Source of the DNA: an uncultured Microthrixaceae bacterium
Lineage (GTDB): Bacteria > Actinomycetota > Acidimicrobiia > Acidimicrobiales > Acidimicrobilacustridaceae
Reading direction: 5' to 3'
DNA length: 64,000 nucleotides
NCBI GenBank assembly: GCA_963726905.1
Contig: CAVSDZ010000016.1
Span: 3,028-67,027, forward strand
Shown here: one piece after another, positions 1 to 64,000 of the stretch
How the letters are laid out: every line of letters starts with the position of its first letter
Position numbering within the stretch: position 1 is the first letter of the stretch
The notes under the pieces: model-generated
Told to the model about the DNA's origin: nothing
Databases searched by the model: none
Seen by the model: only the letters and a program-made list of their open reading frames with translations
Translations under genes and position numbers: made by a program

Positions 1-831
1 CGGCCCGCCCCCCTCGGCGGCGGCGGCCTGCCACACGACCGGGATCAGGTCGGTAACGATGGTGCCGCCGGTACTGCCGCATCCCAGGTTCCGCAGGTCG
101 ATGTCGTTGATCCGAACTGCGAGTTCCTCGGCCGCCTGCGAGTTCGGGCTGGGAACCGTGAACTTGGGGGTGTTCTCAGCGAGGGCCCTGAGCGCCGCGA
201 GGTCGCCGCCAAAGCGCGCCGCGGCCGCGGCGCCTTCGGTGAAACAGTGATTGGTTTCGTAATCCGACCGGGGGTGCGGGCCGACATCGTGAGGGCACGG
301 CCCCACGCTCATGGCAGCCCAGCGGGACACGAGATCGCTATAGACGAGCAACGCTGCTTGCTGGAGCGTGTCAGGCATGCCAGGAGGTAGGTAGGGGGCC
401 AAGGTGGTTGGGGAGGCGCTGCTCAGCAGGTCGACGGTGCGCTGGTCGTAGGTGATCTCTGTCGCCGTGGTCGACGCATTGATACGGGATGCGGCCTCGG
501 TGAGCGCCTGATCCGCCATGGCGGCACGGGTGAGGAACCCGTCGAGGTCGCGGGCGGCCATCTGGATCGGCGGGGTGTACCCGGTCTCCGGAACGGTCGC
601 GGCCGTCGATCTCGGGCTGGTGACCTCGGTGGTCTCGGTCGACACCTCGTCGTTCGTGCCGGTTCGCCGACCCACGGCGACCCCGACGGCTGTCGCCACC
701 GCCACCAGCGCGAGAACGGCCACGACTATCTGCCAGGTGCGCAACCCACGCCGTCGACCAGTCGCACTCGCCGAATCGCCGCGGTCGTGCTCCTCGTCGG
801 GTTGCCCTTCAGTGGGTGTCGGGTCATCCAT
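1..831 (-). CDS. Hypothetical membrane-anchored protein; its 3' end runs off the window, so it is absent from the supplied ORF track (no stop inside the window)
   Basis: I translated the minus strand by hand from the ATG at 831, which has GGAGG 9 nt upstream. It is stop-free for all 277 codons down to position 1. The product begins MDDPTPTEGQPDEEHDRGDS...RRGLRTWQIVVAVLALVAVATAVGVAVG (one TM helix), followed by a soluble Cys-containing domain (...VGPCPHDVGPHPRSDYETNHCFTEG...LGCGSTGGTIV). Third codon positions are mostly G/C. Confidence 0.55.
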   Translation of the reverse strand, partial: MDDPTPTEGQPDEEHDRGDSASATGRRRGLRTWQIVVAVLALVAVATAVGVAVGRRTGTNDEVSTETTEVTSPRSTAATVPETGYTPPIQMAARDLDGFLTRAAMADQALTEAASRINASTTATEITYDQRTVDLLSSASPTTLAPYLPPGMPDTLQQAALLVYSDLVSRWAAMSVGPCPHDVGPHPRSDYETNHCFTEGAAAAARFGGDLAALRALAENTPKFTVPSPNSQAAEELAVRINDIDLRNLGCGSTGGTIVTDLIPVVWQAAAAEGGGP

Positions 832-1346
832 CGAGAACGACCTCCGCTCGATCTCAATCGCACCACCCGAATCCACAGCGCAACGGGTCGAACGGCCCAA
901 CTACGACTCGAGTAACTCTGCGCACTTCTCCCCAGGCGAACCTCGCCACCGAGGCGTCATGTATTGCCGGTTCTTGCTCGCTGGCCGAGGGAAACCAAGC
1001 CCATTCCTGGAGGTTGGGGCGTGGGACTGCCGCATTGTGTGTAAATCTGATGGACATAGTCAGGTTTAGATTCTAGGATCTGGGCATGCGGCTTCACCAT
1101 TGCTCCCCGACCGTTCTTGTGTCGTCGTTCGAGCGGTGTCGGTGCGGCCGAATGGGCGGATGACCTTCCCGCACCCTGACCTTTGCCACGCCGCGTTCGG
1201 CACGCGCCGGCCGACTGGCGGTGAAGCCCACCCGAGGCCAGTTACCCGGTGGGCCGTCGTTCGCTGCCGTCCTCGACGTTCCCCCGCGTCGGGGACGGCG
1301 GCCACGCCTCGCTTCTCGCCACACCTCCTTTGAATGCAGGTACCCG

Positions 1347-1962
1347 ATGAGTCACCAACTAGTCGGTTCGTCAACCGAACGCTCTGGGGCCACGCGCCGC
1401 GTTTCGATCCGCCACACGGCGACGCAGCGCCCCCCGGTCCTCGCTCCCGCCGCACGGGACCCCGCCCTCGGCACCGAGATCCTGGCCGACATTGCCGTCG
1501 GTCTGGGACGAGCGGAGGCCCTATGGCGACCCGTACGTCGCCCACGATCCCCTCGACCGCACGAGCGTCCGCCTCGTGGCCACCGATATCTATGAGGCGT
1601 GGCTGCTCGGATGGACACCCCGCCAGCGGGTAGAGCTGCACGATCATGGCGGCGCCAACGCCGCCTTCGTCGTCCTCGAGGGTGAGCTCGACGAGATCAC
1701 CCTCGGCGATACCGGCACCGCCACCGAACGGCTCGAGGCCGGTGCCTTGGGCACCGTCTCGGCCGGAGTCATCCACGACGTGGTCAACGGAGGATGGTCC
1801 AATGCCACCAGCTTGCACGTCTATTCCAATCCGTTGCGGACCATGACCTTCTTCGACCCCGACGGAACACCGCGCCACACCGACTACGTCGAATGGGTGC
1901 CCGCGCTGATCACCTCGGCGCTACAGACCAGGGAGCTCCACCCCTCACGGCGCTGGCGATGA
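1347..1962 (+). CDS. Cysteine-dioxygenase-type cupin protein (one apparent frameshift near 1490-1500)
   Basis: ORF 1492..1962 carries YEAWLLGWTPRQRVELHDHGGANAAFVVLEGEL, a CDO-like cupin signature. The N-terminal ~50 aa (MSHQLVG...GTEILADIA) lie in the frame of ORF 1221..1595. The stop overlaps the next start (ATGA at 1959-1962). Confidence 0.7.
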
Positions 1963-2378
1963 GCACCGAGGCGTCGAGAATCGAAAGGCGCCTGCAAGCG
2001 GCCCGGTCACGCATCGACCGCGTGCCCGCCGACCGCTTGGCCCTGGAGGTCGCCGCCGGTGCCCTGGTGATCGACATCCGCCCAACATCGAATCGTGAGA
2101 CCGAAGGAGAACTGCCCGGGTCGATCGTGGTGGAACGAATCCACCTCGAGTGGCGCCTCGACGCCACCAGCGGTTCCGCGCTCCCAGACGCCTCCGACGA
2201 CCGCCGAGTGATCCTCGTCTGCAACGAGGGCCACGCCTCCAGCCTGGCCGCGGCCGACCTGCGTGAACTCGGTTTGTGCCGCGTGACCGATCTCGAGGGC
2301 GGCTACCGGGCCTGGCGCGACCTCACCGACGCCACACAACCCGCCCAGCTCACCTCCGAACCCCGACCAGAAGGCTGA
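1959..2378 (+). CDS. Rhodanese-domain sulfurtransferase
   Basis: This is the internal Met of ORF 1794..2378 (MSTEASRIERRL...). The active-site loop is VILVCNEGHASS and a C-terminal GGYRAW is present. It is translationally coupled to the upstream CDO-like cupin, a recurrent gene pair. Confidence 0.75.
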   Translation: MSTEASRIERRLQAARSRIDRVPADRLALEVAAGALVIDIRPTSNRETEGELPGSIVVERIHLEWRLDATSGSALPDASDDRRVILVCNEGHASSLAAADLRELGLCRVTDLEGGYRAWRDLTDATQPAQLTSEPRPEG

Positions 2379-2492
2379 CGCCATCTCTCGGGCTGATCAC
2401 CGGCCAAGTACGCGGCGAGCTTCATGAGCCAGGGCGGTCGCAACCACCCCGCCGGGGGCTCGGGTGTGAGCTGGAGGCAGCGTCTCGGCTTG

Positions 2493-3114
2493 TCAGGAAT
2501 CATTCTCAGGGTCGGGCAGTTCGAGGCAGATGGCGGCCCGATACCCCGCGCCGTCGGGACGATGTCGAGCACGGCGGGGTCGCCGCCGGTGGCGAAGATC
2601 TCGTCGGTGTCGTTGGTCGTGTCCCGGCCCGGGCGCGTCGCGTACGGCGCTTGAGCGAGGACCTGGTCGCTGGTCTGGTCGGGGAAGTACAGCTGGCTGG
2701 TCAGCATCATGCACGTCGGTGTGGACCATGACGTGTATGTGCACGGTGCGGCCGGGATACCAGCCGGGATAGATCGTGCGGAACTCGACCATGCCGGCGT
2801 CGTCGGTCGTTGCCGCCCTCGAAGGAAGGTCTGGTCGGCCAGGTACTCGGCACGCGGCGCGGTTGCGGCGGTGACGACGACCGACGAGTCGGGCGGCGGG
2901 AACCCGGAGTAGCGGCCCAGCGCGTCGCACTGCCAGATCTCCACGACGGCGTCGGCGAGTGGCGTGTTGCCGGGGGGGCGAGGCGGATGCCAAGCTGGAG
3001 TACGACACCGTCGCAGTCCTCGATGACATCGCGTCGCTCGGGTTGGGTATCGCGGTGGTACGGGCCTTCGTCCTGCTCGGCCCACGATCGACACACCGTG
3101 CAGCTCGAGAGCAT
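2493..3114 (-). CDS. Intradiol ring-cleavage dioxygenase-like protein (at least 4 frame jumps)
   Basis: The homology is spread over ORFs 2707..3114, 2303..3316 and 2493..3029. The pieces read EQDEGPYHRDTQPERRDVIEDCDGVVLQLGIRL, then NTPLADAVVEIWQCDALGRYSGF, then TTDDAGMVEFRTIYPGWYPGRTVHIHVMVH, then LTSQLYFPDQTSDQVLAQAPYATRPGRDTTNDTDEIF. One jump sits at a G7 homopolymer near 2960. Confidence 0.7.
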
Positions 3115-3150
3115 CGCTGCCAGCTCGCCGCTTACCGGCGTCGGTCGGGC

Positions 3151-3490
3151 TCATTGGTGGGCGAACTCCTGGAAAGCCTCGAAGGCACGAGGGGCGTGGA
3201 CGGTACCGGGCCCGCCGTTCATGAGAATGGCGACGCCGAGCGCCTCGGCGACCTCCTCGGCCGTCGCGCCGCGTCGGGCGGCGCCGCGGGCGTGGGAGGT
3301 CACGCAGCCGTCGCACTGTTTGGTGACGGCGATGGCGAGCGCGATCAGCTCCTCGGTCTTGGCATCGATGGCACCGTCGACGAACACGGCGCCGCTCAGC
3401 GCGCCGTAGCCTTCGAAGACGCCGGGGATGCGCTCACGCAGACGCCCTCACCGATGGTCGTAGCTCGTCGAGGATGTCCTTGTGGGTCAC
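3151..3490 (-). CDS. Carboxymuconolactone decarboxylase / AhpD-like family protein (one frameshift near 3430)
   Basis: ORF 3151..3387 reads FVDGAIDAKTEELIALAIAVTKQCDGCVTSHARGAARRGAT, which contains the CxxC of the AhpD/CMD fold. The N-terminus (V)THKDILDELRP lies in the frame of ORF 3434..3712. The GTG at 3490 has AAGGAG 7 nt upstream. Confidence 0.75.
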
Positions 3491-3504
3491 GGTCTGGCTC
3501 CTTG

Positions 3505-3801
3505 TCAGGGGTGCGACGGCGACGGCGGCGCGCCGTCGATCTCGAAGAACAGGTCGTCGGCGTAGCACCACCACCAGTCCTCGCCCGGCTCGTAGGACCG
3601 GATCAACGGGTGGTCGGGGTGCGCGTGCCAGTGGGCGGTGGCGTGGCGGTTCGGGGAGTTGTCGCAGCAGCCGACGTGGCCGCAGTGCATGCACATCCGC
3701 AGGTGCACCCATCGGCCGCCGATGCGCAGGCAGTCCTCGCAGCCGTCGCTCGACGGCGTGACCTCGACGACGGTGTCGAGGTGGGTGCAGGTGTCAGCCA
3801 T
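3505..3801 (-). CDS. UBP-type zinc-finger protein
   Basis: This is the internal Met of ORF 3505..4038: MADTCTHLDTVVEVTPSSDGCEDCLRIGGRWVHLRMCMHCGHVGCCDNSPNRHATAHWHAHPDHPLIRSYEPGEDWWWCY. That is the classic Cys/His pattern of zf-UBP. Its ATG overlaps the stop of the upstream DUF5996 remnant. Confidence 0.7.
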   Translation of the reverse strand: MADTCTHLDTVVEVTPSSDGCEDCLRIGGRWVHLRMCMHCGHVGCCDNSPNRHATAHWHAHPDHPLIRSYEPGEDWWWCYADDLFFEIDGAPPSPSHP

Positions 3802-4038
3802 GATTGTGTGCTTCGTTCGGTCGGTCGAGGGCGTCGCGGTCCCAGCGTGCGGTGGTGGCGGCCGCTTGGTAGGTCGACTGCAGGAACTCGAGGAGGAGCC
3901 CGTCGGGGTCGTCGGCGGTGCGCACGAGCTCGTACGGGAGGACGAATTCGCCGAGGTCGTCGTTCCACCGGGCCCCGTCGCGGCGATGGCGGTGTCGCGG
4001 TAGGCGGGCGGCTCCGGGTAGGCATACGCGTAGAACAC
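3794..4038 (-). pseudogene. DUF5996-family protein, C-terminal remnant only (also one frame jump near 3975)
   Basis: The remnant reads FYAYAYPEPPAYRDTAIAA followed by WNDDLGEFVLPYELVRTADDPDGLLLEFLQSTYQAAATTARWDRDALD (ORFs 3505..4038 and 3794..4129). This matches the conserved C-terminus of DUF5996 proteins as I remember them. None of the three minus frames upstream (4040-4716) shows the expected ~230-aa N-terminal part. Confidence 0.5.
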
Positions 4039-4690
4039 TCCTTCTTTGCTGGTGTACTCGTAGCCCTCCTCGTTCTCGGTGGCGTCTTCCTGCTCGGCCG
4101 TCGCACGAGCGACAGCTCATCGTCGGCAAGTCCGGAGGGCTCCTCCGAAGATGCCTCGACGGTGACTAGTGAATCGTCGACCTCGACGACCACCTCTACC
4201 GTGCCAGCGACGACTTCCCACCAACGACCGCAACGGCGACTACCGCACTGCCGGCCGCGACGGTCCCCTCCACAGTTCCAAAGCCGGTTCCGACAGCGCC
4301 GCCGCCTCCCGCTGCACCTGCGCCCCACGCCATCAACGGCACGCAGTACCTGTTTGATGCGACCGCCAGCGTCAATGGCACATGGGTCACTGGTCAGGCC
4401 TGCTACGGACTCGGTGGGTTCTCCCGATATTGGACCCGGGACCCAAGCGGTCGTGCGCAATCAGTCTGGCACGGTCATGGGAACTACGGTTCTAGGCCCA
4501 GGAGTAGTGCAGACTTGGCCGGAGGTGGGGCCACTAGCAAGACGGTGTGTCTTCCGTTCTCCTTTGCGTCCGTCCCCGACTCGACCTTCTACTCCTTGAG
4601 GTGTCGCATCGAGGTCAGGTGCAGATGTCCAGGGCCGACCTTGCTGCGGCCGGCTGGCACGTGGAGATCCATCTCCAAGCGTCGTCGTAA
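4024..4690 (+). CDS. Membrane-anchored Ser/Thr/Pro-rich protein with a conserved-looking C-terminal domain (frame-broken; start codon unclear)
   Basis: A hydrophobic anchor FFAGVLVALLVLGGVFLLG (4042-4098) is followed by an S/T-rich linker. The rest is spread over all three plus frames: TTATATTALPAATVPSTVPKPVP...HAINGTQYLFDATASVNGTWVTGQACYGLGGFS, then IGPGTQAVVRNQSGTVMGTTVLGPGVV, then KTVCLPFSFASVPDSTFYSLEVSHRGQVQMSRADLAAAGWHVEIHLQASS*. The stop is TAA at 4688-4690. No ATG/GTG/TTG precedes the anchor in frame; there is only an ATA at 4024. Confidence 0.3.
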
Positions 4691-4715
4691 GGCCTGCACC
4701 CACATGACGAGGTCG

Positions 4716-6521
4716 TCATCCTGCAGGAGCAGGGCGCCCTCGATTTGTCCGGTTTCTTCCAGTAAAGTCAAACGCCCTGGCTTCCGCCGGGCATTCCCCG
4801 GCGGGGAGGTGTCTTCGACGTGGCCGGTCAAGCCTGAGACCTCAAAACGCCGGTAGTAAGGTGACGATATTGTGTCGTCAGTCACAGGAAATGGAATGGT
4901 CCTCGTGAGAGGCTTATCTTTACGATTGCAGTTCAGGGGGAGGAGAGCGTAGGTACCAGAACGGCAGGTGCCGTCTGACATCAGTCAATGGGTGCGACAC
5001 TCTCGGATGGACAGGAGGCAGGCCCTTCGCCGCACGAGTCACGTTCAGACGAGCGCAGTAGGGTTGGAAGAAGTGCTCACTTCAACACAACTCTGTGATT
5101 TGATTGCAGTAGGTGGAAATGGTGCTGCCGACGACCTTGCCGCTGCCACATACATCGGAACTGAAGCGATCGCATTTCACCCAGGGCCAGAGATAAGCCA
5201 ATCTGATGGGACATTCAAATGGCCTGGATGGGCGCAGCTGTTTCAGGTTGATCTGCAGACGCGACCGGTGGTGTGGTCGTGGAAGGTGAAGCTGTCGATG
5301 CTGAAGTGGTCATCGTCTTGGCGGCTGCGCTTGCACGCGAGGAGGTCGAGCGCTATCAGAGCGCCGATGAAAACCTTCTTTCGTGTGCGTCATTCGTCGC
5401 ATGGGCTGACGGGAACCTAAGACCACGATCTCGGGTGGCCGATGGATCCTTCTCTAGATCCCTCGTCGGCGTGTGCTTCGGCGGACTCGGGCTCGGGGAA
5501 CAGCCGCTCGGCGTCTCGACTGGCAAGGGGGAAGGCTGTGGCGGCGGCCACAGCATCCAGCGAGTCTGACCGTCGGCAGCGAAAGCCGGTGACCTTGTCT
5601 TCGGCGTGGCGCCTTGGGCGTGCTGCGGGCGTGGTGGTTTGCGGAATAGCGGGCTTCTGATTGTCGGGACCGGCCTGTCGAGGGATCGGTGCTCTGCGCG
5701 GAGACGCTTGGCGCTGTGGGTTCGATGCGCCGAGGCGGTTTGGGGTGTGGAAGGTGCGGTACGTCGGTGGCGCTGCTTCGCTGTCCGCGGCGACCAGTGG
5801 AGTCTCCCGCTGACTTCTGGAGTCCTGTTCGTTCTTGGTTTGCGGCCAGGGGGCGTGCTCCCATCATCGGGACCTACTGGTGACGCGCCCCTCGAAGGGG
5901 CGCCGTGGAAGGGCTGCAGGTCCATTCTCCGTCGCTGCTCTCGTGCTTCGTTCAAGCCCTCGCAAGCCGTCGAGGTGCTGGGGTGCGGTGGCCCTCTGAT
6001 GCGGATCCCTGGGCTGGAGGGACGCGCTGCTGTCACGCAATCGCGTACCCGCGGCGACGAGTCGGTCGCCCACATCGCCGTCCCAACGAGTTCGGATAAC
6101 TCGAGCCCGGTGATCATGGCGAGGCGCGTGATCGATGGGGGGAGCTGGGACCGGTTGGCAGCACAGGCGTCGCCGACGAGAACCGGAATGGGTGGGAGCC
6201 CACGGGAGATAGCTGTTTCGATCTCTCACGCGACGAAGTCCTCGGGGTCATCTAGTGGGCGCGCTCCACCCGCGTCCGCGACGGCAGCCCAAGAGGGGCC
6301 GATCAGGGCGATGAATGCGTCACACTCGCGAAGCGCGTTGTCGATCACGTCGGGGAAGTACTCCGACACGGATCGAATCGATGTCCATGAAGACCTCTTC
6401 GACACGTTGATCCGCACATAGGGTCTTATACAGCGCCAAGGCGGCACGTGTGGGTGTCCGATCGGCGATAGCTGATGAAGATACGGACACCCTGTCCGCT
6501 GGACGTGCCTTCGGTCGCCAT
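4716..6521 (-). CDS. TIR-domain / single-TM / Cys-rich ectodomain protein, paralog 1 (at least 8 frame jumps; possibly a decayed copy)
   Basis: The N-terminus is MATEGTSSGQGVRIFISYRRSDTHT, then ALALYKTLCADQRVEEVFMDIDSIRV, then SEYFPDVIDNALRECDAFIALIGPSWAAVADAGGARPLDDPEDFV, then EIETAISRGLPPIPVLVGD...LAMITGLELSE. These fragments are in ORFs 6320..7030, 6226..6558, 5356..6117 and 5864..6229. Next come the TM segment KKVFIGALIALDLL, the linker TTTPPVASA, and the ectodomain YLWPWVKCDRFSSDVCGSGKVVGSTISTYCNQ ... AKGLPPV ... SDGTCRSGTYALLPLNCNRKDKPLTRTIPFPV ... PPGEC. The gene is colinear with paralog 2 over its whole length. A 1-nt insertion relative to paralog 2 is directly visible (ACGTGCCGCC versus ACGTCCGCC). 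GC content is visibly lower at 4716-5420. Confidence 0.7.
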
Positions 6522-6645
6522 GCCCCCCATCCCCTCGGCAGACAATTGCGCGCCTCACGCCTCTCGGTGTTCACCGAACAAAGCGGCCTTCGAAATCGGT
6601 GAACATTGCCCCCCAAGGCGACGCCACGTGGGCGCGATGCAAAAA

Positions 6646-6675
6646 ACAGTAGGGCATCAGGAAGGCCTCTGCGAG
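6646..6675 (-). promoter_or_regulatory. Candidate promoter of TIR paralog 1 (-35-like CTCGCAGAGG block, -10 TACTGT)
   Basis: On the minus strand the sequence reads CTCGCAGAGG-14 nt-TACTGT...CGTGGCGTCGCC-96 nt-ATG. The same blocks, with the same 14-nt and 96-nt spacings, occur upstream of TIR paralog 2, where the -10 is TAATAT. Confidence 0.35.
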
Positions 6676-6999
6676 CGGTATCCGTGGGCCACCAGCCACG
6701 AGTCAAGGCGCACGCCTGTGGGGCCGGTACTTGCCAGGGGCACCCGACGAGGCCGTCCTGGTCGGTGATGGCGCCGTCCGGGTGGGTATTGCAGAGTGCG
6801 CATCGCGGACGCCCTCGCCCAGGCGCTGATCGACGCAAGCCTGCGGCGATGGGAGCGGTGCCTTTCCCGCAAGCCGCGAAGGGACGCTCTCGGGAACCTG
6901 CCGCGTCAATGTCGTCCCGCTCGGCACGTGTAAGACTGATGCGCTCCGCCTGCGCCGGCCCCACGGCTGCCGTGGGCGGAACGCGTTGGGGGGTGAAGC

Positions 7000-8758
7000 G
7001 TGGCCACACCGGACGATCCCGGCCGGTCATCGGCGCTCAAGACGACGGTGGCGATCGTCCTTGCCGTCATGGCATTCCTCCTGGGGCTGGTGGGCTACCT
7101 ACGAGCTGGCGGGCTCTCGCTCGCGAGCGCGGTCTACCGAAGTCTGGGACTGTTCACGCTCAGCTTCGATCCGCCACCCAATCAGACGGCCTCGGGCCTC
7201 CCGCTCACGCTGGAGATCGCCCGGTTCCTGGCCCCGGCCGTCACGGTCCTGGCCGCGGCAGCGGTCGCAGCGCGGGTGTTCCGAGACGAGTTCGACCGAC
7301 AGACCACCCGGCGGCGGGTCCGTGGTCATGTGGTGGTGTGCGGTTTGGGGTCGGTCGGCGCCATGGCCGCACAACAGCTGCGGGCTCAAGGTCGCCACGT
7401 CGTGGCGATCGAACGTGACCGGTCCCGACCATCGATCCCGGCCGCCCGATCCGCGGGCATCCCAGTCGTGGTGGGCGACGCCCGTGCAAGACAGACACTC
7501 CGACGAGCAGGTGTCGACCAGGCTGCCCACCTCGTGTGGTCGGCCAGCGACTGGGCCGACGGCCAGGCGGTGGTCGATTCGCTGGTCGACACGCTCAACG
7601 GCCGGTCTGAGAAACGACACGGGGCCCCACGCGGGCCCGGCGTGCCTGCTTGCACGGTACGCGATCTCGCGTTGTCCACCACCTTGCGTCTGCGGGCCCT
7701 GAGTCAGCACCCGGAGGCAACTTGGGGGCCCGATGTGGACTACTTCAACCTGGCCGAGAACACGGCTCAGCGTCTGCTGTGGAAGGTCACCCGGGGGTAC
7801 GCCCTCTTCGACGGCGGCCAGGTGGAGTTGTGGCTACTGGGCTCCGGACCGCTCGTCGAAGCACTGGTCGTCCAGGCCGCCCGAAACTGGTGGGGGGTCC
7901 CGTCCGACCACGCTCGGCCCACGCTGTTGTGGTGCATATCTTCGATGACGGCGCCACGAGTGCACGCGACCACCTCCTCGCCCGATGGCCTGAGGTCGCC
8001 GAGCGCGTGCTGCGTCGAGGCACACGACGGGCCACCTGAAGGAGCCCTCGAGGTCAGTCGGTCGACCGACGCGATCGGCGAGCCGCAGGGAGCCTTCGTG
8101 TTGACGGATGACCCGGAGCGGGCCGTGCACCTTGGTCTCCACCTCGCCGAGGAGACCGCGATTCCCATGTGGTGGTTGGCGTCGAGCCGGCAGCCGCGCC
8201 AAGGCTGGCCGCTCCTGACCTCTTGCTGTTCGACCCGGTCCGCTACGGCTTGGACAGTGACGTCCTGCTGTTCGACACCATGGACCTGCTCGGCCGGATG
8301 ATCCACGAGCGCTACCTCCAGAGCCGACTCTGTTCCGACGGCACGCTGGAAGCCGGAACCGACCCGTCCGATCCCGGCCACGAGTGGAGCGCGCTCGAGC
8401 CGCTGTGGCGTGCCTCCAACCGCGACGCGGCCCGCTTCATCGTCCCCAACCTCCAGGCCTCCGGCTTGCGCATTCGGCGCCTGAGCGGCCTCGACGATCT
8501 CATCGCCTTGGACGGAACCGACGCGATTGGCGACTCTGCGCTGGTCGACATGGCCACACGCGAGCACGAGCGGTGGCACCGGTTCATGACTGACCAGGGT
8601 TGGCGATTTGCTCCCGGCCCCGCGACGACGAGCAACGCACGAACCCCAATCTGCGGCCGTGGTCCGATCTCGGCGCCGACACACGCGGGTACACCGTGGG
8701 GGCGGTCAGCGAGTATCCACGCTTGTTGGCCCAGCTCGGTTACCAGATCTGCCGATGA
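7000..8758 (+). CDS. Channel-like membrane protein: 2TM K+-channel-type core lacking a selectivity filter + TrkA-N (RCK) NAD-binding domain + two RyR domains (at least 4 frame jumps)
   Basis: ORF 7000..8301 contains two TM helices (TTVAIVLAVMAFLLGLVGYL and LEIARFLAPAVTVLAAAAVAA) flanking SAVYRSLGLFTLSFDPPP, which sits at the pore-helix position but has no TVGYG. The TrkA-N signature is GHVVVCGLGSVGAMAAQQLRAQGRHVVAIERD...VVVGDARARQTLRRAGVDQAAHLV. The first RyR-like repeat is in ORF 8169..8912: MIHERYLQSRL...WSALEPLWRASNRDAARFIVPNLQASGLRI. The second is ATREHERWHRFMTDQGWRFAPGP followed, in a third frame, by RDDEQRTNPNLRPWSDLGADTRGYTVGAVSEYPRLLAQLGYQICR*. The stop is TGA at 8756-8758. Confidence 0.65.
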
Positions 8759-8814
8759 CGAATGGGTCCTCACCGAAGGGCAGAATCGCGCTGTGGGTTT
8801 TGTCGGGGGCAAGA

Positions 8815-9727
8815 TCATTCGGTGCTGTGTCGACGGACGCTCCACTGGGCCTGCTCCCGAGACAACGCCATCTCGACCTCATCGACGAAGCCAACCCAAG
8901 CCTCCTCGGTGACGATGTAGCGAAGTCCGATGGTGATTGTCGACAGGATCTGTGCGGTGCCCGCGTAGGAGTCGCCTAGAGACCGGAACTGGTTGCCGTG
9001 CAGCCAGGCGATCGACTGCCGCGTCCAAGGCGGCCGCGATGCAGAGGATGTCGACGTTGAACCCCAGCCCGACCGGTACCCTCAATGCCGCACCCACTAG
9101 ACCAGACGAAGTTCGCGCCCAGGGCCACGAGGCTCCACTGGCCGGCCCTCCGAAGGAGCAGCTTCGACTTTTCCCGGTACCACTCCTGTTGATCGCGGAC
9201 CGCCTCGAGATAGAGGGCTTTGCGCCCCTCGAGCGACCGGGTCCGCCTCGCGGATCGCGCGGGGTGATCTGCTCTCCATTGTCGACCTCGTCCCAGTTCA
9301 AATCATCGAAGCGGTCGATCGCGGCTTCGAGCTGCCCCCGGAACTCCAGGTCCACCTCCGAGGGGGACTTGCTGGAGCTAAATGGGGCCGCGGCCATGCA
9401 TAACGCCAGGCCAGCGCCTTGACCGCCTCGGCTCCGGCTCGTCCCCGGTGCCAGTTGTCCGCTGGCGCCTCCCGGGCGATGCGCCAGGCAAGCACCAGGG
9501 CAAGGCCGAACGCCACGAACGCCACGAACGGCCCGACGCGAAGGTCGCCCACCTCGAGATCGACGACTCCGCCGGCGGCGGCTACGACGAGCAGAGCCAG
9601 CTGCCAGCCCGTCTCATCCCAACGACCGCCTTTGCGACTCGACCGCCGCCGAGTCAGCAGCTCGATAGGCGGCCGGCAGATCCTCCGGGGCGAATCCCGG
9701 TTCGGGTAGGGCTGTGCCGGCTCCCAT
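8815..9727 (-). CDS. SLATT-family 2TM effector protein, double-module, paralog B (at least 3 frame jumps)
   Basis: The ATG at 9727 is preceded by GGAGGTGA. The stitched product reads MGAGTALPEPGFAPEDLPAAYRAADSAAVESQRRSL, then WDETGWQLALLVVAAAGGVVDLEVGDLRVGPFVAFVAFGLALVLAWRIAREAPADNWHRGRAGAEAVKALAWRYA, then MAAAPFSSSKSPSEVDLEFRGQLEAAIDRF, then SLEGRKALYLEAVRDQQEWYREKSKLLLRRAGQWSLVALGANFVW, then GAALRVPVGLGFNVDILCIAAALDAAVDR, then WLHGNQFRSLGDSYAGTAQIL...FVDEVEMALSREQAQWSVRRHSTE*. This gives two 2TM modules plus the DUF4231/SLATT-type Y..Q..WY signature. Confidence 0.6.
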
Positions 9728-9730
9728 CGA

Positions 9731-10655
9731 TCACCTCCGCGAGGTCACCCAGCTGCTCGTGCTCACGAGCGATGAGACGCTCGACCTCATCGACGTACAC
9801 GCTCCAGGCGTGGTCGCTCTGACGGTGCTGGGCAAGTTCGCGTATGAGGCTCAGTTCCCTGGCCAAGTCGGCGTAAACCCGGCTGAGGCTCTCGTGGTGG
9901 CGAACCCCCAACCAGCCGATTGCGGCACCGGCCCCGCCCGCCGCCAGGCTGACGACGACCGCGGAACCCTTGTCGGCCAGTCCATTGTCGACCACTAGGA
10001 AGAGTCCGGCGAGCACAGCCAACCCGGCCAGCACGTAGAACGCCAGGTCCCAGCGTTTGGCGGAGCGGGCGTTACGACCAGCCCGGGTTGCATACCACCC
10101 GAGCTGTTCAGTGACGCGTTCCTGGACATAGCGATCGCGCCGGCGATCCAAGGGCGCGGCATGGAGCGTCCGCATCGCGGCGGTGATCTCCCCCGAGGGG
10201 TCCGGCGCCGGCAGCGACTCGCGCTCTTCCAACAGCTGTGCCAGCCGCTCGACGAACAGCTCGTCGGCCTGCGCCTCGCTCTGGTGCGGCCCGTCGAACG
10301 GCAGGCCCCGAACCGCGTACCGCCACGACAGCGACTTAATCGCCTCCGCCGCCGCGCGACTCGTACCAGACAGCCTCCACGCGACTCAACCGCTGGACAA
10401 CCCGCAGGATTACCAGCAGCGAGCCCGCGGCGACCGCCAGCGCCCCCAGGAAGGCCAACCTCGGGTTGCCCTTGGCCACGGTGCCGACCGCGGCACCGAC
10501 CAACGGGAGCACCGAGCTGGGATCGGATCATGCGCAGGTACGCCGCCGTTGGGCTTGTACCGCCTGGGAGTCGGCAGCTCGACAGATCGCCGGCAGGCCT
10601 GCTCCGCTCAAGGCGCCCTCCCCTCAGCGAGTTGCGGACCCATCGCTGCGCTCAT
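9731..10655 (-). CDS. SLATT-family 2TM effector protein, double-module, paralog A (at least 4 frame jumps; as read, the ORF runs on to 9654)
   Basis: ORF 9654..10232 reads RRRDRYVQERVTEQLGWYATRAGRNARSAKRWDLAFYVLAGLAVLAGLFLVV...SLAAGGAGAAIGWLGVRHHESLSRVYADLA...VYVDEVERLIAREHEQ. The upstream stitched part is MSAAMGPQLAEGRAP, then GLPAICRAADSQAVQAQRR, then VLPLVGAAVGTVAKGNPRLAFLGALAVAAGSLLVILRVVQRLSRVEAVWYESRAAAEAIKSLSWRYAVRGLPF. It is colinear with paralog B. By analogy with paralog B's C-terminus (REQAQWSVRR), the true end is probably REHE.SWVTSRR*, with TGA at 9731-9733, one codon before paralog B's ATG. Confidence 0.6.
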
Positions 10656-10727
10656 CGACGTTCGTCCTCGCTCCCCACCGTCGTCGCCGGATCGTATGCG
10701 CGGAATCCAACCGGCGGCCTCGCTCCG

Positions 10728-10748
10728 CCACGCTCCCAAGTAGCGTGG
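10728..10748. promoter_or_regulatory. 7-bp inverted repeat CCACGCT-n7-AGCGTGG immediately upstream of the SLOG gene start, in the 98-nt SLATT/SLOG divergent control region
   Basis: Read directly from the sequence: ccacgct cccaagt agcgtgg, 5 nt before the ATG at 10754. It is a candidate operator or 5'-UTR hairpin. Confidence 0.3.
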
Positions 10749-10753
10749 CGGGC

Positions 10754-11548
10754 ATGGTCACACTGCCCGCGTCGACGAGCCCGAAGCGGTGGGCGCCGCC
10801 CTCGGCGAGCTGGGTGTCGTCGGGCCCCACGCCGTCGTCGTCGCCTTCGGGAGCGCCGCCGGTCTCACCGACCGACAGGCAGGGACCGTTGCCCGCTCAT
10901 CGAGCGAGCCCTGATACCGCTCTGCGAAGAACTCGGTGCCGCCATCGTGGACGGCGGCACCGACGCAGGGCTCATGCGACTGGTAGGGCGAGCTCGCACG
11001 GCGACGCACGCACAGTTCCCCCTCATCGGCGCTCGTCGGCGGGAACGATCGCGACCGGCAATCCGACGGTCTCGGACCCCGCGCGCCTAGAACCCAACCA
11101 CTCGCACATCGTCATCGTCCCTGGCACGGCCTGGGGGGACGAATCGCCGTGGCTCACCCGTGTTGCCCTCGAGTTGGCGCAAGGCCTTCCCATAGTCGGC
11201 CTGATGATCGGCGGCGGGCCGATCTCCCTGCGCGATGCAGTGAACCTCATCGACGCCACCTGCCCAGTGATCGCCATCGCCGGGACCGGTCGCCTCGCTG
11301 ACCAGCTCGCAACGCAAGGTACGGTCACGGATCCGACGCTCGCCCGACTACACGACTCTCCGCTTCTGCACCTGCTTGCCACCGCCGAACCGGAGCCGCT
11401 CGTCACCGCCCTTCGAGCACACCTGAGCGGCGACCACCAGCTAAATCAGTCCCTGCGCGGGGCTGCGCCACTTATCGAGCTGCTCGACGCCCTCGACCAA
11501 CCGCGCACCTCGAGGCCGCCCTTCATCGAGGCCGGGGACGAGCGCTGA
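10754..11548 (+). CDS. Stand-alone SLOG-superfamily protein, LSDAT (TRPM-type SLOG) prokaryotic-like; predicted nucleotide sensor (3 frame jumps)
   Basis: The stitched product starts MVTLP.., then VDEPEAVGAALGELGVVGPHAVVVAFGSAAGLTDRQ. ORF 10161..11090 contributes LIERALIPLCEELGAAIVDGGTDAGLMRLVGRARTATHAQFPLIG. ORF 10466..11548 contributes TIATGNPTVSDPARLEPNHSHIVIVPGTAWGDESPWLTRVALELAQGLPIVGLMIGGGPISLRDAVNLIDATCPVIAIAGTGRLADQLA. This is a Rossmann-type GGTD.G.M / GGG / G.GR.AD pattern as found in SLOG/LOG-like domains. Confidence 0.6.
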   Translation: MVTLPASTSPKRWAPPSASWVSSGPTPSSSPSGAPPVSPTDRQGPLPAHRASPDTALRRTRCRHRGRRHRRRAHATGRASSHGDARTVPPHRRSSAGTIATGNPTVSDPARLEPNHSHIVIVPGTAWGDESPWLTRVALELAQGLPIVGLMIGGGPISLRDAVNLIDATCPVIAIAGTGRLADQLATQGTVTDPTLARLHDSPLLHLLATAEPEPLVTALRAHLSGDHQLNQSLRGAAPLIELLDALDQPRTSRPPFIEAGDER

Positions 11549-11622
11549 CGGAGGCAGCATCGGCTCGACTGGTAAGTCCTCGACGGATCGAGGCACCAGT
11601 CAGTCAGGTTAGATTCTTGTCG

Positions 11623-13278
11623 TCAAGGCTTCGCGGCGATGTTGAGCCCCTCGACAACCGCCCGGCATTCACCTCGCGGCGTACTGTCTTGGACCTGACC
11701 TTCCAATGTGGAGGCCATGAAGCGCTGGGGCTCGGGTGACCAATTCGCGCCCGATACATGAAAAGTGACTGTCCGAGTGACCGGAAGGGCGCTGCCATTG
11801 CAGGAAACCGCGGTGTGGTGAGGGTAACTCCCGGACGAATTGCCATCGGAATAGCTAAGTGACGCCCAGGCAACCGGCGTGGTAACGGGTGGCAGGCCCT
11901 GTGCCACTCTGGCCCTGTTCACAATCGCCTTCTCTCGATCGAGATCTGGACCGTCGTTTATTGTGCAACCAGCCGGTCCGCACTCGATATCGAAGGTCAC
12001 GGAGGTAGCCTTGCCATTGCCACACACATCAAGACCGAAGCCCTCGCACGTCGCGAAATTACCCTCCCCCGACCAGGTGGACGGGACATCCCACCAGTAG
12101 TAGACGGGCGACAACTTCTTCAAGTCAGATGCCGAGGCAACTGGTGGAGTGGTGGTCACGGAGTCCGTCGCCGCTGAACCCGTCGTGGTTGAGGTTGTCG
12201 CTGCCTGCACGGCCAGGCCCGCTCCGAGTAGTCCGAGGACTGCCACGGCGCCGATGACGACCCTAAGTCGCTTCCCTCTCGGGGCGTCGGTAGACGGGCC
12301 GCTGAGGACGATCTCAGGGCCGTCGCTAGATCGCTCCCCATATCCTGTGCCGGCGTTGACGCTGATCCGCTCGGCAGTATCGGCCTCGCTGACTCTCCGC
12401 AGCCACGACTGATTCCGGCCAAGGCCTTTGGGCGACGGGCCCAGCATCCTGTGAGTCGGTTTCAGACACGCCCTTCCGGCGACCAACGCCAGGGGCGGGG
12501 CTTGGTGCTAGCCCTGTGATGCTGATCGCTGGCGTCTCGACCTCCCTAGGCCCCTCCACATGAGGATCGTGCGGCCGGGTAGTCGTGCCAGGTGCGACAG
12601 CTGCCGTCGGGCTGACCGCAGGGTGGCGGCTCGGATCGGAGCGACCCACGGCCGGCTTGTCTGGTACAGGCAGGGCGACGGAATCAGGTGGCAGTGCTTC
12701 CTCTAACTCATCAGTGATCTCGGTTGGGTTGGAGTAGGGATGCGCGGGTTCGACTTCCGTCGCCGGGTGGAGGGTGGCGGAGCTCTGTTGCTGACTTCGC
12801 AAGCGCGTCACGGCCGCAACTAGCCGGTCGATATCGGTGTCCCAGCGAGTCTCGGAGACCTCGAGGCCGTTGATCATGGCCAAGCGCGAGATGGAAGGGG
12901 GGCTGGGCCCGGTTGGGCACACTGGCGTTGCCAACGAGCACTGGAATGGCTGGCACACCAAGGGACAGAGCCGTCTCGATCTCCAAGCGCACGAAGTCCT
13001 CGGGGTCGTCCAGGCGCCGAGCTCCACGCGTCCGCGACGTCCGTCCACGAGGGACCGATCAACGCGATGAAGGCGTCACACTCACGAAGCGCGCTATCGA
13101 TCGTGTCGGGGAAGTACTCCCCGACACGTATCGAATCGATGTCCATGAACACCTCGTGGACTCGGTGATCTGAGCACAGGGTCTTGTACAACGCCAAGGC
13201 GGACGTGTGGGTATCCGAACGCCGATAGCTGATGAAGATACGGGCGCCCTGACCGCTGGACGTGACTTCGGTCGCCAT
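11623..13278 (-). CDS. TIR-domain / single-TM / Cys-rich ectodomain protein, paralog 2 (3 frame jumps, all in the cytoplasmic half)
   Basis: ORF 12874..13509 gives MATEVTSSGQGARIFISYRRSDTHTSALALYKTLCSDHRVHEVFMDIDSIRVGEYFPDTIDSALRECDAFIALIGPSWTDVADA. ORF 12711..12992 gives RLDDPEDFVRLEIETALSLGVPAIPVLVGNASVPNRAQ. ORF 12326..13048 gives PPSISRLAMINGLEVSETRWDTDIDRLVAAVTRL plus a P/S-rich linker. ORF 11623..12486 gives PRGKRLRVVIGAVAVLGLLGAGLAVQA (TM) and then YYWWDVPSTWSGEGNFATCEGFGLDVCGNGKATSVTFDIECGPAGCTINDG...VSCNGSALPVTRTVTFHV...PRGECRAVVEGLNIAAKP*. The basic residues lie on the N-terminal side of the TM, which places TIR inside and the Cys-rich domain outside. Confidence 0.75.
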
Positions 13279-13400
13279 GCCCCTCCCTCCCCCCTCGGCC
13301 GACCATCGCAGCGCGTCAGCCGCCAACTGGTCCGCCGACAGAGCAGCAGGCGAATCGATGGGCAATGGCCTCGGGCGACGCCACGCAGGCTCGCGTCGAA

Positions 13401-13430
13401 ATATTAGGATGAGATGTAATCCTCTGCGAG
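13401..13430 (-). promoter_or_regulatory. Candidate promoter of TIR paralog 2 (-35-like CTCGCAGAGG block, -10 TAATAT)
   Basis: On the minus strand the sequence reads CTCGCAGAGG-14 nt-TAATAT...CGTGGCGTCGCC-96 nt-ATG(13278). This is the same architecture as upstream of paralog 1, and it is the only AT-rich patch in the 310-nt gap after the WD40-like gene. Confidence 0.35.
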
Positions 13431-13587
13431 TGGGACTCCTGACTCGCCCATGTCTGCTTGAGGCTCGGGCAATTGGGTGCCAACGAATTGAACAGGCGCC
13501 GCCAGTCACGGCCGAGCGGGCCGACGCGTATCTCGGCGCTCGGCCATGATCCCGTTGTTTACGCGAGACCTCGGTTCGCAGTCCACG

Positions 13588-14778
13588 TCATTGAGGACCG
13601 CCCGCCGCCGGTCCCGATCCCGTCCCGATGGAGAACAGTTCGACGATGCCCGGACTGGAGCTGACCGCGAACACGCGAGTTGTCGACCGACATCGAGATC
13701 CTCATGGGCCGGGGCGGGAGCGGCTTGCGGCGAGGGGGCCGCGGGGCCGGACCGCCGCGACGCCGACGGCGGGGCGGTCCGAGGGCCGGGCCTCGTGACC
13801 GGCCGGGGTGCGGAGCGGCCGGCGAGGATCTCCCCGGTGCGCCAGTTGACGACGAACCACCCGCGGCTGATGACGGCGGCATGATCGCCGTGGACGTCGA
13901 GGTGCGACACGGTTCCGGGAAGGGCGATAGTGGGGCCGAGCCGCTCGCCGGTGCGGACATCGAACGACTCGATGAAGCCGCTCCGTCCGATCACGAGGTC
14001 GTGGGCGCCGGAGAACGACACCGCCTGCATCGGATAGCGGGACAACATCTCCGGGATCCCGACCGGTAAGGCGTCGGCGGTGCGCCACATCCTGTTGGTC
14101 GTGGGCCACCGCGGGATCGATCGGGAACCGACGCCACTCATCATCGGGGAAGATGTGGAACCCGCCGTTGACTTTCACGATCCCGTCGGCGGGAATCATG
14201 TTGCGGGTCAGGGACCGATTGTGGCCGGGGACGAAGAAGAAATGAGCGCCGTCGTCGTCGAAGGCGACGTCGGCCGCCATGGCCCCCACCGGCGACGTCC
14301 TCGACAGCTGGGTGAAGCCACGAACGTCCCAGACCGAGACACCACCGGACTTCAGCACGGCGAGATGGCTGCCGGTCGGACTGAGGCACGGTCGGGCGTT
14401 CTGGGCCTGAAGTCCGGGCACGACCCCGTCCACCGCCAGAGCGCACCGAGCCCACTCCCAGCACCACATCGACGCGTTGAGGCCGGTGCCGGTCAGGAAC
14501 CTCCCGTCGCTCGAGAAGGCGAGAGCCCACACGAAGCCGTCCATCCTGAGGTGCGCCAGCATGTCGCCGGTGGCCAGGTCGAACACCTCGACCACGCCTC
14601 GGTCGTTCCCGGTGGCGACGACCCGGGCCTCGGGATCGATGGCCAGGCCACCGACGCCGCCTTCACCGACGGTCCACGTTCGGACCGGTTCGGGACCGGC
14701 TGGGGACTCGTCGAACCGTCGGACGTCGACGACCGGGATAGGGAGGGCGAATGGGGCCGAGGGTGAGTTTGGGCTCAT
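13588..14778 (-). CDS. WD40-like beta-propeller repeat protein (at least 3 frame jumps; 3' end uncertain)
   Basis: The gene starts at the ATG at 14778: MSPNSPSAPFALPIPVVDVRRF...GGLAIDPEARVVATGNDRGVVEVFDLATGDMLAHLRMDGFVWALAFSSDGRFLTGTG...LSPTGSHLAVLKSGGVSVWDV (ORF 13702..15510). It continues as AVSFSGAHDLVIGRSGFIESFDVRTGERLG...HLDVHGDHAAVISRGWFVVNWRTGEIL (ORF 13506..14144). The last blade reads SVDNSRVFAVSSSPGIVELFSIGTG, with stop TGA at 13588-13590. Confidence 0.55.
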
Positions 14779-14829
14779 GGACCAGCATTTGTTAGGCCGG
14801 GCCGAGGCGCTGTCAAGGCCCCCAAGCCG

Positions 14830-14861
14830 TTGCTTCCCTTCGGGAAGCAAGAATTTCTTGC
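14830..14861. promoter_or_regulatory. Two overlapping, mutually exclusive perfect hairpins/palindromes in the divergent WD40 / PIN control region
   Basis: The first is TTGCTTCCC-ttc-GGGAAGCAA (14830-14850). The second is GCAAGAA-t-TTCTTGC (14847-14861). They share GCAA, so only one can form at a time. Alternatively the region may be a composite operator. Confidence 0.35.
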
Positions 14862-15037
14862 GGGTCCCCTTAGCCCCCACTCCCCCACTGCGAACGGTGC
14901 TCACCCTTGCAGCTCGGTTGCAGTCACCCCTCCCCCGTTCCGGGGTCAGACGCGAGCCTCGCACGGTCGAAGCCGTGAGGTAGTCGGGCGGACGCGTCCG
15001 CCAGGCAATCTCCCGACCGGTGGAACCTCTGCGGGTG

Positions 15038-15468
15038 ATGTTGGACTCGAACGCGTTCAACTCGCTCGTGTGGGACGACGAGGCGATCAGGTCGCGGGTC
15101 GAGGCCGCGGTCGCGGCTGTGCTTTGGTGCTGGTGACCACGACCATCCAGATCGACGAGAACGACCGAACCCCCGACAAGGCGAAGCGTCTCGGGATTCA
15201 ACAGATCCCGGTGACGGGAACGCCAGCGCCCTTCGTAATCGATGTCTCTCGACTCGACGCATCGGTCCTCGCGTCTGACGATGAAGCTGCGGTCTACGAA
15301 CAGTTGATAATCGGCAACTCGAAGCACGCCGAGGACGCCGCGATCCTGATCGCGGCGCGGCGTGAGGGCATCCCGCTGGTCACGAAGGAAGCGCGGCTCC
15401 TGAAACAATGCAAGTGCCACGGGGTGGTCGGAATGACTCCCGCGGACCTGCTCGCGCTGATTCCATGA
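15038..15468 (+). CDS. PIN-like nuclease domain protein (putative toxin-like; one frameshift near 15120)
   Basis: The ATG at 15038 opens MLDSNAFNSLVWDDEAIRSRVEAAVAAV. The frame of ORF 14830..15468 then gives LVLVTTTIQIDENDRTPDKAKRLGIQQIPVTG...SKHAEDAAILIAARREGIPLVTKEARLLKQCKCHGVVGMTPADLLALIP. An N-terminal MLD.N plus a C-terminal D/E-A.I.A.A...G..LVT.(D/E) arrangement is typical of PIN domains. No cognate antitoxin is evident. Confidence 0.4.
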
Positions 15469-15469
15469 A

Positions 15470-15736
15470 CTAGCCGACTGGTACGGGTCGCCTATCGAAC
15501 TCGAGGCCACCGGATCCGGACCGGCGGACCCGGATCGCCAGCGCCGGTCCCCTGTCGAGCGGTGAAAGCCACGCCGGGACCGACAGGCCCTCAGGGAACG
15601 CGTCGTCGTGATCGGATGCGACGGTGAGGACCCCGGTCAAATCGCCGTCGCCGTCGGTCGGAGCGAGAACGGCGAAGACCAGGCCCAGGTCTCGCCCGTC
15701 GAGGTGGAGAGTTCCCATTGTCACCTGTTGCCGCAT
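15470..15736 (-). CDS. Hypothetical small protein (88 aa)
   Basis: This is an intact ORF with high GC3, convergent with the PIN-like gene (stops 2 nt apart). It reads MGTLHLDGRDLGLVFAVLAPTDGDGDLTGVLTVASDHDDAFPEGL... and I recognise no family. Confidence 0.3.
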   Translation of the reverse strand: MRQQVTMGTLHLDGRDLGLVFAVLAPTDGDGDLTGVLTVASDHDDAFPEGLSVPAWLSPLDRGPALAIRVRRSGSGGLEFDRRPVPVG

Positions 15737-16142
15737 AGCTACCTATCGACGCGATACTCTCCGCGCCCCATAGGTCGAGCGGTCAGAATCGGTAGGTCGA
15801 GCGACCCGACCGGGGCGAATGAACGGGCCCGATCCCCGGCATCTCCCTCAAGATTCCTGGGGATCGGGCCTCGCTCGGCGCCGGAGGGGACTCTCCGCAG
15901 GGTCCACCCGATCGCGTGGCCAGCATCGCTCGCCGGCGGGTCGTGGGACATGAGGCGATCGGCCCCGATCGGCCTGGGCCGTTCGCCCTGCGCGGGTTGG
16001 CCGGTCATGCGGCGGCCCGGCGTCGTGGTCGTCGTTGTCGGGCGGGTGGTGGCGCTCCAGATGCCATCGGGAACGGGTCGCCGGATTCATCCTCGGAGGT
16101 GCGTCATGACAGGAGTCGACCCGATTCCCCACCCTTGGGGGG

Positions 16143-16514
16143 TTGCGGGACCATCTCGACACCCTCGACATCGGCGTGGACACCTCAACTCCCTCCGGGG
16201 AGTTAATCGCCAACACGATCGCCAACTTCGCCCAGTTGGAGAGACGACTTATCGGACAACGTACAAAGGACGCGCTCGCCGTAAAGGGGGCGCAGGGGGT
16301 GAGGCTCGGCCGTCCGCGCTCCCTCCTTGATGAATCCGCCCGCGACATCGTGGAGCAACGCGGGGGTGGCCGCTCGTTCAAGCGGATTGCCGGCGACCTC
16401 AACGCCCGAGGGATCCCCACCGCGCATGGCGGACGGCAGTGGTGGCCGGGCACCATCCGGAAGGTCCTGACGAGTAGCCCTGACAACAGGAGTGCGGTCC
16501 GAGGCTTGCTCTAG
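16143..16514 (+). pseudogene. Serine recombinase (resolvase/large-serine-recombinase type) remnant lacking the catalytic N-terminus
   Basis: The remnant reads DIGVDTSTPSGELIANTIANFAQLERRLIGQRTKDALAVKGAQGVRLGRPRSL...SFKRIAGDLNARGIPTAHGGRQWWPGTIRKVLTS. That corresponds to the E-helix region of the resolvase domain plus the IA..LN..GI.T..G..W....V..IL motif that opens the recombinase domain. No Y.RVS..Q catalytic segment appears in any frame of 15740-16142, and the ORF stops soon after. Confidence 0.6.
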
Positions 16515-17340
16515 TGCGTCGTCGAATAGCCCGAACTGCCGATCGCATAGACGGGGCACGCGGGCTTGTCGTAGAGATCAACCGAGAAGGACCCTGTTCC
16601 GCCTGGGGGGATTCCGGCTGAACCTTCGGTCGATGAGTTGATCGTGTCGGTCGGGGAGCCATTCGAGAAGCACATCAGAAGGACGGTGGCGCCCGAGTCG
16701 ATCGCCTTTTCGGATGTGTTCGTCACGATCCCGACTGCCTGCGGAGTTCCGTACTGGCCCGGATTCATCTTGACCTCGGAGACCTTGAGATCAATGTTGT
16801 CGAACAGCTGAGTGCCCGAAGCGTCGTCGCCGGTGGCTGTTAGGTCGAATTTCGAGTCAGCCGGGATGGGGCTGGAGAAGTAGACGTAGCCCATCGCCCA
16901 CTCGCCAGGCTGGACTGTCGCGGGTTGTAGACCTTGCGAGCTACCTGAACCGGCGAGGCTCCCGTCGGCTCCGCGAGCTGTCCCCGTGACTTCAAGCCGC
17001 ATGAGAGCCTTGTCGGTGTTGTTGCGTACCACGACAGGCACGGTGCTACTCCCACTGCCCGACGGAGGTCCCTGAAGGACCACGGAGAGCTTGCCGGGAT
17101 CCCCAGCTGGAATGGTCACGGGGGCAGAAAGGTAGATAGTGGACGGATCCTTCGGCGCCGAAGTTGTTCCCGCGGATGTCGGGCTTGACTCCGGGGCTGA
17201 GGTGCTACTCACGCTCGGACCGGTATCTGATCGAACTACTTCGGTCTGGCTCGACGAAAAGTTCGCCCCTAGGAGCGCGCCAACTAGTCCGCCGAAGAGC
17301 AGGGCGACAGCAACCTCGACAAGTGCGACACCCACATCAA
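16511..17340 (-). CDS. Secreted or membrane-anchored hypothetical protein with two Ig-like-looking repeats
   Basis: This is the C-terminal 275 aa of ORF 16511..17689. The anchor is VALVEVAVALLFGGLVGALLG, followed by the S/T-rich linker SVSSTSAPESSPTSAGTTSAP and beta-rich modules (KLSVVLQGPP...VPVVVRNNTDKALMRLEVTG and AVGIVTNTSEKAIDSGATVLLMCF). GTG starts are available near 17328-17340. The upstream part of the ORF is antisense to the next gene. GC content is lower than in the core genes. Confidence 0.45.
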
Positions 17341-17368
17341 GTGGCACGAGCGGGAAGGGTTCGAGGAG

Positions 17369-17923
17369 GTGCTTCAGGCCACCTATTTCCTGGAGGAGAA
17401 CCTGGCCGGCGGCCTCGGCCCGGGTGGCCCCCCGCCCGGGATCCGCGACGTCCAGGGGCTGCTGGCCCGCCGCCGGCCCCACGACCCGCCGGCCAACCGC
17501 CACCGCGACCACCTTCTCACCCTGCGTCAGATGTCGGCCACGCTTCCGATGATGAACTACATCGGCCATGCCTACGCCAACACCTCCGGCGTGTACAAGC
17601 GCCTCGACATCGAAGTTCGCCGCAACCTCCTCACCTACGCCACCCTCCTCTACGCGGACGAGATCGACGAACTGCGCGACACCTGGCACGAGATCGACCT
17701 GGTCGTGCGCCGCCCCGTGCTCGACACGGCCACCCTCCTGGACCAGCTCGAGCGGCTCGACGCTCTCGCCTACAGCATGGGCGTGATCGCCGTCACCACC
17801 CTGGCCCGGCTGAACCCCAAATGGGTGTACGCGAGCCCTGGGCGTCCCACTCGCAACGCCAAGTATCTGCGTGGCGCCCCCTACGACCCCGATGAGGACC
17901 GATGGGGGCTTGACCCCCGTTAG
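17369..17923 (+). CDS. Hypothetical protein adjacent to the tRNA (start uncertain)
   Basis: This ORF has high GC3 and reads ...MSATLPMMNYIGHAYANTSGVYKRLDIEVRRNLLTYATLLYADEIDELRDTWHEIDLVVRRPVLDTATLLDQLERLDALAYSM... I see no integrase, transposase or other family signature. Confidence 0.35.
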   Translation: MLQATYFLEENLAGGLGPGGPPPGIRDVQGLLARRRPHDPPANRHRDHLLTLRQMSATLPMMNYIGHAYANTSGVYKRLDIEVRRNLLTYATLLYADEIDELRDTWHEIDLVVRRPVLDTATLLDQLERLDALAYSMGVIAVTTLARLNPKWVYASPGRPTRNAKYLRGAPYDPDEDRWGLDPR

Positions 17924-17943
17924 ACGCCGAGCCCCCCGGACAC

Positions 17944-17969
17944 GGAAAAGGCCCTCCCGCAGGAGGGCC
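17944..17969 (-). terminator. Intrinsic terminator downstream of tRNA-fMet
   Basis: A perfect 8-bp GC-rich stem, GGCCCTCC-cgca-GGAGGGCC (17950-17969), is followed on the minus strand by TTTT (17946-17949). It lies 17 nt after the tRNA 3' end. Confidence 0.6.
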
Positions 17970-17986
17970 TGACCGGCAAAAAACGT

Positions 17987-18063
<77 letters not shown>

Positions 18064-18191
18064 GCGTGGACTCGAAGATAGCAGCGGGCGCCCGGCGCTC
18101 CAACTCGGCCCCCGCCCGACCGGAGGACACAGCGCCACCGAAACGGTGGTCCAGTGTCCCCCAAACGAGAGCCCGAAGCCGGGGCGCGGTC

Positions 18192-21100
18192 CTACGCCGA
18201 GGTCGGCGGGCCCGTCGAGGTCGTGGTCGAGCCACCATTCCGAAGCGCCGTGGCCTGCACCAGCATGTCGCTGGCCTGCTTCACCGCCTGTTGGTAGGCG
18301 TTGAGGTCGCACACCCCGTGGCGCAGCTCGTCTTGAGGTCGTCCTGCGCCTTCTGCAACAGGGCGGAGGCATCGGCGATGAGCTGATCGGCGTTGCTGCT
18401 CGGCTCCCCCGTCGACGGCGTGGTCGAGCCCGGCGTCGTGGTCGTGGTCGACGAGTTGTCCGGCGGTGTGGTCGTGGTCGTAGACCCACCACCCCCTTCG
18501 AAGGTCTCGGCCTTCACCCCCGGGAACAACGCTGTCGAGCGCCTCCTTCAGCGTCGGCTTCATGGCCGACTGCCCGTTCCACACCACGATCACGTCCTTG
18601 AGCGCCGGCACCGGGGTGTTGTTCGACGACACGTACAACGGCCGCACGTACAGGATCGAGTTGTCGATCGGTATCAGCAACAGGTTGCCGAACGCCACCG
18701 TCGAACCGTTCTGGTTCAACAGCGAGATCTGCGCCGAGATCGACGTGTTGGCCTGGATGGCCGAGTTCACCAGCGCCGGCCCGTCGATCTGCAGATCGCT
18801 CGGCATCTCGTACGTTATGAGCTTGCCGTAGTCGTCCCGGTCGCTCTTGGCCACCATGAACGCGGTCAGCTTCTTCTTCGAGTCGTCGTCCGAGGTCGGC
18901 ACGAACGATCTCAACAGGACGAACGACTCCTTCGTGTCCCCCGGTAATTTCATCAACAGGTAGTACGGGTCGATGCGCGACTCCTTGGGCCGGATCACCT
19001 GCCCGTTCAGGTTCGTGCTCGGCGTCGTCGCCGCCCCGCCCGCCGTCACCAACGTGCCCGGGTCCTGCGCCACCGACCAGCCGTTGGTCTGCTCGTAGAA
19101 CGACTGCGCGTCGGTGATGTGGTACCGGCCCCACACGTTGGTCTGCACCCGGAACAGGTCCTCCGGGTAGCGCAGGTGGTCCTGCAGCGTGACCGGCATC
19201 TGGTCGATGGGCGTGAACAGATCGGGGAACGCCCCCTCATAGGCCTGGATGATCGGGTCGCTCGGGATCGATCACGTACATCTGCACCGTGCCGTCGTAG
19301 CTGTCGACCACGACCTTCACCGAGTTGCGCACGTAGTTGAAGTTCTTGCCCAGCCCGCTGTCGGTCGACAACCCCGCGTTGTCGACCCGCTGCGCATTGG
19401 GGTAGTGGTCGCTCGTCGTGTACGCGTCCATCACGTACTTGATCTTCCCGTCGACCACCACCGGGTACGGGTCGTGATCCAACGCCAGGAACGGGGCGAT
19501 GTTGTGCACCCGCTCCTTGATGTCGCGGACGTACAGGATCTTCGAGTCGTTCGTCACGAAGTTCGAGATCAGCGGGTTCAGGTTGCCGAAGCGGATGGCG
19601 AACGCCGCCCGCCGCACCCACGAGCTCATGGCCACGCCGCCCTTGCCGTCATACCGCGTGTTCACCGTCGCCCCCGAGGCGTCCAGGTAGTTCACCTCGT
19701 CACGGGTGCTGCCCACGATGGCGTAGCCCGTCTGCACCTCGCTGAAGTAGATGCCGTTCTGCGTGATGGTCAGGTCGATCGACGGGTCGATCGTCGTCGG
19801 CACGTCCCGCACCAGATAGTTCGGCAGGCCGTTGGCCGTCACCGCGTTGGCCGCCGACAACGCCAGGCCGTAGCCGTGCGTGTAGGCGATGTGCTGACCC
19901 TCCCACGACTGCTGCGGCGCGCCCGCCACGTTCAGGTCACGCGTCGACAGCACCACCTGCGTCGGCGCCGTGGACCCGTCGGCCAACTTGATCGGGTAGC
20001 GGTCCACCGACAGGTTGTTGAACCTCGTGTACGCCAGGTTGGCCTGCGTCCGCTGATAGGTCGGCGTCACCACCTTCGGATCCAGCAGGCGGATGTTGCG
20101 CACCGTCCCCGGGTTCGTCTCGATGGCCGCCTTGGCCTTGGCCGGGTCGGAGTTGTAGTCGAACGGCTGGTTCTCCACCACGTCCAACCCCGTGGCCTGA
20201 CGGGTGGCGTCGATGTTGTGGCTGATGTACGGCGCCTCCTTCGACGACTCCGACGGCAGCACCTGGAAGCGCTGCACGAACGCCGGGTAGGCCGTGCCCG
20301 CCACCAGGGCCACCAGCGCCCACAGCCCCACCGCCATCATGGGCAGCACCCACCCCCGCCGCCAGATGTTGTAGACGAACAACCCGGCCGACAACAGGGC
20401 GATGAAGATCAACAGGTTCAACGCCGGCAACTCGGCGTGCACCGCGGTGTACGTCGCCCCGTTGACCGTGCCCCTCGTCGAGAACGTGAGCTGGTAGCGG
20501 GCCAGCCAGTAGTCGACCGCCTTCACCAGGGCCAGCACCGCCAGCAGCACCGACAGATGGGCCTTGACCTGCGGCGTCACCCGCTGCATCGGGCTCTGCA
20601 GCCGGATGCCGCCGTTGAGGTAGTCGGCCACCAGCGTGATGATCAGGATGATGATCAGCGCGGCGAACAGCCACTGGGTGACGGCCTGGTAGAAGGGCAG
20701 CCGGAACACGTAGAAGCCGACGTCGGTGTTGAACGTGGCGTCGTTCACCCCGAAGCTCTGGGCGTGGGTGAACAGGATCCACTTGTTCCACTCCGACGAC
20801 ACCCCCACCCCGGTGATGAGGCCGAACAGCAGCGACACCGCCGCCCGCACGATCCACGCCCGGCGGTCCACCAGGTCGTGGTAGCGGGCCAGCATGTCGT
20901 CCTCGGGCCCGGCCGGGCGGAACTTGGGCGCGGTGCGATCGGCCACCGTCAGACTGGTGAAGCACATCACGAAGAAGATGAGCGTGAACACCGTGGCCAG
21001 CAGGAGCTTGGCCCCGAGGATGCCGGTCCACACCTGGGTCAGCCCCAGGTTCTGGAACCACAGGTAGTCGGTGTAGAAGAAGGCGATCCCCCGCAGCGAC

Positions 21101-21201
21101 GTGAACAGCAAGAAGAGCACCACCGCCGCGATGATCAGGAGGATCCGCCCCCGGCCACTGGTACGGCGACGTCGGCGCGGCATGTCGGTCGGTGCTCGCA
21201 T
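18192..21201 (-). CDS. UPF0182 family multi-pass membrane protein (Rv3193c-like; 3 frame jumps in the 3' third)
   Basis: ORF 19237..21201 (654 aa, intact) contains TDYLWFQNLGLTQVW and many TM helices. The gene continues in ORF 18192..19199 as DPIIQAYEGAFPDLFTPIDQMPVTLQDHLRYPEDLFRVQTNVWGRYH. The tail is in ORF 18281..18529 and then returns to the first frame (ADASALLQKAQDDLKT, then DLNAYQQAVKQASDMLVQA). Frame jumps are near 19260, 18510 and 18320. Confidence 0.85.
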
Positions 21202-21285
21202 GGGCGGTCAGCCTAGGAGACAACCATGGCCCGAACCGCGCGGCCAGGGCCGATTTCGTCGCATCAACCCACCGTCACCGTCTGG

Positions 21286-23230
21286 TCACCCCTGGCGGGG
21301 CGCGACCAGGCAGCGGCAGTGCGGGGAGATGGGCGGCGTCACGTGCCCCGTGGGGAACGGCTCGCCCTTGGGCAGGTCCCCGGCCAGGGCGTTGTCGTCG
21401 CAGTCGGGCGACGGGGTCCCGACGTCGTCCACGATCCAGTGCACCAGCGTGCCCGGCTTCAGGCGGTCGAGCAGGCCCCGGTTGGCCGCGGCCAGCGCCA
21501 GGCGCGGACGACGCCTCGTCCACCCGCTGGCCCTTCCACTCCCGGTAGCAGGCCCGCAGCCGCTCGGCCAGCTCCTCGTCGTCGCCGGCCGCCTCCCGGA
21601 AGCAGTTCTCGATGCGGTCCCGCAGCGGCTCGATGAGCTCCTTGGCCAGCTCGTCGGCCAGGTCGCCCACCTTCGTCTTGGGCGCCGGGCCCTTCCCGTC
21701 CAGCAGGTCGGCCCCCGCCGTGGCCGCCGCCGCCAGACCGGGCAGCGCGGCATCGCGGTAGCGCGACAGGTGGGCGTCGAGCGCCGGCAGCACCTTGTCG
21801 ACCGTGGGGGTGCCCTTCTGGCGGCGCACGGCGTCGAGCAGCTCGTTCTGCTCGTCGGACAGCTCCCGCTTGATGCGGCGCGACAACGTGCGCTCCACCT
21901 CGACCATGGCCACGTCGCGCCGCGCCACCAGCGCCGTGTCGGGGTCGGGCTCCTCGGCCTCCTCCAGCTCCTCGGCGTCGTCGACGTCGAGGATCTCGAC
22001 CACTGCCTGTTCGACCACGATCTCCTCGACCACCTCGAAGGGCGCATCGGGGTCGCCGGTGGCCTCGACCACCTCGATGACCTCGACCTCCTCCACCACC
22101 ACGGCCACCGCCCCCTCGCCGGTCTCGGCGGATGCCTCGGCCGCCGTCGGCGTCTCGGTCTCCTCCTTCAGCCGGGCGAACAGGCTGGACACGTTCCCCT
22201 CGCTGTCGCTGCCGTTGAGCGCCGGTGCCCGCCACCGGCTCGGCCGGCTCGGCCTCGGGCTCGGGCTCGTCGCGCTTGATGACGTTGACCGACGACGAAC
22301 GCCGACCCTGACGCCCGTCGGTCTCGGTCTCGGCCTCGGCCTCGTCGTCTCGGTTCGGCGGCGGCTTCCGGCTCGGCCTCCGGCTCGGCCTCCGTGGCGG
22401 ACTCCTGGGCCGCCGCTTCGGCTGCCCGCTCGGCGGCGGTCGGCGGCAGGCTGGCCGCCTCGCGCTCGAGATCCTCCAGCGACGGCTCCTCCTCCTCGCC
22501 CCGCAGCGCCGCCGCCTCGGCCGCCAGGCGGGCCTCCGGCAACGCCACCTGGAGCTCGTCGGTGGCGGTGTCGAGGGTGTCGCGCACCACGTCGTAGGCG
22601 CGTCAGCAACCGGTCCCGGCCGGCCTGGAGCCGCTCGATCTGCTGGCGGAACGCCTTGCGCCGCCGGGCCAGGTCCTGGAGCATCCGCTCGCGCACCTTC
22701 TGGGCCTCGGCCACCATCTCGCGGCCCTCCTGGCGGCCCTTCTCCACCTCGGCGGCCGCGTCGAGCTCGGCCTGGGCCCGCAGCTCGTCGCCCTGCGCCG
22801 CGATCTCGGCCACCTGCGCCTCGGCCTCGGCCGTCTTGACCGCCAGGATCTCGGCCGCCTCGGCCTTCATCCGGTCGGCCTCGGCCCGCGACTCGTCCAG
22901 CAGCTGGGTCGAATCGGCCAGCGCCTTGGCCCGCATCTCGTCGGAGGCCGCCCGGGCCGCCTCCAGCACCCGCGACATCTCCTCGCCCAGCAGCGACGTC
23001 AGCCGGCTCGGGTCCAGGTCCCGGTTGCGCTCGGCCTCGGCCTGGGCGGCCCGCACCTCCCGCTCGAGCTCCAGGATGGACGTGCGGGCCTCGCGCAGCT
23101 CGCTGGCCACCGACACCAGGAAGCTCTGGACCTCGATGGGGTCGTAGCCCTTGCGGACCGCGGAGAACGTACGGCGGGCGACGTCGTCGGGGTTCAACCC
23201 GGCGGCGGGATCAGACGAGATGGGAGCCAC
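21286..23230 (-). CDS. DivIVA-domain protein with a long acidic coiled-coil/linker region (at least 4 frame jumps)
   Basis: ORF 21275..23230 starts LNPDDVARRTFSAVRKGYDPIEVQSFLVSVASELREARTSILELERE (DivIVA N-domain). Acidic E/A/P-rich segments follow across ORFs 22168..22590 and 21459..22235. The conserved C-terminal part reads TLSRRIKRELSDEQNELLDAVRR...ERLRACYREWKGQRVDE, followed by GLLDRLKPGTLVHWIVDD...HCRCLVAP (ORF 21286..22047). Confidence 0.7.
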
Positions 23231-23272
23231 GAGGCGATGGTAGTCACGCCCCCGGCGCAGATCGGTGAGCCT

Positions 23273-24482
23273 CTACGAGCTGGTCTTGACCTGATCGGTC
23301 CCGCCGCCGATGGTGGCCAGCACCTTGAGGGCGTCGTCCACGTTGTCCACCGGCTCGACCCGCAGGTTGCCCGCGTACTTCTTGGCCTCGTCGTACTCGC
23401 TGCGCGGCACCAGGAACAGCTCGGCGCCCGAGTCGCGCACCGCCACCGTCTTCTGGTGCACGCCGCCGATGGGCCCGACCGTGCCGTCCGGGTTGATCGT
23501 GCCGGTGGTGGCCACCTTGTGCCCACCGGTGAGCGAGCCCGGCGTCAACACGTCCATGGTGCCCAGGGTGAAGGCCAGCCCGGCCGAGGGCCCGCCCACC
23601 GAACCCGAGTCGATCGTCACCTGGACGGGCATGTCGTAGTGGAGGTCACGGGTGCCGCTGACCACGCCCAGCAGGCCCTTGGTCGGGTCGTCGGGCTTGG
23701 CCCCCAGCGTCACCTGGCGGGCCACGGTCACCTGCGAGGCCCCCTCGGCCGGCAGGGGCTGCACCTGCAGGGTCACCACGTCACCGGGCTTGTGGGCGCT
23801 GATGGCCGCCCCCAGCTCGTCGGAACGGGTGACGGGCGTCGAGTCCACCGCGATGATGGTGTCGCCCGCGCTGAGCGTGCCGTCGGCCGGGCTCCCCGGC
23901 GACACCGCGGTGACCACGGCCCCGGTGCCCACGATCTTCACGTCGTAGCCCAGCTCCTGCTGGGCCACCGCGACGGCCGTCTCCTTCGAGTCGGTCATGG
24001 CCTGCAGGTTGACCTGGCGGTTCTGGTCCGGCGTGTCGTTGCCCAGGATCGTCGCGCTCGGGGAGGATGTCGATGCTCGAGTCGAAGTGCGCCAGCGCCC
24101 ACCCCAGTGCGGTGGCGTGCTGCACGGTCACCGTCACGTAGCCGACCTCGCCCTCGGGCGGGAACGTCTCGGCGCCGGTGACCTGGATGAGCGGCTCGGT
24201 GGCGCGGACCGACCCCGGCGACAGCAGGTAGTACGGCACCTTGATGATGGAGGCGGCCACCACGGCGACGGTGAGCACGAGCACGGTCGCGCCCGAGCGC
24301 GATCCACCAGCGGGAGAGATGGCGCCGCGACGGAGCCTCCTCGTCGGCGTCGTCGTCGGCGTCGGCAGCGTCGGCGTCGGCGTCGGGACGCGTCGAGCGT
24401 GTCGCGGAGCGTCGGCGTCAGCGTCGCTCACGGTCGGTTCGGTGGGGGTGGGGTCGGATAGGGTCGGGTCGTCGGCATCCAC
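23273..24482 (-). CDS. PDZ-domain / Lon-like S16 serine protease (Rv3194c/YlbL-like; one frameshift near 24050; start uncertain)
   Basis: ORF 23781..24590 gives the anchor TVLVLTVAVVAASIIKVPYYLLSPGSVRATEPLIQV. ORF 23273..23998 gives the PDZ domain (GAVVTAVSPGSPADGTLSAGDTIIAVDSTPV) and the Lon C-terminal domain (SGSVGGPSAGLAFTLGTMDVLTPGSLTGGHKVATTGTINPDGTVGPIGGVHQK). Confidence 0.8.
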
Positions 24483-24610
24483 AGCGGCGACAGCCTGCCA
24501 CGGAACCCAGCCGCGATCACGAGCGCGGGGAGACCACCAGCCGTGACCGAGTACGAGCCGGCCGCAGCACCCGACCCGGCCCTCGTCCACCGCCGCGGGC
24601 TGAGCGCCCG

Positions 24611-25234
24611 GTGGCGCCCGAACGCGAGCTGCCCGACGGCCTGGCCCGCCGTCGCGCCGCCGCCGTGGCCGGCCATTCCGGCGACGCCGCCGCCGCCCGG
24701 CTCTACCTGAGCGACCCCGAGCCGGCGGTGCGGGCCACCGCCCTCGGGGCGCTCGACCGCCTGGGTGAGCTCACCGCCACCGAGCTGACCGCGGCGCTGG
24801 CCGACCCCGCCGTGGGCGTCCGCCGTCGGGCCGTCGAGGTGGCCGCCGGGTGGCCGGGCGACGGGCCGGTCTCGCTGCTGGGCCTGCTCGACGACCCCGA
24901 CGCCACCGTGGTCGAGATGGTCGCCTGGGCCTGCGGCGAACGCCGAGCCACCCGGAGCCGGGGGTGGTGGCCCGGCTCTCGTCGCATCGTGATCGGCCAC
25001 GACGACGCGCTGTGCCGCGAGGCGGCGGTGGCCGCGCTGGGCGCCATCGGCGACCCGGCCGGCCTGCCCGCCATCCTGGCCGCCACCGGCGACAAGGCCA
25101 CCGTGCGCCGCCGCGCCGTCATCGCCCTGGCCCCGTTCGAGGGACCCGAGGTCGACGCCGCCCTGGACGCGGCCCGCACCGACCGCGACTGGCAGGTCCG
25201 CCAGGCCGCCGAGGACCTGCTGGCCGACGACTGA
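24611..25234 (+). CDS. HEAT-repeat protein
   Basis: The product has repeated ..D....VR..A..AL helical repeats (DPEPAVRATALGALDRL, DPAVGVRRRAVEVAA, ALCREAAVAALGAIGDPAGLPAI, DRDWQVRQAAEDLL). An odd Arg-rich stretch (~24935-24990) reads more naturally in the +1 frame (HPEPGVVARLSS), so a compensated pair of indels is possible there. Confidence 0.6.
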   Translation: MAPERELPDGLARRRAAAVAGHSGDAAAARLYLSDPEPAVRATALGALDRLGELTATELTAALADPAVGVRRRAVEVAAGWPGDGPVSLLGLLDDPDATVVEMVAWACGERRATRSRGWWPGSRRIVIGHDDALCREAAVAALGAIGDPAGLPAILAATGDKATVRRRAVIALAPFEGPEVDAALDAARTDRDWQVRQAAEDLLADD

Positions 25235-25325
25235 CCCTGATCGCGTCGTTCCTGTCCCTCAGCGACTCGAGAGCAGGTCGCTGAAGCGGACAGAAACGGC
25301 AAGAGGGCGCGAGGGGGGTCAGGCG

Positions 25326-26119
25326 TCAGGCGCCGAAGACGGGCTTGCGCTTGGCCAGGAAGGCGGCCACGTTCTCCTGGGCGTCGGGGGTCTGGCTGGC
25401 CGCGGCCATGACCTCGACGGCGTAGGCGTAGGCCTGGGGCAGGTCCATGCCGATCTGGGTGTGGAACGCCCGCTTGCCCAGCGCCTTGGACGACGCGCTC
25501 CCCCGCGTGGCCCGGCCCAGCAGGTCGTCCACCGCGGCGTCGAGCTCGGCGTCGGGCACCACCCGGTTGACCAGCCCCCAGTCGAGCGCGGTGGCGGCGT
25601 CGATGGTGTCGCCGGTGAGGGCCAGCTCCAGGGCCCGCTTGCGGCCCATGGTCCGCCCGATGGCCACCATCGGCGTGGTGCAGAACCAGCCGGCCTTGCC
25701 CCCCGGCGCGGCGAAGCCGGCCGATTCGGCGGCCACCGCCAGGTCGCAGCTGGCCACCAGCTGGCAGCCCGCCGCGGTGGCCAGGCCGTGCACCCGGGCC
25801 ACCACCACCTGGGGGATGCTCCTGCAGCGGTCATCATCACGTCGGTGCAGGTCTCGAGCAGGCGGCGCATGGCGGCGAGGTCGGCGCCGTCCATGTCGGC
25901 GAAGTCGTGGCCTGACGAGAACACCGGGCCGTTGGCGGCCATCACCACGCCCAGCGCGTCGGACTCACCGATGGCCCGCAGCGCGGCCAGCAGCTCCTGG
26001 AGGTGGTCGAGCGACAGGGCGTTGCGGCGATCGGGCCGGTTCATGGTGACGGTGAACCGGGGCCCGTCCCGCTCGACCAGGATGTTCTCGTACTCGCCCA
26101 GGGTCGACGTCATGGTCAC
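25326..26119 (-). CDS. Enoyl-CoA hydratase/isomerase (crotonase) family protein (one frameshift near 25820)
   Basis: ORF 25319..26119 gives ILVERDGPRFTVTMNRPDRRNALS...MAANGPVFSSGHDF. ORF 25326..25808 gives VVARVHGLATAAGCQLVASCDLAVAAESAGFAAPGGKAGWFCTTPMVAIGR...ALELALTGDTIDA. Confidence 0.8.
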
Positions 26120-26176
26120 GGGTTTAGCCCACCGGCCTCGCCGATGCCGGGTGATCGGACCGGGACCGGAGCTCGC

Positions 26177-27329
26177 TCAGCAAACGTCGGCCAACCACGC
26201 CCGGTCGAAGGCCTGGAGGGCGAACAGCTGGACCAGGGCGGCGTGGTCGAGGGTGCCGCCGTCGTCGTAGTGGCCGATGCCCCCGGCCACGAACCGCCCG
26301 GTGCGCGGGTCGCGGGCCTCGAGCCACACCCGCTCGAGGTAGCGGTCGAGCTCGGCCACCACCCGGGGCTGCGCCTCGACGGCGTGGAGGGTCAGCAGGT
26401 TGCGGAACATCACCGCCACGAAGGCCGGCGGCTGGAGCCACAGCCGGTCCTCGGCCCCGAAGTGGTCGAGGGCGGCGGCCGTGAGGCGCTGCGGCCCGCT
26501 CGAGATGACCGTGGTCGCCGGTGACCCGGAACCACAACACATCCGCCCCCACCGGCGTGCCCTGGTTGTAGGCCCACACCGTGTGGTCGATCCGACCGTC
26601 GGCCTCGACGTGGTCAGCCAGCAGCCCGTCGTCGCGCACCAGCGTCGACCACAGCCAGGCATCGGCGCGGTCGGCGCACGTCGCGGTGAGCGGGGCGCCG
26701 GTGAGGAGGTGCAGGCGCAGCGCCAGCTCGACCGCCGGAGCGGTGGAGCACGTGTTGCGGCTCCCACCGCCCTCGACCCAACGCACGCCGCCGTCGGGGT
26801 CCTGGCCCGAGGCGACGAGGTCGAAGGTGCGCTTGGCCTTGTGCAGCCACAGGCTGTCGTCGACCTCGCCGTGCTCCTGCAGGTGGGCCTGGACGAAGTC
26901 GAGCCCGAGCCAGGTGTTGTCGTCGTAGTAGCGCTCGCCGGCCGCCGGGTAGGGCGCATAGCCGTCGCCCCGGCGGTACAGCTCGACGGTGTCGGCCAGG
27001 TCGGCGACGGGCGCCGCGCCGGCGGCGGCCGGGGTCCAGCCGCTCGAGGTCGAGGGCGGCAGCCAGCACCTGGCTCAGCGGCCACACCGCGGCGATGCCC
27101 GCCTTCGCCCCGGCCCGTCCATGACCAGCAGCTGGTTGCCGCCCCGGCGCAGCATCGAGGTGGCCACCAGCTGGCGCCACGCCTCCGCCGCCCGCTCGGC
27201 CGGCGCCTCGATGGCCGCCGCGTCGGCGGGAGGGTGGACGGACGACCGCGACGGCGCAGCATGGGTCGAGCGTACGGTCCGCTCCCCCAACCCTGCGCTC
27301 TCGTTCTGGCGTCGATCCTCGATTGCCAT
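26177..27329 (-). CDS. Glycoside hydrolase family 76-like (alpha-1,6-mannanase-like) protein (at least 4 frame jumps)
   Basis: The stitched product reads AAIEAPAERAAEAWRQLVATSMLRRGGNQLL, then AGIAAVWPLSQVLAAALDL, then YYDDNTWLGLDFVQAHLQ...DGGVRWVEGGGSRNTCSTAPAVELALRLHLLTG...DGRIDHTVWAYNQGTPVGADVLW, then AALDHFGAEDRLWLQPPAFVAVMFRNLL. The fragments are in ORFs 27075..28961, 26614..27180, 26124..26786 and 26177..27262. Confidence 0.55.
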
Positions 27330-27364
27330 GGCGATCAGGCTCGACGCCGGTTCGGGCTGAGGGC

Positions 27365-28361
27365 TCAGACCATGAACATGACCTTGAGGGCGTCGAAGGC
27401 CTCGATGCAGTGCCCGGCGCCGAGCACCACGCACTCGAGCGGGGCGTCGACCAGGTGCACCGGGATCTCGGTCTCCTGCTCGAGGCGCAGGTCGAGGCCC
27501 CGCAGCATGCCGCCGCCGCCCACCAGGTGGATGCCCTGCAGGATGAGGTCCTGGGCCAGCTCCGGCGGGGCCTGGCCCAGGCAGGCGATGACCGAGTCGA
27601 CCATGGCCGACACCGGCTCGTCGATGGCCTCGCGCACCTCCTCGGCCGACAGCACCACCGTCTTGGGCAGGCCGCTCATGAGCTCCCGGCCGCGCACCTC
27701 GGCGGCGTACTCGTCCTCGGTGGGCCAGGCCGAGCCGATGGTGACCTTGATCTCCTCCGCCGTGCGCTCGCCGATGGCGATGCCGTACTCGCGGCGGATG
27801 TAGGTCTGGATGTGGGCGTCGATGTCGAACGAGCCCACCCGCACCGCCTCGAGGGCCACCACGCCGCCCAGCGAGATGAGCGCCGTCTCCGACGTGCCGC
27901 CGCCGATGTCGACCACCATGTTGCCCATCGGCTCGTTGATGGGCAGGCCGGCCCCGATGGCCGCGGCCATGGGCTGCTCGATGAGGTGGGCCTCGGACGC
28001 CCCCGCCCGCTTGGCCGCCTCGATCACCGCCCGGCGCTCCACCGCGGTGATGGCCGACGGCACGCAGATCACCACCCGGGGCCGGTTGAAGCGGCTCACG
28101 CCCACCCGCTGCAGCAGCAGGCGGATCATGCGCTGGGTGATCTCGAAGTCGGTGATGGCGCCCTTGCGCAGCGGGCGCACGGCCACGATGTAGCTGGGGG
28201 TCCGCCCGATCATCTGCCAGGCCTCGTGGCCCATGGCCAGCACGTCCTGGGTGCGGCTGTTGAGCGCGATGACGGAGGGCTCGTTCAAGACGATGCCCTC
28301 GCCGCGTGCGTACACCAGGGTGTTGGCCGTTCCCAGGTCGATGGCCAGGTCGCGGGCTATG
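27365..28361 (-). CDS. mreB: Rod-shape-determining actin-like protein MreB (start problematic: ATA at the position where ATG is expected)
   Basis: ORF 27365..28315 is an intact 316-aa MreB (NMVVDIGGGTSETALISLGGVV, LVGGGGMLRGLDLRLEQETEIPV). The conserved N-terminal RDLAIDLGTANTLVY lies in frame upstream of the listed start. The only plausible initiation point is ATA at 28359-28361, 8 nt after GAGGAG. An in-frame TGA lies just upstream. Confidence 0.9.
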
Positions 28362-28417
28362 GCCGGTGCTCCTCGGGCGCGCCCTCAGGATCAGCCGTGT
28401 CGCGGTGGTCGTGCTCG

Positions 28418-28642
28418 TCATGGTGGCCGTGGTCGTCGTGGTCCGTGCCCCTCGGCTGCACGGAGGAGCCCCGTCCCCGGCCACTCGGGGGCGGCTCGGT
28501 CGCGACCGAGCGCCCGCATCTCCCGCTCGAAGTCGTCGATGCTGGACATGAACGTCTTGGGTTTGCGGTTGAAGGCCCAGATGGCCAGCGACACGACGAC
28601 GCTGAACCCGATGGCCACGAGCAGGAAGGCGGCGTTGTTCAC
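28418..28642 (-). CDS. Small membrane protein (74 aa)
   Basis: The product reads (GTG)NNAAFLLVAIGFSVVVSLAIWAFNRKPKTFMSSIDDFEREMRALG. It has one TM helix. Its start overlaps the moaE stop (GTGA). Confidence 0.45.
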   Translation of the reverse strand: MNNAAFLLVAIGFSVVVSLAIWAFNRKPKTFMSSIDDFEREMRALGRDRAAPEWPGTGLLRAAEGHGPRRPRPP

Positions 28643-29139
28643 GGCGAGCCCTCCCGCACCGGGTCGAGGTCGTCCAGATCGACCAGGTGCTGGGCCTCGA
28701 GGCCCCAGCTCTCCCCGTCGGCCCAGGTCTCGCGCTTCCAGATGGGCACGGTGGCCTTGAGGGCGTCGATGGCGAAGCGGGCGGCGTCGAATGCCTCGCC
28801 CCGATGAGGGGCCGACACGACCACGACCACGGCGGAGTGCCCCAACTCGACCGGGCCGACCCGGTGCAGCAGCGCCACCCGCCCGATCTCGGGCCAGCGG
28901 AGCCGGGCCTCGGCCACGATGGCCCGCATGCGGGGCAGGGCCTGCTCCTCGTAGGCCTCATAGGTCAGGCACGACACCCCGACGCGACCTTCGGAGTGGT
29001 CGCGCGCCGTCCCGCTGAACACGACGACCGCTCCACAACGAGGCAGGACGGCCCAGTCCGCCGCGGCGTCCAATGGCAGCGGCTCGTCCGACAGGCCCAC
29101 CCAGTCATCGTCGCGCTCGGGAGGCATCACGCGGCCCAT
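28639..29139 (-). CDS. moaE: Molybdopterin synthase catalytic subunit MoaE
   Basis: The product contains GAVVVFSGTARDHSEGRVGVSCLTYEAYEEQALPRMRAIVAEA...VALLHRVGPVELGHSAVVVVVSAPHRGEAFDAARFAIDALKATVPIWKRE. The start could be 29139 or 29127. Confidence 0.85.
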   Translation of the reverse strand: MGRVMPPERDDDWVGLSDEPLPLDAAADWAVLPRCGAVVVFSGTARDHSEGRVGVSCLTYEAYEEQALPRMRAIVAEARLRWPEIGRVALLHRVGPVELGHSAVVVVVSAPHRGEAFDAARFAIDALKATVPIWKRETWADGESWGLEAQHLVDLDDLDPVREGSP

Positions 29140-29222
29140 CGTAGGCGACCGACCCCCGCCGAAGGCACGGGGCGCGGCCACCCGGGCATCGCGGCTCAGT
29201 ATCGTTTGCGCCGTGCCCGACC

Positions 29223-30444
29223 ATGACGACGCCGACGACGCTGCCCACCAACGGGCCCCCTCCGTCGCCCGACGACCGTCTGTGGCGCCACCCGTCGGAG
29301 CTGGGATCGTCCCGGCCCATCACCATCGTGGCGGCCCCCCGCCACCCTCGCCGCACGCTGGCCGTCGGGGTGGCCGGCGGGCTGGTGGGCGCCGCCGCCA
29401 TGCTGGCGCTGGTGTTCGCCGTGGGCGGCTTCGACCACAAGCGCCCGGTGACGGCGGTCGAGCAGATCCAGTTGTCGGAGCCCAAGGACCCGGCCCCGTC
29501 GGAGCTGGCCATCGCCGACAAGGCCCTCCCCGCCGTGGCCCAGGTCAGCACCACCACCTCCACCGGCTCCATCTCGGGCACCGCGGTGGTGTTCCGCGAC
29601 GACGGGCACCTCCTGACCACCGCCGATGTCGTCGACGGCGCCGAGACGATCACGGTCGAGATGTCCGACGGCGACGGTGCTGGCCGCCCGGGTGGTCGGC
29701 GTCGACCGGGTCAGCGACGTGGCCGTGCTCAAGGTCGACCACGGCAAGATGCCCGTCGCCGCCCTGGCCATGGAGGCCGACCTGCAACTGGGCGAGCCCA
29801 CCATCGCCGTCGAGTGCCGCCCCGGCAAGCCCGGCGCGCCCAACCTCTCGGTCGGCCTGGTCAGCGCCCTGGGCCGACGGGTCGACGCCGCCGACGGCAC
29901 CTCGCTGCACGACATGATCCAGACCAACGTGCGCCTCTCCACCACCGGGGCCGGCACCGTGCTGCTCGACAGCCGAGGCGCGGTCATCGGCCTGGTGACC
30001 CGGCGGGGGCTGCCCGACACCGACGCCACGGGCACCAAGGTCACCGCCAGCACCACGAGCCGGTCCGAGACCCTCGTGCCCCGCTACGCCACCCCGGTGG
30101 AGTACGCCAAGGAGGTGGCCGACGAGCTCATCCTCACCGGCCGGGTCGCCCACCCGTGGCTGGGGGTGGAGAGCAGCGACCTCAGCGACAAGGAGATGGA
30201 CGCGCTGGGCCACGGTGGCGCCCGCATCGAGCGCGTCACCCCGGGCAGCCCGGCCGAGAGCGCCGGCCTGGCCGCCGGCGACATCGTGGTGGGCGTGGAC
30301 GACGCCCCCGTCGAGTCGAGCTCGGATCTGGTGGTGGCCCTGCGCCGCCACAAGCCGTCGGAGTCGGTGGGCGTGACCTACCTGCGGGCCGGCGAGGCCG
30401 GCGTGGCCCTGGCCACCCTGGCCGACAAGCCGTCCGTCCCCTGA
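29223..30444 (+). CDS. HtrA-like S1C fold + PDZ protein with a degenerate catalytic triad (pseudo-protease; one frameshift near 29670)
   Basis: A TM anchor (LAVGVAGGLVGAAAMLALVFAV) is followed by a trypsin-like core. In that core, LLTTADVV replaces TNAHVV (His to Asp), DVAVLKV keeps the Asp, and STTGAGTVLLDSRGAVIG replaces GNSGGPLLN (Ser to Ala). The PDZ domain reads GARIERVTPGSPAESAGLAAGDIVVGVDDAPV. Confidence 0.75.
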
Positions 30445-30452
30445 CCGCCCGG

Positions 30453-31463
30453 TCAGCGACGGCGGCGGCGCACGACCCACACCACGCCGAAGGCGGCGGC
30501 CGACCACCACGCCGGCCACCGCGGCCAACGAGAGCTCCTGGCGACGCCGGGCGCTGAGCGTGGCCAGCGGCCCGCCCGGGTCGGCCTCGACGTAGACCTC
30601 TTCGTTGCGGTGGCGCGGCGCCCAGCCGGTGGCCCGCAGCCGGTCGTTGGCCACCACCCACGGGTGGCGGGTGTAGGACCCAGCCCTCGGGCGGCCCGGT
30701 GCGGCCGATCTCGGACGCGCAGCGCCCGCAGCCGGCCCCTGAGCCCCGCCGGGAGGTGGAGCCGACCCGACGGGCCCGGCCAGCTCGGCCAGGTCGTCGG
30801 GCGGCAGCCAGCCGTCGGGCGAGACGTTGAACGGCCCGTCGAGGCGGTGGCGCCGGGCGTGGTCGACGGCGCCGGCCAGGTCGTCGAGGTGCAGGAACTG
30901 CGAGGGTCGGGTCGGCGCCGTCGGCCCGCAGGGCCGACGGCCGACCACGGCGAGGCCGCCAGCCAGGCCTCCGACTCGGCCGCCACCGACACGGTCGGGC
31001 GCAACACGGCCACGGTGGCCGAGGTCGTGCTCGTCGCGCCAGTCGAGGGCCAGCCGCTCGATCTCGGCCCGGGCGGCGGCGTAGGGCAGGGTCGGGTCGG
31101 GCCGCAGCGGCGCCTCTTCGGTGAGCGGCACCGGGTTGTTGGCCCACGCGCCGTAGACCATGGCGCTGGACACGATCACCAGGCGAGGGACCCCCACCGA
31201 GGCGGCGGCGTCGAGCAGCCAGGCGGGTGGCGGCCACCTCGTCGGCCGGGTCGTCGGCCGCGGGCAGGCCGTCGGGGCCGACGACCTCGGAGGCGCCCAG
31301 GTACACCACGACGTCGGCGTCGCCCAGCGCGTCCTTGAGGGCGGGGTCGCTCGACCTCGCATCCGGATCAGCTCGACGGCCGGGGTCGGCCTGGCACCGC
31401 GCGCGGCCACCGCGAGGCGGCCAACGACCGGCCGCCCCCCACCATCACCACGGTCTCGCTCAT
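30453..31463 (-). CDS. NAD-dependent epimerase/dehydratase (SDR) family protein with a C-terminal TM tail (at least 5 frame jumps)
   Basis: The stitched product reads MSETVVMVGG.AG, then DPALKDALGDADVVVYLGA, then LLDAAASVGVPRLVIVSSAMVYGAWANNPVPLTEEAPLRPDPTLPYAAARAEIERL, then FLHLDDLAGAVDHA...GPFNVSPDGW, then HPWVVANDRLRATGWAPRHRNEE, then LSLAAVAGVVV..AAFGVVWVVRRRRR*. Confidence 0.6.
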
Positions 31464-31548
31464 CGACGGCCATGATGCCCGGTGCGGCCGGGACGTGCCG
31501 CATCACACCCCGTCCCGCGAGGGGGAAGGCCGGGGCGACCCGCCTACC

Positions 31549-32780
31549 ATGGCCGGGATGAGCGACTTCGGCCTCCCCGGCGGCCCCGGCGGCGACCCGT
31601 TCGGTGACGACAACCCGTTCAAGGGCATGCCGATCTTCGGCGACCTGGCCAAGATGTTCTCCCAGCAGGGCCCGATCAACTGGGACGCGGCCCGCCAGCT
31701 GGCCCAGTCCATCGCCGTCGGCGAGACGTCCGAGCCCAACGTCGACCCGCTCGAGCGCATCAAGATCGAGCAGCTGGCCCGGGTGGCCGACCTGCAGGTG
31801 GCCGCCGCCACCGGCCTGACCACCTCGCCCACCGGCCGGGGCGTGACCCTCGTGCCGGTGACCCGCAGCCTGTGGGCCCACCAGACGCTCGAGGCCTACC
31901 GGGGCCTGTTCGAGCAGCTGGCCGGCTCGCTGCACGACGAGGCCCCCGCCACCCCCGACGAGGCCCCAGCGCCGCCGACCCCATCGCCTGGATGGCGCCG
32001 CTCATGCAGATGATCGGGCCCACCATGCTGGGCATGACCGCCGGGTCGATGGTCGGGCACCTGGCCCAGCGCTCGTTCGGCGAACTACGACCTGCCCATC
32101 CCCCGCCCGACCGGCGACGAGCTCCACATCGTGACCGGCAACGTCGACGAGTTCGGCCGCGAGTGGAGCCTGCCCCCCGACGACCTGCTCCTGTGGATCT
32201 GCCTCCACGAGGTGGCCACCCACGCCGTGCTGTCGGTCCCCCACGTGCGCGGCCGCCGTCGACGAGCTGCTGCGCGAGTACCTGGCCGGCTTCCAGACCG
32301 ACCCCGGCGCCCTCGAGCGGCGCATGGGCGAGCTCGAGCATGTCGGATCCGTCCGACCTCGACGGGCTGCAGTCGCTGTTCGGCGACCCCGAGACCCTGC
32401 TGGGGGCGATCCGCTCCCCCGCCCAGCGCGACCTGCTCCCCCGCTTCGAGGCGCTGGTGGCCGTGATCGTCGGCTACGTCGACCACGTCATGGACGGCAT
32501 CGGCACCGGCCTGGTGGGCAGCTACGGCATGGTCACCGAGGCGGTGCGCCGCCGGCGGGTGCAGGCCGACCAGTCCGATCGCTTCGTCGAGCGGCTGTTC
32601 GGCCTCGAGCTGACCCAGGCCCAGTACGACCGGGGCGCCGACTTCGTCGCCGGCGTGGTCGAGCGCTCGGGCGACGAGGGCCTGGCCCGGCTGTGGGAGT
32701 CCGAGCGCACGCTGCCGACGCCGGCCGAGGTGGACGCCCCCGGGCTGTGGCTGGCCCGCATCGAGCTGCCCGAGGCCTGA
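31549..32780 (+). CDS. DUF2342-family zinc-dependent metalloprotease (at least 4 frame jumps)
   Basis: The stitched product reads MAGMSDFGLPG...INWDAARQLAQSIAVGETSEPNVDPLERIKIEQLARVADLQV, then MAPLMQMIGPTMLGMTAGSMVGHLAQRSFG, then LWICLHEVATHAVL (the HExxH motif), then LLPRFEALVAVIVGYVDHVMDGIG...RFVERLFGLELTQAQYDRGADFVAGVVER. Confidence 0.75.
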
Positions 32781-32803
32781 CCCGGGCGCGACCGGCCTCG
32801 GCG

Positions 32804-34447
32804 TCAGGCGCCGGGCTCGCGCCAGCGGGGCTCGGCGAAGAGGGTGTTGTCCAACGCGGTGTCGTCGTCGTCGGGCTCGAGGAAGTCGAGGGGCAGGGTG
32901 GGCTGCTCGACGGCCCCGGCTGCCTCCGGCTGGGCCACCGCGTCCGGCGGGCCACGCCTCCGGCTGGACCACCGTGTCGTCCTCGACCAGCGGCTGGGAC
33001 ACGAACCCCGGGGGTGGCTCCCACGCCGGGGACGCGGCCGGGAGGCGACGGCGGGGCGGCGGCGGGTGGCGGGCGGACCGGCGGGCCGGCGGGCAGGCGG
33101 CGGCGGCGGAGGCGGTGGCGGCGTGGTGCGCCGGCGCGGCGGTGGCCGGTGGGCGGCGCGCCGGGGCCGCCCAGCGAGGCGTCGACGCGCCGCAGCCCGA
33201 AGCGGATCAGCTTGCGGCTGGGCGAGTCCCAGTCGTAGGTGCCCTGGGCCACCCGGCGCTGGCCCACCAGGTAGGAGATGAAGGCCACCACCACCATGGC
33301 GGTGATGAGCAGGTAGCCGATCGCCTCGGGGAAGCGGGCCACCACCGGCATGAAGGCGCCGATGACCCAGGCCAGCTGGAAGCGGGTCTCGAACCGGGCG
33401 AACAACCGCCCCCGGTTGGCGTCGGGGGCGTCGCGCTGCACCAGGGCGTCGAAGGCCTGCTTGGACGTGCCCGACGTGGTCCCCAGCACGAACGACATGA
33501 TCCCGGCGGCGGCCAGCCCGCCGATGCAGCCGCACACCAGGGCGCCCCGGCCGCGGTGACCACCAGCGAGCCGGCCATGATGCGGCTCTCGTCGGCGGCC
33601 TGGCGCAGGCGGGGAGCCGAGCGCCGCGCCGACCAGCACGCCGGCCTGGGCCATGGCGCCCGGCCACCACCAGGTACCACAGCGGCGCGCCGCTGCTCTT
33701 GAAGGCGAAGGCCAGGAACAGCACCAGGAAGCCCACCGAGGCGCGGATCAGCGCCATGGCCGAGGCGGCCAGGCGGATGCCGGCGCTGCGCAGCTCGGCC
33801 TTCTCGATGGGGCCGGCCGGCGTGGCGGCCACCACGACCTTGGGCAGGCGCAAGGCGAAGACGGCGCCGACCGCGAACACGATGCCGGCCAGCGCCACCG
33901 ACCACTGGGCGCCCGCCCACCTTCAACAGGATCAGACCGGGTCCGCCGGCGGCCACCGCGGCGATGCCGCTCAGCAGGCTGAGCTTGGAGTTGGCCTCCA
34001 CCAGCTCCTTGTCGCTGCTGCACCGTGGCCGGGACGAGGGCGGCACGCGAGATCAGGTAGGTCTTGGCGAAGACCAGCATCAGGAACGCTTCGAGGTAGA
34101 AGGTCAGGTGCGTGAGGTCCCGCACGATCAGGGCGCACAGCACGGCCCGCAGGACCAGCGAGCCGATGATCACCCACCGCCGACCGCCCCGCAGCCGGTC
34201 GATGACCGGCCCGATGAGCGGGGCGGCCACCGCGAAGGGGGCGAACGTCAACAGCAGGTAGAGGCCCGACCTTCCACCGGGCCTCGTTGAACGGCACCGA
34301 GAAGAACACCGACCCGGCCAGGCCCACGGTGAACAGGGCGTCGCCGCCCACCGAGAAGGCGTGGGTGCGGGCCAGCCGGGTGAACGGCGAAGCGACGAAG
34401 GGGCGTCGAGGGTCCCGGGCGGGGACGGGGGAATCGACGGCGCTCAT
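32804..34447 (-). CDS. MFS-type transporter with a Pro-rich C-terminal tail (at least 5 frame jumps)
   Basis: The stitched product reads MSAVDSPVPARDPRRPFVASPFTRLARTHAFSVGGDALFTVGLAGSVFF, then LLTFAPFAVAAPLIGPVIDRLRGGRRWVIIGSLVLRAVLCALIV...FLMLVFAKTYLISRAALVP, then LVEANSKLSLLSGIAAVAAGGPGLILL, then LAGIVFAVGAVFALRLP, then GALVCGCIGGLAAAGIMSFVLG...RGRLFARFETRFQLAWVIGAF. The fragments are in ORFs 33971..34456, 33748..34251, 33207..34046, 32804..33898 and 32533..33654. Confidence 0.6.
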
Positions 34448-34505
34448 CAGCGGCAATGGTAGGGGTCAGGCCGGGGGCCGACCGGTCGAGCGACGGCCCG
34501 TGGTT

Positions 34506-35219
34506 TCAGGTACGTGGTGCCTCGTACTTGTAGCCCAGGCCCCGGATGGTGACGATGCGCGACGGCGAGGCCGGATCGCTCTCGACCTTGGACCGGAGCC
34601 GCTTGATGTGGACGTCCAGCGTCTTGGTGTCGCCCACGTAGTCGGCCCCCCACACCCGGTCGATGAGCGTCTCGCGGGTGAGCACCCGCCCGGCGTTCTC
34701 CAGCAGCAGGGCCAGCAGCTCGAACTCCTTGAGCGGCAGGCGCACCTCCTCGTCGCGGATGGTGACCTCGTGGCGCTCGTGGTCGACCCGGACGTCGCCG
34801 ACCTCGATCACCTCGTCGGCCAGCACCGACAGCGGGTCGGGCTGGTCGTCGGCGCGCCGCCGCAGCACGGCCCGCATGCGGGCCACCAGCTCGCGCAGGC
34901 GGTAGGGCTTGGTCACGTAGTCGTCGGCCCCCACCTCGAGGCCGACCACGGTGTCGATCTCGGCCCCCTTGGCCGTGACCATGATGATGGGCACCCGCGA
35001 ACGCGACCGCAGCTCGCGGCACACGTCGAAGCCGGACACCTTGGGCAGCATGACGTCGAGCAGGACGAGGTCGGGACGGACGTCGTCGAACATGTCGAGC
35101 GCCTCGGCGCCGTCGCGGGCCACGCTCACCTTGAACCCCTCGCGGGTGAGCCCCAGGGTGAGCGCGTCGACGAAGGAGTCCTCGTCCTCGACCACCAGGA
35201 CCGACGTGGCCGGGCTCAT
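34506..35219 (-). CDS. regX3: OmpR-family response regulator RegX3 (phosphate starvation)
   Basis: This is an intact 237-aa ORF. It contains VLVVEDEDSF, DLVLLDVMLP (the phospho-Asp), IIMVTAKGAEIDTVVGLEVGADDYVTKPY and LIDRVWGADYVGDTKTLDVHIKRLRSKVE, a close match to mycobacterial RegX3 as I remember it. Its ATG overlaps the kinase stop (ATGA). Confidence 0.88.
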   Translation of the reverse strand: MSPATSVLVVEDEDSFVDALTLGLTREGFKVSVARDGAEALDMFDDVRPDLVLLDVMLPKVSGFDVCRELRSRSRVPIIMVTAKGAEIDTVVGLEVGADDYVTKPYRLRELVARMRAVLRRRADDQPDPLSVLADEVIEVGDVRVDHERHEVTIRDEEVRLPLKEFELLALLLENAGRVLTRETLIDRVWGADYVGDTKTLDVHIKRLRSKVESDPASPSRIVTIRGLGYKYEAPRT

Positions 35220-36497
35220 GGCGAGCCTCCCGGGCGGTCGTGGGCACCGACGGTGACGGTGGGCGCAGCCGCGATCGCCTCGCCGGCGGGATCAGCGACC
35301 TCGCCGGCGTCGCGGCGGCCGTGGCGGCCCCGGTCGCCCCGCACGGCAGGCGCAGGGTGAACGTCGAGCCCTCACCGAGGCGGGACTCGACCGTCACCTC
35401 GCCGGCGTGGTTGGTGGCCACGTGGCGCACGATGGCCAGCCCCAGCCCGGTGCCCCCGGTCGAGCGGCTGCGGGCCTGGTCGACCCGGTAGAAGCGCTCG
35501 AACACCCGCTCCAGGTCCCCCTTGGGGATGCCGAAGCCGTGGTCCTGGACCTCGATGGCCAGCCGGTCGCCGTCGCGGTGGGCCCGCACCTCGACCACGG
35601 CGCCGGGATCGGAGTACTTCACCGCGTTGTCGAGCAGGTTGTGCAGGGCGGACACGATCTGGCGCCGATCGCCGAACACGATCAGCCCCGGCTCCGGTGT
35701 CGGCCACCTCGATGTCGATGCCGGCCTGCTCGGCACCGGTGCGGATGCGCTCGACGGCCTCGGCGATGGCCACGCCGACCTCGACCGGCTCGTGCTCCGG
35801 GGCCTCCTCGCTCTCGATCCGGCTCAGCACGAGGAGGTCCTCGATGGTTCGGTCCATGCGGAAGGCCTCGTCCACGATGCGCTCGGCCAATCGTCGGGCC
35901 ACCACCGGGTCGTCTTCCATGGTGAGGGTCTCGGCCAGCAGGCCCATGGCCCCCACCGGCGTCTTGAGCTCGTGGCTGATGTTGGCCACGAAGTCGCGCC
36001 GGGTGGCGTCGAGCCGGCGGCGCTCGGAGATGTCGTCGATCACGGCCAGCGCACCGTCGTCGAGCGGCACCGTGGTGATCACCAGGGTGCGCCGGGGCGG
36101 CCCGAACAGGTCGATGGTGCGGTCGGCGGGCACCCCGGCGAGGGCCTCGGTGACCAGCTCGTCGACGGCGGCGGCCACCAGGGCGTCGCTGTGGCGGGCC
36201 TCGGCGAAGGACTCCGCCACCCGGTTGCGGAACACGACCGTGCCGGCGGTGTCGGTGATGAGCACCCCCTGGGGGATGGCGTCGAGGGCCCGCAGCAGGC
36301 GCGACCGCACCTCGTCGGCCCCGGGCCCGCTCCTCGTCGGCCCGCCGCTTCTCCGCCGCGGTCGCCCCGTCCGCCTGCCCCACGCGGGTCTGCAGTTGAC
36401 GGGCGCGTCGCAGCAGGACGGCCACGGCCACCAGCGCAGCCACGACGACCACGACGACGACCGGGAGTGGCACCGCCACCGCCAGGGTGCTGCTCAC
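35216..36497 (-). CDS. senX3: Sensor histidine kinase SenX3 (3 frame jumps)
   Basis: The GTG at 36497 overlaps the phoU stop (GTGA). The product has an N-terminal TM ([25 protein letters not shown]), a PAS-like segment ([26 protein letters not shown]) and the H-box [16 protein letters not shown] (ORF 35372..36310). The N/G boxes [12 protein letters not shown] and [13 protein letters not shown] are in ORF 34447..35736. The tail shifts again to end at TGA 35216-35218. Confidence 0.8.
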
Positions 36498-37273
36498 GGC
36501 CGGTCTCCGTCCCCCTCGTCCGGGGGAGTGGCCGCCTCGGCCGCCATCGATTCCATCTCGGCCTGGATCTGGGCCTCGGCCCGCTCGTGGCGGGCGCTGA
36601 GCCGGGCCTTGCCGGTGTGCTCGGGCAGCCACCCGGTGACCATGTACTCGACCCGGGCCCCGATGTTCACGGCGTGGTCACCGATGCGTTCGTAGTAGCG
36701 GCCGATGAGGGCCAGCTGCACGGCGGCCTGGAGGTCGATGATGCCGGCGTGATGCGACTCGAAGATGGCCTGGATGTAGTCCTTGTGGAGCAGGTCGAGA
36801 CCGTCGTCCATGTCGTCGAGCGCGGCGGCCAGGCTGGCGTTGCCCTCCACGTAGGCGTCGATGCACAGCCGGAACAGCCGGGTGGCCTCCTCGCTCATCC
36901 GCTCGATGAGCCCGCGCAGGCGGGGATCGAACTGCACCCCGTAGATGCGACGGGCGCCCTTGGCCACGTTGACCATGAGGTCGCCCGACCGCTCGATCTC
37001 CGACGTGAGCCGGATGGCGGTCACCAGCGAGCGCAGGTCGATGGCCACCGGCTGCTGCAGGGCCAGCACCTGGTAGCAGCGCTCCTCGATCTCGAGGGCG
37101 AGCGAGTCGACCTCGTCGTCGTCCTCGATGAGGCGCTGGGCCCCCTGCAGGTCGTTGGCCAACAAGATGTCGGTGCCCCGGGGGATGCACTCGGTGACGA
37201 TCGCCGCCAGCCGCACGATGTCGGCCTTGATCTGGTCGAGCTCCTGGTGGAACGTGCGCCGTACCTCGGGCAT
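36494..37273 (-). CDS. phoU: Phosphate signalling complex protein PhoU
   Basis: This is the C-terminal 259 aa of fused ORF 36494..38170. It reads [26 protein letters not shown]...[14 protein letters not shown]...[25 protein letters not shown], containing two PhoU repeats. Its ATG overlaps the pstB stop by 1 nt. Confidence 0.88.
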
Positions 37274-38092
37274 CAGCCGAACCGCCCGGTCACGTAGTTC
37301 TCGGTGCGCTCGTCGCTCGGGTTCGAGAAGATCTTGTCGGTCACGTCGTATTCGACGAGCACGCCGGTGCGGGTGTCGCTGCTCTCGTTCACCTCGGTGG
37401 TGAAGAAGGCGGTGCGATCGCTGACCCGGGCCGCCTGCTGCATGTTGTGGGTCACGATCACGATCGTGTAGTCGGCCTTCAGCTCCTGCATGAGGTCTTC
37501 GATGCGCGACGTGGCGATGGGGTCGAGGGCCGAGCACGGCTCGTCCATGAGGACCACCTCCGGCTCCACCGCGATGGCCCGGGCGATGCACAGCCGCTGC
37601 TGCTGGCCGCCCGACAGGCCCATGGCCGACTTCTTGAGCCGGTCCTTGACCTCGTCCCACAGCGCGGCGCGGCGCAGGGCGGCCTCCACCCGATCGTCCA
37701 TGCTGCCCTTGAGCCCGGCCAGCTTGGGCCCGAACGCGACGTTGTCGTAGATCGACTTGGGGAACGGGTTGGGCTTCTGGAACACCATGCCGATGCGCTT
37801 GCGCACCTCGACGGGGTCGATGGCCGGCGTCGTAGAGGTCGACGCCGTGGTACAGCACCTGGCCCTCGACCCGGGCGCCCTCGATGAGGTCGTTCATGCG
37901 GTCGAAGCAGCGCAGCATGGTGGACTTGCCGCAGCCCGACGGGCCGATGAAGGCGGCGATCTCGTGCTTGCGGATGTCGAGGTTGGCATCACGAATGGCC
38001 CGGAAGGCGCCGTAGTAGACGCTCAGGTCCTTCACGTCGAACACGACCGGGGCCAGGTCGGGCTCGGGGGCGACGGCGGTGGTGTCGGTCAT
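37273..38092 (-). CDS. pstB: Phosphate ABC transporter ATP-binding protein PstB (one frameshift near 37810)
   Basis: The N-terminal part, including Walker A, is [41 protein letters not shown] (ORF 36494..38170). ORF 37273..37806 gives [25 protein letters not shown]...[33 protein letters not shown]...[13 protein letters not shown]. Confidence 0.88.
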
Positions 38093-38230
38093 GGAGCTGG
38101 AGGGGTCAGGTGCGCCGTCGGTGAGGTCCACCTCGTCGGTGTGCGCCGCAGCCTGGTCGGGAGCCATCAACGGGACCTCCCCGAAGGGTTGATGTGAAGC
38201 GGAGGGTAGCGGACAGGCATGGTGGTGACC

Positions 38231-39143
38231 TCAGACATGCTTCAGGGAGAAGCGGGCGGCGATCATGCGGGCGATGAGCGGTGAGCACGAACACGATGCA
38301 CCATCAACGTCAGGGCCGCGCCCCAGGCCCGGTCCTGGGCGGCGGCGAACGGCGTCTGGGCGTTGTTGAAGATCTGCTGGGGCAGCGCGCTGTTGGGCCC
38401 GTGGAAGAGATCGGTGTTGATCTTGCGGGCCGCGCCGATGGTGAACAGCAGCGGCGCGGTCTCCCCGGCGGCGCGGGCCACGGCCAGCATGACGCCGCTC
38501 ACGATGCCGCCGATGGCGGCGGGCAGCACGACGGTGAGGATGGTGCGCCACTTGCGGTTGCCCAGCGCGTAGCTGCCCTGGCGCAGCTCGTCGGGCACGA
38601 GGCGCAGCATCTCCTCGGTGGAGCGGATCACGATGGGCAACATGAGGCAGGCCAGGGCCAGCGAGCCGCCGAAGCCCATCAGCCCGAAGCGCAGGGTGAA
38701 GACCGTGTAGATGAACAGGCCCATCACGATCGACGGCACGCCGGTCATGACGTCGGCCATGAACCGGATGAGCGCGGGCCAGCCGGCCCCGGCCCCCGTA
38801 CTCGTTGAGGTAGATGGCGCCGAGGATGCCCACCGGGACCGCCAGGACCGCCGCCCCGAAGGTGATGAGCAGCGTGCCCACGATGGCGGGAGCCATGCCG
38901 CCGCCGGGCCGGCGGCTGACGGCGGGGATGTCCTCGGTGAACCAGCCCTGGGTCAGCACCGCGGGCGAGGCCCTTGGACACCACGTAGAACAAGATGGCG
39001 GCCAGCGGGATGACCACCAGCACGAACGAGGTGTACATCCAGACGGTGGCGGCACGGTCGCGCACCCGGCGCGACCGGCTGGTGGTCACCTCCAGCAGCA
39101 GCCGGGTGGACTCGGTGGTGGCGGCGGGGCCGAGGTCGGTCAT
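38231..39143 (-). CDS. pstA: Phosphate ABC transporter permease PstA (3 frame jumps)
   Basis: The stitched product reads MTDLGPAATT...VWMYTSFVLVVIPLAAILFYVV, then GGMAPAIVGTLLITFGAAVLAVPVGILGAIYLNEYG, then VMTGVPSIVMGLFIYTVF...LACLMLPIVIRSTEEMLRLVPDELRQGSYALGNRKWRTI...ARAAGETAPLLFT. The fragments are in ORFs 38745..39275, 38231..39055 and 38263..38760. Confidence 0.85.
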
Positions 39144-39144
39144 G

Positions 39145-40062
39145 TCACGCCCCCGCGTGCGCCGGTCGAGCCGGGTGACGATGGAGCGGGCGGCCACGTT
39201 GATGAGGATCGTGATGACGAACAGCACCACGCCGAGCCCGATGAGGGCCGACTTGTGCAGCGTGCTCGGCCTCACCGAACTGGTTCACGATCACCGCGGC
39301 CATGGAATCGCCGGGGTAGAAGACGTGGGACGTGATCTGGGCGGTCGAGCCGATGACCAGCGCCACCGCGATGGTCTCGCCCATGGCCCGGCCCAGGCCC
39401 AGCATGACCGCCCCGGTGATGCCGCCCCGGCTCCAGGGCAGCACGGCGTGGCGGATCATCTCCCAGCGGGTGGCCCCCATGCCGTAGGCCGCCTCGCGCT
39501 GGCTGCGGGGGACGGTGGCGATGACCTCCCGGCTGAGCGAGGTCACGATCGGGGTCATCATGATGGCCAGGATGATGCCGGCGGTCATGAAGCTCTTGCC
39601 GCTGGCCTCGCCGCCGAAGATCGAGCCCACCACGGGGATGCCGTCGGTGGCGTCGGCGATGGACTGGTAGACGGGCCGGATGTTGGGGGCCAGCACCAGC
39701 AGCCCCCACAGGCCGTAGACCACCGAGGGCACGGCGGCCAGCAGGTCCATCACGTACACGACCGGCTTGCGCAGCCGCCGGGGGGCCGCCTCGGTGGCGA
39801 ACAGGGCGATGCCGACGCTGACCGGCACGGCCAGCACCAGCGCGATGAACGACGACAGCAGGGTGCCGTAGATGAAGGCCAGGGCGCCGAAGTCGCTGTT
39901 CTCGGGCACCCAGTGGTTGGTGGTGACGAAGCTCAACCCGGCCGACCTTGAACGCCGGCCACGCCTGGCTGGTGGTGGACCAGGCGATGAGGCCGAGGAT
40001 GGCCAGCACCACCAGGCCGGCCAGCAGCGCCACCCCCCGGAAGACCCGGTCGCCGCGGTCAC
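39145..40062 (-). CDS. pstC: Phosphate ABC transporter permease PstC (2-3 frame jumps)
   Basis: The stitched product reads RVFRGVALLAGLVVLAILGLIAWSTTSQAWPAF, then FVTTNHWVPENSDFGALAFIYGTLLSSFIALVLAVPVSVGIALFATE...REAAYGMGATRWEMIRHAVLPWSRGGITGAVMLGLGRAMGETIAVALV, then ALIGLGVVLFVITILINVAARSIV. Confidence 0.85.
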   Translation of the reverse strand: MTAATGSSGGWRCWPAWWCWPSSASSPGPPPARRGRRSRSAGLSFVTTNHWVPENSDFGALAFIYGTLLSSFIALVLAVPVSVGIALFATEAAPRRLRKPVVYVMDLLAAVPSVVYGLWGLLVLAPNIRPVYQSIADATDGIPVVGSIFGGEASGKSFMTAGIILAIMMTPIVTSLSREVIATVPRSQREAAYGMGATRWEMIRHAVLPWSRGGITGAVMLGLGRAMGETIAVALVIGSTAQITSHVFYPGDSMAAVIVNQFGEAEHAAQVGPHRARRGAVRHHDPHQRGRPLHRHPARPAHAGA

Positions 40063-40191
40063 CGCTGCCCGCCCGTCAGCAACGAGCGGGCCGAGCGATC
40101 GGTGACCGGAGCGGGGCGTTCGACGAGGTCGATGTCAGGAGGTGGCGTCACGAGTTCCGGTGATGCGGGTCGGGTGAGGCGGGTGGCGGCC

Positions 40192-41299
40192 CTAGCCGAT
40201 CGTGATCTGCGCAGAGCTGGGCCACGGCCTGCTGCTGGAGGCTCGACGACAGCTTGGCGAAGTTGGCGCCGGTTCCGCCAGGTCCTGCCCGTCGGTGAGC
40301 AGGTAGTTGATCCAGCCCTTGAGGGCGTTGCCGATGGTCGGCGTCAGGCTGGTTCTGGTAGATGATCACGTAGGTGGCGGTGGTGATCGGGTACGCGTCG
40401 GCGCCGGTGGCGTTGAGCGCGTTCACCGTCAGGTTCGGGTTGATCTTGGCCCCGTCGAGCGCGGCCGACGCCCCGGCCAGGGTGGCGGCGATGTAGGCGC
40501 CGCTCTGGTTCTTGATGGCCGCGAACGTCAGCTTGGAGGCCACCGCGTCGGAGTAGTCCACGTAGCCGATGGAGCCGGGCGCCTGCTGGATGGCCTGGGC
40601 CACGCCGCTGTTGCCGTTGCCGGTGGCGAAGCCGGTGGGCCACTTGGGCGTGTCACTGGCCTCGATGGTCCAGTCCGAGCCGCCGGCGGCCTTGAGGTAG
40701 TTGGTGAACGCCGAGGTCGTGCCGGAGCCGTCGCTGCGGACCGTCGGGACGATCTTGGTGCTGGGCAGCGTCACCCCGGGGTTGTCGGCGGCGATGGGTG
40801 CGGCGTCCCAGGTCGTGACCTTGCCGGTGAAGATCTGGGCCAGCGTGGCCGGCGAGAGCTGGAGCTTGTCGACGCCCGAGAGGTTGTACGACACCGTGAC
40901 CGGGGCGGCCACCGTGGGGAAGTAGAGGATGGCGCCACCCTTGAAGGTGGGCAGGTCGGCATCCTTGACCGCGCTGTCGGAGCCGGCCCACTGGGTGACC
41001 TGGCTGGCCAGGTCGGTCTTGCCCTTGCCCGAGCCGCCGCCGGCGTAGTTGACGGTCACGTCGGGGGCGACGTCCTTGAAGGCGGCGATGGCGTCTTCGT
41101 CGAACGCCTTCTGGAAGGTCGAGCCCGAGCCGTTCAGGGTGCCCGACAGGCTGGCGTAGTCGATGCCCGTGGCCCCGGCCGGCGTGGTGCCGCCGGCCGA
41201 GGTGGTGTCGGACTTGTTCGAGCTGCACGCGGCGCCGAGCAGGGCGACGGCGGTGAACAGGGCGGCGACGACGAGCGTGCGGCGCTTCGAGGAGATCAC
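40192..41299 (-). CDS. pstS: Phosphate-binding lipoprotein PstS (2 frame jumps near the 3' end)
   Basis: The GTG at 41299 has GGAGG 9 nt upstream. The signal peptide and lipobox read VISSKRRTLVVAALFTAVALLGAAC. The core contains LNGSGSTFQKAF...VNYAGGGSGKGKTDL...VRSDGSGTTSAFTNYL...GNSGVAQAI. The tail is stitched as NALKGWINYLLTDGQ, then ANFAKLSSSLQQQAVAQL, with TAG at 40192-40194. Confidence 0.85.
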
Positions 41300-41373
41300 G
41301 GTGGTTCGCCCTCCTGGGCTGGGCGGCGATGACGTCGTCACCGTAAGGAGGCCGGGTTACCAGACCGGGGGTC

Positions 41374-41406
41374 CGAAGCTGAACGGACGGTGAACGACGC
41401 GCGAAC
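41374..41406 (-). promoter_or_regulatory. PHO-box-like array: three tandem 11-nt direct-repeat units upstream of pstS
   Basis: The minus strand reads GTTCGCGCGTC GTTCACCGTCC GTTCAGCTTCG, which is exact 11-nt phasing with a GTTCA-type core. The array lies 75-107 nt upstream of the pstS GTG. It resembles actinobacterial PhoP/RegX3-type PHO boxes built of 11-nt direct-repeat units. Confidence 0.5.
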
Positions 41407-41413
41407 GTTGGGT

Positions 41414-41842
41414 TCAGGTCCGACCGGCACGCTGGGCGACGCGGAAGGCGTCGAGCACCGGGCGGTCCCGGCGGTAGGTCAGGACCTTGACCGCCTTGGC
41501 GTGCGCCAGCCATCGGATCTCGTCCACCTCGTCGTTGGGGGTGAACGCCCCCTTCACCGCCCGCATGGCCCAGTAGCGCACCACCTTGGGCCGGCCCTTG
41601 CCGTCGACGTAGTGCGACCGGGTCAGCTCAGGCCCGACCTCGCAGACCAGCCCGGTCTCCTCCAGCACCTCGCGCCGTGCGGCCCGCAGGTAGGTCTCGC
41701 CCGCATCGAGCTTGCCCTTGGGCAGGCTCCAGTCGTCGTACTTGGGTCGGTGCACCAGCAGGACCTGCACCCCACCGCCCCGGCGGCGCCACACCACCCC
41801 GCCGGCGGCGCGGACCAGGACAGCCTTGCCGTCGGCGCTCAT
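41414..41842 (-). CDS. NUDIX hydrolase (MutT1-like position next to ppk1)
   Basis: This is an intact 142-aa ORF. The Nudix box is GKLDAGETYLRAARREVLEETGL. Confidence 0.85.
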   Translation of the reverse strand: MSADGKAVLVRAAGGVVWRRRGGGVQVLLVHRPKYDDWSLPKGKLDAGETYLRAARREVLEETGLVCEVGPELTRSHYVDGKGRPKVVRYWAMRAVKGAFTPNDEVDEIRWLAHAKAVKVLTYRRDRPVLDAFRVAQRAGRT

Positions 41843-41848
41843 CGCCGG

Positions 41849-42473
41849 TCACCGCCTCCCCAGCAGGGCCAGCGACCGCTCGACCTTGCTGCGAGGGTCG
41901 CCGGCCCGGGCGCCGGCGCCGACGAGGAGCCCGACCAGCGCGTCGATGCGCTCGGCGGGGGTACCGGCCTCGAACTCGACCTCGACCTCGCGGAAGGTGA
42001 CTTCGCCTCCGCTCGAGTCGGGGACGGCCGCGCTGACGGTGTCGTCGTCGACCTCGGCCAGCGTCACGCCGTCGCCGGTGTGGCCAGGCGCCAGCGGCGG
42101 CGGTGGGAGCGCAACCGGGCCACCGCCTCCAGCCGGCCGTCCCCCAGGTAGGGGGCCACGCAGCTCGCCCACGGCGGCGGGCACCGACTCGTCGTCGGTG
42201 ACGTAGTCCACCTCGCGCCGGGCCACGCTGCCCACCACCCCGTTGCGGTCGTCCGCCCCCGCCGGCAGCTTGACCGTCCAACGGGTGCTCCTCACCGGTG
42301 CGGCGCCGCACCGTGATGCCGAGATCGAGGAGGTGGCCGTCGGCCCGGTCGTAGTACATGGCGTCGAGCAGGTGATCGCTCAGCTCGGTGGCCACCAGGT
42401 CGGGGAAGGCGGCGGCCAGGTCGGGCAGGGCGAAGCCGGCGTCGACCTCCAGCTTGACCTCGTGCTCGATCAC
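41849..42473 (-). CDS. CYTH-domain (triphosphate tunnel metalloenzyme) protein (2-3 frame jumps)
   Basis: The GTG at 42473 overlaps the stitched ppk1 stop (GTGA). The N-terminus is VIEHEVKLEVDAGFALPDL, which contains the ExExK signature. The rest reads YYDRADGHLLDLGITVRRRTGE, then TRWTVKLPAG...REVDYV, then VTFREVEVEFEAGTPAERIDALVGLLVGAGARAGDPRSKVERSL. Confidence 0.65.
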
Positions 42474-44517
42474 CGCGAGCGACGGGCCAGCGCCAACTCC
42501 TGCAGCCGGCGGTGGGTGTCGACCTCGCCCCGGACGTCGGGGCGGTGCCAGCGTCCCGTCCGCGCCCAGCGTCCAGGCCAGGACGTCGTCGGCCAGGTCG
42601 ACGCCCAGCGCCTCGTCCAGCTCCTCCTGCAGGGCCGGGTCGGTCACCGACACCAGCGCCTCGACCCGGCGGTCGAGGTTGCGGGGCATGAGGTCGGCCG
42701 AGCCGATGAAGTACGTGGCCTCCGGGCTCGTCACCGAACTTGTAGATGCGTGAGTGCTCGAGGTAGCGGCCCACGATCGAACGGACCCGGATGTTGTCCG
42801 ACAGCCCGGGTACGCCGGGCCGCAGGCAGCAGATGCCCCGGATGATCAGGTCGATCGACACGCCCTGGCGCGACGCCTCGTAGAGGGCGTCGATCATCTC
42901 GGCGTCCACCAGGCTGTTCATCTTCATGACGATCGACCCGGGGGGCGAGCCGCCCTGACCGGCGATGAGCTCGAGGAGCCGGGGCCGCAGATCGTTGGGG
43001 GCGATGAGCAGCTTGTGGTACTCGACGTCGCGGGCATAGCCGGTGAGGTAGTTGAACAGCTCGGTCAGGTCGGCCCCGATCTCCGGGTCGCAGGTGAGCA
43101 GACCGAGGTCCTCGTAGAGCCGGGCCGTCTTGGGGTTGTAGTTGCCCGTCCCGATGTGGCAGTAGCGGCGCATGCCCTCCTGCTCCTCGCGCACCACCAG
43201 CGTGGTCTTGGTGTGGATCTTCAGCCCGACCAGGCCGTAGACCACGTGCACGCCCGCCTTCTCCAGCTCTCGGGCCCACTCGATGTTGTTGGCCTCGTCG
43301 AAGCGCGCCTTCAGCTCGACGAGCGCCACCACCTGCTTGCCGCTCTCCGCCGCCCGGATCAGCGAGTTGATGATCGAGCTGTCGCCCGACGTGCGGTACA
43401 GGGTCATCTTGATGGCCAGCACCTTGGGGTCGGCCGCGGCCTGGCGGATGAACTCCTCCACCGAGGTGGCGAACGACGAGTAGGGGTGGTGCAGCAGGAT
43501 GTCGCCCTTGCGCAGCTCCCGGAAGAAGCTGACCTTCTCGTCGTCGCCGCTGGCCAGACGGGCCTGGGTGATGGGCACCCACACCGGGTCCTTGAGGTCG
43601 GGGCGGTCGACGCCGTGCACGGCCCACAGCCCACCGAGGTCGATGGGGCCGTCATGGAGGTAGACGTCGTCGTCGTCCACGTCGAGCTCGCGCTCGAGCA
43701 GCTCTCGGATCTCCGCCGTCATCGAGGTGTCGATCTCGAGTCGCACGGCCTTGCCGAAGCGGCGGCGGCGCAGCTCGAACTCCACGGCGACGAGCAGATC
43801 GTCGGCCTCCTCCTCGCCCAGGGTGAGATCGGCGTTGCGGGTCACCCGGAACGGGTAGTGGCCCTCGATGTCCATGCCGGGGAAGAGGCTCTGGAGGTGG
43901 GCGGCGATGACCTGCTCGAGGGCCACGAAACGTTCGCCGTCGGGGGTCACCACGAAACGGGGCAGCAGCAGCGGAACCTTGACCCGGGCGAAGCGCCGGG
44001 CATGGCTCACCGGGTCGCGGACGACCACCGCCAGGTTGAGCGAGAGGTCGGAGATGTAGGGAAAGGGGTGGCCGGGGTCGACGGCCAGCGGGGTGAGCAC
44101 GGGGTAGATCCGCTCCTCGAACACCTCGTCGAGGTACTTGCGGTCGTCGTCGTCGAGCTCGTCCCACGCCGAGAACACGATGCCCACCTCGCGCAGGGCG
44201 GGCACGATCTCGTCGTGGAACACGGCCAGGGACCGGTCGTTCAACCGCTCGACCTCGTCGCGCACGTCGAGCAGTTGCTGAGCGGGGCTCCGGCCGTCGG
44301 GTGTGGAGGTGGTGACCCCCGCAGCCACCTGATCCTTGAGGCCGGCCACCCGCACCTGGAAGAACTCGTCGAGGTTCTGGCTGAAGATGGCGAGGAACTT
44401 GGCCCGCTCCAGGAGGGGCACGTCGTCGTCACCGGCGAGGGCGAGGACCCGGGCATCGAAGTCGAGCCACGACAGCTCTCGATTCAGGTACCAGGCGGGG
44501 TCCATGGCGGCCAACAC
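42470..44517 (-). CDS. ppk: Polyphosphate kinase 1 (2 frame jumps in the last ~270 nt)
   Basis: The first ~590 aa of ORF 42292..44517 are intact PPK1 (YLNRELSWLDFDARVLALA, FLAIFSQNLDEFFQVRVAGL, KIHTKTTLVVREE, CHIGTGNYNPKTARLYEDLGLLT). After YKFG the homology continues in ORF 41628..42734 (YFIGSADLMPRNLDRRVEALV). It then shifts again to end ...QELALARRSR* at 42470-42472. Confidence 0.9.
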
Positions 44518-44550
44518 TAGCGGTGGCGAGTGCTCGCGGGGCCGGCGGCG

Positions 44551-44838
44551 TCAGGCCCCGGTGGCGGCGTCCTCGTCGGGGATGCCCAGGTCCCACTCGA
44601 GCATGAGGTTCTCGCGTTCGGCATCACGCACGACCCGCTCGCGGTTGCGGCGGAACTGCGGGTCGTGGGGTGGCAGGAGCAGCAGGCGCGACAGCACCCG
44701 GGCCCGGAAGTCGTCGATGAGCTGGTGGTCGCCGAAGTCGGAGCGCACCTCCCAGTGGGGGGCGACCGGACCGAGGTAGACGACCTTCACGTGGCCACGC
44801 GGCGGCTGCGCCTCGGCGCTGGACTCGGTCAGGGACAT
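44551..44838 (-). CDS. Conserved-looking hypothetical protein (95 aa), probably co-transcribed with ppk1
   Basis: This is an intact ORF with high GC3, 33 nt upstream of ppk1. It reads HVKVVYLGPVAPHWEVRSDFGDHQLIDDFRARVLSRLLLLPPHDPQFRRNRERVVRD. I recognise no family. Confidence 0.45.
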   Translation of the reverse strand: MSLTESSAEAQPPRGHVKVVYLGPVAPHWEVRSDFGDHQLIDDFRARVLSRLLLLPPHDPQFRRNRERVVRDAERENLMLEWDLGIPDEDAATGA

Positions 44839-44922
44839 CGGGACTCGCTCTCGGGACGACGATCGATCGGCCGGTCAGCGTATCCCATGCCGACCGGTTC
44901 CCCGGGCGGCCGGCCCGGGCGG

Positions 44923-45201
44923 CTACCGGTCCCGGCGCTCCATCTCGTGTTGGATGTCGGCCTCGGTGATGGGCTTCTGGAAGAACACGGTCCAGCCATG
45001 GAGCACCAGGCCGACCCCCCAGGCGGCGATGACCCAGATGGGCCAGAAGTAGCCGCCGCCGGTGATGGCCCACACGGCTACGAGGAAGCCGTTGACCACG
45101 ATGTAGGCCACGACGTCCTGCCAGAAGCTGCGCCGGGCCCTGATCCGCTCGAGCGCCGCCGTTCGCGGGTCTCGAGTCTGAAGGTCCTGCTCGTCGCCCA
45201 T
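44923..45201 (-). CDS. 2TM-domain small membrane protein
   Basis: This is an intact 92-aa ORF. It reads RARRSFWQDVVAYIVVNGFLVAVWAITGGGYFWPIWVIAAWGVGLVLHGW, the typical pattern of the '2TM domain' family. Confidence 0.6.
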   Translation of the reverse strand: MGDEQDLQTRDPRTAALERIRARRSFWQDVVAYIVVNGFLVAVWAITGGGYFWPIWVIAAWGVGLVLHGWTVFFQKPITEADIQHEMERRDR

Positions 45202-45319
45202 GTCTCACGCTCCTTCGCTCGTTGGTTGGCACCACACTGCGCCTCGAGGATCAGTAGAACGCGTCCCCTTCATGCCGTACAGAGTCGAAGGACCCGCGGC
45301 CCCGCGGCACCGTGGGCGC

Positions 45320-45364
45320 GATTGCCACGGGCGCCGGTCGGCCTTGCCACCCTTCGTGGCAATC
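45320..45364. promoter_or_regulatory. 10-bp perfect inverted repeat with a third half-site (TTGCCAC x3) in the divergent 2TM / CAP-protein intergenic region
   Basis: The arms are GATTGCCACG (45320-45329) and CGTGGCAATC (45355-45364), with an extra CTTGCCACC at 45343-45351 in the spacer. This is a candidate operator or structured leader. Confidence 0.35.
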
Positions 45365-45445
45365 ATTGCGATCAAGTGACAGAAATTTCGGAAAACCGGC
45401 CTGAAATGCTACCCAGGACCGGTTTCGTCATGGTTTCGTAATGGA

Positions 45446-46123
45446 ATGAGGTTCTCCCCCCGGCCCGCTTCCGCCTTCCACGCGATCCTGGCGGTGGTCG
45501 TCACCGGGGTACTCCTGGCGTTGACGCTGGGCGCGCCGGGCCCGGCCGGCGCGGCCGGGAACGACGTGGGTGACTACCTCAGCCGCATCAACGGGCTCCG
45601 GGCCCAGGTCGGCGTGGCGCCGCTGGCCACCGACGGACAGCTCATGGCCGGCGCCCAGTCGTGGGCCGACCACATGGCGGCGACCCAGGCGCTGTCGCAC
45701 GACACCAACCTGGCCGGCGGCGTCACCTCGAACTGGACGAAGCTGGGCGAGAACGTGGGCGCCGGCGCGGCCAACCCCACCATCTGGGGTGCCTTCCTGG
45801 CCAGCGCCCAGCACTACGCCAACCTGGTCGACCCCGCGTTCAACCGGGTCGGGGTCGGCGTGGCCTACGCCGGTGGTGTCCAGTGGACGTGCCAGCGCTT
45901 CATGGCCGTCGCCGGGGCGGCCGCCGCCCCCGCCCCTCGGCCAGCCCCTCGCCCCGCCCCGGGGCCGGCCCCGTCCTCCCCGCCGACCACCCTGCCGGCG
46001 CCACCCCCCGCCCCCACGCCGGTGGTGCCGTTGCCGGTCGAGCCCCCGCGGGGCCCGTCGCCTCCGGCCGACGCCACCCGGGTGGCCACCGTGCTCACCG
46101 CCCTGCGCCAGCTGGCGGACTGA
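45446..46123 (+). CDS. Secreted CAP/SCP/PR1-like domain protein with a Pro-rich C-terminal region
   Basis: This is an intact 225-aa ORF. The signal peptide is AILAVVVTGVLLALTLGAPGPAGAAG. The CAP-like core reads YLSRINGLRAQVGVAPLATDGQLMAGAQSWADHMA...GENVGAG...HYANLVDPAFNRVGVGVAY. A PAPRPAP-type tail follows. Confidence 0.7.
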   Translation: MRFSPRPASAFHAILAVVVTGVLLALTLGAPGPAGAAGNDVGDYLSRINGLRAQVGVAPLATDGQLMAGAQSWADHMAATQALSHDTNLAGGVTSNWTKLGENVGAGAANPTIWGAFLASAQHYANLVDPAFNRVGVGVAYAGGVQWTCQRFMAVAGAAAAPAPRPAPRPAPGPAPSSPPTTLPAPPPAPTPVVPLPVEPPRGPSPPADATRVATVLTALRQLAD

Positions 46124-46221
46124 ATCCCCCCGGGTTCCGCGCGCGCCCGTCGACCGCATGAGGTCGATGGGCGCGCGTGGAACGGGCGGGGCAGGGGGCG
46201 GCCTGACTCCCCGCGGGCGGG

Positions 46222-47506
46222 CTAGTTGCCGGACTCGCCCCGGGTGCGGAGCTCGATGGTGGCGTTGTGGGTCTCGCCGTTGCGCTCATAGGTGACGGTG
46301 ATGCTGTCGCCCGCCTGATGGGCGCGCACGGCGGCGATGACCTGGTCGGAGCTGGACATGGGAGTGCCGTCGATGGCGGTGATGACGTCACCGACCTGCA
46401 GACCGGCGTCGGCCGCGGCCGAACCGGCGCTGATGTCCACCACGAACGCGCCGTCGGAGGTCCGAACCCCGTACTGCTTCTGGGTGGCGGCCGAGATGGT
46501 GCCCAGGTCCTGGGTGCTCACCCCCAGGAAGGCGGAGTCGGGGGTGACGGTCCCCTTGCCGTCCTTGATGTCCTGGATCGCCGACTTCAGCGAGTCGATG
46601 GCGATCGAGAACCCGATGTTCTGGGCGTCGCTGATGATGGCGGTGTTGATCCCCACCACCTGGCCGGCGGCGTTCAGCAGGGGCCCGCCCGAGTTGCCCG
46701 GGATTGATGGCGGCATCAGTCTGGATGAGGTGGCTGAGCGTCACGTTCTCGGCCTCGATGGTGCGATCCGTGGCCGACACGATTCCCTTGGTGACGCTGG
46801 GGGGACCACCCAGGTTCAGGGCGTTGCCGATGGCCACCACGTCGTCGCCCACCCGCACGTCGGCCGAGCTCCCCAGCTCGGCCGGGGTGAGGTTCGAGGC
46901 GTCGCGCAGGCGGATCAGGGCCACGTCGGTGTCGGGCAGGCTCCCCACCAGGTCGGCCTGCTCGGAGCGTCCGTCGTACAGCGTGACCTGCAGGTTCGCC
47001 GGGCTCGACACCACGTGGGCGTTCGTCAGCACCAGCCCGTCGTCGGAGATGATCACGCCCGAACCGGCCGAGCCGAACACGCCGTTGCTGCTCTGCTGGC
47101 CGGTCTGGATGGACACCACCGAGGGTTGCGCCTTGCGCAGCAACTGCTGGATGTCGAGCGGGGCCCCGCCGATGGACGACGAGTTGGCCCCACCGGCCGA
47201 TGAGCCGCCGTGGTCGTCGAACGCCCGCACCACGAGCGTGGTGGCCACCACCACGGCCAGCACCGCCGCCACCGCGATCCACGCCCATGTTCGTCGCCCC
47301 CAAGGTGGTCGAGGTGGGGGTAGAGGCTGCGTGGGAAGGGCAGGGAGTGGCGGAAGTGGGGCGGAGGGCGGGCTGGCGCCCACTTCTGGCGGGGAAAAGG
47401 GGAACGTCTCGCCCGATGGGCCCGTGGGGGGCGCCAGCGGGGGGCCCGCGGGAAAGGTCGACGTCGGTGTCACCGCGAACCCATGCGGATCGTGGTCAGT
47501 CACCAT
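46222..47506 (-). CDS. htrA: HtrA-family serine protease with PDZ domain, catalytically competent (one frameshift near 46716)
   Basis: ORF 46388..47560 gives a Pro-rich N-terminus, the TM segment WAWIAVAAVLAVVVATTLVV, then GSGVIISDDGLVLTNAHVV (His) and DTDVALIRL (Asp). ORF 46222..46716 gives PGNSGGPLLNAAGQVVGINTAI (Ser) and the PDZ domain GAFVVDISAGSAAADAGLQVGDVITAIDGTPM. Confidence 0.85.
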
Positions 47507-47663
47507 CGCTCCCTTCGGCCGACCCTTCCGCCAGAATGTACGCCGGTTTGTGGCCCGCACCGACGCGGGCGCTACCGTACGGACAAGAAATCAGCGGGTC
47601 AGATCGTGTGCTGGGAACTACATCTGCCTCGGCTCCGTAGAAACAAGGAGAAACGGAGGCGAC

Positions 47664-47906
47664 ATGGATAGCGAATGGATGGCTGCCGGCCTTTGCCGCA
47701 TCGAGCCACCAGCAGTGTTCTTTCCCAGCGACGGTGTCGGCGTAGAGATCGCCAAGCGCATCTGCGCGGAGTGCCCGGTCAAAGCGCCCTGTCTCGAGTA
47801 CGCACTCGAGAACCGCATCGACCACGGCGTGTGGGGCGGAACCTCGGAGCGCCAGCGACGGCGCATCCTGAAGAAGCGCAAGGCCACCATCCCCGTACTG
47901 GTCTGA
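47664..47906 (+). CDS. whiB: WhiB-family [4Fe-4S] transcriptional regulator
   Basis: The ATG at 47664 has AAGGAGAAACGGAGG upstream. The product reads MDSEWMAAGLCRIEPPAVFFPSDGVGVEIAKRICAECPVKAPCLEYALENRIDHGVWGGTSERQRRRILKK, with four Cys plus the G(V/I)WGG turn. Confidence 0.88.
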   Translation: MDSEWMAAGLCRIEPPAVFFPSDGVGVEIAKRICAECPVKAPCLEYALENRIDHGVWGGTSERQRRRILKKRKATIPVLV

Positions 47907-47935
47907 TCGGCTCTGGCCCGCGACGCGGGCGGGTT

Positions 47936-47960
47936 GGGTCGGGCCGAGACGGCTCGACCC
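47936..47960. terminator. GC-rich hairpin between convergent whiB and tatA (no clear U-tract)
   Basis: The hairpin is GGGTCGGGCCG-aga-CGGCTCGACCC, 11 positions with one G.T pair. Confidence 0.3.
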
Positions 47961-47974
47961 CCGTTACCCCCTGC

Positions 47975-48139
47975 TCAGGACGACTCGGTGTCGTCCTCGT
48001 CGGCGGCGCCCCGCTTCAGGCCCTTCTCGAACTCCGACTTGGCTGAGCCGAGGGAGCGGGCCAGCTGCGGCAGCTTGGCCCCGCCGAACAACAGCAGGAT
48101 CACGGCACCCACGATGAGCATCTCGGTTGCACTGGGCAT
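47975..48139 (-). CDS. tatA: Twin-arginine translocase subunit TatA/E
   Basis: These are the last 54 aa of ORF 47975..48619: MPSATEMLIVGAVILLLFGGAKLPQLARSLGSAKSEFEKGLKRGAADEDDTESS. Confidence 0.85.
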   Translation of the reverse strand: MPSATEMLIVGAVILLLFGGAKLPQLARSLGSAKSEFEKGLKRGAADEDDTESS

Positions 48140-48190
48140 GGGCCCACGGTAGTTCAACCGTTGCCCGGACCAACCGCGCGAGGCTGTCGC

Positions 48191-48990
48191 GTGCTCGAAT
48201 GCGTCCTCAACCTCAGCGAGGGGACCCGCCTCGACGTGGTGGCCCGGCTGGCGGCCGCCGCCGGTACGGACCTGCTCGACGTGCACGCCGATGCCCACCA
48301 CAACCGCGCCGTGCTCACCCTCGTGGGCGAGGACAGCCCGAGGGCGGTCACCCGGGCCGCGGTCGAGGAGCTGGATCTGCGGACCCATCGCGGTGTTCAT
48401 CCCCGCATCGGGGTGGTGGACGTGGTCCCCTTCGTCCCGCTGGGCGCCGCCACCCTGGCCGAGGCCGAGGCGGCCGCCGACCGCTACGCCCGGTGGGCCG
48501 GCACCGAGCTCGCCCTCCCGTGCTTCCGCTACGGCACCCGGCGGACGCTGCCCGAGGTTCGCCGGGGGGCGTTCGTGGCCTTCGCGCCCGACTGGGGCCC
48601 GGTCGACCCCGCATCCCACCGCGGGAGCGGTGGCGGTGGGGGCCCGACCGGCGCTGGTGGCCTACAACCTGTGGCTGCAGCGACCCGGACCTGGATCGGG
48701 CCCGCGCCATCGCCCGGGAGCTGCGCGGACCGGCGGTGCGGGCGCTCGGCTTGGCCGTGGGCGACCAGGTCCAGGTGTCGATGAACCTCATCGACCCCGC
48801 CACCGTGGGCCCGGCCCAGGTGTACGACGAGGTGGCCGCCGAGGCGCCGGTGGCACGCGCCGAGCTGGTGGGGCTGGTGCCGCGGGCCATCCTGCACGAG
48901 GTGGAACCGACCCGCTGGGCGCTCCTGGATCTCAGCGAGGAGCAGACGATCGAGGCCCGCCTCGAGGCGCGGGGCCTCTCACTGCCGTGA
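48191..48990 (+). CDS. Glutamate formimidoyltransferase-like (FTCD N-terminal domain) protein (2 frame jumps)
   Basis: The GTG at 48191 opens VLECVLNLSEGTRLDVVARLAAAAGTDLLDVHADAHHNRAVLTLVG...GVHPRIGVVDVVPFVPL (ORF 48161..48784). The homology continues as HPTAGAVAVGARPALVAYNLWL, then RARAIARELRGPAVRALGLAVGDQVQVSMNLIDP...ELVGLVP (ORF 48127..48990). Confidence 0.7.
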
Positions 48991-48998
48991 GGCGTGGT

Positions 48999-49274
48999 TC
49001 AGCCGGCGTTGGCCGCGGCCCGAGCCAGCGCCCGCTGGCGACGGATGCGGCGGCGCTCGCGTTCGCTCATGCCACCCCAGATGCCGAACTTCTCGCCGTT
49101 GGCCAGGGCGTACTCGAGGCAGTCCTCCCGCACGACACAGCCACGGCACACCTCTTTGGCCTCCCGGGTGGACGCGCCCCGCTCGGGGAAGAAGAGGTCA
49201 GGGTCGACGCCGAGACAGTTGGCGTAGTCCTGCCAGGTTGACTCCACGGTTTCGTCGGCGGATACATGCAGCAT
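48999..49274 (-). CDS. whiB: WhiB-family regulator (WhiB2/WhmD-like by motif)
   Basis: The ATG at 49274 has AAGGAGG 6 nt upstream. The product reads MLHVSADETVESTWQDYANCLGVDPDLFFPERGASTREAKEVCRGCVVREDCLEYALANGEKFGIWGGMSERERRRIRR. Confidence 0.85.
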   Translation of the reverse strand: MLHVSADETVESTWQDYANCLGVDPDLFFPERGASTREAKEVCRGCVVREDCLEYALANGEKFGIWGGMSERERRRIRRQRALARAAANAG

Positions 49275-49399
49275 GTCCGGCCTCCTTTTCCCCGCCCTGG
49301 TACCAGACACCAGAGCTGTCGACGCAACGTTCGTCGCACGGACAGCTCGCCCCCCTCGGATGCCCTACACATCCTTGGACGAGTGGCTCGTACCACATC

Positions 49400-49409
49400 T
49401 GTAATTACA
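49400..49409. promoter_or_regulatory. Perfect 10-bp AT-rich palindrome TGTAATTACA in the whiB (48999-49274) upstream region
   Basis: Read directly from the sequence. It lies 126 nt upstream of the ATG, in the only AT-rich patch of the 209-nt gap. Confidence 0.25.
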
Positions 49410-49483
49410 ACGCTGTGATCATGGCCTGCGTGCGGGCCGGACGCAAGAGAAAGCTTGGATTTTTCCTTGTCCTGGCGCGGTTC

Positions 49484-50071
49484 TCACATTTTCTCGACGT
49501 CGGCCGATGAGGCGGCGTCGCCGTCGATCGTCCGACTCAGGACGACGAATTCGAGGTCGGGTCGCCGGGGCCGTCCGAAGCGCTCGTCGCCGTAGGGGAA
49601 GGGCCGGGTCTCCCCCGTCGGTCGGTAGCCCAGCCGCTCGTACCAGGCGATGAGATCGGTGCGCTGGCGGATCACGGTCATGACGATGCGCTCGGCGCCC
49701 ATGGCGCCGCCCGCCACCCGCTCGGCCTCGCCCACGATGGCCCGGCCCAGACCGGCGCCCTGACGGCGGGGGGCCACCGCGAACAGGCCCAGGTACGCGG
49801 TGGCGTCCGGGCGCGCCTCGAGCTGGCAACAGCCCACCAACTCGGCCTCCCCAGCCACACCGGCATCGACGACCTCGGCCACCACGATGCGGGACCGCGG
49901 TGAGGCGATGATCTCGGCCACGGCCTCGGCATCGGTGCGCTGGCCGTCGAGCAGGTGCGCCTCGGTCGTCCACCCCTGGCGGCTGGACGCTCCCCGGTAG
50001 GCCGACTCGACCAGGGCCACGACCGCCTCGACGTCGTCGGGCCCGGCGGTGCGGAACCGCGGGGTGCTCAT
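49484..50071 (-). CDS. GNAT-family N-acetyltransferase
   Basis: This is an intact 195-aa ORF. It reads AYLGLFAVAPRRQGAGLGRAIVGEAERVA, which contains the acetyl-CoA-binding R/Q-x-x-G-x-G/A motif. Confidence 0.8.
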   Translation of the reverse strand: MSTPRFRTAGPDDVEAVVALVESAYRGASSRQGWTTEAHLLDGQRTDAEAVAEIIASPRSRIVVAEVVDAGVAGEAELVGCCQLEARPDATAYLGLFAVAPRRQGAGLGRAIVGEAERVAGGAMGAERIVMTVIRQRTDLIAWYERLGYRPTGETRPFPYGDERFGRPRRPDLEFVVLSRTIDGDAASSADVEKM

Positions 50072-50087
50072 CGACGGGCGACGCGCA

Positions 50088-52112
50088 TCAAGCGGTGCGG
50101 CGCCCGCGGATCAGCTCACGGCGCTGCTCGAGGAAGTCGACGAGCACGTAGTCGCCCAGCGTCTCCGGGGTGGTGAAGAAGGCCCGGCCCCGGTTGAGCT
50201 GGGTGAGCTTCTCCACGAACTGGCGGAGGTGCTGGGTGGGGTCGAGCATGAAGGTGTTGATCCGGATGCCGTCGCGGGTGCAACGGGCCACCTCTTTGAG
50301 GGTGGCGTCCACGGTCTCGCGCACCGGCGGGTAGTTGAAGAACACGTCCCCCCGCTCGGTGATGTGGGCGGTGGGCTCGCCGTCGGTGATCATGATGATC
50401 TGCTTGGTGCCGCTCTGGCGGGCCAGCAGGCGCCGGCTGATCTGGAAGGCGTGCTGCATGTTGGTGCCGTAGACGAAGTCCCACGACACCTCGGGCAGCT
50501 GCTCGGCCTTGAGCTCGCGGGCCACCTCGCTGAAGCCCACGATGCCCAGGTAGTCGCGCGGGTACTGGCTGGAGATGAGCGAGTGCAGCGCCATGGCCAC
50601 CTTCTTGGCCGGCAGGAAGTTGTCGCGCATGGGCATCGACAGCGAGAGGTCGAGCATCAACACGGTGCTGGAGCGCACCAGCTGCTCGGTGCGCTCGACC
50701 TCGAAGTCGTCGGGGGTCAGCGCCACCGGGGTGCCGCCGCCGGTCCGGCGGATGGCGTTGCGGACGGTGCGCTCGATGTTGAGGTTGAACGGGTCACCGA
50801 ACTCGTAGGGCTTGGTGTCGTAGTCGCGTTCGTGGCCGACCCCGGTGCGCTCCAGCTCGTGCTTGCCGATCTGGTTCGAGTCCATCTTCTTGAACAGGTC
50901 GCTCAGGGCGTTCTGCCCGATGCGGCGGATGCCCCGGGGGGTCAGCTCGAAGCGACCCTCGGTGTTCTCGATGAGGCCGGCCTCCTCGAGCTGGCGGGCC
51001 AGCTCCGACATGCGATCGAGGCTCTCGGCCGCGTCGTCGCCCAGCAGGTCTCGGGCCCGGTCCAGATCGACCTCGGCCAACGCCCCCGGGGAGGTGGCCC
51101 CCCGCAGCAGGTTCTCCAGCTGGTCGATGTCGCCCAGCTCCTGCATCATCTGCGCCGCCTCGGCGAAGCCGAGCGGGTCCTGCCCGCTGAAGTCGTAGCT
51201 GCGTCCCCACCCCTTCTGAGGGAAGAGGTTCTGCAGGTTCTGACCCAGCTGGTCCATCTGCCAGCGCAGGTCCATGTCCTCCAGCAGCTGCTCGGACAGG
51301 CCCTGGAGCTGAGCCCGCTGCTCCGGGGTCATCGAGTTGAGCATGGCCTGCATGGCCGCCATGCGCTCGGCCATGATCTCGAGCAGCTCGTCGAGGGTCT
51401 CGGGGTTCTCGGGGAAGAAGTCGCCGAAGCGCTCCATGAACGAGGCGAAGTCGGGCTCCTCGCCCCGCTGGCGCTGCTCCAACATCTCGTTGAGGGCCGA
51501 CAGCATGTCCTTCATGCGGGCCATGTCCTCGGCCGAGATCTCGCTCATGGCCCCGGCCATCTGGTTGAAGTAGCTCTGGGCCAGCTGCTGGCGGAGCTGG
51601 TCGAGCAGCTCCTCGAACTTCTCGCGGGCCTCGCTGGAGGTGAACTCGTAGTTCTGCAGGTCCCTGACCTGGCCGGCGAGGTCGGGCGACAGCATGTCCA
51701 GCTGCATCTGGCGCTCCTGCACCACCTGGTCGGTGATCTCCTGGCGGCGCTGGTCACCGGCTTCGCCCGCCTCGCGGGCCTCGGCCGCCAGCTCGTCGAG
51801 CGCGCCCCGCTCCATGTCCACCACGTCGCGCAGCTCCTGGGCGATGTCGTCGTAGACCCCGCCGAGGTCGTAGCGCTCCAACTCGTCACGACGCTTGCGC
51901 CGGAGCTTCTCGAGCATCTCCCGGATGCCCTGGATGCGCTCGCCGTTCTGATCCTTGAAGCCCGACTGCATCATGCGGCGCAGGGCCGCGTTCAGGTCGC
52001 CGTGATAGAGCAGGTCGTCGGTGATCTCGCTGAAGATGTCGTCGGCGTTGAGCTCGAACCCGACCTGCGAGCCGTCCCAGCGCGAGTAGCGAACCGTGCG
52101 CGGCGTGGTCAT
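50088..52112 (-). CDS. vWA-domain protein (Rv0959-like partner of a MoxR/Mg-chelatase-type AAA+ ATPase)
   Basis: This is intact, 674 aa from MTTPRTVRYSRWDGSQ. A long helical middle region is followed by a C-terminal vWA domain with the MIDAS motif LMLDLSLSM...GFSEVA...IIMITDGEPT. Confidence 0.75.
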   Translation of the reverse strand: MTTPRTVRYSRWDGSQVGFELNADDIFSEITDDLLYHGDLNAALRRMMQSGFKDQNGERIQGIREMLEKLRRKRRDELERYDLGGVYDDIAQELRDVVDMERGALDELAAEAREAGEAGDQRRQEITDQVVQERQMQLDMLSPDLAGQVRDLQNYEFTSSEAREKFEELLDQLRQQLAQSYFNQMAGAMSEISAEDMARMKDMLSALNEMLEQRQRGEEPDFASFMERFGDFFPENPETLDELLEIMAERMAAMQAMLNSMTPEQRAQLQGLSEQLLEDMDLRWQMDQLGQNLQNLFPQKGWGRSYDFSGQDPLGFAEAAQMMQELGDIDQLENLLRGATSPGALAEVDLDRARDLLGDDAAESLDRMSELARQLEEAGLIENTEGRFELTPRGIRRIGQNALSDLFKKMDSNQIGKHELERTGVGHERDYDTKPYEFGDPFNLNIERTVRNAIRRTGGGTPVALTPDDFEVERTEQLVRSSTVLMLDLSLSMPMRDNFLPAKKVAMALHSLISSQYPRDYLGIVGFSEVARELKAEQLPEVSWDFVYGTNMQHAFQISRRLLARQSGTKQIIMITDGEPTAHITERGDVFFNYPPVRETVDATLKEVARCTRDGIRINTFMLDPTQHLRQFVEKLTQLNRGRAFFTTPETLGDYVLVDFLEQRRELIRGRRTA

Positions 52113-52162
52113 GGGGCCGAGGGTACCGGGGTGCGCCCCCGCTCGCGGGCTGCGGCCCGGCC

Positions 52163-53191
52163 GTGGCGGACCTGGCATGCTGCACCGTCGTGGACGTCGG
52201 TGACGACCCCGGGCTGGCCGGCCCCGACCGGCCCGAGCTGGACTCGGCGATCGCCGAGTGGGTCGCCGGGGCGTTCGACCTGGGCTCGCCGGCCGCCGCT
52301 CCCTACGCCGCCCGGGGCGAGCTCGGCTACGTGTTCCGGCTCGACACCGACGCCGGTCGCTTCGCCGTGAAGCAGCTGCGCCTGCCCCCGGACGAGGCCG
52401 GGGGCGACGATGCCGGGTTCCAGCTCGCTCTGGCGGCGGCCGGGGTGCCCCTGCCCGCGCCGATCCTGGCCTCGGACGGCGAGGCGGTGGCCGTAGGGCC
52501 CGACGGGGTCGCCTACCGGGCGTATGAGTGGGTCGACCTGGACGCCGGAGCGACCGTCGACCCCGGCGCCGCCGGGACGATCCTGGCCCGGGTCCACCGG
52601 CGGGCGTGGCCGGCGGGGGCGCCCGAGCCCTGGTACACCGATCCCGGACCGGCCGACCGGTGGGCTCGCCTGACGGAGCGGGGCGGCGAAGCGGGGGCGA
52701 GCTGGGCCGAGGCGCTGGCCGGGGCCGTCCCCGCCCTGCAGGAGACGCAGGCGGTGGCGAACGCCGGCGCGGCCGCCCCCGTGGTGCGCTGCCACCTCGA
52801 CTACAACCGCGAGAACGTGCTGGTCGACACGAAGGGGCGGCCGTGCGTGCTCGACTGGGAGAACTCCGGCCCCGGCGTCCCCGACCAGGAGCTGGCCCAG
52901 GCGTTGACCGAGTTCGGCCCGAGCGAGCCGGGCTCGATCGACCCGGCGGCGGTCCGAGCGCTGGCCGAGGGCTACCGCGACGCCGACGGGCCCGGCCGGC
53001 TGGTCGACCTCACGACGTTCGCCATGACCTTCGCCGTGCAGGCCAACCTGCTCGCCTTCTACGCCGAGCGCTCGCTGACGGGCGACCCCGCCGACCGTCC
53101 CCACTCCGACTGGCGGGTGGAGACCATGGTGGACGGCCTCGTCACGGTCGCCACCGCGGCGGAGATCATGGCCCTCGTCGGCACCGGGTGA
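52163..53191 (+). CDS. Aminoglycoside-phosphotransferase-fold (APH/ChoK-like) kinase family protein
   Basis: This is an intact 342-aa ORF. It reads FAVKQLR...YEWVDL...VVRCHLDYNRENVLVDTKGRPCVLDWENSG, which contains the HxDxxxxN catalytic loop and the DxE/DW metal site. Confidence 0.7.
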   Translation: MADLACCTVVDVGDDPGLAGPDRPELDSAIAEWVAGAFDLGSPAAAPYAARGELGYVFRLDTDAGRFAVKQLRLPPDEAGGDDAGFQLALAAAGVPLPAPILASDGEAVAVGPDGVAYRAYEWVDLDAGATVDPGAAGTILARVHRRAWPAGAPEPWYTDPGPADRWARLTERGGEAGASWAEALAGAVPALQETQAVANAGAAAPVVRCHLDYNRENVLVDTKGRPCVLDWENSGPGVPDQELAQALTEFGPSEPGSIDPAAVRALAEGYRDADGPGRLVDLTTFAMTFAVQANLLAFYAERSLTGDPADRPHSDWRVETMVDGLVTVATAAEIMALVGTG

Positions 53192-53237
53192 GGTCGACAA
53201 GCGAGGCCACACGCGGTTGACTGAATGGCGCTAGGAC

Positions 53238-53251
53238 TAGAACTCGTTCTG
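53238..53251. promoter_or_regulatory. KstR-type (TetR-family) operator-like palindrome upstream of the acyl-CoA dehydrogenase pair
   Basis: TAGAACTCGTTCTG fits the TnnAACnnGTTnnA motif in 13 of 14 positions (the last A is G here). It lies 38 nt upstream of the ATG at 53289 and is preceded by TTGACT (53218-53223). Confidence 0.4.
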
Positions 53252-53288
53252 ATTTTGCGCGTCGCCGGGCGCCACGAGGGGGAACCCG

Positions 53289-54467
53289 ATGTACATCGGT
53301 TACACAGCCGAACACGAAGCCCTACGTCAGGAGCTGCGGGCCTACTACCACGACCTGCTCACCCCTGAGCTGGTGCGCGACCTGGCCCACAGCGAGGGCA
53401 TCGGCCCGGTGTCGCGTGGCGTCGTGCGCCAGATGGCCGCCGACGGCTGGCTGGGGATCGGCTGGCCCACCGAGTACGGCGGGCAAGGGCGCGGCTACAT
53501 CGACCAGTTCATCTTCTTCGACGAGTCGATGCGGGCCGGCGCACCCGTCCCCATGCTCACCATCAACTCGGTGGCCCCCACGATCATGAAGTACGGGTCG
53601 CAGGCCCAGAAGGACTTCTTCCTGCCCAAGATCCTGGCCGGCGAGATCCACTTCTGCATCGGCTACACCGAGCCCGACGCCGGCACCGATCTGGCCTCGC
53701 TCAAGAGCCGGGCCGTGCGCGACGGCGACGAGTGGGTCATCAACGGCACCAAGATCTTCACCAGCCTGGCCACCGACGCCGACTACGTGTGGCTGGCCGT
53801 GCGCACCAACCCCGAGGCGTCGCGCCACAAGGGCATCTCGATGATCATCGTCCCCACCGACACCCCCGGCTTCAAGGCCGTCCCGATCCAGAACTTCGGC
53901 AACTTCAACACCAACTACACGTTCTACGAGGACGTGCGGGTGCCGTACGACAACGTGGTCAAGGGCGAGGGCGAGGGCTGGCCGCTCATCATGGAGCAGC
54001 TCAACCACGAGCGGGTCACCCTGTGCTCGTCGGGGATCATGGAGCGCGCCCTCGACGACGTGCGCCGCTACGCCCAGGAGCTGCGCCTGCCCGACGGGCG
54101 CCGACTGGTCGATGAGCCCTGGGTCCAGATGAACCTGGCCTGGGTGCACGCCCGCGTCGACGTCCTGCGCACCATGAACTGGCAGGTGGCCTGGCACGCC
54201 GAGAACGGTGACTCGCTCGACCCGGCGGCGGCCTCGGCCGTCAAGGTGTTCGGCACCGAGTTCTACATGGAGGGCCTGCAGAAGCTGCTGGAGATCCTGG
54301 GCCCGGCCGCCAACTTCCGCGAGGGTTCCCCGGACGCCGCCATCCACGGCCGCCTCTCCAACCTGCTGCGGGGGCTGCACGTGCTGACCTTCGGCGGCGG
54401 CACCAACGAGCTGCAACGTGACCTGATCGCCATCTTCGGCCTGGGCCTGCCCGGGTCCCCCCGCTGA
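53289..54467 (+). CDS. Acyl-CoA dehydrogenase (catalytic Glu present)
   Basis: This is an intact 392-aa ORF. It reads GWLGIGWPTEYGGQG...FCIGYTEPDAGTDLASL...WVINGTKIFTS...FGGGTNELQRDLIA. Confidence 0.88.
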   Translation: MYIGYTAEHEALRQELRAYYHDLLTPELVRDLAHSEGIGPVSRGVVRQMAADGWLGIGWPTEYGGQGRGYIDQFIFFDESMRAGAPVPMLTINSVAPTIMKYGSQAQKDFFLPKILAGEIHFCIGYTEPDAGTDLASLKSRAVRDGDEWVINGTKIFTSLATDADYVWLAVRTNPEASRHKGISMIIVPTDTPGFKAVPIQNFGNFNTNYTFYEDVRVPYDNVVKGEGEGWPLIMEQLNHERVTLCSSGIMERALDDVRRYAQELRLPDGRRLVDEPWVQMNLAWVHARVDVLRTMNWQVAWHAENGDSLDPAAASAVKVFGTEFYMEGLQKLLEILGPAANFREGSPDAAIHGRLSNLLRGLHVLTFGGGTNELQRDLIAIFGLGLPGSPR

Positions 54468-54491
54468 GCCCACGAGAGGGACGACGACACC

Positions 54492-55620
54492 ATGGATTTC
54501 GCATTGTCCGAAGAGCAGCAGGCCATCGTCGAGCTGGGCTCGCAGATCCTGGGTGACCTGAGCGCGCCCGAGCGCCTGCGCGAGGTCGAGGCCGGGGCCG
54601 ATTGGTTCCACCGCGACCTGTGGAACGAGCTGGCCAAGGCCGGGCTGCTGGGCATCGCCCTGCCCACCTCGGTCGGCGGCGGCGGCTTCAGCTTCCTGGA
54701 GGCCTGCCTGCTGCTGGAGCGCCAGGGCCGCACCGTCAGCCCCGTGCCGCTGGTCTCGACGGTGGTGGCGTCGGTGGCCATCGCCGAGCTGGGCTCGGCC
54801 GATCAGCAGGCCGCCTGGCTGCCCGGTGTGGTGGCCGGCGACACCATCTTGACCGTGGCCCTCAGCGAGATCGGGACCAACCCTCGCGACCCGCAGCTGG
54901 GCGCCGTGCGCCACGACGACGGCTGGGCCCTCACCGGGGCCAAGACGGCGGTGCCGGCCGTGCACCTGGCCACGGCGATGGTGGTGCCCGCCCGCGACGC
55001 CGAAGGTGAGGTGCGACTGTTCGTGGTGCCCACGAACGCCTCCGGGCTGTCGAGCGAGCGCCAGGACACGTTCAACCACGAGCCGCAGTTCCACGTCGAC
55101 TTCGACGGCGTGGTCGTGGACGCCGCCGCCGAGCTCGTCGGTTCGACCCCGTCGGGCCAGGCTCCCATCGACTGGATCGTGGACCGGGCCACCGTGGGGC
55201 TGTGCGCGCTCGCGGCCGGGGTCAGCGACGCCGGCATGCGCCTGACGGCGGGCTACGTCGTCGAGCGCAAGCAGTTCGATCGGGCCATCGGCACGTTCCA
55301 GGCCGTGGGCCACCGCATGGCCGACTGCTACGTCGACAACGAGGCGATCCGCCTCTCGATGCTGCAGGCGGCCAGCCTCCTCGGGCTCAGACAGCCCGGC
55401 CGACGACGAGGTGGCGGTGGCCAAGTACTGGGCCTCCTACAGCGGCAGCCGGGTGGGCCACGCCGTGCTCCATCTGCACGGGGGCATCTCCATCGACCTC
55501 GACTACGCCGCGCACCGCTACTTCCTGTGGGCCAAGCAGATCGAGTTCCAGCTCGGCGCGGCCACCCCCCAGCTGGCCCGCCTGGGCCGGTCGCTGGCCG
55601 ACCAGCCGGTCAGCGCCTGA
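54492..55620 (+). CDS. Acyl-CoA dehydrogenase family protein, second subunit-like (one frameshift near 55390)
   Basis: ORF 54492..55772 gives MDFALSEEQQAIVELG...AGLLGIALPTSVGGGGFS...GWALTGAKTAVP...YVVERKQFDRAIGTFQAVGHRMADCYV. ORF 55411..55620 gives VAKYWASYSGSRVGHAVLHLHGGISIDLDYAAHRYFLWAKQIEFQLG. It starts 25 nt after the first ACAD. Confidence 0.8.
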
Positions 55621-55647
55621 CCACCGTCGGGGCGCGAGACTGCGGCC

Positions 55648-56908
55648 ATGAGCGCCTTCCCCGACGGCTTCTGGTGGGGTACGGGCGCGTCGTCGACCCA
55701 GTGCGAAGGAGCCGCGCCGCGCAGCGACTGGTACGCCTGGGAGCGAGCGGGCAAGGCCCCGCCGTCGGGTGAGGGCAACGGGTTCGGGCATCGCTACGCC
55801 GAGGACTTCCAGCTCTACGCCGAGCACGGTCTCAACCACCATCGCCTGTCGCTCGAATGGGCGCGGCTGGAGCCCGAGCCGGGTCGCCACGACCCGGCGG
55901 CGGTCGAGCACTACACCGCCATGCTGCGCGCCGCCCGCGACGCCGGCATCTCCATCTGGGCGTGCCTGCACCACTTCACCCTGCCCGGGTGGTTCAGCCA
56001 GGACGAGGGCGGGTTCGTCGACCGTCAGGCCCGCACGCCGCTACTGGCATCGCCACGTGGACTGGGTGGCCGAGACGTTCGGCGACCTGATCCACGGCTG
56101 GAAGCCCATCAACGAGCCCATCGCCTTCGCCCTGCTCGGCTGGCGCCTCGGGGTGCACCCGCCTGGCCGGCGTGACGACGCCGCCTTCGCCGAGGCCCTG
56201 GAGGCGACCCATCTGGCCAACCACGAGGCCTGGCGCCTGCTGCGCAGCGGCGATCAGCCGGTAGCCACCATCCACAACCTCACCCCGCTGTTCGCGGCCA
56301 CCCGCGGCACCGACCCCGACGAGCGGACGCAGGCCGAGGAGCGCACCCGCCGCTTCGACGAGTTCTCCTGGTGCTGGGCGCGGGCGCTGCGCGACGGCGT
56401 GCTCGAGGTGCCCGGTCGCGCCCCGATCGAGCTGGACGACCTGGCCGGCTCCTTCGACCTGGTGGGCTTCTCCTATTACTTCGCTCAATCCGTCTACACC
56501 GACGGCTTCGGGCCCTACCCCGCCGACGCCCGGGTCGGTCCCATGGGCTACGCCCCGTGGGCCGAGGGCCTCGGCATCGTCCTGCGCCGGCTGGCCGAGG
56601 AGCTCCCCGGCCGCGCCCTGCTGGTGGACGAGTGCGGCGTCGGCACCGACGACGACACCTGGCGGGTCGAGGTCCTGCGCGACAGCCTGGCCCAGGTCGA
56701 AGATGCCTTGGCCGACGGGATCGACGTGCGGGGCTTCTTCCACTGGACCGGCGTCGACAACTACGAGTGGGACTACGGGTTCGACGTGTCGTTCGGCCTG
56801 TTCGACCGGGATCGCAACGCCCGACCCAGCGCGGCCCTGGCCCGGGCCTTCGCCACGCGGGACGGCCTGACCCCGGGGGACGGCCTGACCCCCGGAGGGA
56901 CGACCTGA
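55648..56908 (+). CDS. Glycoside hydrolase family 1 (beta-glucosidase-like) (one frameshift near 56035)
   Basis: ORF 55648..56175 gives FPDGFWWGTGASSTQCEG...HRLSLEWARLEP...HHFTLPGW. ORF 55769..56908 gives WKPINEPIAFALLGW (acid/base NEP), LLVDECGVG (nucleophile Glu) and FFHWTGVDNYEWDYGF. Confidence 0.8.
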
Positions 56909-56916
56909 CCCCGGGG
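56861..56916. repeat. Imperfect 18-nt tandem repeat (about 3 units), rich in CCCCGGGG palindromes, at the 3' end of the GH1 gene
   Basis: The units are GACGGCCTGACCCCGGGG, GACGGCCTGACCCCCGGA and GGGACGACCTGACCCCGGGG. They encode the C-terminal DGLTPGDGLTPGGTT and span the stop codon. Confidence 0.7.
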
Positions 56917-56933
56917 CGTGCGATGCTGAGCGG

Positions 56934-57596
56934 ATGAGCGAAGCTCCCTCGCCGAAAGAGATCGCCGGTCGCCAGGCCGCGACGTACGTGACCGACGGGA
57001 TGCGGGTCGGCCTCGGCACCGGCTCGACCGTGCACTTCACCATCGTCGCCCTCGGCGAGCGGGGCCTCGACATCGTGTGCACCGCCACGTCGGTGCAGAC
57101 GCACCAGCTGGCCACCTCGCTCGGCCTCCGGGTGGTGAGCCCCGATGAGATCATGGCCCTCGACATCGCCATCGACGGGGCCGACGAGGTCGACCCCGCG
57201 TTCAACCTCACCAAGGGCGGCGGTGGGGCCCAGACCCGGGAGAAGGTGGTGGCCCAGATGGCCGAGCGCTTCGTGGTGGTGGTCGACGAGTCGAAGCTGG
57301 TGGAGCACCTGGGCCCGTTCGGGACGCCGCTGGAGGTGCTGGATTTCGCGCCGGCCGTGGTGGCCAGCCGGGTCCGGGCGCTGGGCGCCGTCGACGTGAC
57401 CACCCGCGACGGCCGCAGCGACAACGGCAACCTCTTGATGGACGCCCACTTCGGCACCATCGCCGACCCGTTGGCCCTCGGGGCGGAGCTGGCCGCGGTG
57501 CCGGGCATCGTCGAGCACGGCATCTTCCCCGGCGAGATGGTCGAGCGAGTGGTGGTGGCCGGCGTCTCCGGGGCCCGCGAGCTGATCAACGGCTAG
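56934..57596 (+). CDS. rpiA: Ribose-5-phosphate isomerase A
   Basis: This is an intact 220-aa ORF. It contains VGLGTGSTV, IDGADEVD, KGGGGAQTREKVV and PLEVLDFA. Confidence 0.9.
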   Translation: MSEAPSPKEIAGRQAATYVTDGMRVGLGTGSTVHFTIVALGERGLDIVCTATSVQTHQLATSLGLRVVSPDEIMALDIAIDGADEVDPAFNLTKGGGGAQTREKVVAQMAERFVVVVDESKLVEHLGPFGTPLEVLDFAPAVVASRVRALGAVDVTTRDGRSDNGNLLMDAHFGTIADPLALGAELAAVPGIVEHGIFPGEMVERVVVAGVSGARELING

Positions 57597-57678
57597 TATT
57601 GCGGCGAGGGAGTGGGGGCTCCGCAGATCCAGCCAGGCTGGGGCTGTTGTCCCTACTGGAGGAAGCGGGGGGACACCG

Positions 57679-58542
57679 ATGCGACGCTTTGCAGTGCTCG
57701 GCCTCCTCTCCGCGGTGACACTGCTGTCGAGCGGGTGCCTCCTGTACCGGCCCGTCCCGGTGACGCCGGGGCCGGGCAACACCGGGGTGCCGGCCGGGAC
57801 GGTGCTGAGCGCCCCGACGGACGGCTTCACCGTCACCACGCCCGGTGCCGTCATCGACTCCCGCGACATCGTCGGGTCGGTCATCATCGACGCCCCGAAC
57901 GTCGTCATCACCCGCAGCCGCTTCACCGGCAACGGCGACGACTACGCCATCCTGGTCGACTCCGGCAACGTCATCATCGAGGACTCCGAGATCCGCGGCG
58001 GCTACCACGTGGCCGGTCTGGCCTTCGACAACTGGACCGCCCGGCGCCTGAACGTCCACGACGTCCCCGCCGACGGGTTCAAGCTGGGCAACAACACCAT
58101 CCTGCAGGACTCGTGGCTGCACGACTTCACCCCGGACCCGCTGGTCCATGCCGACGGGGTCCAGATGCAGTACGGCGTGCAGTACGCCAGCGTCAGCCAC
58201 AACTACATCGATGTCGCCGGGAACTCAGCCATCTTCCTGGCTCCGGACGAGGGCCCCTCGACGAACGGGCCGGTGGCCATCGTCGACAACATCCTCGGCG
58301 GGGGCAACTACACGCTGTACGTGGTCGACGGCAACAACGGCCAGTACGTGGTGGGCAACATCAGCGTCAACGGGAACAAGTTCCTGCGCGACTTCCGTTA
58401 CGGGCCGGTGTCCGTCACCGTGCCGGTGAACTGGTCCAACAACACCTGGATGGACACCGGTGGCGTGATCAGCACCTCCGGCGGCACCTCGGCCAAGCAG
58501 CAGCAGTCACTGCTCCAGGCCGCGCTGGCCTTCTTCCGGTAG
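57679..58542 (+). CDS. Secreted lipoprotein with a right-handed parallel beta-helix-like repeat region
   Basis: This is an intact 287-aa ORF. The signal peptide and lipobox read MRRFAVLGLLSAVTLLSSGC. Short repeats follow, of the type NVVITRSRFTGNG..., NVIIEDSEIRGG..., NTILQDSWLHD..., SVSHNYIDVAGNSAIFL and AIVDNILGGGNYTLYV. Confidence 0.6.
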   Translation: MRRFAVLGLLSAVTLLSSGCLLYRPVPVTPGPGNTGVPAGTVLSAPTDGFTVTTPGAVIDSRDIVGSVIIDAPNVVITRSRFTGNGDDYAILVDSGNVIIEDSEIRGGYHVAGLAFDNWTARRLNVHDVPADGFKLGNNTILQDSWLHDFTPDPLVHADGVQMQYGVQYASVSHNYIDVAGNSAIFLAPDEGPSTNGPVAIVDNILGGGNYTLYVVDGNNGQYVVGNISVNGNKFLRDFRYGPVSVTVPVNWSNNTWMDTGGVISTSGGTSAKQQQSLLQAALAFFR

Positions 58543-58570
58543 GCCCGTCGGACCCCGGAGCCCCGGAGCG

Positions 58571-59981
58571 CTAGCGGGCGCGGTACTGGGCCCGGGCGCC
58601 GGCCGCTTCCTTGTTGAGCCGCTTGGACAGGTGCAGGCCCTCGAGCACGAACTCGACGGCGCTGGCCTGGGCGGCCGCCGAGGCATGGGTGCCCACCAGC
58701 TGCTCCACGGGCTGGCGCAGCGCCGGCATCGACTCGAGCAGGCGCACGTAGTCGGCGGAGACCACGTCGTCACCGGCGCTGACCACGGCATCGGCCGTCG
58801 AAGGCGTCGAGCACGTCGCGCAGGTTCTCGATGGCGAAGTTGTCCTTGAACACGGTGAGCACCGCCGCCCTCAGGAGGTGCTCGACGATCTGCTCGTCGC
58901 GACCTTCCTCCAACGATTCGATCTCCACCTTGCCGGCGGTCGACGAGGCCAGCGCCTCGAGGTCGCTCACTCGGGGGACCACCTCGCTCTCGCCGTGCAG
59001 CAGGGCCCGACGGGTGGCGTTGGCCACCAGGGTCTCGAGGTTGGACACGGTGAGGCGGACCGAGACGCCGGAACGCTGGTTGATGTGAGGGCTCTGGCGG
59101 GCCAGGTGGCTGAGGGTGGCCACGATCTCGGCCATGTAGGTGGGCACCTCGACCTCGACCCCGTCGGCCACCAGCGGGGTCGCCTCCTGGTTGGCGATGT
59201 CGACCTCGATGTCGACGTCGAGCGGGTAGTGCGTCCGGATCTGGGCGCCGAAGCGGTCCTTCAGCGGGGTGATGATGCGGCCCCGGTTCGTGTAGTCCTC
59301 GGGGTTGGCCGAGGCGAACAGCATGAGGTCGAGGGGGAGGCGGATCTTGTAGCCCCGCACCTGCACGTCGCGCTCCTCGAGCACGTTCAGCAGGCCCACC
59401 TGGATTCGCTCGGCCAGATCGGGCAGCTCGTTGATGGCGAAGATGCCGCGGTTGGTGCGCGGCACCAGGCCGTAGTGCAGGGTCAGCTCGTCGGACAGGT
59501 AGCGGCCCTCGGCCACCTTGATGGGGTCCACCTCGCCGATGAGGTCGGCGATCGAGGTGTCGGGAGTGGCCAGCTTCTCGCCGAAGCGGGTGTCGCGGTG
59601 CACCCAGTCGATCGGGGTCTCGTCGCCCTGCTCGGCCACCAGGTCGCGGGCCTGGCGCGACACGGGATCGTACGGGTCGTCGTTGATCTCCGAGCCGGCC
59701 ACGATGGGCATCCACTCGTCGAGCAGGCCGGTGAGCGACCGGATCATCCGGGTCTTGGCCTGGCCCCGCTCGCCCAGGAAGATCACGTCGTGGCCGGCCA
59801 GCAGCGCGTTCTCCAGCTGGGGCAGGACGGTGTCCTCGTAGCCGAGGACGCGGGGGAACAGCACCTCGCCGGCCCGGATGCGGGCGACGGCGTTGCGGCG
59901 GATCTCCTCCTTGACGGGCAGCGAGACCCAGCCGGAGGCGCGGAGTTGGGCGAGCGTGGCGATCGCGGGCTGATCAGACAT
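58571..59981 (-). CDS. AAA+ ATPase of the Mg-chelatase/MoxR-like type (Rv0958-like) (one frameshift near 58790)
   Basis: ORF 58770..59981 gives GHDVIFLGERGQAKTRMIRSL (Walker A), NRGIFAINELPDLAERIQVGLLNVLEE (Walker B region) and LMLFASANPEDYTNRGRIITPLKDRF. The C-terminus continues in ORF 58571..58786. Confidence 0.75.
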
Positions 59982-60048
59982 GGGCCGAGGCTACCGTCGC
60001 CGGCCCGATCACGGTCGGCCCGATCACCGGCCGGTGCCGATGCCCCGA

Positions 60049-62290
60049 TCACCCGAGACGGGCGGAGACCTCGGCCGCGGCCTCGGGCCGGGCGAACAGG
60101 AAGCCCTGCACGCGGTCGCACCCCAGCCGCACCAGCTCGGTCAGCTGGGTCTCGGTCTCGACCCCTTCGGCCGTCACGCTGAGGCCGAGCGAGGAGGCCA
60201 GCACCATGATCGCCTGGACGATGGCGGTGTCGTCGGGGTCGCGGCCGAGGCCGTCGACGAAGGAACGGTCGATCTTGAGCACGTGCACCGGCAAGCGCTT
60301 CAGGTAGCTCAGCGACGAGTACCCGGTGCCGAAATCGTCGATGGCCAACTCCACGCCGAGCCCGCGCAGCTTCTCGAGCACCTCGAGCGAGCTCTCGGCG
60401 TCGGCCATGACGGTGGTCTCGGTGATCTCCAGGCACAGCTGACCCGGATCGATGCCGGTCTCGGCCAGGATCGACATCACCTGCGAAAGCAGGTCGGCCT
60501 GGCCGATCTGGCGGGCCGACAGGTTCACCCTCACCAGCAACGGATGGTCGGGATGCTCGGCCTGCCACGCCACCTGCTGGATGCACGCCTGGCGCAACAC
60601 CCACTCGCCGATGTCGAGGATGAGACCGGTCTCCTCGGCCAGGTCGATGAACTCCGCCGCGCTCAACAGGCCTCGGACGGGGTGTTGCCAACGCACCAGC
60701 GCCTCGGCCCCGACGATGCGCCCCGACGGGATCTCGATCTCGGGCTGGTAGTGCACCACCAGCTCGCCGTTCTCGAGGGCATGGCGCAAGCTCGATCTCG
60801 TCCTGCAGCCGACGCCGGACCTTCAGGCGCAGGGTCTCGTCGAACACCTCGATGCGGTCGCGACCCAGCTCCTTGGCCGCGTACATGGCGGCATCGGCGT
60901 GGCGCAGGAGGTCGTCGGCCGTCTCGGTGGCCCCGCCGGTGAAGGCGATGCCCACACTGGCGGTGGTGGCCACCTCATGACCCTCGACCGACACCGGCCG
61001 GTTCAAGCGCCTCGCCGAGCTCGCGGGCGATGGTCACCGCCTCGGCCGAGCCGGTCAGGCCTTCGACCAGCACCACCAGCTCGTCGCCGCCCATCCGGGC
61101 CAGGACGGCACCGGCGGGGCAGGCCTCGGCGATGCGCTTGGCCAGGGTGATCAACAACATGTCGCCCAGGCCGTGACCGAGGGAGTCGTTGACCACCTTG
61201 AAGCGGTCGAGGTCGAACAGGATCACGGCCAGGCCGCCGCCGTCCGGCGTGGCGCGCCATCCGTCGCAGCGCGCGCGGTGAGGTCGTCGAGGAACGCCCA
61301 CCGGTTGGGGAGCCCCGTGAGGGGGTCGTGGCGAGCCTGGTGGGCCAGGCGCCGCTCGGCCGCCTGGCGGGCCAGGGCCTGCGACAAGATGCCCGCCGCC
61401 GAGCGCAGGGTGATGAGGTGCCCGGCGGCGAACACGAACTCCCGATCGACCGCCTCGAAGCCCATGAACCCGATGACCCGACCCTGGTCGGACAGCGGCA
61501 CGGCGATGGTCGAGCCCACGTTGCGCCGCTCGAACCAGTCCCGGTCGGCCGCCCACTCGGGGCCGAGCCCGGTGGCCGAGGCCACACCCACCTCCTCGTT
61601 GCGGGCGATGGCGGCGAGCAGCTGGGACCCGTTGCCGTTCACCCGGGGGGTCTTGGCTCGCAGCGCCGGGATCGACGGTGCCGCCCACTCGTGGGTGTTG
61701 ACCCACTCGTCGGTCTCCGGATCGTGCAGCACGACCTCCACCCGGTCGACTCCTCCCAGCCCGCTCATCTCCGACAGCGCCTGCTCGACCCCGTCGTCGA
61801 GCGCGTCAGCCGACAGGTTCACGAACGCCGAGGCCAACCGCACCAGTCGCGCCTCGTTGGCCAGGCGACTGCGCAGCTGCTGCTCGACGTCGGTGGAGGC
61901 TCCGATCTCGCGCAGCGTCACCAGGAACGCCCCCAGGGGCGCCACGTCCGGGCCGCTCACCGCGTCCACGCTCACCGCCAGCCATTCGCCGGCCGCCACC
62001 CGCAGCCGGACCGGCGGGACCGCGGTCGTGCCCCGGCGCCCCGACCACTGGGTGATCAGCCTCGACGCCCGCTCCAGGTCATCGGGATGCAGGAACTCGG
62101 CCAGGTGGTGACCGACCACCATCTCCGGGTGGTAGCCGGTGAGCGTGGCCAGGGCGGGGCTGGCGAAGGTGATGACGCCCTCATCGTCGAAGGCCACCAG
62201 CGCCTCGTCGACGAAGACCAGGAACTGTGACAGCTGGGCACGGGTGATCAGGCCTTGCGGCTCGCGCTCCCCGCCCCCCAGCGAAGTCAT
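60049..62290 (-). CDS. PAS-GAF-GGDEF-EAL signalling protein; the GGDEF domain is degenerate (GGDEL, no RxxD I-site) and the EAL domain is intact (3 frame jumps)
   Basis: ORF 61223..62290 gives PAS (FVFVDEALVAFDDEGVITFASPALATLTGYHPEMVVGHHLAEFLHPDD), GAF-like (VNTHEWAAP...IAVPLSDQGRVIGFMGFEAV) and HDPLTGLPNR. ORF 60975..61706 gives [20 protein letters not shown]...ARMGGDELVVLV. ORF 60049..60789 gives the EAL domain ([51 protein letters not shown]). Confidence 0.8.
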
Positions 62291-62313
62291 GCGCTAGCCG
62301 CCCTCGGTCCCGA

Positions 62314-64000
62314 TCACCGTTGCTCGCCACCCATGGGGTACGGCGTCGGCACGTCCCACAGCTCCGGTGCCGGCCGCGGCCGGGCGAACATGAAGCCCTG
62401 GCCGCGGTCACAACCCAGGCGACGCAGCTCGGCCAGCTGACGCTCGGTCTCGACGCCCTCGGCCACCACCCGCAAGCCCAGGGCCCGGCCCAGGCTGATG
62501 ATGGCGGTGACGATGGCGGTGTCCTCGGGGTCGTCGCCCAGCCCGTCCACGAAGGACCGGTCGATCTTCAAGCACGTCGACCGGGAAGCGCTTGAGGTAG
62601 CTCAGCGACGAGTACCCGGTGCCGAAGTCGTCGATGGCCAGCTCCACGCCCAGGGCCCGCAGGTCCTGCAGCACCTTGAGCCCGGCCGCCGGGTCGGCCA
62701 TGAGGGCCGTCTCGGTGATCTCCAGGCACAGGCTCGACGAGTCGATGCCGCCCTTGGCCAGGGCCGCCACCACCAGGTCGACCAGGTCGGGTTGGGCGAT
62801 CTGGCGGGCCGACAGGTTGACCCGGATCATGAGCTTGAAGTCGGGGCGTTCACGGTGCCACTCGCCGGCCTGGCGGCAGGCCTCGTCGAGCACCCAGGCT
62901 GCCCAGGTCCAAGATGAGCCCCGAGTCCTCGGCCAGCTCGATGAAGGCGCCCGCCTCGAGCAGCCCGTCCACGGGATGGTGCCAGCGGGCCAGCGCCTCG
63001 GCCCCCACCATCATGCCGGTGTCGAGCGAGAGCTCGGGCTGGTAGTAGACCTCGATCTCGCCCATGTCGAGGGCCCGGCGCAGGTAGGTCTCGGTGCGGA
63101 GCCGCTCGGTGGCCTGCGTGCGCAGCTCCTCGTCGAAGATCTCGAAGCGGTCACGGCCCCGCGCCTTGGCCAGGTACATGGCGGCGTCGGCGTCGCGCAG
63201 GAGGCCGTCGGCGGTGTCCTCCTCGGTGGTGGTGATGGCGATGCCGATGCTCACCGTGGTGAAGACCTCGTTGCCGTCCACCACCACCGGCTCCTTCAGC
63301 GCGCCGTGGATGCGCCGGGCCAGCTGCACCGGCTCGTGGGCGTCCTCCAGGCCCTCGATGAGCACCACGAACTCGTCGCCGCCGAGGCGGGCCACGACGT
63401 CGGTGGGGCGCAGCGCGGCGAGCAGGCGGTCGGCGATGGCGTACAGCAGCTGGTCGCCGGCGGTGTGGCCCAGCGAGTCGTTCACCACCTTGAACCGGTC
63501 GAGGTCCAGGAACAGCAGGGCCACCGTGCCCGCCGGGCGGTCGCGCCGGGCCAGGATGCGGGCCAGCTGGTCGAGCAGCAGGGCCCGGTTGGCCAGGCCG
63601 GTGAGCGGGTCGTGCAGCGCCTGGTGGGCCAGCTCGGCCTCGGTGCGCTTCAGGGCGGTGATGTCGGTGGTCATGACCAGCACGTGCTGCACGACACCGT
63701 TCTCGAACTCGGGCACGGCGCGGGACTGGTACCACTGGGTCTGGCCGTCGCCCAGGATCTCCCACTCGGTGTCGAGCCGGTAGCCCGACTCGAAGACCTG
63801 GCGTACCGAGCGCTCCCAGCGCACGTCGTTCTCCAGGCCGAAGACCTCGGTGGTCTGGCCCAGGATCCCGCCGATGCGGACGTTGGTGGCCTGCTCCAGC
63901 ATCGGGCTGGCGTAGACCAGGTGGAGATCGCGGTCGAAGCGGGTCACCAGGGCCGGCGAGTTCTCCACCAGGGTCCGGTAGCGCTCCTCGCTCGACTGCA
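62314..64000 (-). CDS. PAS-GGDEF-EAL signalling protein with canonical GGDEF + RxxD I-site and an intact EAL domain; the 5' end lies beyond the window (2 frame jumps)
   Basis: ORF 62850..63968 gives PAS ([36 protein letters not shown]), [10 protein letters not shown] and [20 protein letters not shown]. The EAL domain ([52 protein letters not shown]) is spread over ORFs 62408..62893 and 62314..62571. The reading frame stays open upstream of 63968 to the window edge. Confidence 0.8.

Follow-up and report, generated by a model that had tools for sequence, protein, structure and literature searches.

According to the accessible part of Yirmiya et al. (2025, 10.64898/2025.12.03.692087), Thoeris type VII combines a TIR protein with the SLATT effector ThsH, which responds to the canonical cADPR signal, and type X combines a TIR protein with an ion-channel effector, ThsK. 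In the same part, the SLOG domain of ThsA is reported to bind 3'cADPR, and 'SLOG and 4TM' is listed as a putative Thoeris effector from Streptomyces sp. GKU 895 and Ca. Nitrospira nitrosa, two such systems having shown no defence in E. coli (Table S2). In 2026 preprints, phage RyR domains were found to bind or cleave 2'/3'cADPR and cADPR (PMC13232231; 10.64898/2026.06.04.730250), RyDEP being a cADPR-isomer glycosidase (PMC13232231). In animals, the MHR1/2 region of TRPM2, which corresponds to LSDAT, binds ADPR (PMC13143021).

The window, i.e. the whole stretch of 64,000 nucleotides analysed, contains a copy, broken by many frameshifts, of a rare bacterial cluster that nevertheless recurs and is composed of TIR, SLOG, two SLATT and TrkA_N-RyR genes (Table 1). 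The original prediction held that no system of this composition had been described. That was only partly right: TIR plus SLATT, TIR plus ion channel and the putative 'SLOG and 4TM' are published, and the parts absent from what is accessible of that preprint are the host RyR-domain channel and the separate LSDAT SLOG. Compared by description with the accessible part of the source, the locus resembles type VII in linking TIR to a SLATT protein expected to permeabilize the membrane upon a TIR-made messenger. Unlike type VII, in which SLATT itself is proposed to bind cADPR, it has two 4-TM paralogues with SLATT_3 and SLATT_1 domains, a membrane-anchored TIR and, as likely sensors, the separate SLOG and the RyR-domain channel. 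It shares with 'SLOG and 4TM', again by description, a SLOG coupled to a multi-TM protein beside TIR, and the window SLOG has SLATT_3-LSDAT_prok fused relatives (P0048, P0073 and proteins of loci L004 and L030). In the window's clade, however, SLOG and SLATT are encoded by separate genes transcribed divergently, and the TrkA_N-RyR protein is present as well, together with a SLATT of another subfamily. As described for type X, the partner of TIR is a predicted ion channel in the effector role, here a GsuK-like protein with a 2-TM pore and tandem RCK that ends in a RyR Repeat12-like domain and always has SLATT alongside.

The RyR region belongs to Pfam PF02026 and has a Repeat12-like fold and a His..Trp ligand motif, as do RyDEP and RyR Tad, small and soluble proteins with which phages counter defence by cleaving or sponging cADPR isomers (PMC13232231; 10.64898/2026.06.04.730250). 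Because the window RyR is host-encoded, tandem, channel-fused and devoid of the RyDEP catalytic Asp, unlike those proteins, we predict a sensing rather than a hydrolytic role for it. Foldseek searches with a homologue model relate the remainder to GsuK, MthK and TrkA, with a 2-TM pore-loop module that precedes tandem RCK domains harbouring the dinucleotide-binding GxGxxG motif; the (S/N)F..PP stretch in place of TVGYG and the extra RyR domain set it apart from them. As in animal TRPM2 (ADPR-gated) and ryanodine receptors, homologous ligand-binding modules are linked to membrane permeability, but bacteria have these modules either as small proteins of their own or attached to an unrelated pore, with no TRP or RyR pore.

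Domain organization and integrity of the genes

With frame-stitched translations, significant Pfam matches were obtained for TIR_2 (twice), LSDAT_prok, SLATT_3 plus SLATT_1 (twice) and TrkA_N plus RyR, and the same families had already appeared in raw-frame scans before stitching. The six genes, with the positions, strands and domains initially proposed for them, are thus borne out, and the proposed divergence of the tandem SLATT genes from the SLOG gene holds for the SLATT-A/SLOG pair. The observation underlying the original prediction is confirmed, and its interpretation as a whole is partly supported.

Table 1. Features of the locus, in window coordinates
Feature	Position	Strand	Domain matches
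TIR1, heavily disrupted paralogue of TIR2	4787..6521	-	TIR_2 1.8e-10 (Pfam, stitched translation)
TrkA_N-RyR channel-like membrane protein	7012..8758	+	TrkA_N 2.4e-14, RyR 9.5e-8 (Pfam)
SLATT-B, beta subfamily, 4-TM	8827..9697	-	SLATT_3 1.7e-35, SLATT_1 1e-18 (Pfam)
SLATT-A, alpha subfamily, 4-TM	9734..10640	-	SLATT_3 1.6e-27, SLATT_1 3e-23 (Pfam)
Stand-alone SLOG, LSDAT_prok family	10759..11548	+	LSDAT_prok 2.8e-56, 190 bits (Pfam)
TIR2: TIR_2, linker, TM helix, C-terminal domain	11626..13278	-	TIR_2 4.1e-11 (Pfam)
WD40-like beta-propeller ORF, directly upstream of TIR2	13702..15510	-	Sub-threshold matches (Pfam)

Both TIR proteins begin with the TIR domain, which a long linker of low complexity (~200 residues in TIR2) connects to a single hydrophobic helix (RLRVVIGAVAVLGLLGAGLAVQAA in TIR2); the C-terminal domain that comes next has ~210 residues and no Pfam match. 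In TIR2 this domain contains Cys and is predicted to be extracellular. TIR2 retains the catalytic-Glu motif FVRLEIETAL. Many TIR_2 proteins with periplasmic-type C-terminal domains, namely TolB-like, SBP_bac_3, TonB_C and GDPD, share 45-50% identity with its TIR domain. The initial label of SARM1-type TIR was not upheld, as only generic TIR_2, a weak PADLOC ThsB1 match (2.4e-8) and a weak NCBIfam ThcB4 match (48 bits, far under the 220-bit cut-off) were found. No PADLOC v2 model matched the SLOG, SLATT or channel proteins.

The channel-like protein, with Pfam scores of 54 bits for TrkA_N and 32.6 bits for RyR (cut-off 27.4), ends in a double RyR repeat. Only one RyR stretch is reported by Pfam; the second of the two RyR domains originally called is a more divergent repeat visible in the family alignment and likewise in the ~190 columns aligned by Foldseek between a homologue model and RyR3 Repeat12. 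We also obtained direct sequence matches to RyR1 and RyR3 Repeat12, down to 8.9e-11. The AlphaFold2 model of the intact homologue P0123 (pLDDT 85.7) yielded TrkA (3e-7), GsuK (3e-6, up to 524 columns) and RyR3 Repeat12 (3.5e-5) in Foldseek searches. Homologues are 47-63% identical to the window protein, and all 18 invariant and all 38 near-invariant family positions are kept in the latter. The proposed link between RyR and NAD-derived messengers has gained experimental ground from the phage RyR domains (PMC13232231; 10.64898/2026.06.04.730250). The H..W ligand motif is present in both repeats; in the window's clade, however, both lack the RyDEP catalytic Asp equivalent and have Asn in place of the phosphate-binding His, and the ligand may therefore differ. 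The GxGxxG-plus-acidic motif of the RCK is invariant. The selectivity filter is degenerate, the (S/N)F..PP stretch that replaces TVGYG being conserved, which makes K+ selectivity unlikely.

Judging from their sequences, SLATT-A and SLATT-B are anciently diverged 4-TM paralogues. SLATT-B clusters with the SLATTs of L084, L087, L093 and L091a and with the second SLATTs of L088 and L089 (42-50% identity) and is 27-31% identical to the alpha subfamily, to which SLATT-A, whose SLATT_3 and SLATT_1 domains were also detected by NCBIfam, is 41-51% identical. Alpha SLATTs go with stand-alone SLOG genes and beta SLATTs with TrkA_N-RyR genes, and loci with two SLATTs carry one of each. The window SLOG, whose closest homologue is 52% identical, keeps all 26 invariant family columns. 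Among prokaryotes, LSDAT_prok SLOG corresponds to the MHR1/2 region of TRPM, and comparison with the animal TRPM type gave an LSDAT_euk match at 2.5e-11.

All six genes are frame-disrupted, with many indels of 1-2 nt. Because such disruptions are spread over the whole window and also split housekeeping genes (ABC_tran of pstB, HisKA/HATPase_c of a sensor kinase, and further split HSPs at about 25.85, 35.7, 37.85 and 62.9 kb), most of those in the locus probably stem from errors made in assembling the source contig. By rough count, their density is nevertheless ~1 per 300 bp in the locus versus ~1 per 700 bp in native genes, so some real decay is possible. Frameshift-aware alignments revealed four frameshifts in the TrkA_N-RyR gene (7921, 7995, 8164 and 8610), five in SLATT-B, four to five in SLATT-A, where an apparent in-frame stop is a pair of compensating shifts, and two in SLOG (10873 and 11034). 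In TIR2, at least two frame events fall in the TIR domain (13026 and 12911), and the linker has one or more besides. TIR1, 79% identical to TIR2 over ~600 nt, leader included, is interrupted by ~16 frame changes and, immediately ahead of the catalytic Glu (FVA*EIETA), by an in-frame TGA at 6228. With damage far above that of the other genes, it is probably a true pseudogene. Both predicted TIR_2 domains are present, but as TIR1 is very probably dead, the window has at most one usable TIR gene.

The best beta-propeller/WD40 Pfam match of the ORF upstream of TIR2 is 1.7e-9, and its similarity to the propellers of TIR proteins in related loci is generic only; it is a possible accessory gene of uncertain membership. 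The window copy itself lies in a segment of lower GC that is adjacent to a tRNA and includes a recombinase fragment, a placement typical of acquired accessory or defence DNA.

Recurrence in other genomes

The gene set was found again in independent genomes, with varying gene order. A SLATT gene adjoins TrkA_N-RyR in all 10 close-clade loci, six of which have SLOG and six TIR; the four without TIR and the four without SLOG are counted within the sequence at hand, several contigs being short. The window's pair of SLATT paralogues is found in four loci. L001 shows the window's order, TrkA_N-RyR(+), SLATT(-), SLOG(+), with a channel homologue 54-68% identical over its full length and a TIR gene 5.6 kb away. 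In L083/L084, a TIR-TM-propeller gene lies beside a SLOG-SLATT-TrkA_N-RyR operon; L088 and L089 encode TIR-TM-propeller, SLATT, TrkA_N-RyR, SLATT and SLOG, and L091 TrkA_N-RyR, two SLATTs and SLOG. P0165 is a TIR_2-TrkA_N-RyR fusion. This recurrence, together with the SLATT-SLOG and TIR-TrkA_N-RyR fusions, supports the proposal that the four gene types belong together. The LSDAT_prok-SLATT neighbourhood itself was reportedly recognized by Burroughs and colleagues in 2015.

The neighbourhood census points the same way. Across the 82 SLOG loci, 21 of the 29 TIR ORFs are within 2 kb of the SLOG gene, corresponding to a density of 6.9 versus 0.8 per 100 kb, i.e. an ~8-fold enrichment (Poisson P = 3.8e-13), and TIR and SLOG often share an operon (L051, L023, L081 and L004). 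No TIR ORF was detected within 10 kb in 54 of the 82 loci, and in some TIR-less loci other Rossmann-like regions are fused to SLATT. Membrane-anchored TIRs, the arrangement foreseen by the original prediction, recur beside SLOG/SLATT as TIR, one TM helix and then WD40 or CHASE2, the propeller being on the TIR protein itself. From locus to locus, the TIR partners are no orthologues of one another: TIR-TM followed by the domain without Pfam match in the window, TIR-TM-propeller (L083, L088 and L089) or TIR-SIR2 (L001 and L090), the latter adjoining an nSTAND-WD40 gene and, like it, resembling Avs genes. Some of these partners may therefore be parts of independent systems next door. Most of the loci come from filamentous cyanobacteria and Actinomycetota, where they lie amid genes that are mostly metabolic rather than known defence genes.

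Proposed mechanism and alternatives

We lean towards regarding the locus as a copy of a rare, recurrent multi-gene Actinomycetota system that uses Thoeris-type TIR signalling with sensor-effector modules that are split and doubled. Most likely, it signals in a Thoeris-like manner through an NAD-derived messenger and has a new kind of effector; beyond its composition, we infer the following steps. An envelope trigger would activate the TIR protein, with its catalytic domain in the cytoplasm and its variable domain outside the membrane, and the TIR domain would convert NAD+ into an ADP-ribose-derived messenger. This messenger would be read by SLOG, partnered with the alpha-type SLATT, and also, via RyR, by the channel protein, partnered with the beta-type SLATT. 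The SLATT proteins and the channel would then breach or depolarize the membrane, causing growth arrest or cell death, and the RCK domain, with its dinucleotide-binding motif kept, may additionally report NAD(H) loss.

The same signalling logic might instead serve physiological or developmental transduction in filamentous bacteria rather than anti-phage defence, a distinctly less probable reading but one of some weight. An extracytoplasmic sensor domain (WD40 or other beta-propeller, CHASE2 or the window's domain) would report an envelope or extracellular cue via TIR, and the messenger would gate ion flux or regulated cell death. The large C-terminal domains of the membrane-anchored TIR partners, including the known extracellular sensor CHASE2, fit this reading, as do the large periplasmic-type family of the window TIR, the taxonomic distribution, the metabolic neighbours and the lack of PADLOC matches to the effectors; conflict/signalling systems of this kind are also enriched in multicellular prokaryotes (PMC7159879). 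It is countered by the characterized bacterial TIR-plus-SLOG, TIR-plus-SLATT and TIR-plus-channel pairs, all anti-phage in the accessible part of the source (10.64898/2025.12.03.692087), by the segment in which the window copy lies and by the Avs-like neighbours in L001 and L090.

It is unlikely that the TIR genes are stand-alone NAD+-depleting effectors or parts of adjacent systems, co-located through defence-island clustering and making no signal for the others, with the SLOG/SLATT and RyR-channel/SLATT pairs sensing another nucleotide, or the NAD(H) level via RCK. The TIR-SIR2/nSTAND-WD40 genes are plausibly a separate system, and the non-orthologous partners, the SLOG loci without nearby TIR, the Rossmann-SLATT fusions and the invariant RCK motif, together with the binding of NAD and ADP by GsuK (PDB titles), agree with such independence. 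Against it stand the sharp TIR peak near SLOG, the shared operons, the direct TIR-TrkA_N-RyR fusion and the experimental links of RyR, SLOG and SLATT to TIR-made ADPR derivatives in other proteins. We consider it improbable that the window copy is a decayed relic and its RyR protein a RyDEP-like, signal-degrading off-switch rather than an effector. The frame changes in every gene, the state of TIR1 and the glycosidase activity of RyDEP are in its favour, but the relic hypothesis is weakened by the same kind of damage in pstB, the sensor kinase and other native genes, even though TIR1 is probably truly decayed. The conserved residues of SLOG and of the channel are intact, neither RyR repeat has the catalytic Asp, and fusion of RyR to a pore and RCK module suggests gating rather than soluble hydrolysis.

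Composition and setting of the gene cluster

The original prediction, drawn from the DNA alone, had placed two TIR genes, a stand-alone SLOG gene, two SLATT genes and a gene for a TrkA_N-RyR channel-like protein between 4.7 and 13.3 kb of the window. The frames of these six genes were stitched with homologues as guides and X-joined before the Pfam scan. After this correction hmmscan recovered all the claimed TIR, SLOG, SLATT, TrkA_N and RyR domains with significant matches, confirming the genes with their coordinates and strands, as well as the divergent transcription of SLATT-A and SLOG. The unedited frames already yield SLATT_3, SLATT_1, DUF4231, TIR_2, TrkA_N and LSDAT_prok, and the quoted motifs are visible in six-frame translations.

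Features of the window, with coordinates, strands and Pfam matches (E-values) or remarks
Feature	Coordinates	Strand	Pfam matches or remarks
TIR1	6521-4787	-	TIR_2 1.8e-10
Channel-like protein (TrkA_N-RyR)	7012-8758	+	TrkA_N 2.4e-14, RyR 9.5e-8
SLATT-B	9697-8827	-	SLATT_3 1.7e-35, SLATT_1 1e-18
SLATT-A	10640-9734	-	SLATT_3 1.6e-27, SLATT_1 3e-23
SLOG	10759-11548	+	LSDAT_prok 2.8e-56
TIR2	13278-11626	-	TIR_2 4.1e-11
WD40-like beta-propeller ORF	15510-13702	-	directly upstream of TIR2; sub-threshold Pfam matches only
Serine-recombinase fragment	~16155-16476	+	end of Resolvase domain and Recombinase domain; 1.5 kb from tRNA-Met
tRNA-Met	17987-18063	-	boundary of lower-GC segment
UPF0182-like membrane-protein gene	18.2-21.2 kb		frame change near 19.2 kb
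Long ORF, high GC3	21278-23272	-	same frame as next ORF, one stop codon between
Long ORF, high GC3	23276-24127	-	
pstC/A/B-like, phoU-like, sensor kinase and regX3-like genes	33000-39500	-	phoU-like and regX3-like genes intact

The SLOG, SLATT and RyR-channel genes sit between TIR1 and TIR2. The whole cluster belongs to a segment of lower GC content (1-18000), which ends at the tRNA-Met gene; GC amounts to 62-70% in the first 18 kb of the window versus 70-76% from 20 kb onward. No att-like repeat of the tRNA-Met region of 12 nt or longer was found elsewhere within 1-18 kb. In related loci, a WD40 domain or a beta-propeller forms the C-terminus of the TIR protein itself, and in the window there is a separate WD40-like ORF. 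We considered that this ORF might be a split-off piece of such TIR-WD40 proteins and rejected the idea, as its similarity to their propellers is only that of generic WD40 repeats.

Frame changes were counted by frameshift-aware protein-to-DNA alignment. The TrkA_N-RyR gene has four frameshifts (at 7921, 7995, 8164 and 8610) and the SLOG gene two (at 10873 and 11034), with 4-5 events in SLATT-A, five in SLATT-B, and two inside the TIR domain of TIR2 plus at least one more in its linker. An apparent nonsense codon in SLATT-A is explained by two compensating frameshifts and was discarded. TIR1 accumulates approximately 16 events and an in-frame stop at 6228 within FVA*EIETA, right before the catalytic Glu; its event density is about one per 100 nt, versus one per 300-700 nt elsewhere. 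Of the two TIR genes, both with a TIR_2 match, TIR1 is probably a genuine pseudogene.

Frame changes also affect housekeeping genes between 23000 and 64000, in the native part of the window, where the ABC_tran domain of the pstB-like gene is divided over two frames and a senX3-like kinase has HisKA in one frame and HATPase_c in another. Tblastn searches with proteins from other loci similarly gave split HSPs at ~25.85, 35.7, 37.85 and 62.9 kb. Since native, housekeeping genes are split too, indel errors or erosion appear to be contig-wide rather than the mark of locus-specific decay. The stitched proteins look constrained by the sequence comparison, with 26/26 invariant family columns kept in SLOG and 18/18 invariant and 38/38 near-invariant columns in TrkA_N-RyR. 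We infer that most indels arose as assembly errors, in a draft contig that probably derives from a metagenome. The ORF at 7069-8298, including its out-of-frame tail, is present in the database as a called protein (P0121). Between the UPF0182-like gene and the pst-type genes, the two long ORFs in the table may represent separate genes or a single interrupted one.

The TrkA_N-RyR protein

This protein family is rare: an exhaustive HMMER search of 1.84 billion representatives with the RCK-RyR segment as query yielded 79 clusters at E <= 1e-3, 12 of them at E <= 1e-10, and a metagenome scan with a TrkA_N-RyR profile provided only three further loci. We analysed its fold using the AlphaFold2 model of P0123, an intact homologue (pLDDT 85.7, pTM 0.82). 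In the model, a TM helix (16-37) is separated by a short helix (43-54) and a loop from a second, long TM helix (71-107); two Rossmann-like domains and then two helical RyR repeats follow. Foldseek searches of the PDB with this model returned TrkA tandem-RCK rings as top hits (3e-7), then the GsuK channel, also as an NAD-bound entry (3e-6, alignments of up to 524 columns), and human RyR3 Repeat12 (3.5e-5, ~190 columns). The model and these hits, with the TrkA_N match of the window protein, show the two-TM, pore-loop and RCK layout of the GsuK/MthK type. In the family alignment, the pore helix is K+-channel-like and the K+ selectivity filter T-V-G-Y-G is absent, with (S/N)F..PP in its place as part of A-x-Y-x-x-L-x-L-F-T-L-(S/N)-F-x-x-P-P; the GxGxxG motif of the first RCK domain is invariant.

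The RyR match of the window protein reaches 32.6 bits for a Pfam cut-off of 27.4 bits, and its second repeat matches the crystallized Repeat12 constructs of RyR1 and RyR3 by sequence alone (phmmer, 8.9e-11 to 1e-6). Proteins with RyR domains from phages either cleave 2'cADPR, 3'cADPR and cADPR or bind them at nanomolar affinity, and their His..Trp pocket is common to animal RyR Repeat12 (PMC13232231; 10.64898/2026.06.04.730250). A His..Trp pair, which would correspond to H75/W78 of the phage anti-defence protein RyDEP, is invariant in repeat 2; in repeat 1 the pair is His..Tyr. As mapped by alignment to RyR1, the position of the phosphate-binding His (H100) is Asn in the window clade, and that of the catalytic Asp (D117) is Thr in the second repeat and Asn in the first. 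The Asp of the RyDEP-type His and Asp dyad is missing from both repeats in the window clade; more distant relatives in the family have an equivalent, (E/D)YDR. Without this acid residue, and attached to a pore, the RyR domain more likely serves to sense its ligand than to degrade it.

We then looked at gene neighbourhoods in the close clade, i.e. proteins with 47-63% identity to that of the window. L001 has the same arrangement as the window, TrkA_N-RyR(+), SLATT(-), SLOG(+), with a TIR-SIR2 gene 5.6 kb upstream. In L083/L084 (L083 3892-11779) a TIR-TM-propeller gene(-) precedes a SLOG, SLATT, TrkA_N-RyR operon, and in L088 (331-11279) and L089 (311-11353) such a gene is followed by three accessory genes, SLATT(-), TrkA_N-RyR(+), SLATT(+) and SLOG(+). 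The order is TrkA_N-RyR, SLATT, SLATT, SLOG in L091; SLATT(-), TrkA_N-RyR(+) in L087, L092 and L093; and TIR-SIR2, nSTAND, WD40, SLATT fragment, TrkA_N-RyR in L090. Including the window, an adjacent SLATT gene is found in 10/10 loci of the clade, a SLOG gene in 6/10 and a TIR gene in 6/10. Linkage of TIR genes to SLOG, SLATT or RyR-channel genes is seen repeatedly, in L001, L083/L084, L088, L089, L090, L051, L023, L081 and L004.

P0165, a more distant family member of 753 residues encoded at L085 10001-12262 and L086 4660-6921, is a single polypeptide in which TIR_2 is joined to a two-TM pore-like module, to TrkA_N and to a pair of canonical RyR repeats. We asked whether other family members of ~750 residues are TIR fusions as well and rejected this, since all ten that were checked consist of TrkA_N and two to three RyR repeats, without TIR.

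A conserved accessory module occurs beside SLATT, TrkA_N-RyR and SLOG genes in many of the related loci (L083 11787-15417, L085 12265-18727, L087 1-6975, L088 3386-6924, L089 3350-6899 and L002 1023-4899). It comprises a ~210-residue protein, a DZR zinc-ribbon/8-TM membrane protein and a sedolisin-like peptidase (Pro-kuma_activ and Peptidase_S8), homologous between loci; no homologues of these proteins were found in the window.

SLOG, SLATT and TIR partners

The SLOG protein is a stand-alone LSDAT_prok protein (190 bits for a cut-off of 25.4 bits, with a weaker LSDAT_euk match of 2.5e-11), whose nearest relatives are at most 52% identical. In TRPM channels the LSDAT family has its homologue in the MHR1/2 region, and in TRPM2 this region forms an ADPR site (PMC13143021). 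We collected 82 loci coding for SLOG homologues, mostly in cyanobacteria with a few in Actinomycetota, and screened them by local jackhmmer. A SLATT ORF is present within 10 kb of SLOG in 59 of them, and within 1 kb in 55. TIR ORFs are found within 10 kb in 28/82 loci, and 21 of the 29 such ORFs start or end at most 2 kb from the SLOG gene. TIR ORFs are enriched close to SLOG, with 6.9 TIR ORFs per 100 kb at 0-2 kb versus 0.8 at 2-10 kb (Poisson P = 3.8e-13, to be read with the caveat that many loci come from related Nostocales, so that the events are not independent). This proximity holds across two phyla and several gene orders. L051, an actinomycete MAG, has a SLOG-SLATT-TIR operon (9896-12711), and SLATT_3-LSDAT_prok fusions occur as P0048, P0073 and in proteins of L004 and L030. 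On plasmids, tblastn found no match to either the TrkA_N-RyR or the SLOG protein.

The SLATT proteins form two subfamilies, alpha and beta, with 27-32% identity between them and 40-80% within each. Wherever a locus has two SLATT genes, one is alpha and the other beta, and because the window genes also fall in separate subfamilies we rejected a recent duplication as the origin of the pair. An alpha SLATT is found in L002, a locus with SLOG but without the RyR channel, and beta SLATTs in L087 and L093, which have the RyR channel but no SLOG. This distribution suggests two sensor-effector pairs, SLOG with the alpha SLATT and the RyR channel with the beta SLATT.

Some SLATT proteins encoded beside SLOG harbour extra domains (L026 10803-12200, L006 6384-9620, L027 8663-9934); in these loci the screen detected no TIR ORF of its own. 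One has a Phage_lysozyme domain, and the others have a Rossmann-like region with the motif ADLSxxNANVFYELGIRHA and no Pfam match, possibly a TIR/deoxyribosyltransferase-like domain; the L006 protein also carries a TPR-S domain.

TIR1 and TIR2 are paralogues, with 79% nucleotide identity over ~600 nt, including ~115 nt upstream of the start. TIR2 consists of a TIR_2 domain, a Pro/Ser/Ala-rich linker of ~200 residues, one hydrophobic helix and a Cys-containing C-terminal domain of ~210 residues. By eye, its FVRLEIETAL motif corresponds to the catalytic-Glu motif W-V-x-Y-E-I of ThsB-type TIRs (Table S1 sequences); in TIR1 the stop codon falls just ahead of that Glu. The basic stretch GKRLR before the hydrophobic helix is consistent with a predicted N-in, C-out topology. 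Pfam has no match for the C-terminal domain, the hits examined, related loci included, contain no homologue of it, and its single-sequence AlphaFold2 model is unusable (pLDDT 40.7). The TIR domain itself shares 45-50% identity with a very large number of TIR_2 proteins with periplasmic-type C-termini (TolB-like propellers, SBP_bac_3, TonB_C, GDPD, WD40).

A similar layout is found among the TIR partners of related loci, in the order TIR, TM, beta-propeller (L083, L088, L089) or TIR, TM, WD40 (L004, L051, L081). Cyanobacterial SLOG neighbours include proteins of 1000-1460 residues in which a tandem array of three TIR_2 domains precedes one TM helix and either WD40 repeats or CHASE2, an extracellular sensor domain. 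Three-TIR_2 proteins are encoded at L014 12609-16856 and L033 5946-9080, with similar ones in L015, L019, L039-L042, L061, L064, L067 and L082. At L001 (1-5235) and L090 (1651-6979), the nearby TIR gene codes for a TIR_2-SIR2_2 fusion and is followed by nSTAND1 and WD40 genes in an Avs-like set, which may be an independent system adjoining the SLATT and TrkA_N-RyR genes.

Known systems and a candidate mechanism

The cluster is probably a variant Thoeris-like TIR signalling system, for which neighbouring configurations have already been published. In PADLOC v2.0 the TIR proteins received only a weak ThsB1 match (2.4e-8), and no model matched the SLOG, SLATT or TrkA-RyR proteins. NCBIfam detected generic SLATT domains, with the type III Thoeris component ThcB4 at 48 bits for a 220-bit cut-off. 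In the 2025 Thoeris survey, TIR with SLATT (type VII) and TIR with an ion channel (type X) are already described, and the putative effectors listed include 'SLOG and 4TM', for which no defence was seen in E. coli; the text and tables searched do not mention LSDAT, RyR or TrkA. Our literature search found no paper joining RyR with SLATT, LSDAT or 'SLOG domain', and the Thoeris-RyR papers retrieved concern only phage anti-defence proteins. LSDAT and SLATT were reportedly defined by Burroughs et al. in 2015, a work that may show some of the same neighbourhood. Compared with the literature searched, the new elements are a RyR-domain channel encoded by the host, a free-standing SLOG, a fixed pair of SLATT paralogues and TIR generators of the transmembrane-receptor type. 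Composition and linkage are strongly supported. The description of the composition as undescribed holds for only part of the system: the host RyR-domain channel is new to the literature searched, and the type VII and type X combinations are not.

Thoeris TIR proteins produce ADPR-derived messengers. According to 10.64898/2025.12.03.692087, ThsA binds 3'cADPR through its SLOG domain, canonical cADPR acts on the SLATT effector of type VII, and the type X effector is an ion channel. These facts, with the phage RyR data and the conserved linkage, lead to a four-step model as the best supported. A membrane-anchored TIR generator would make a messenger, which two readers, the LSDAT SLOG and the RyR repeat, would detect; two kinds of membrane effectors, SLATT pores and the RCK channel, would respond, and membrane integrity or potential would be lost. 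Through its dinucleotide site, the RCK domain could in addition respond to the drop in NAD(H) caused by TIR activity. Starting from domain content and linkage, we infer the remainder of this Thoeris-like model and hold it to be somewhat more probable than its negation; the mechanism is plausible and better grounded now than when the original prediction was made. We are more tentative about a bolder reading, in which TrkA_N-RyR would be an ion channel gated at its Repeat12-like domain by a TIR-made ADP-ribose derivative, beside the LSDAT SLOG sensor and the SLATT pores and downstream of TIR receptors sensing extramembrane events; this is possible, at less than even chances.

The same mechanism might instead belong to physiology, as a pathway that senses the envelope, and have no role in defence against phages. 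This main rival, which we find rather unlikely, draws on the extracytoplasmic location of the sensor domains, on neighbouring genes that are mostly unrelated to defence and on a restriction of the loci to filamentous lineages. That the TIR genes are independent NADase systems merely co-located with the others appears improbable, given their proximity to SLOG in two phyla and the TIR-channel fusion P0165. We give still less credit to a combination of a dead relic in the window and a RyR protein acting as an off-switch enzyme, since the stitched SLOG and channel proteins retain their invariant columns and the RyR repeats lack the RyDEP Asp.

If the Thoeris-like reading with a RyR-gated channel holds, it describes a new class of TIR effector and sensor, a channel read through a ryanodine-receptor Repeat12 domain, and the first host-side, rather than phage-side, use of RyR domains in TIR immunity. 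Whether cADPR-type messengers act directly on Repeat12 is an old question of animal physiology, for which the protein would offer a small bacterial model. The system would be a prokaryotic forerunner of cADPR-to-ryanodine-receptor and ADPR-to-TRPM2 signalling, and would bear on the origin of SLOG gating in TRPM channels. Its TIR enzymes would be wired as transmembrane receptors, following the logic of Toll-like receptors; to our knowledge, such TIR enzymes have not been characterized in bacteria. A host-side RyR-domain channel linked to TIR genes, as predicted here from sequence and a structure model, would surprise specialists. The window copy is a poor experimental substrate, and the intact orthologous loci L083/L084, L088 and L089 are preferable; their existence makes the idea directly testable.

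Follow-up and report, generated by a model that had tools for sequence, protein, structure and literature searches.

TIR NADases are active only when their TIR domains self-associate, as has been established for SARM1, plant TNLs, bacterial TIR-STING and the Thoeris protein ThsB. To our knowledge, every bacterial TIR immune protein examined to date detects its trigger intracellularly, and the known ThsB proteins are cytoplasmic. PknB-type receptor kinases and single-pass anti-sigma factors consist of an N-terminal cytoplasmic domain, a disordered juxtamembrane linker, one transmembrane (TM) helix and an extracytoplasmic sensor. In Thoeris systems, the TIR proteins produce ADPR-derived signals, SLOG is the ligand sensor of type I, and the combination of a TIR protein with a SLATT effector is a validated configuration, type VII (10.64898/2025.12.03.692087). 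In this study, we have analysed a window of 64,000 nucleotides (the whole stretch of DNA presented here) from an Acidimicrobiales MAG that contains two related TIR genes, copy 1 and copy 2 (Table 1). The best explanation overall, which we hold with about even confidence, is that copy 2 encodes a type-II single-pass TIR protein with an outer domain, that copy 1 is a decayed relative of it, and that both lie on a mobile island.

TLR and IL-1R have one TM helix, a cytoplasmic TIR domain and a folded outer domain, as predicted for copy 2. The initial annotation had proposed a Toll-like-receptor-type topology, and this holds for the side of the membrane on which each domain is predicted to lie. It does not hold for the domain order, which runs the other way round (the TIR is at the C terminus of the type I proteins TLR and IL-1R and at the N terminus of copy 2, predicted to be type II), nor for the outer domain, in which Pfam and NCBIfam gave no LRR or Ig. 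Furthermore, the TIR of copy 2 is of the enzymatic SARM1 type, whereas those of TLR and IL-1R are of the adaptor type, and there is no evidence for common descent of the two architectures. The layout of PknB-type kinases and anti-sigma factors matches that of copy 2, with the key distinction that the output of copy 2 is a TIR, as opposed to a kinase or sigma-binding domain, and that its outer domain matches neither PASTA nor any other known sensor. SARM1-type TIR domains and the prokaryotic TIR_2 proteins that gave rise to them resemble copy 2 in the FISYRR start and in DFVRLEIETAL with its aligned catalytic Glu; SARM1, however, is a soluble ARM-SAM-TIR octamer, whereas in copy 2 the N-terminal TIR is connected by a long linker to a TM helix, beyond which lies the outer domain. 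Finally, bacterial TIR-linker-single-TM proteins (from metagenomic Actinomycetota, Chloroflexota and others) have the same N-terminal TIR, linker, basic patch and positive-inside TM helix as copy 2, but most of the homologs listed carry a short acidic tail where copy 2 has a 168-aa six-Cys domain after the TM helix. A literature search for studies of this TIR-linker-TM class found none.

Table 1. Features of the TIR locus and its surroundings (positions in the window)
Feature	Position	Strand	Basis or remark
Copy 1, decayed paralog (pseudogene), domain order as in copy 2	4716..6521	(-)	Frameshift-aware comparison
SLATT_1 gene, 2-TM effector-type domain	9654..10232	(-)	Pfam PF18181 E=5.7e-24; NCBIfam SLATT_1 E=4e-23
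SLOG gene (LSDAT_prok)	10830..11548	(+)	Pfam PF18171; convergent with copy 2
Copy 2, TIR-linker-TM-Cys-rich domain gene	11623..13278	(-)	Three-frame translation, frameshift-aware alignment
Orphan C-terminal domain, 168 aa, 6 Cys, predicted extracytoplasmic	11626..12129	(-)	Pfam/NCBIfam/PDB without match
Thr/Ser-rich stalk including TTTPPVASA (identical in copy 1)	12130..12204	(-)	Translation
Single transmembrane helix VVIGAVAVLGLLGAGLAVQ	12205..12261	(-)	Mean KD hydrophobicity 2.25
PRGKRLR, basic stretch preceding the copy 2 TM helix	12262-12282	(-)	
Pro/Ser/Ala/Thr-rich linker, ~170 aa, probably disordered, predicted cytoplasmic	12283..12799	(-)	Translation; no Pfam match
Copy 2 frame break 3, in linker	~12397, anywhere in 12330-12507	(-)	One extra base; position approximate
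TIR domain (TIR_2, SARM1-like)	12800..13242	(-)	Pfam PF13676; split here by single extra bases at ~13026 and ~12902
Copy 2 frame break 2	~12902	(-)	One extra base in or adjoining a C6 run; without it NRAQPPSISRLAM is restored
GAG codon, putative catalytic Glu (RLE|IETA)	12981..12983	(-)	phmmer alignment to SARM1 chains
Copy 2 frame break 1	13026	(-)	One extra base, GACGCG[T]GGAGC; without it VADAGARRLDDPEDF is restored
Purine-rich Shine-Dalgarno-like stretch GGGAGGGAGGGG	13281..13292	(-)	Directly upstream of the copy 2 ATG
tRNA-Met, core-genome side of the low-GC3 island	17987..18063	(-)	ARAGORN and Rfam

Neither copy is a continuous ORF, and the proteins quoted by the initial annotation exist only as corrected conceptual translations. 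Copy 2 is spread across three frames; frameshift-aware alignment gave three '/1' events, each equal to one extra base, with no in-frame stop, and once three +1 corrections are made the gene has ~550 codons, from an ATG at 13278-13276 to a stop at 11625-11623. Its Shine-Dalgarno-like stretch falls within a segment conserved with copy 1 (the blastn alignment starts ~40 nt upstream of the ATG). The C-terminal 274 aa have been deposited as a separate protein, P0001, for which an exact-protein look-up returned no contig and whose cluster has one member. In three-frame translations, both copies follow on the minus strand the order that had been described for them, namely a TIR, a P/S/A-rich linker, a basic stretch with one helix, an S/T stalk with TTTPPVASA and a Cys region.

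The breaks in copy 2 are uninformative about copy 2 itself, because the core genes of the same window are broken at equal density and in the same manner. Compared with an intact relative (79-91% protein identity over the five genes), ECH, HEAT, PDZ/LonC, DivIVA and UPF0182 contain 13 frame breaks in 7.4 kb (1.76 per kb) and no in-frame stop in 2466 codons, and the UPF0182 breaks were seen again against three further homologs. With 3 breaks in 1.66 kb (1.8 per kb, all +1, no stops), copy 2 is indistinguishable from these genes and does not exceed the background of the record in breaks or in stops. Homopolymer errors were considered as the cause and rejected, as most of the core-gene insertions lie outside homopolymers. 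Single-base insertion errors of a noisy metagenome assembly are the most likely cause of the breaks in copy 2; because conserved core genes are broken likewise where their relatives are intact, the contig is taken to be indel-noisy, and the organism itself probably carries an intact copy 2. Scans for an independent copy gave one unrelated TIR in genome contigs, none by protein pattern in metagenomes, and 10 loci by metagenome 20-mers, 6/10 of them encoding TIRs merely 36-40% identical; since no independent assembly of copy 2 was found, its breaks are not provable as errors. There is a practical warning in this for users of the record: with ~1.8 frame-breaking insertions per kb in the window, core genes included, the gene calls, 'pseudogenes' and orphan ORFs of this contig are not reliable at face value. 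As a separate observation, the density of 1.8 breaks per kb in copy 2 is equally compatible with a very recent pseudogene.

Copy 1 stands clearly above this background. It needs ~16 frame corrections of both signs in 1.8 kb and carries two in-frame stops, at 6226 (FVA*EIETA, one codon ahead of the catalytic Glu) and at 5390, with at least 7 frame switches required merely to avoid stops, as against 1.76 breaks per kb and no stops in the core genes: it is a real pseudogene and an older paralog. The view of the two copies as diverged paralogs therefore has to be amended, in that they are true paralogs (83% protein identity in the TIR; in the ectodomain, three collinear HSPs with a joint E=3.5e-11 by tblastn within the window and an identity of ~37% overall) of which one is probably a live gene and the other a pseudogene. 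Several details first worked out by hand were reproduced: blastn gave exactly the 9 substitutions and one 1-nt indel in the first 100 nt, the Cys spacing is conserved (6/6 copy 2 Cys align with Cys in copy 1), and the GC content of the copy 1 ectodomain is lower (0.556 at 4751-5250 vs ~0.68 in the flanks). Nucleotide identity between the copies is 74-85% across the TIR module only (13311-12820) and then falls sharply to <=60%, with dS values of 0.63 for the TIR region and ~1.5 (saturated) for the ectodomain. With such an abrupt fall past the TIR module and such saturation, the argument for an arms race at the ectodomain is weak and remains speculation; dN/dS was judged uninformative as a test of it, given the pseudogene status of copy 1, the saturation of dS in the ectodomain and the bias that frameshift-aware alignment introduces into dN. 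The pattern of divergence resembles what gene conversion or the shuffling of modules, combined with pseudogene decay, would leave, rather than measured positive selection.

The TIR call itself was borne out by Pfam, where frame-corrected copy 2 matched TIR_2 (PF13676) with 46.6 bits vs a cutoff of 28 (E=5.8e-12, profile positions 1-121/122). We found 632 TIR homologs at E<1e-10, the best ones 45-50% identical, and among PDB sequences the closest solved relative is SARM1 (phmmer E=1e-8). The catalytic Glu also aligns as anticipated (query dfvrlEietals vs SARM1 dwvhkEivtals, phmmer E=1.1e-8), its partner being E642, the catalytic Glu of SARM1. We lean towards the view that the TIR of copy 2 would be a catalytically competent NADase.

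The topology was read from hydrophobicity and charge rules alone. As had been noted, there is no signal peptide (the N terminus has no hydrophobic segment) and the basic residues lie on the N side of the TM helix (4 K/R before it, 0 after it); the sole segment with KD >1.5 is VVIGAVAVLGLLGAGLAVQ (aa 337-363). A TIR inside and a Cys-rich domain outside agree with the positive-inside rule in copy 2 and in 22/27 TM-bearing homologs, and the flanks of the 27 together hold 88 K/R before the helix vs 40 after it (D/E: 22 vs 51). An N-in/C-out single-pass (type II) topology is the best reading of this charge distribution, and we think it likely that copy 2 is a TIR-in/C-out membrane protein. The TIR-linker-TM layout occurs in 27/120 of the nearest TIR homologs and is thus not rare in the TIR subfamily of copy 2; on long contigs, the TIR-TM homologs have housekeeping-gene surroundings and no SLOG/SLATT partner.

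This layout is already common; the six-Cys outer domain appears to have no homolog outside the window. The ectodomain, which had not been recognised on first reading, found nothing real in Pfam (no match), in NCBIfam (one far-below-cutoff match, 16 bits vs 1566, located in the TM/stalk segment), in PDB sequences (best match E=1.9) or with phmmer run exhaustively against 1.84 billion representative proteins (the self-match and two spurious repeat proteins), and a word-indexed protein search returned the self-match only. The two repeat proteins were rejected as homologs, their scores being summed from many weak repeat matches. AlphaFold2 modelling of the outer domain alone gave a pLDDT of 39.5 and no reliable fold, a quality at which fold matches would carry no meaning, and an alignment pieced together from copy 1 fragments was not good enough to warrant a second model. 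Nevertheless, the paralog match and the retention of every Cys at so low an identity indicate a real protein domain, which is probably extracytoplasmic and disulfide-bonded. Having neither a homolog nor a confident fold, the domain offers no pointer to ligand binding; that it serves as a sensor gating the TIR enzyme is speculation, possible if rather doubtful.

Both TIR copies lie on a low-GC3 island (~4400-17900, delimited by GC3 contrast) next to the tRNA-Met, which is a mobile island of the Acidimicrobiales MAG with a SLOG/SLATT pair and a fragmented serine-recombinase remnant; relatives have different cargo at the tRNA-Met site. An att-type repeat of the tRNA region was sought at the opposite end of the island and not found, and the tRNA was the only match in a plasmid search. 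The TIR, SLOG and SLATT_1 genes are all within 4 kb. SLOG, which is split over two frames (PF18171 positions 23-68 in one and 73-188 in another), is convergent with copy 2, and SLATT lies beyond SLOG, so the arrangement is not an operon.

Other readings of the locus have to be weighed. Both copies could be dead remnants on a decaying mobile island, with copy 2 a recent pseudogene and nothing functional left: the record shows three breaks in copy 2, the decay of copy 1 is plain, the adjoining SLOG gene and the serine recombinase are fragmented too, GC3 is low throughout the island, and protein, genome-contig and metagenome searches found no ortholog to show conservation. We regard this as unlikely, given that breaks of the same density and type occur in the conserved core genes of the window, that the ~550 codons of copy 2 are free of in-frame stops and that dN/dS is 0.16 between the TIR halves of both copies. 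In a further reading, undetected compensating insertions in the ORF 11623-12486 would scramble part of the sequence, making the 'ectodomain' partly an artefact, hence without homologs or fold. A rate of 1.76 breaks per kb predicts ~0.9 errors over 504 nt, and compensating pairs are known in the HEAT gene (24951 + 24985) and in UPF0182 (18533 + 18315). However, the similarity to copy 1 is collinear along the whole domain, all Cys included, and the exhaustive search would still catch unscrambled stretches, which makes such an artefact highly improbable.

The TM helix could also be merely a tether that holds the TIR inactive or localised, with a structural C-terminal domain (e.g. for cell-wall binding) and activation in the cytoplasm or by proteolytic release. 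Because many TIR-linker-TM homologs end in only a short acidic tail past the TM helix (7-70 aa, lengths that are unreliable, as the homologs listed are proteins of up to ~1.75 times the query length and many are on short or noisy contigs), this family does not require a folded outer domain. Moreover, a membrane helix has been proposed to restrain a bacterial-derived TIR NADase in Dictyostelium TirC (PMC13142454). Against a simple tether stands the 168-aa region with six conserved Cys, kept in both copies, which suggests past selection, and we do not expect this reading to be correct. In another reading, the TIR protein would generate the signal of a Thoeris-like module, in which SLOG reads the ADPR-derived product and SLATT_1 executes the response. 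Thoeris combines TIR with SLOG or SLATT and uses ADPR-derived signals, and here the TIR, SLOG and SLATT_1 genes are close together: SLATT_1 (9654-10232) and SLOG (~10830-11548) directly adjoin copy 2, TIR + SLATT is known as type VII and SLOG as the type I sensor (10.64898/2025.12.03.692087), and the TIR has weak ThsB1 and ThcB4 matches. However, these matches are partial over the TIR (PADLOC ThsB1, profile positions 140-203/396) and the NCBIfam ThcB4 score is far under its cutoff (53.5 bits vs 220), which leaves copy 2 outside ThsB; PADLOC system assignment gave partial TIR matches only and none for SLOG or SLATT. In addition, the genes are convergent or divergent, never co-directional as in an operon, the TIR-TM homologs elsewhere are without such neighbours, and the TIR is predicted to be membrane-anchored here, unlike the cytoplasmic ThsB. 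A Thoeris-like module of this kind seems to us very unlikely.

Returning to the type-II protein that we prefer, copy 2 would be a ~550-aa protein with a cytoplasmic SARM1-like TIR whose catalytic Glu is intact, a long disordered linker, a TM helix, a Thr/Ser stalk and an outer 168-aa six-Cys domain. The TM helix and the outer domain would set its oligomeric state, and a change outside the cell (ligand binding or envelope damage) could cluster the protein, whereupon the cytoplasmic TIRs would assemble and cleave NAD+. This could deplete NAD+ or give rise to an ADPR-derived signal, which the adjoining SLOG/SLATT proteins may read. The layout of a membrane-tethered TIR enzyme with an outer domain is plausible. 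A working outside-in TIR receptor, in which a new-fold disulfide-bonded domain would respond to an event at the cell surface (phage adsorption, damage to the envelope or a signal from a neighbour) and activate a SARM1-type NADase, possibly feeding SLOG/SLATT, is a bolder proposal that we consider distinctly unlikely. If true, it would give bacteria their own counterpart to receptor-coupled TIR signalling, it would be the first Thoeris-like system whose sensor is external, and it would mean that bacteria couple surface events to NAD+-based signalling, as TLR and IL-1R couple outside cues to TIR. The wider point, that about a fifth of the nearest TIR homologs are TIR-linker-TM proteins, may be more useful than the single locus.

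Once frame errors are corrected, the sequence of the gene that we call copy 2 is best read as encoding a SARM1-like TIR enzyme that is anchored in the membrane and carries an orphan outer domain; copy 1 is its decayed paralog. All the motifs described in the initial annotation were seen on the minus strand of both copies in three-frame translation. Its count for the first 100 nt, nine substitutions plus a 1-nt indel, is exact; the frame corrections needed had, however, been understated.

Features of the island and of the equivalent loci in relatives
Feature	Coordinates	Strand	Remarks
Small zf-UBP zinc-finger protein	3505-4038	-	GC3 0.88; core-genome side of island, opposite tRNA
Copy 1	6521 to about 4716	-	N-terminus MATEGTSSGQGVRIFISYRRSD; catalytic region FVA*EIETA; basic stretch and helix RKKVFIGALIALDLL; stalk TTTPPVASA; Cys-rich domain KCDRFSSDVCGSGK, LNCNRKDKPLTRTIPFPV, PAGEC
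TrkA_N (NAD-binding) membrane protein	7000-8301		Probably runs on by frameshift into ORF 8169-8912 (no family match)
SLATT_1	9654-10232	-	Apparently intact
SLOG, LSDAT_prok (prokaryotic TRPM-type)	~10830-11548	+	Split, two frames
Copy 2	13278 to 11623	-	N-terminus MATEVTSSGQGARIFISYRRSD; catalytic region DDPEDFVRLEIETAL; basic stretch and helix PRGKRLR-VVIGAVAVLGLLGAGLAVQ; T/S stalk including TTTPPVASA; Cys-rich domain 168 aa, C-terminal end PRGECRAVVEGLNIAAKP*
WD40 beta-propeller protein	13702-15510	-	Directly upstream of copy 2, same strand
Large serine recombinase remnant	16110-16511	+	Only end of Resolvase and start of Recombinase domain
FxLYD-domain protein, 392 aa	16511-17689	-	FxLYD C-terminal
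tRNA-Met	17987-18063		End of low-GC3 stretch
Core genes with frame-breaking small insertions	18195-26113		Including 19263, 18533, 18315, 21505, 22600, 24050, 24294, 24343, 25819, 25827
Cargo of relative's locus L002	13060-18998		p450/ADC/acyl-CoA dehydrogenase (ACAD)/TPP-enzyme block
Cargo of relative's locus L003	13167-17075		Tyrosine-integrase element

The window contig is an indel-noisy assembly in which every ORF call is suspect, because no living cell would have five conserved genes disrupted at once. The source organism is an Acidimicrobiales MAG, and proteins from such MAGs share 91-92% identity with its UPF0182. In a close relative (GCA_036823295.1, locus L002), the ECH, HEAT-repeat, PDZ/Lon_C, DivIVA and UPF0182 genes are intact and in the same order; tblastn with these proteins found four of the five split across two frames in the window, and DNA alignment placed single-base insertions at 25827, 25819, 24050, 21505 and 19263, mostly outside homopolymers. 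Frameshift-aware alignment of the five genes gave 13 breaks in 7.4 kb (1.76 per kb), no in-frame stops and, after correction, 79-91% protein identity to L002. The three breaks in UPF0182 fell in the same places against three further intact homologs (65-83% identical). In a polyphosphate kinase ORF (42292-44517, minus strand), the last PPK domain is matched only at positions 1-98 of 172, and another frame break probably lies near its 3' end.

Against this background, the two copies differ. The ORF list and translations show copy 2 in three frames rather than one ORF, and frameshift-aware protein-to-DNA alignment located exactly three breaks (~13026, ~12902 and ~12397), each one extra base, with no in-frame stop over ~550 codons. 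Taking one base out at ~13026 and ~12902 gives VADAGARRLDDPEDF and NRAQPPSISRLAM, in agreement with copy 1. Since three breaks in 1.66 kb, all +1, match the core genes in density and type, copy 2 is probably intact in the organism and hidden by assembly errors. These breaks are present in the public record itself, as a deposited protein (P0001, 274 aa, 100% identical) begins just past the third. Copy 1, on the other hand, is a real pseudogene. It has ~16 breaks, eight of each sign, several-fold above the core-gene background, and two in-frame stop codons, at 5390 and, one codon ahead of the catalytic Glu, at 6226; dodging stops takes at least seven frame switches, versus two in copy 2. Its GC3 phase signal is lost and, as had been noticed, its ectodomain DNA is low in GC, with the lowest value (0.556) at 4751-5250.

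After correction, the N-terminus of copy 2 aligns with Pfam TIR_2 over the length of the profile (E=5.8e-12; 46.6 bits, cutoff 28). At E<1e-10 it has 632 homologs, of which the best share 45-50% identity with it, and every one of its closest relatives of known structure is a SARM1 TIR chain (E=1e-8). Copy 2 DFVRLEIETALS aligns over SARM1 DWVHKEIVTALS, and the Glu of RLE (codon 12983-12981) falls on the SARM1 Glu that we take to be catalytic E642; the initial TIR assignment thus holds in both the HMM match and the catalytic position. In other homologs the same TIR is fused to an FGE-sulfatase-like C-terminal region, to Sel1-type repeats (both by eye) or to multi-TM regions, and it is a promiscuous N-terminal module.

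Copy 2 has a single hydrophobic segment (mean KD 2.25), whose 15 preceding residues include four K/R, against none on its C side, and hydrophobicity revealed no N-terminal signal-like segment. A strong hydrophobic helix follows TIR and linker in 27 of the 120 best homologs, drawn from proteins up to ~1.75x the query length (longer relatives with large outer domains fall outside this range). In the flanks of these 27, K/R number 88 N-terminally and 40 C-terminally of the helix, and D/E 22 and 51, respectively; N-in orientation fits 22 of the 27. Because of this charge bias, TIR-in/C-out is the best reading for copy 2, and TIR-linker-TM is a common, unstudied layout among homologs rather than a one-off. 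The Toll-like topology first proposed survives in orientation but not in domain order, which is type II, as in PknB-type receptor kinases, whereas TLRs are type I. We found no description of a TIR-TM-ectodomain layout in the literature searched. On L005 (ERZ25039588 contig_37607) and L006, contigs with TIR-TM homologs, PHO4 is split (127 + 266 aa), as is an amino-acid permease (140 + 193 aa), and some "short-tailed" homologs may have been shortened by assembly errors.

The outer domain is probably a real domain, given its conservation in copy 1, six conserved Cys and a 287-codon open frame. With the TM-plus-ectodomain part of copy 2, tblastn found three collinear HSPs in copy 1 (joint E=3.5e-11), a similarity beyond chance, and all six Cys align with Cys in copy 1; the two genes are thus paralogs as proposed, one of them decayed. 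With an even number of Cys past the TM helix, the domain may be oxidised and extracytoplasmic. The ectodomain, unrecognised at the outset, has no match in Pfam, NCBIfam or PDB sequences; a word-indexed search of 5.8 billion proteins returned only itself, and the genome and metagenome contigs scanned held no close relative. Exhaustive phmmer against 1.84 billion representatives returned itself and two long repeat proteins, rejected as homologs since their scores are summed from many weak repeats. An AlphaFold2 model built without an alignment reached pLDDT 39.5 and gave no reliable fold.

Nucleotide identity between the copies is 74-85% across 13311-12820, a segment that runs from ~40 nt before the ATG to the TIR end, and drops abruptly to at most 60% beyond. 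By Nei-Gojobori, the TIR region has dS 0.63, dN 0.10 and dN/dS 0.16; in the ectodomain dS is saturated at about 1.5 (dN 0.6), making dN/dS uninformative. The sharp boundary and differing dS suggest that the TIR module has a more recent shared ancestor than the rest, via gene conversion or module exchange. The arms race once suggested finds no footing here, because copy 1 is a pseudogene and the alignment had to be fitted across frames, so that these values are no test of positive selection.

A low-GC3 stretch (~4400-17900), flanked by core genes whose GC3 is at least 0.9, contains both copies. The tRNA-Met, just downstream of UPF0182, marks a variable hotspot whose cargo differs between the window, L002 and L003; in L002 a second UPF0182 3' end (76%-identical) and tRNA follow the block. 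The recombinase fragment and FxLYD neighbour suggest a present or former mobile element; no att-like copy of the tRNA region turned up in the window. WD40 repeats also occur fused to some TIR homologs (P0074, for example).

Between the copies, SLATT_1 and SLOG stand head-to-head and may form a nucleotide-signal effector and sensor pair; PADLOC matched neither. A functional link with the copy 2 TIR is conceivable, because TIR plus SLATT makes up the validated type VII Thoeris, and in type I the signal is sensed by SLOG (preprint 10.64898/2025.12.03.692087). Copy 2 may therefore have a Thoeris-like partnership with its neighbours, but the three genes are not co-directional, ThsB-type matches to its TIR are partial and sub-threshold (PADLOC, NCBIfam), and TIR-TM homologs found on long contigs lack such partners, sitting amid housekeeping genes. 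Alternatively, the TM and outer domain may be a pure tether, or the island may be dead. For Dictyostelium TirC, a bacterial-derived TIR, restraint by a membrane tether has been discussed (PMC13142454). For copy 2 as a membrane-anchored TIR enzyme, a receptor mechanism with the outer domain as putative sensor is plausible, since induced proximity activates TIR enzymes. That copy 2 is a true outside-in TIR receptor we consider unlikely; if true, it would be of high interest.
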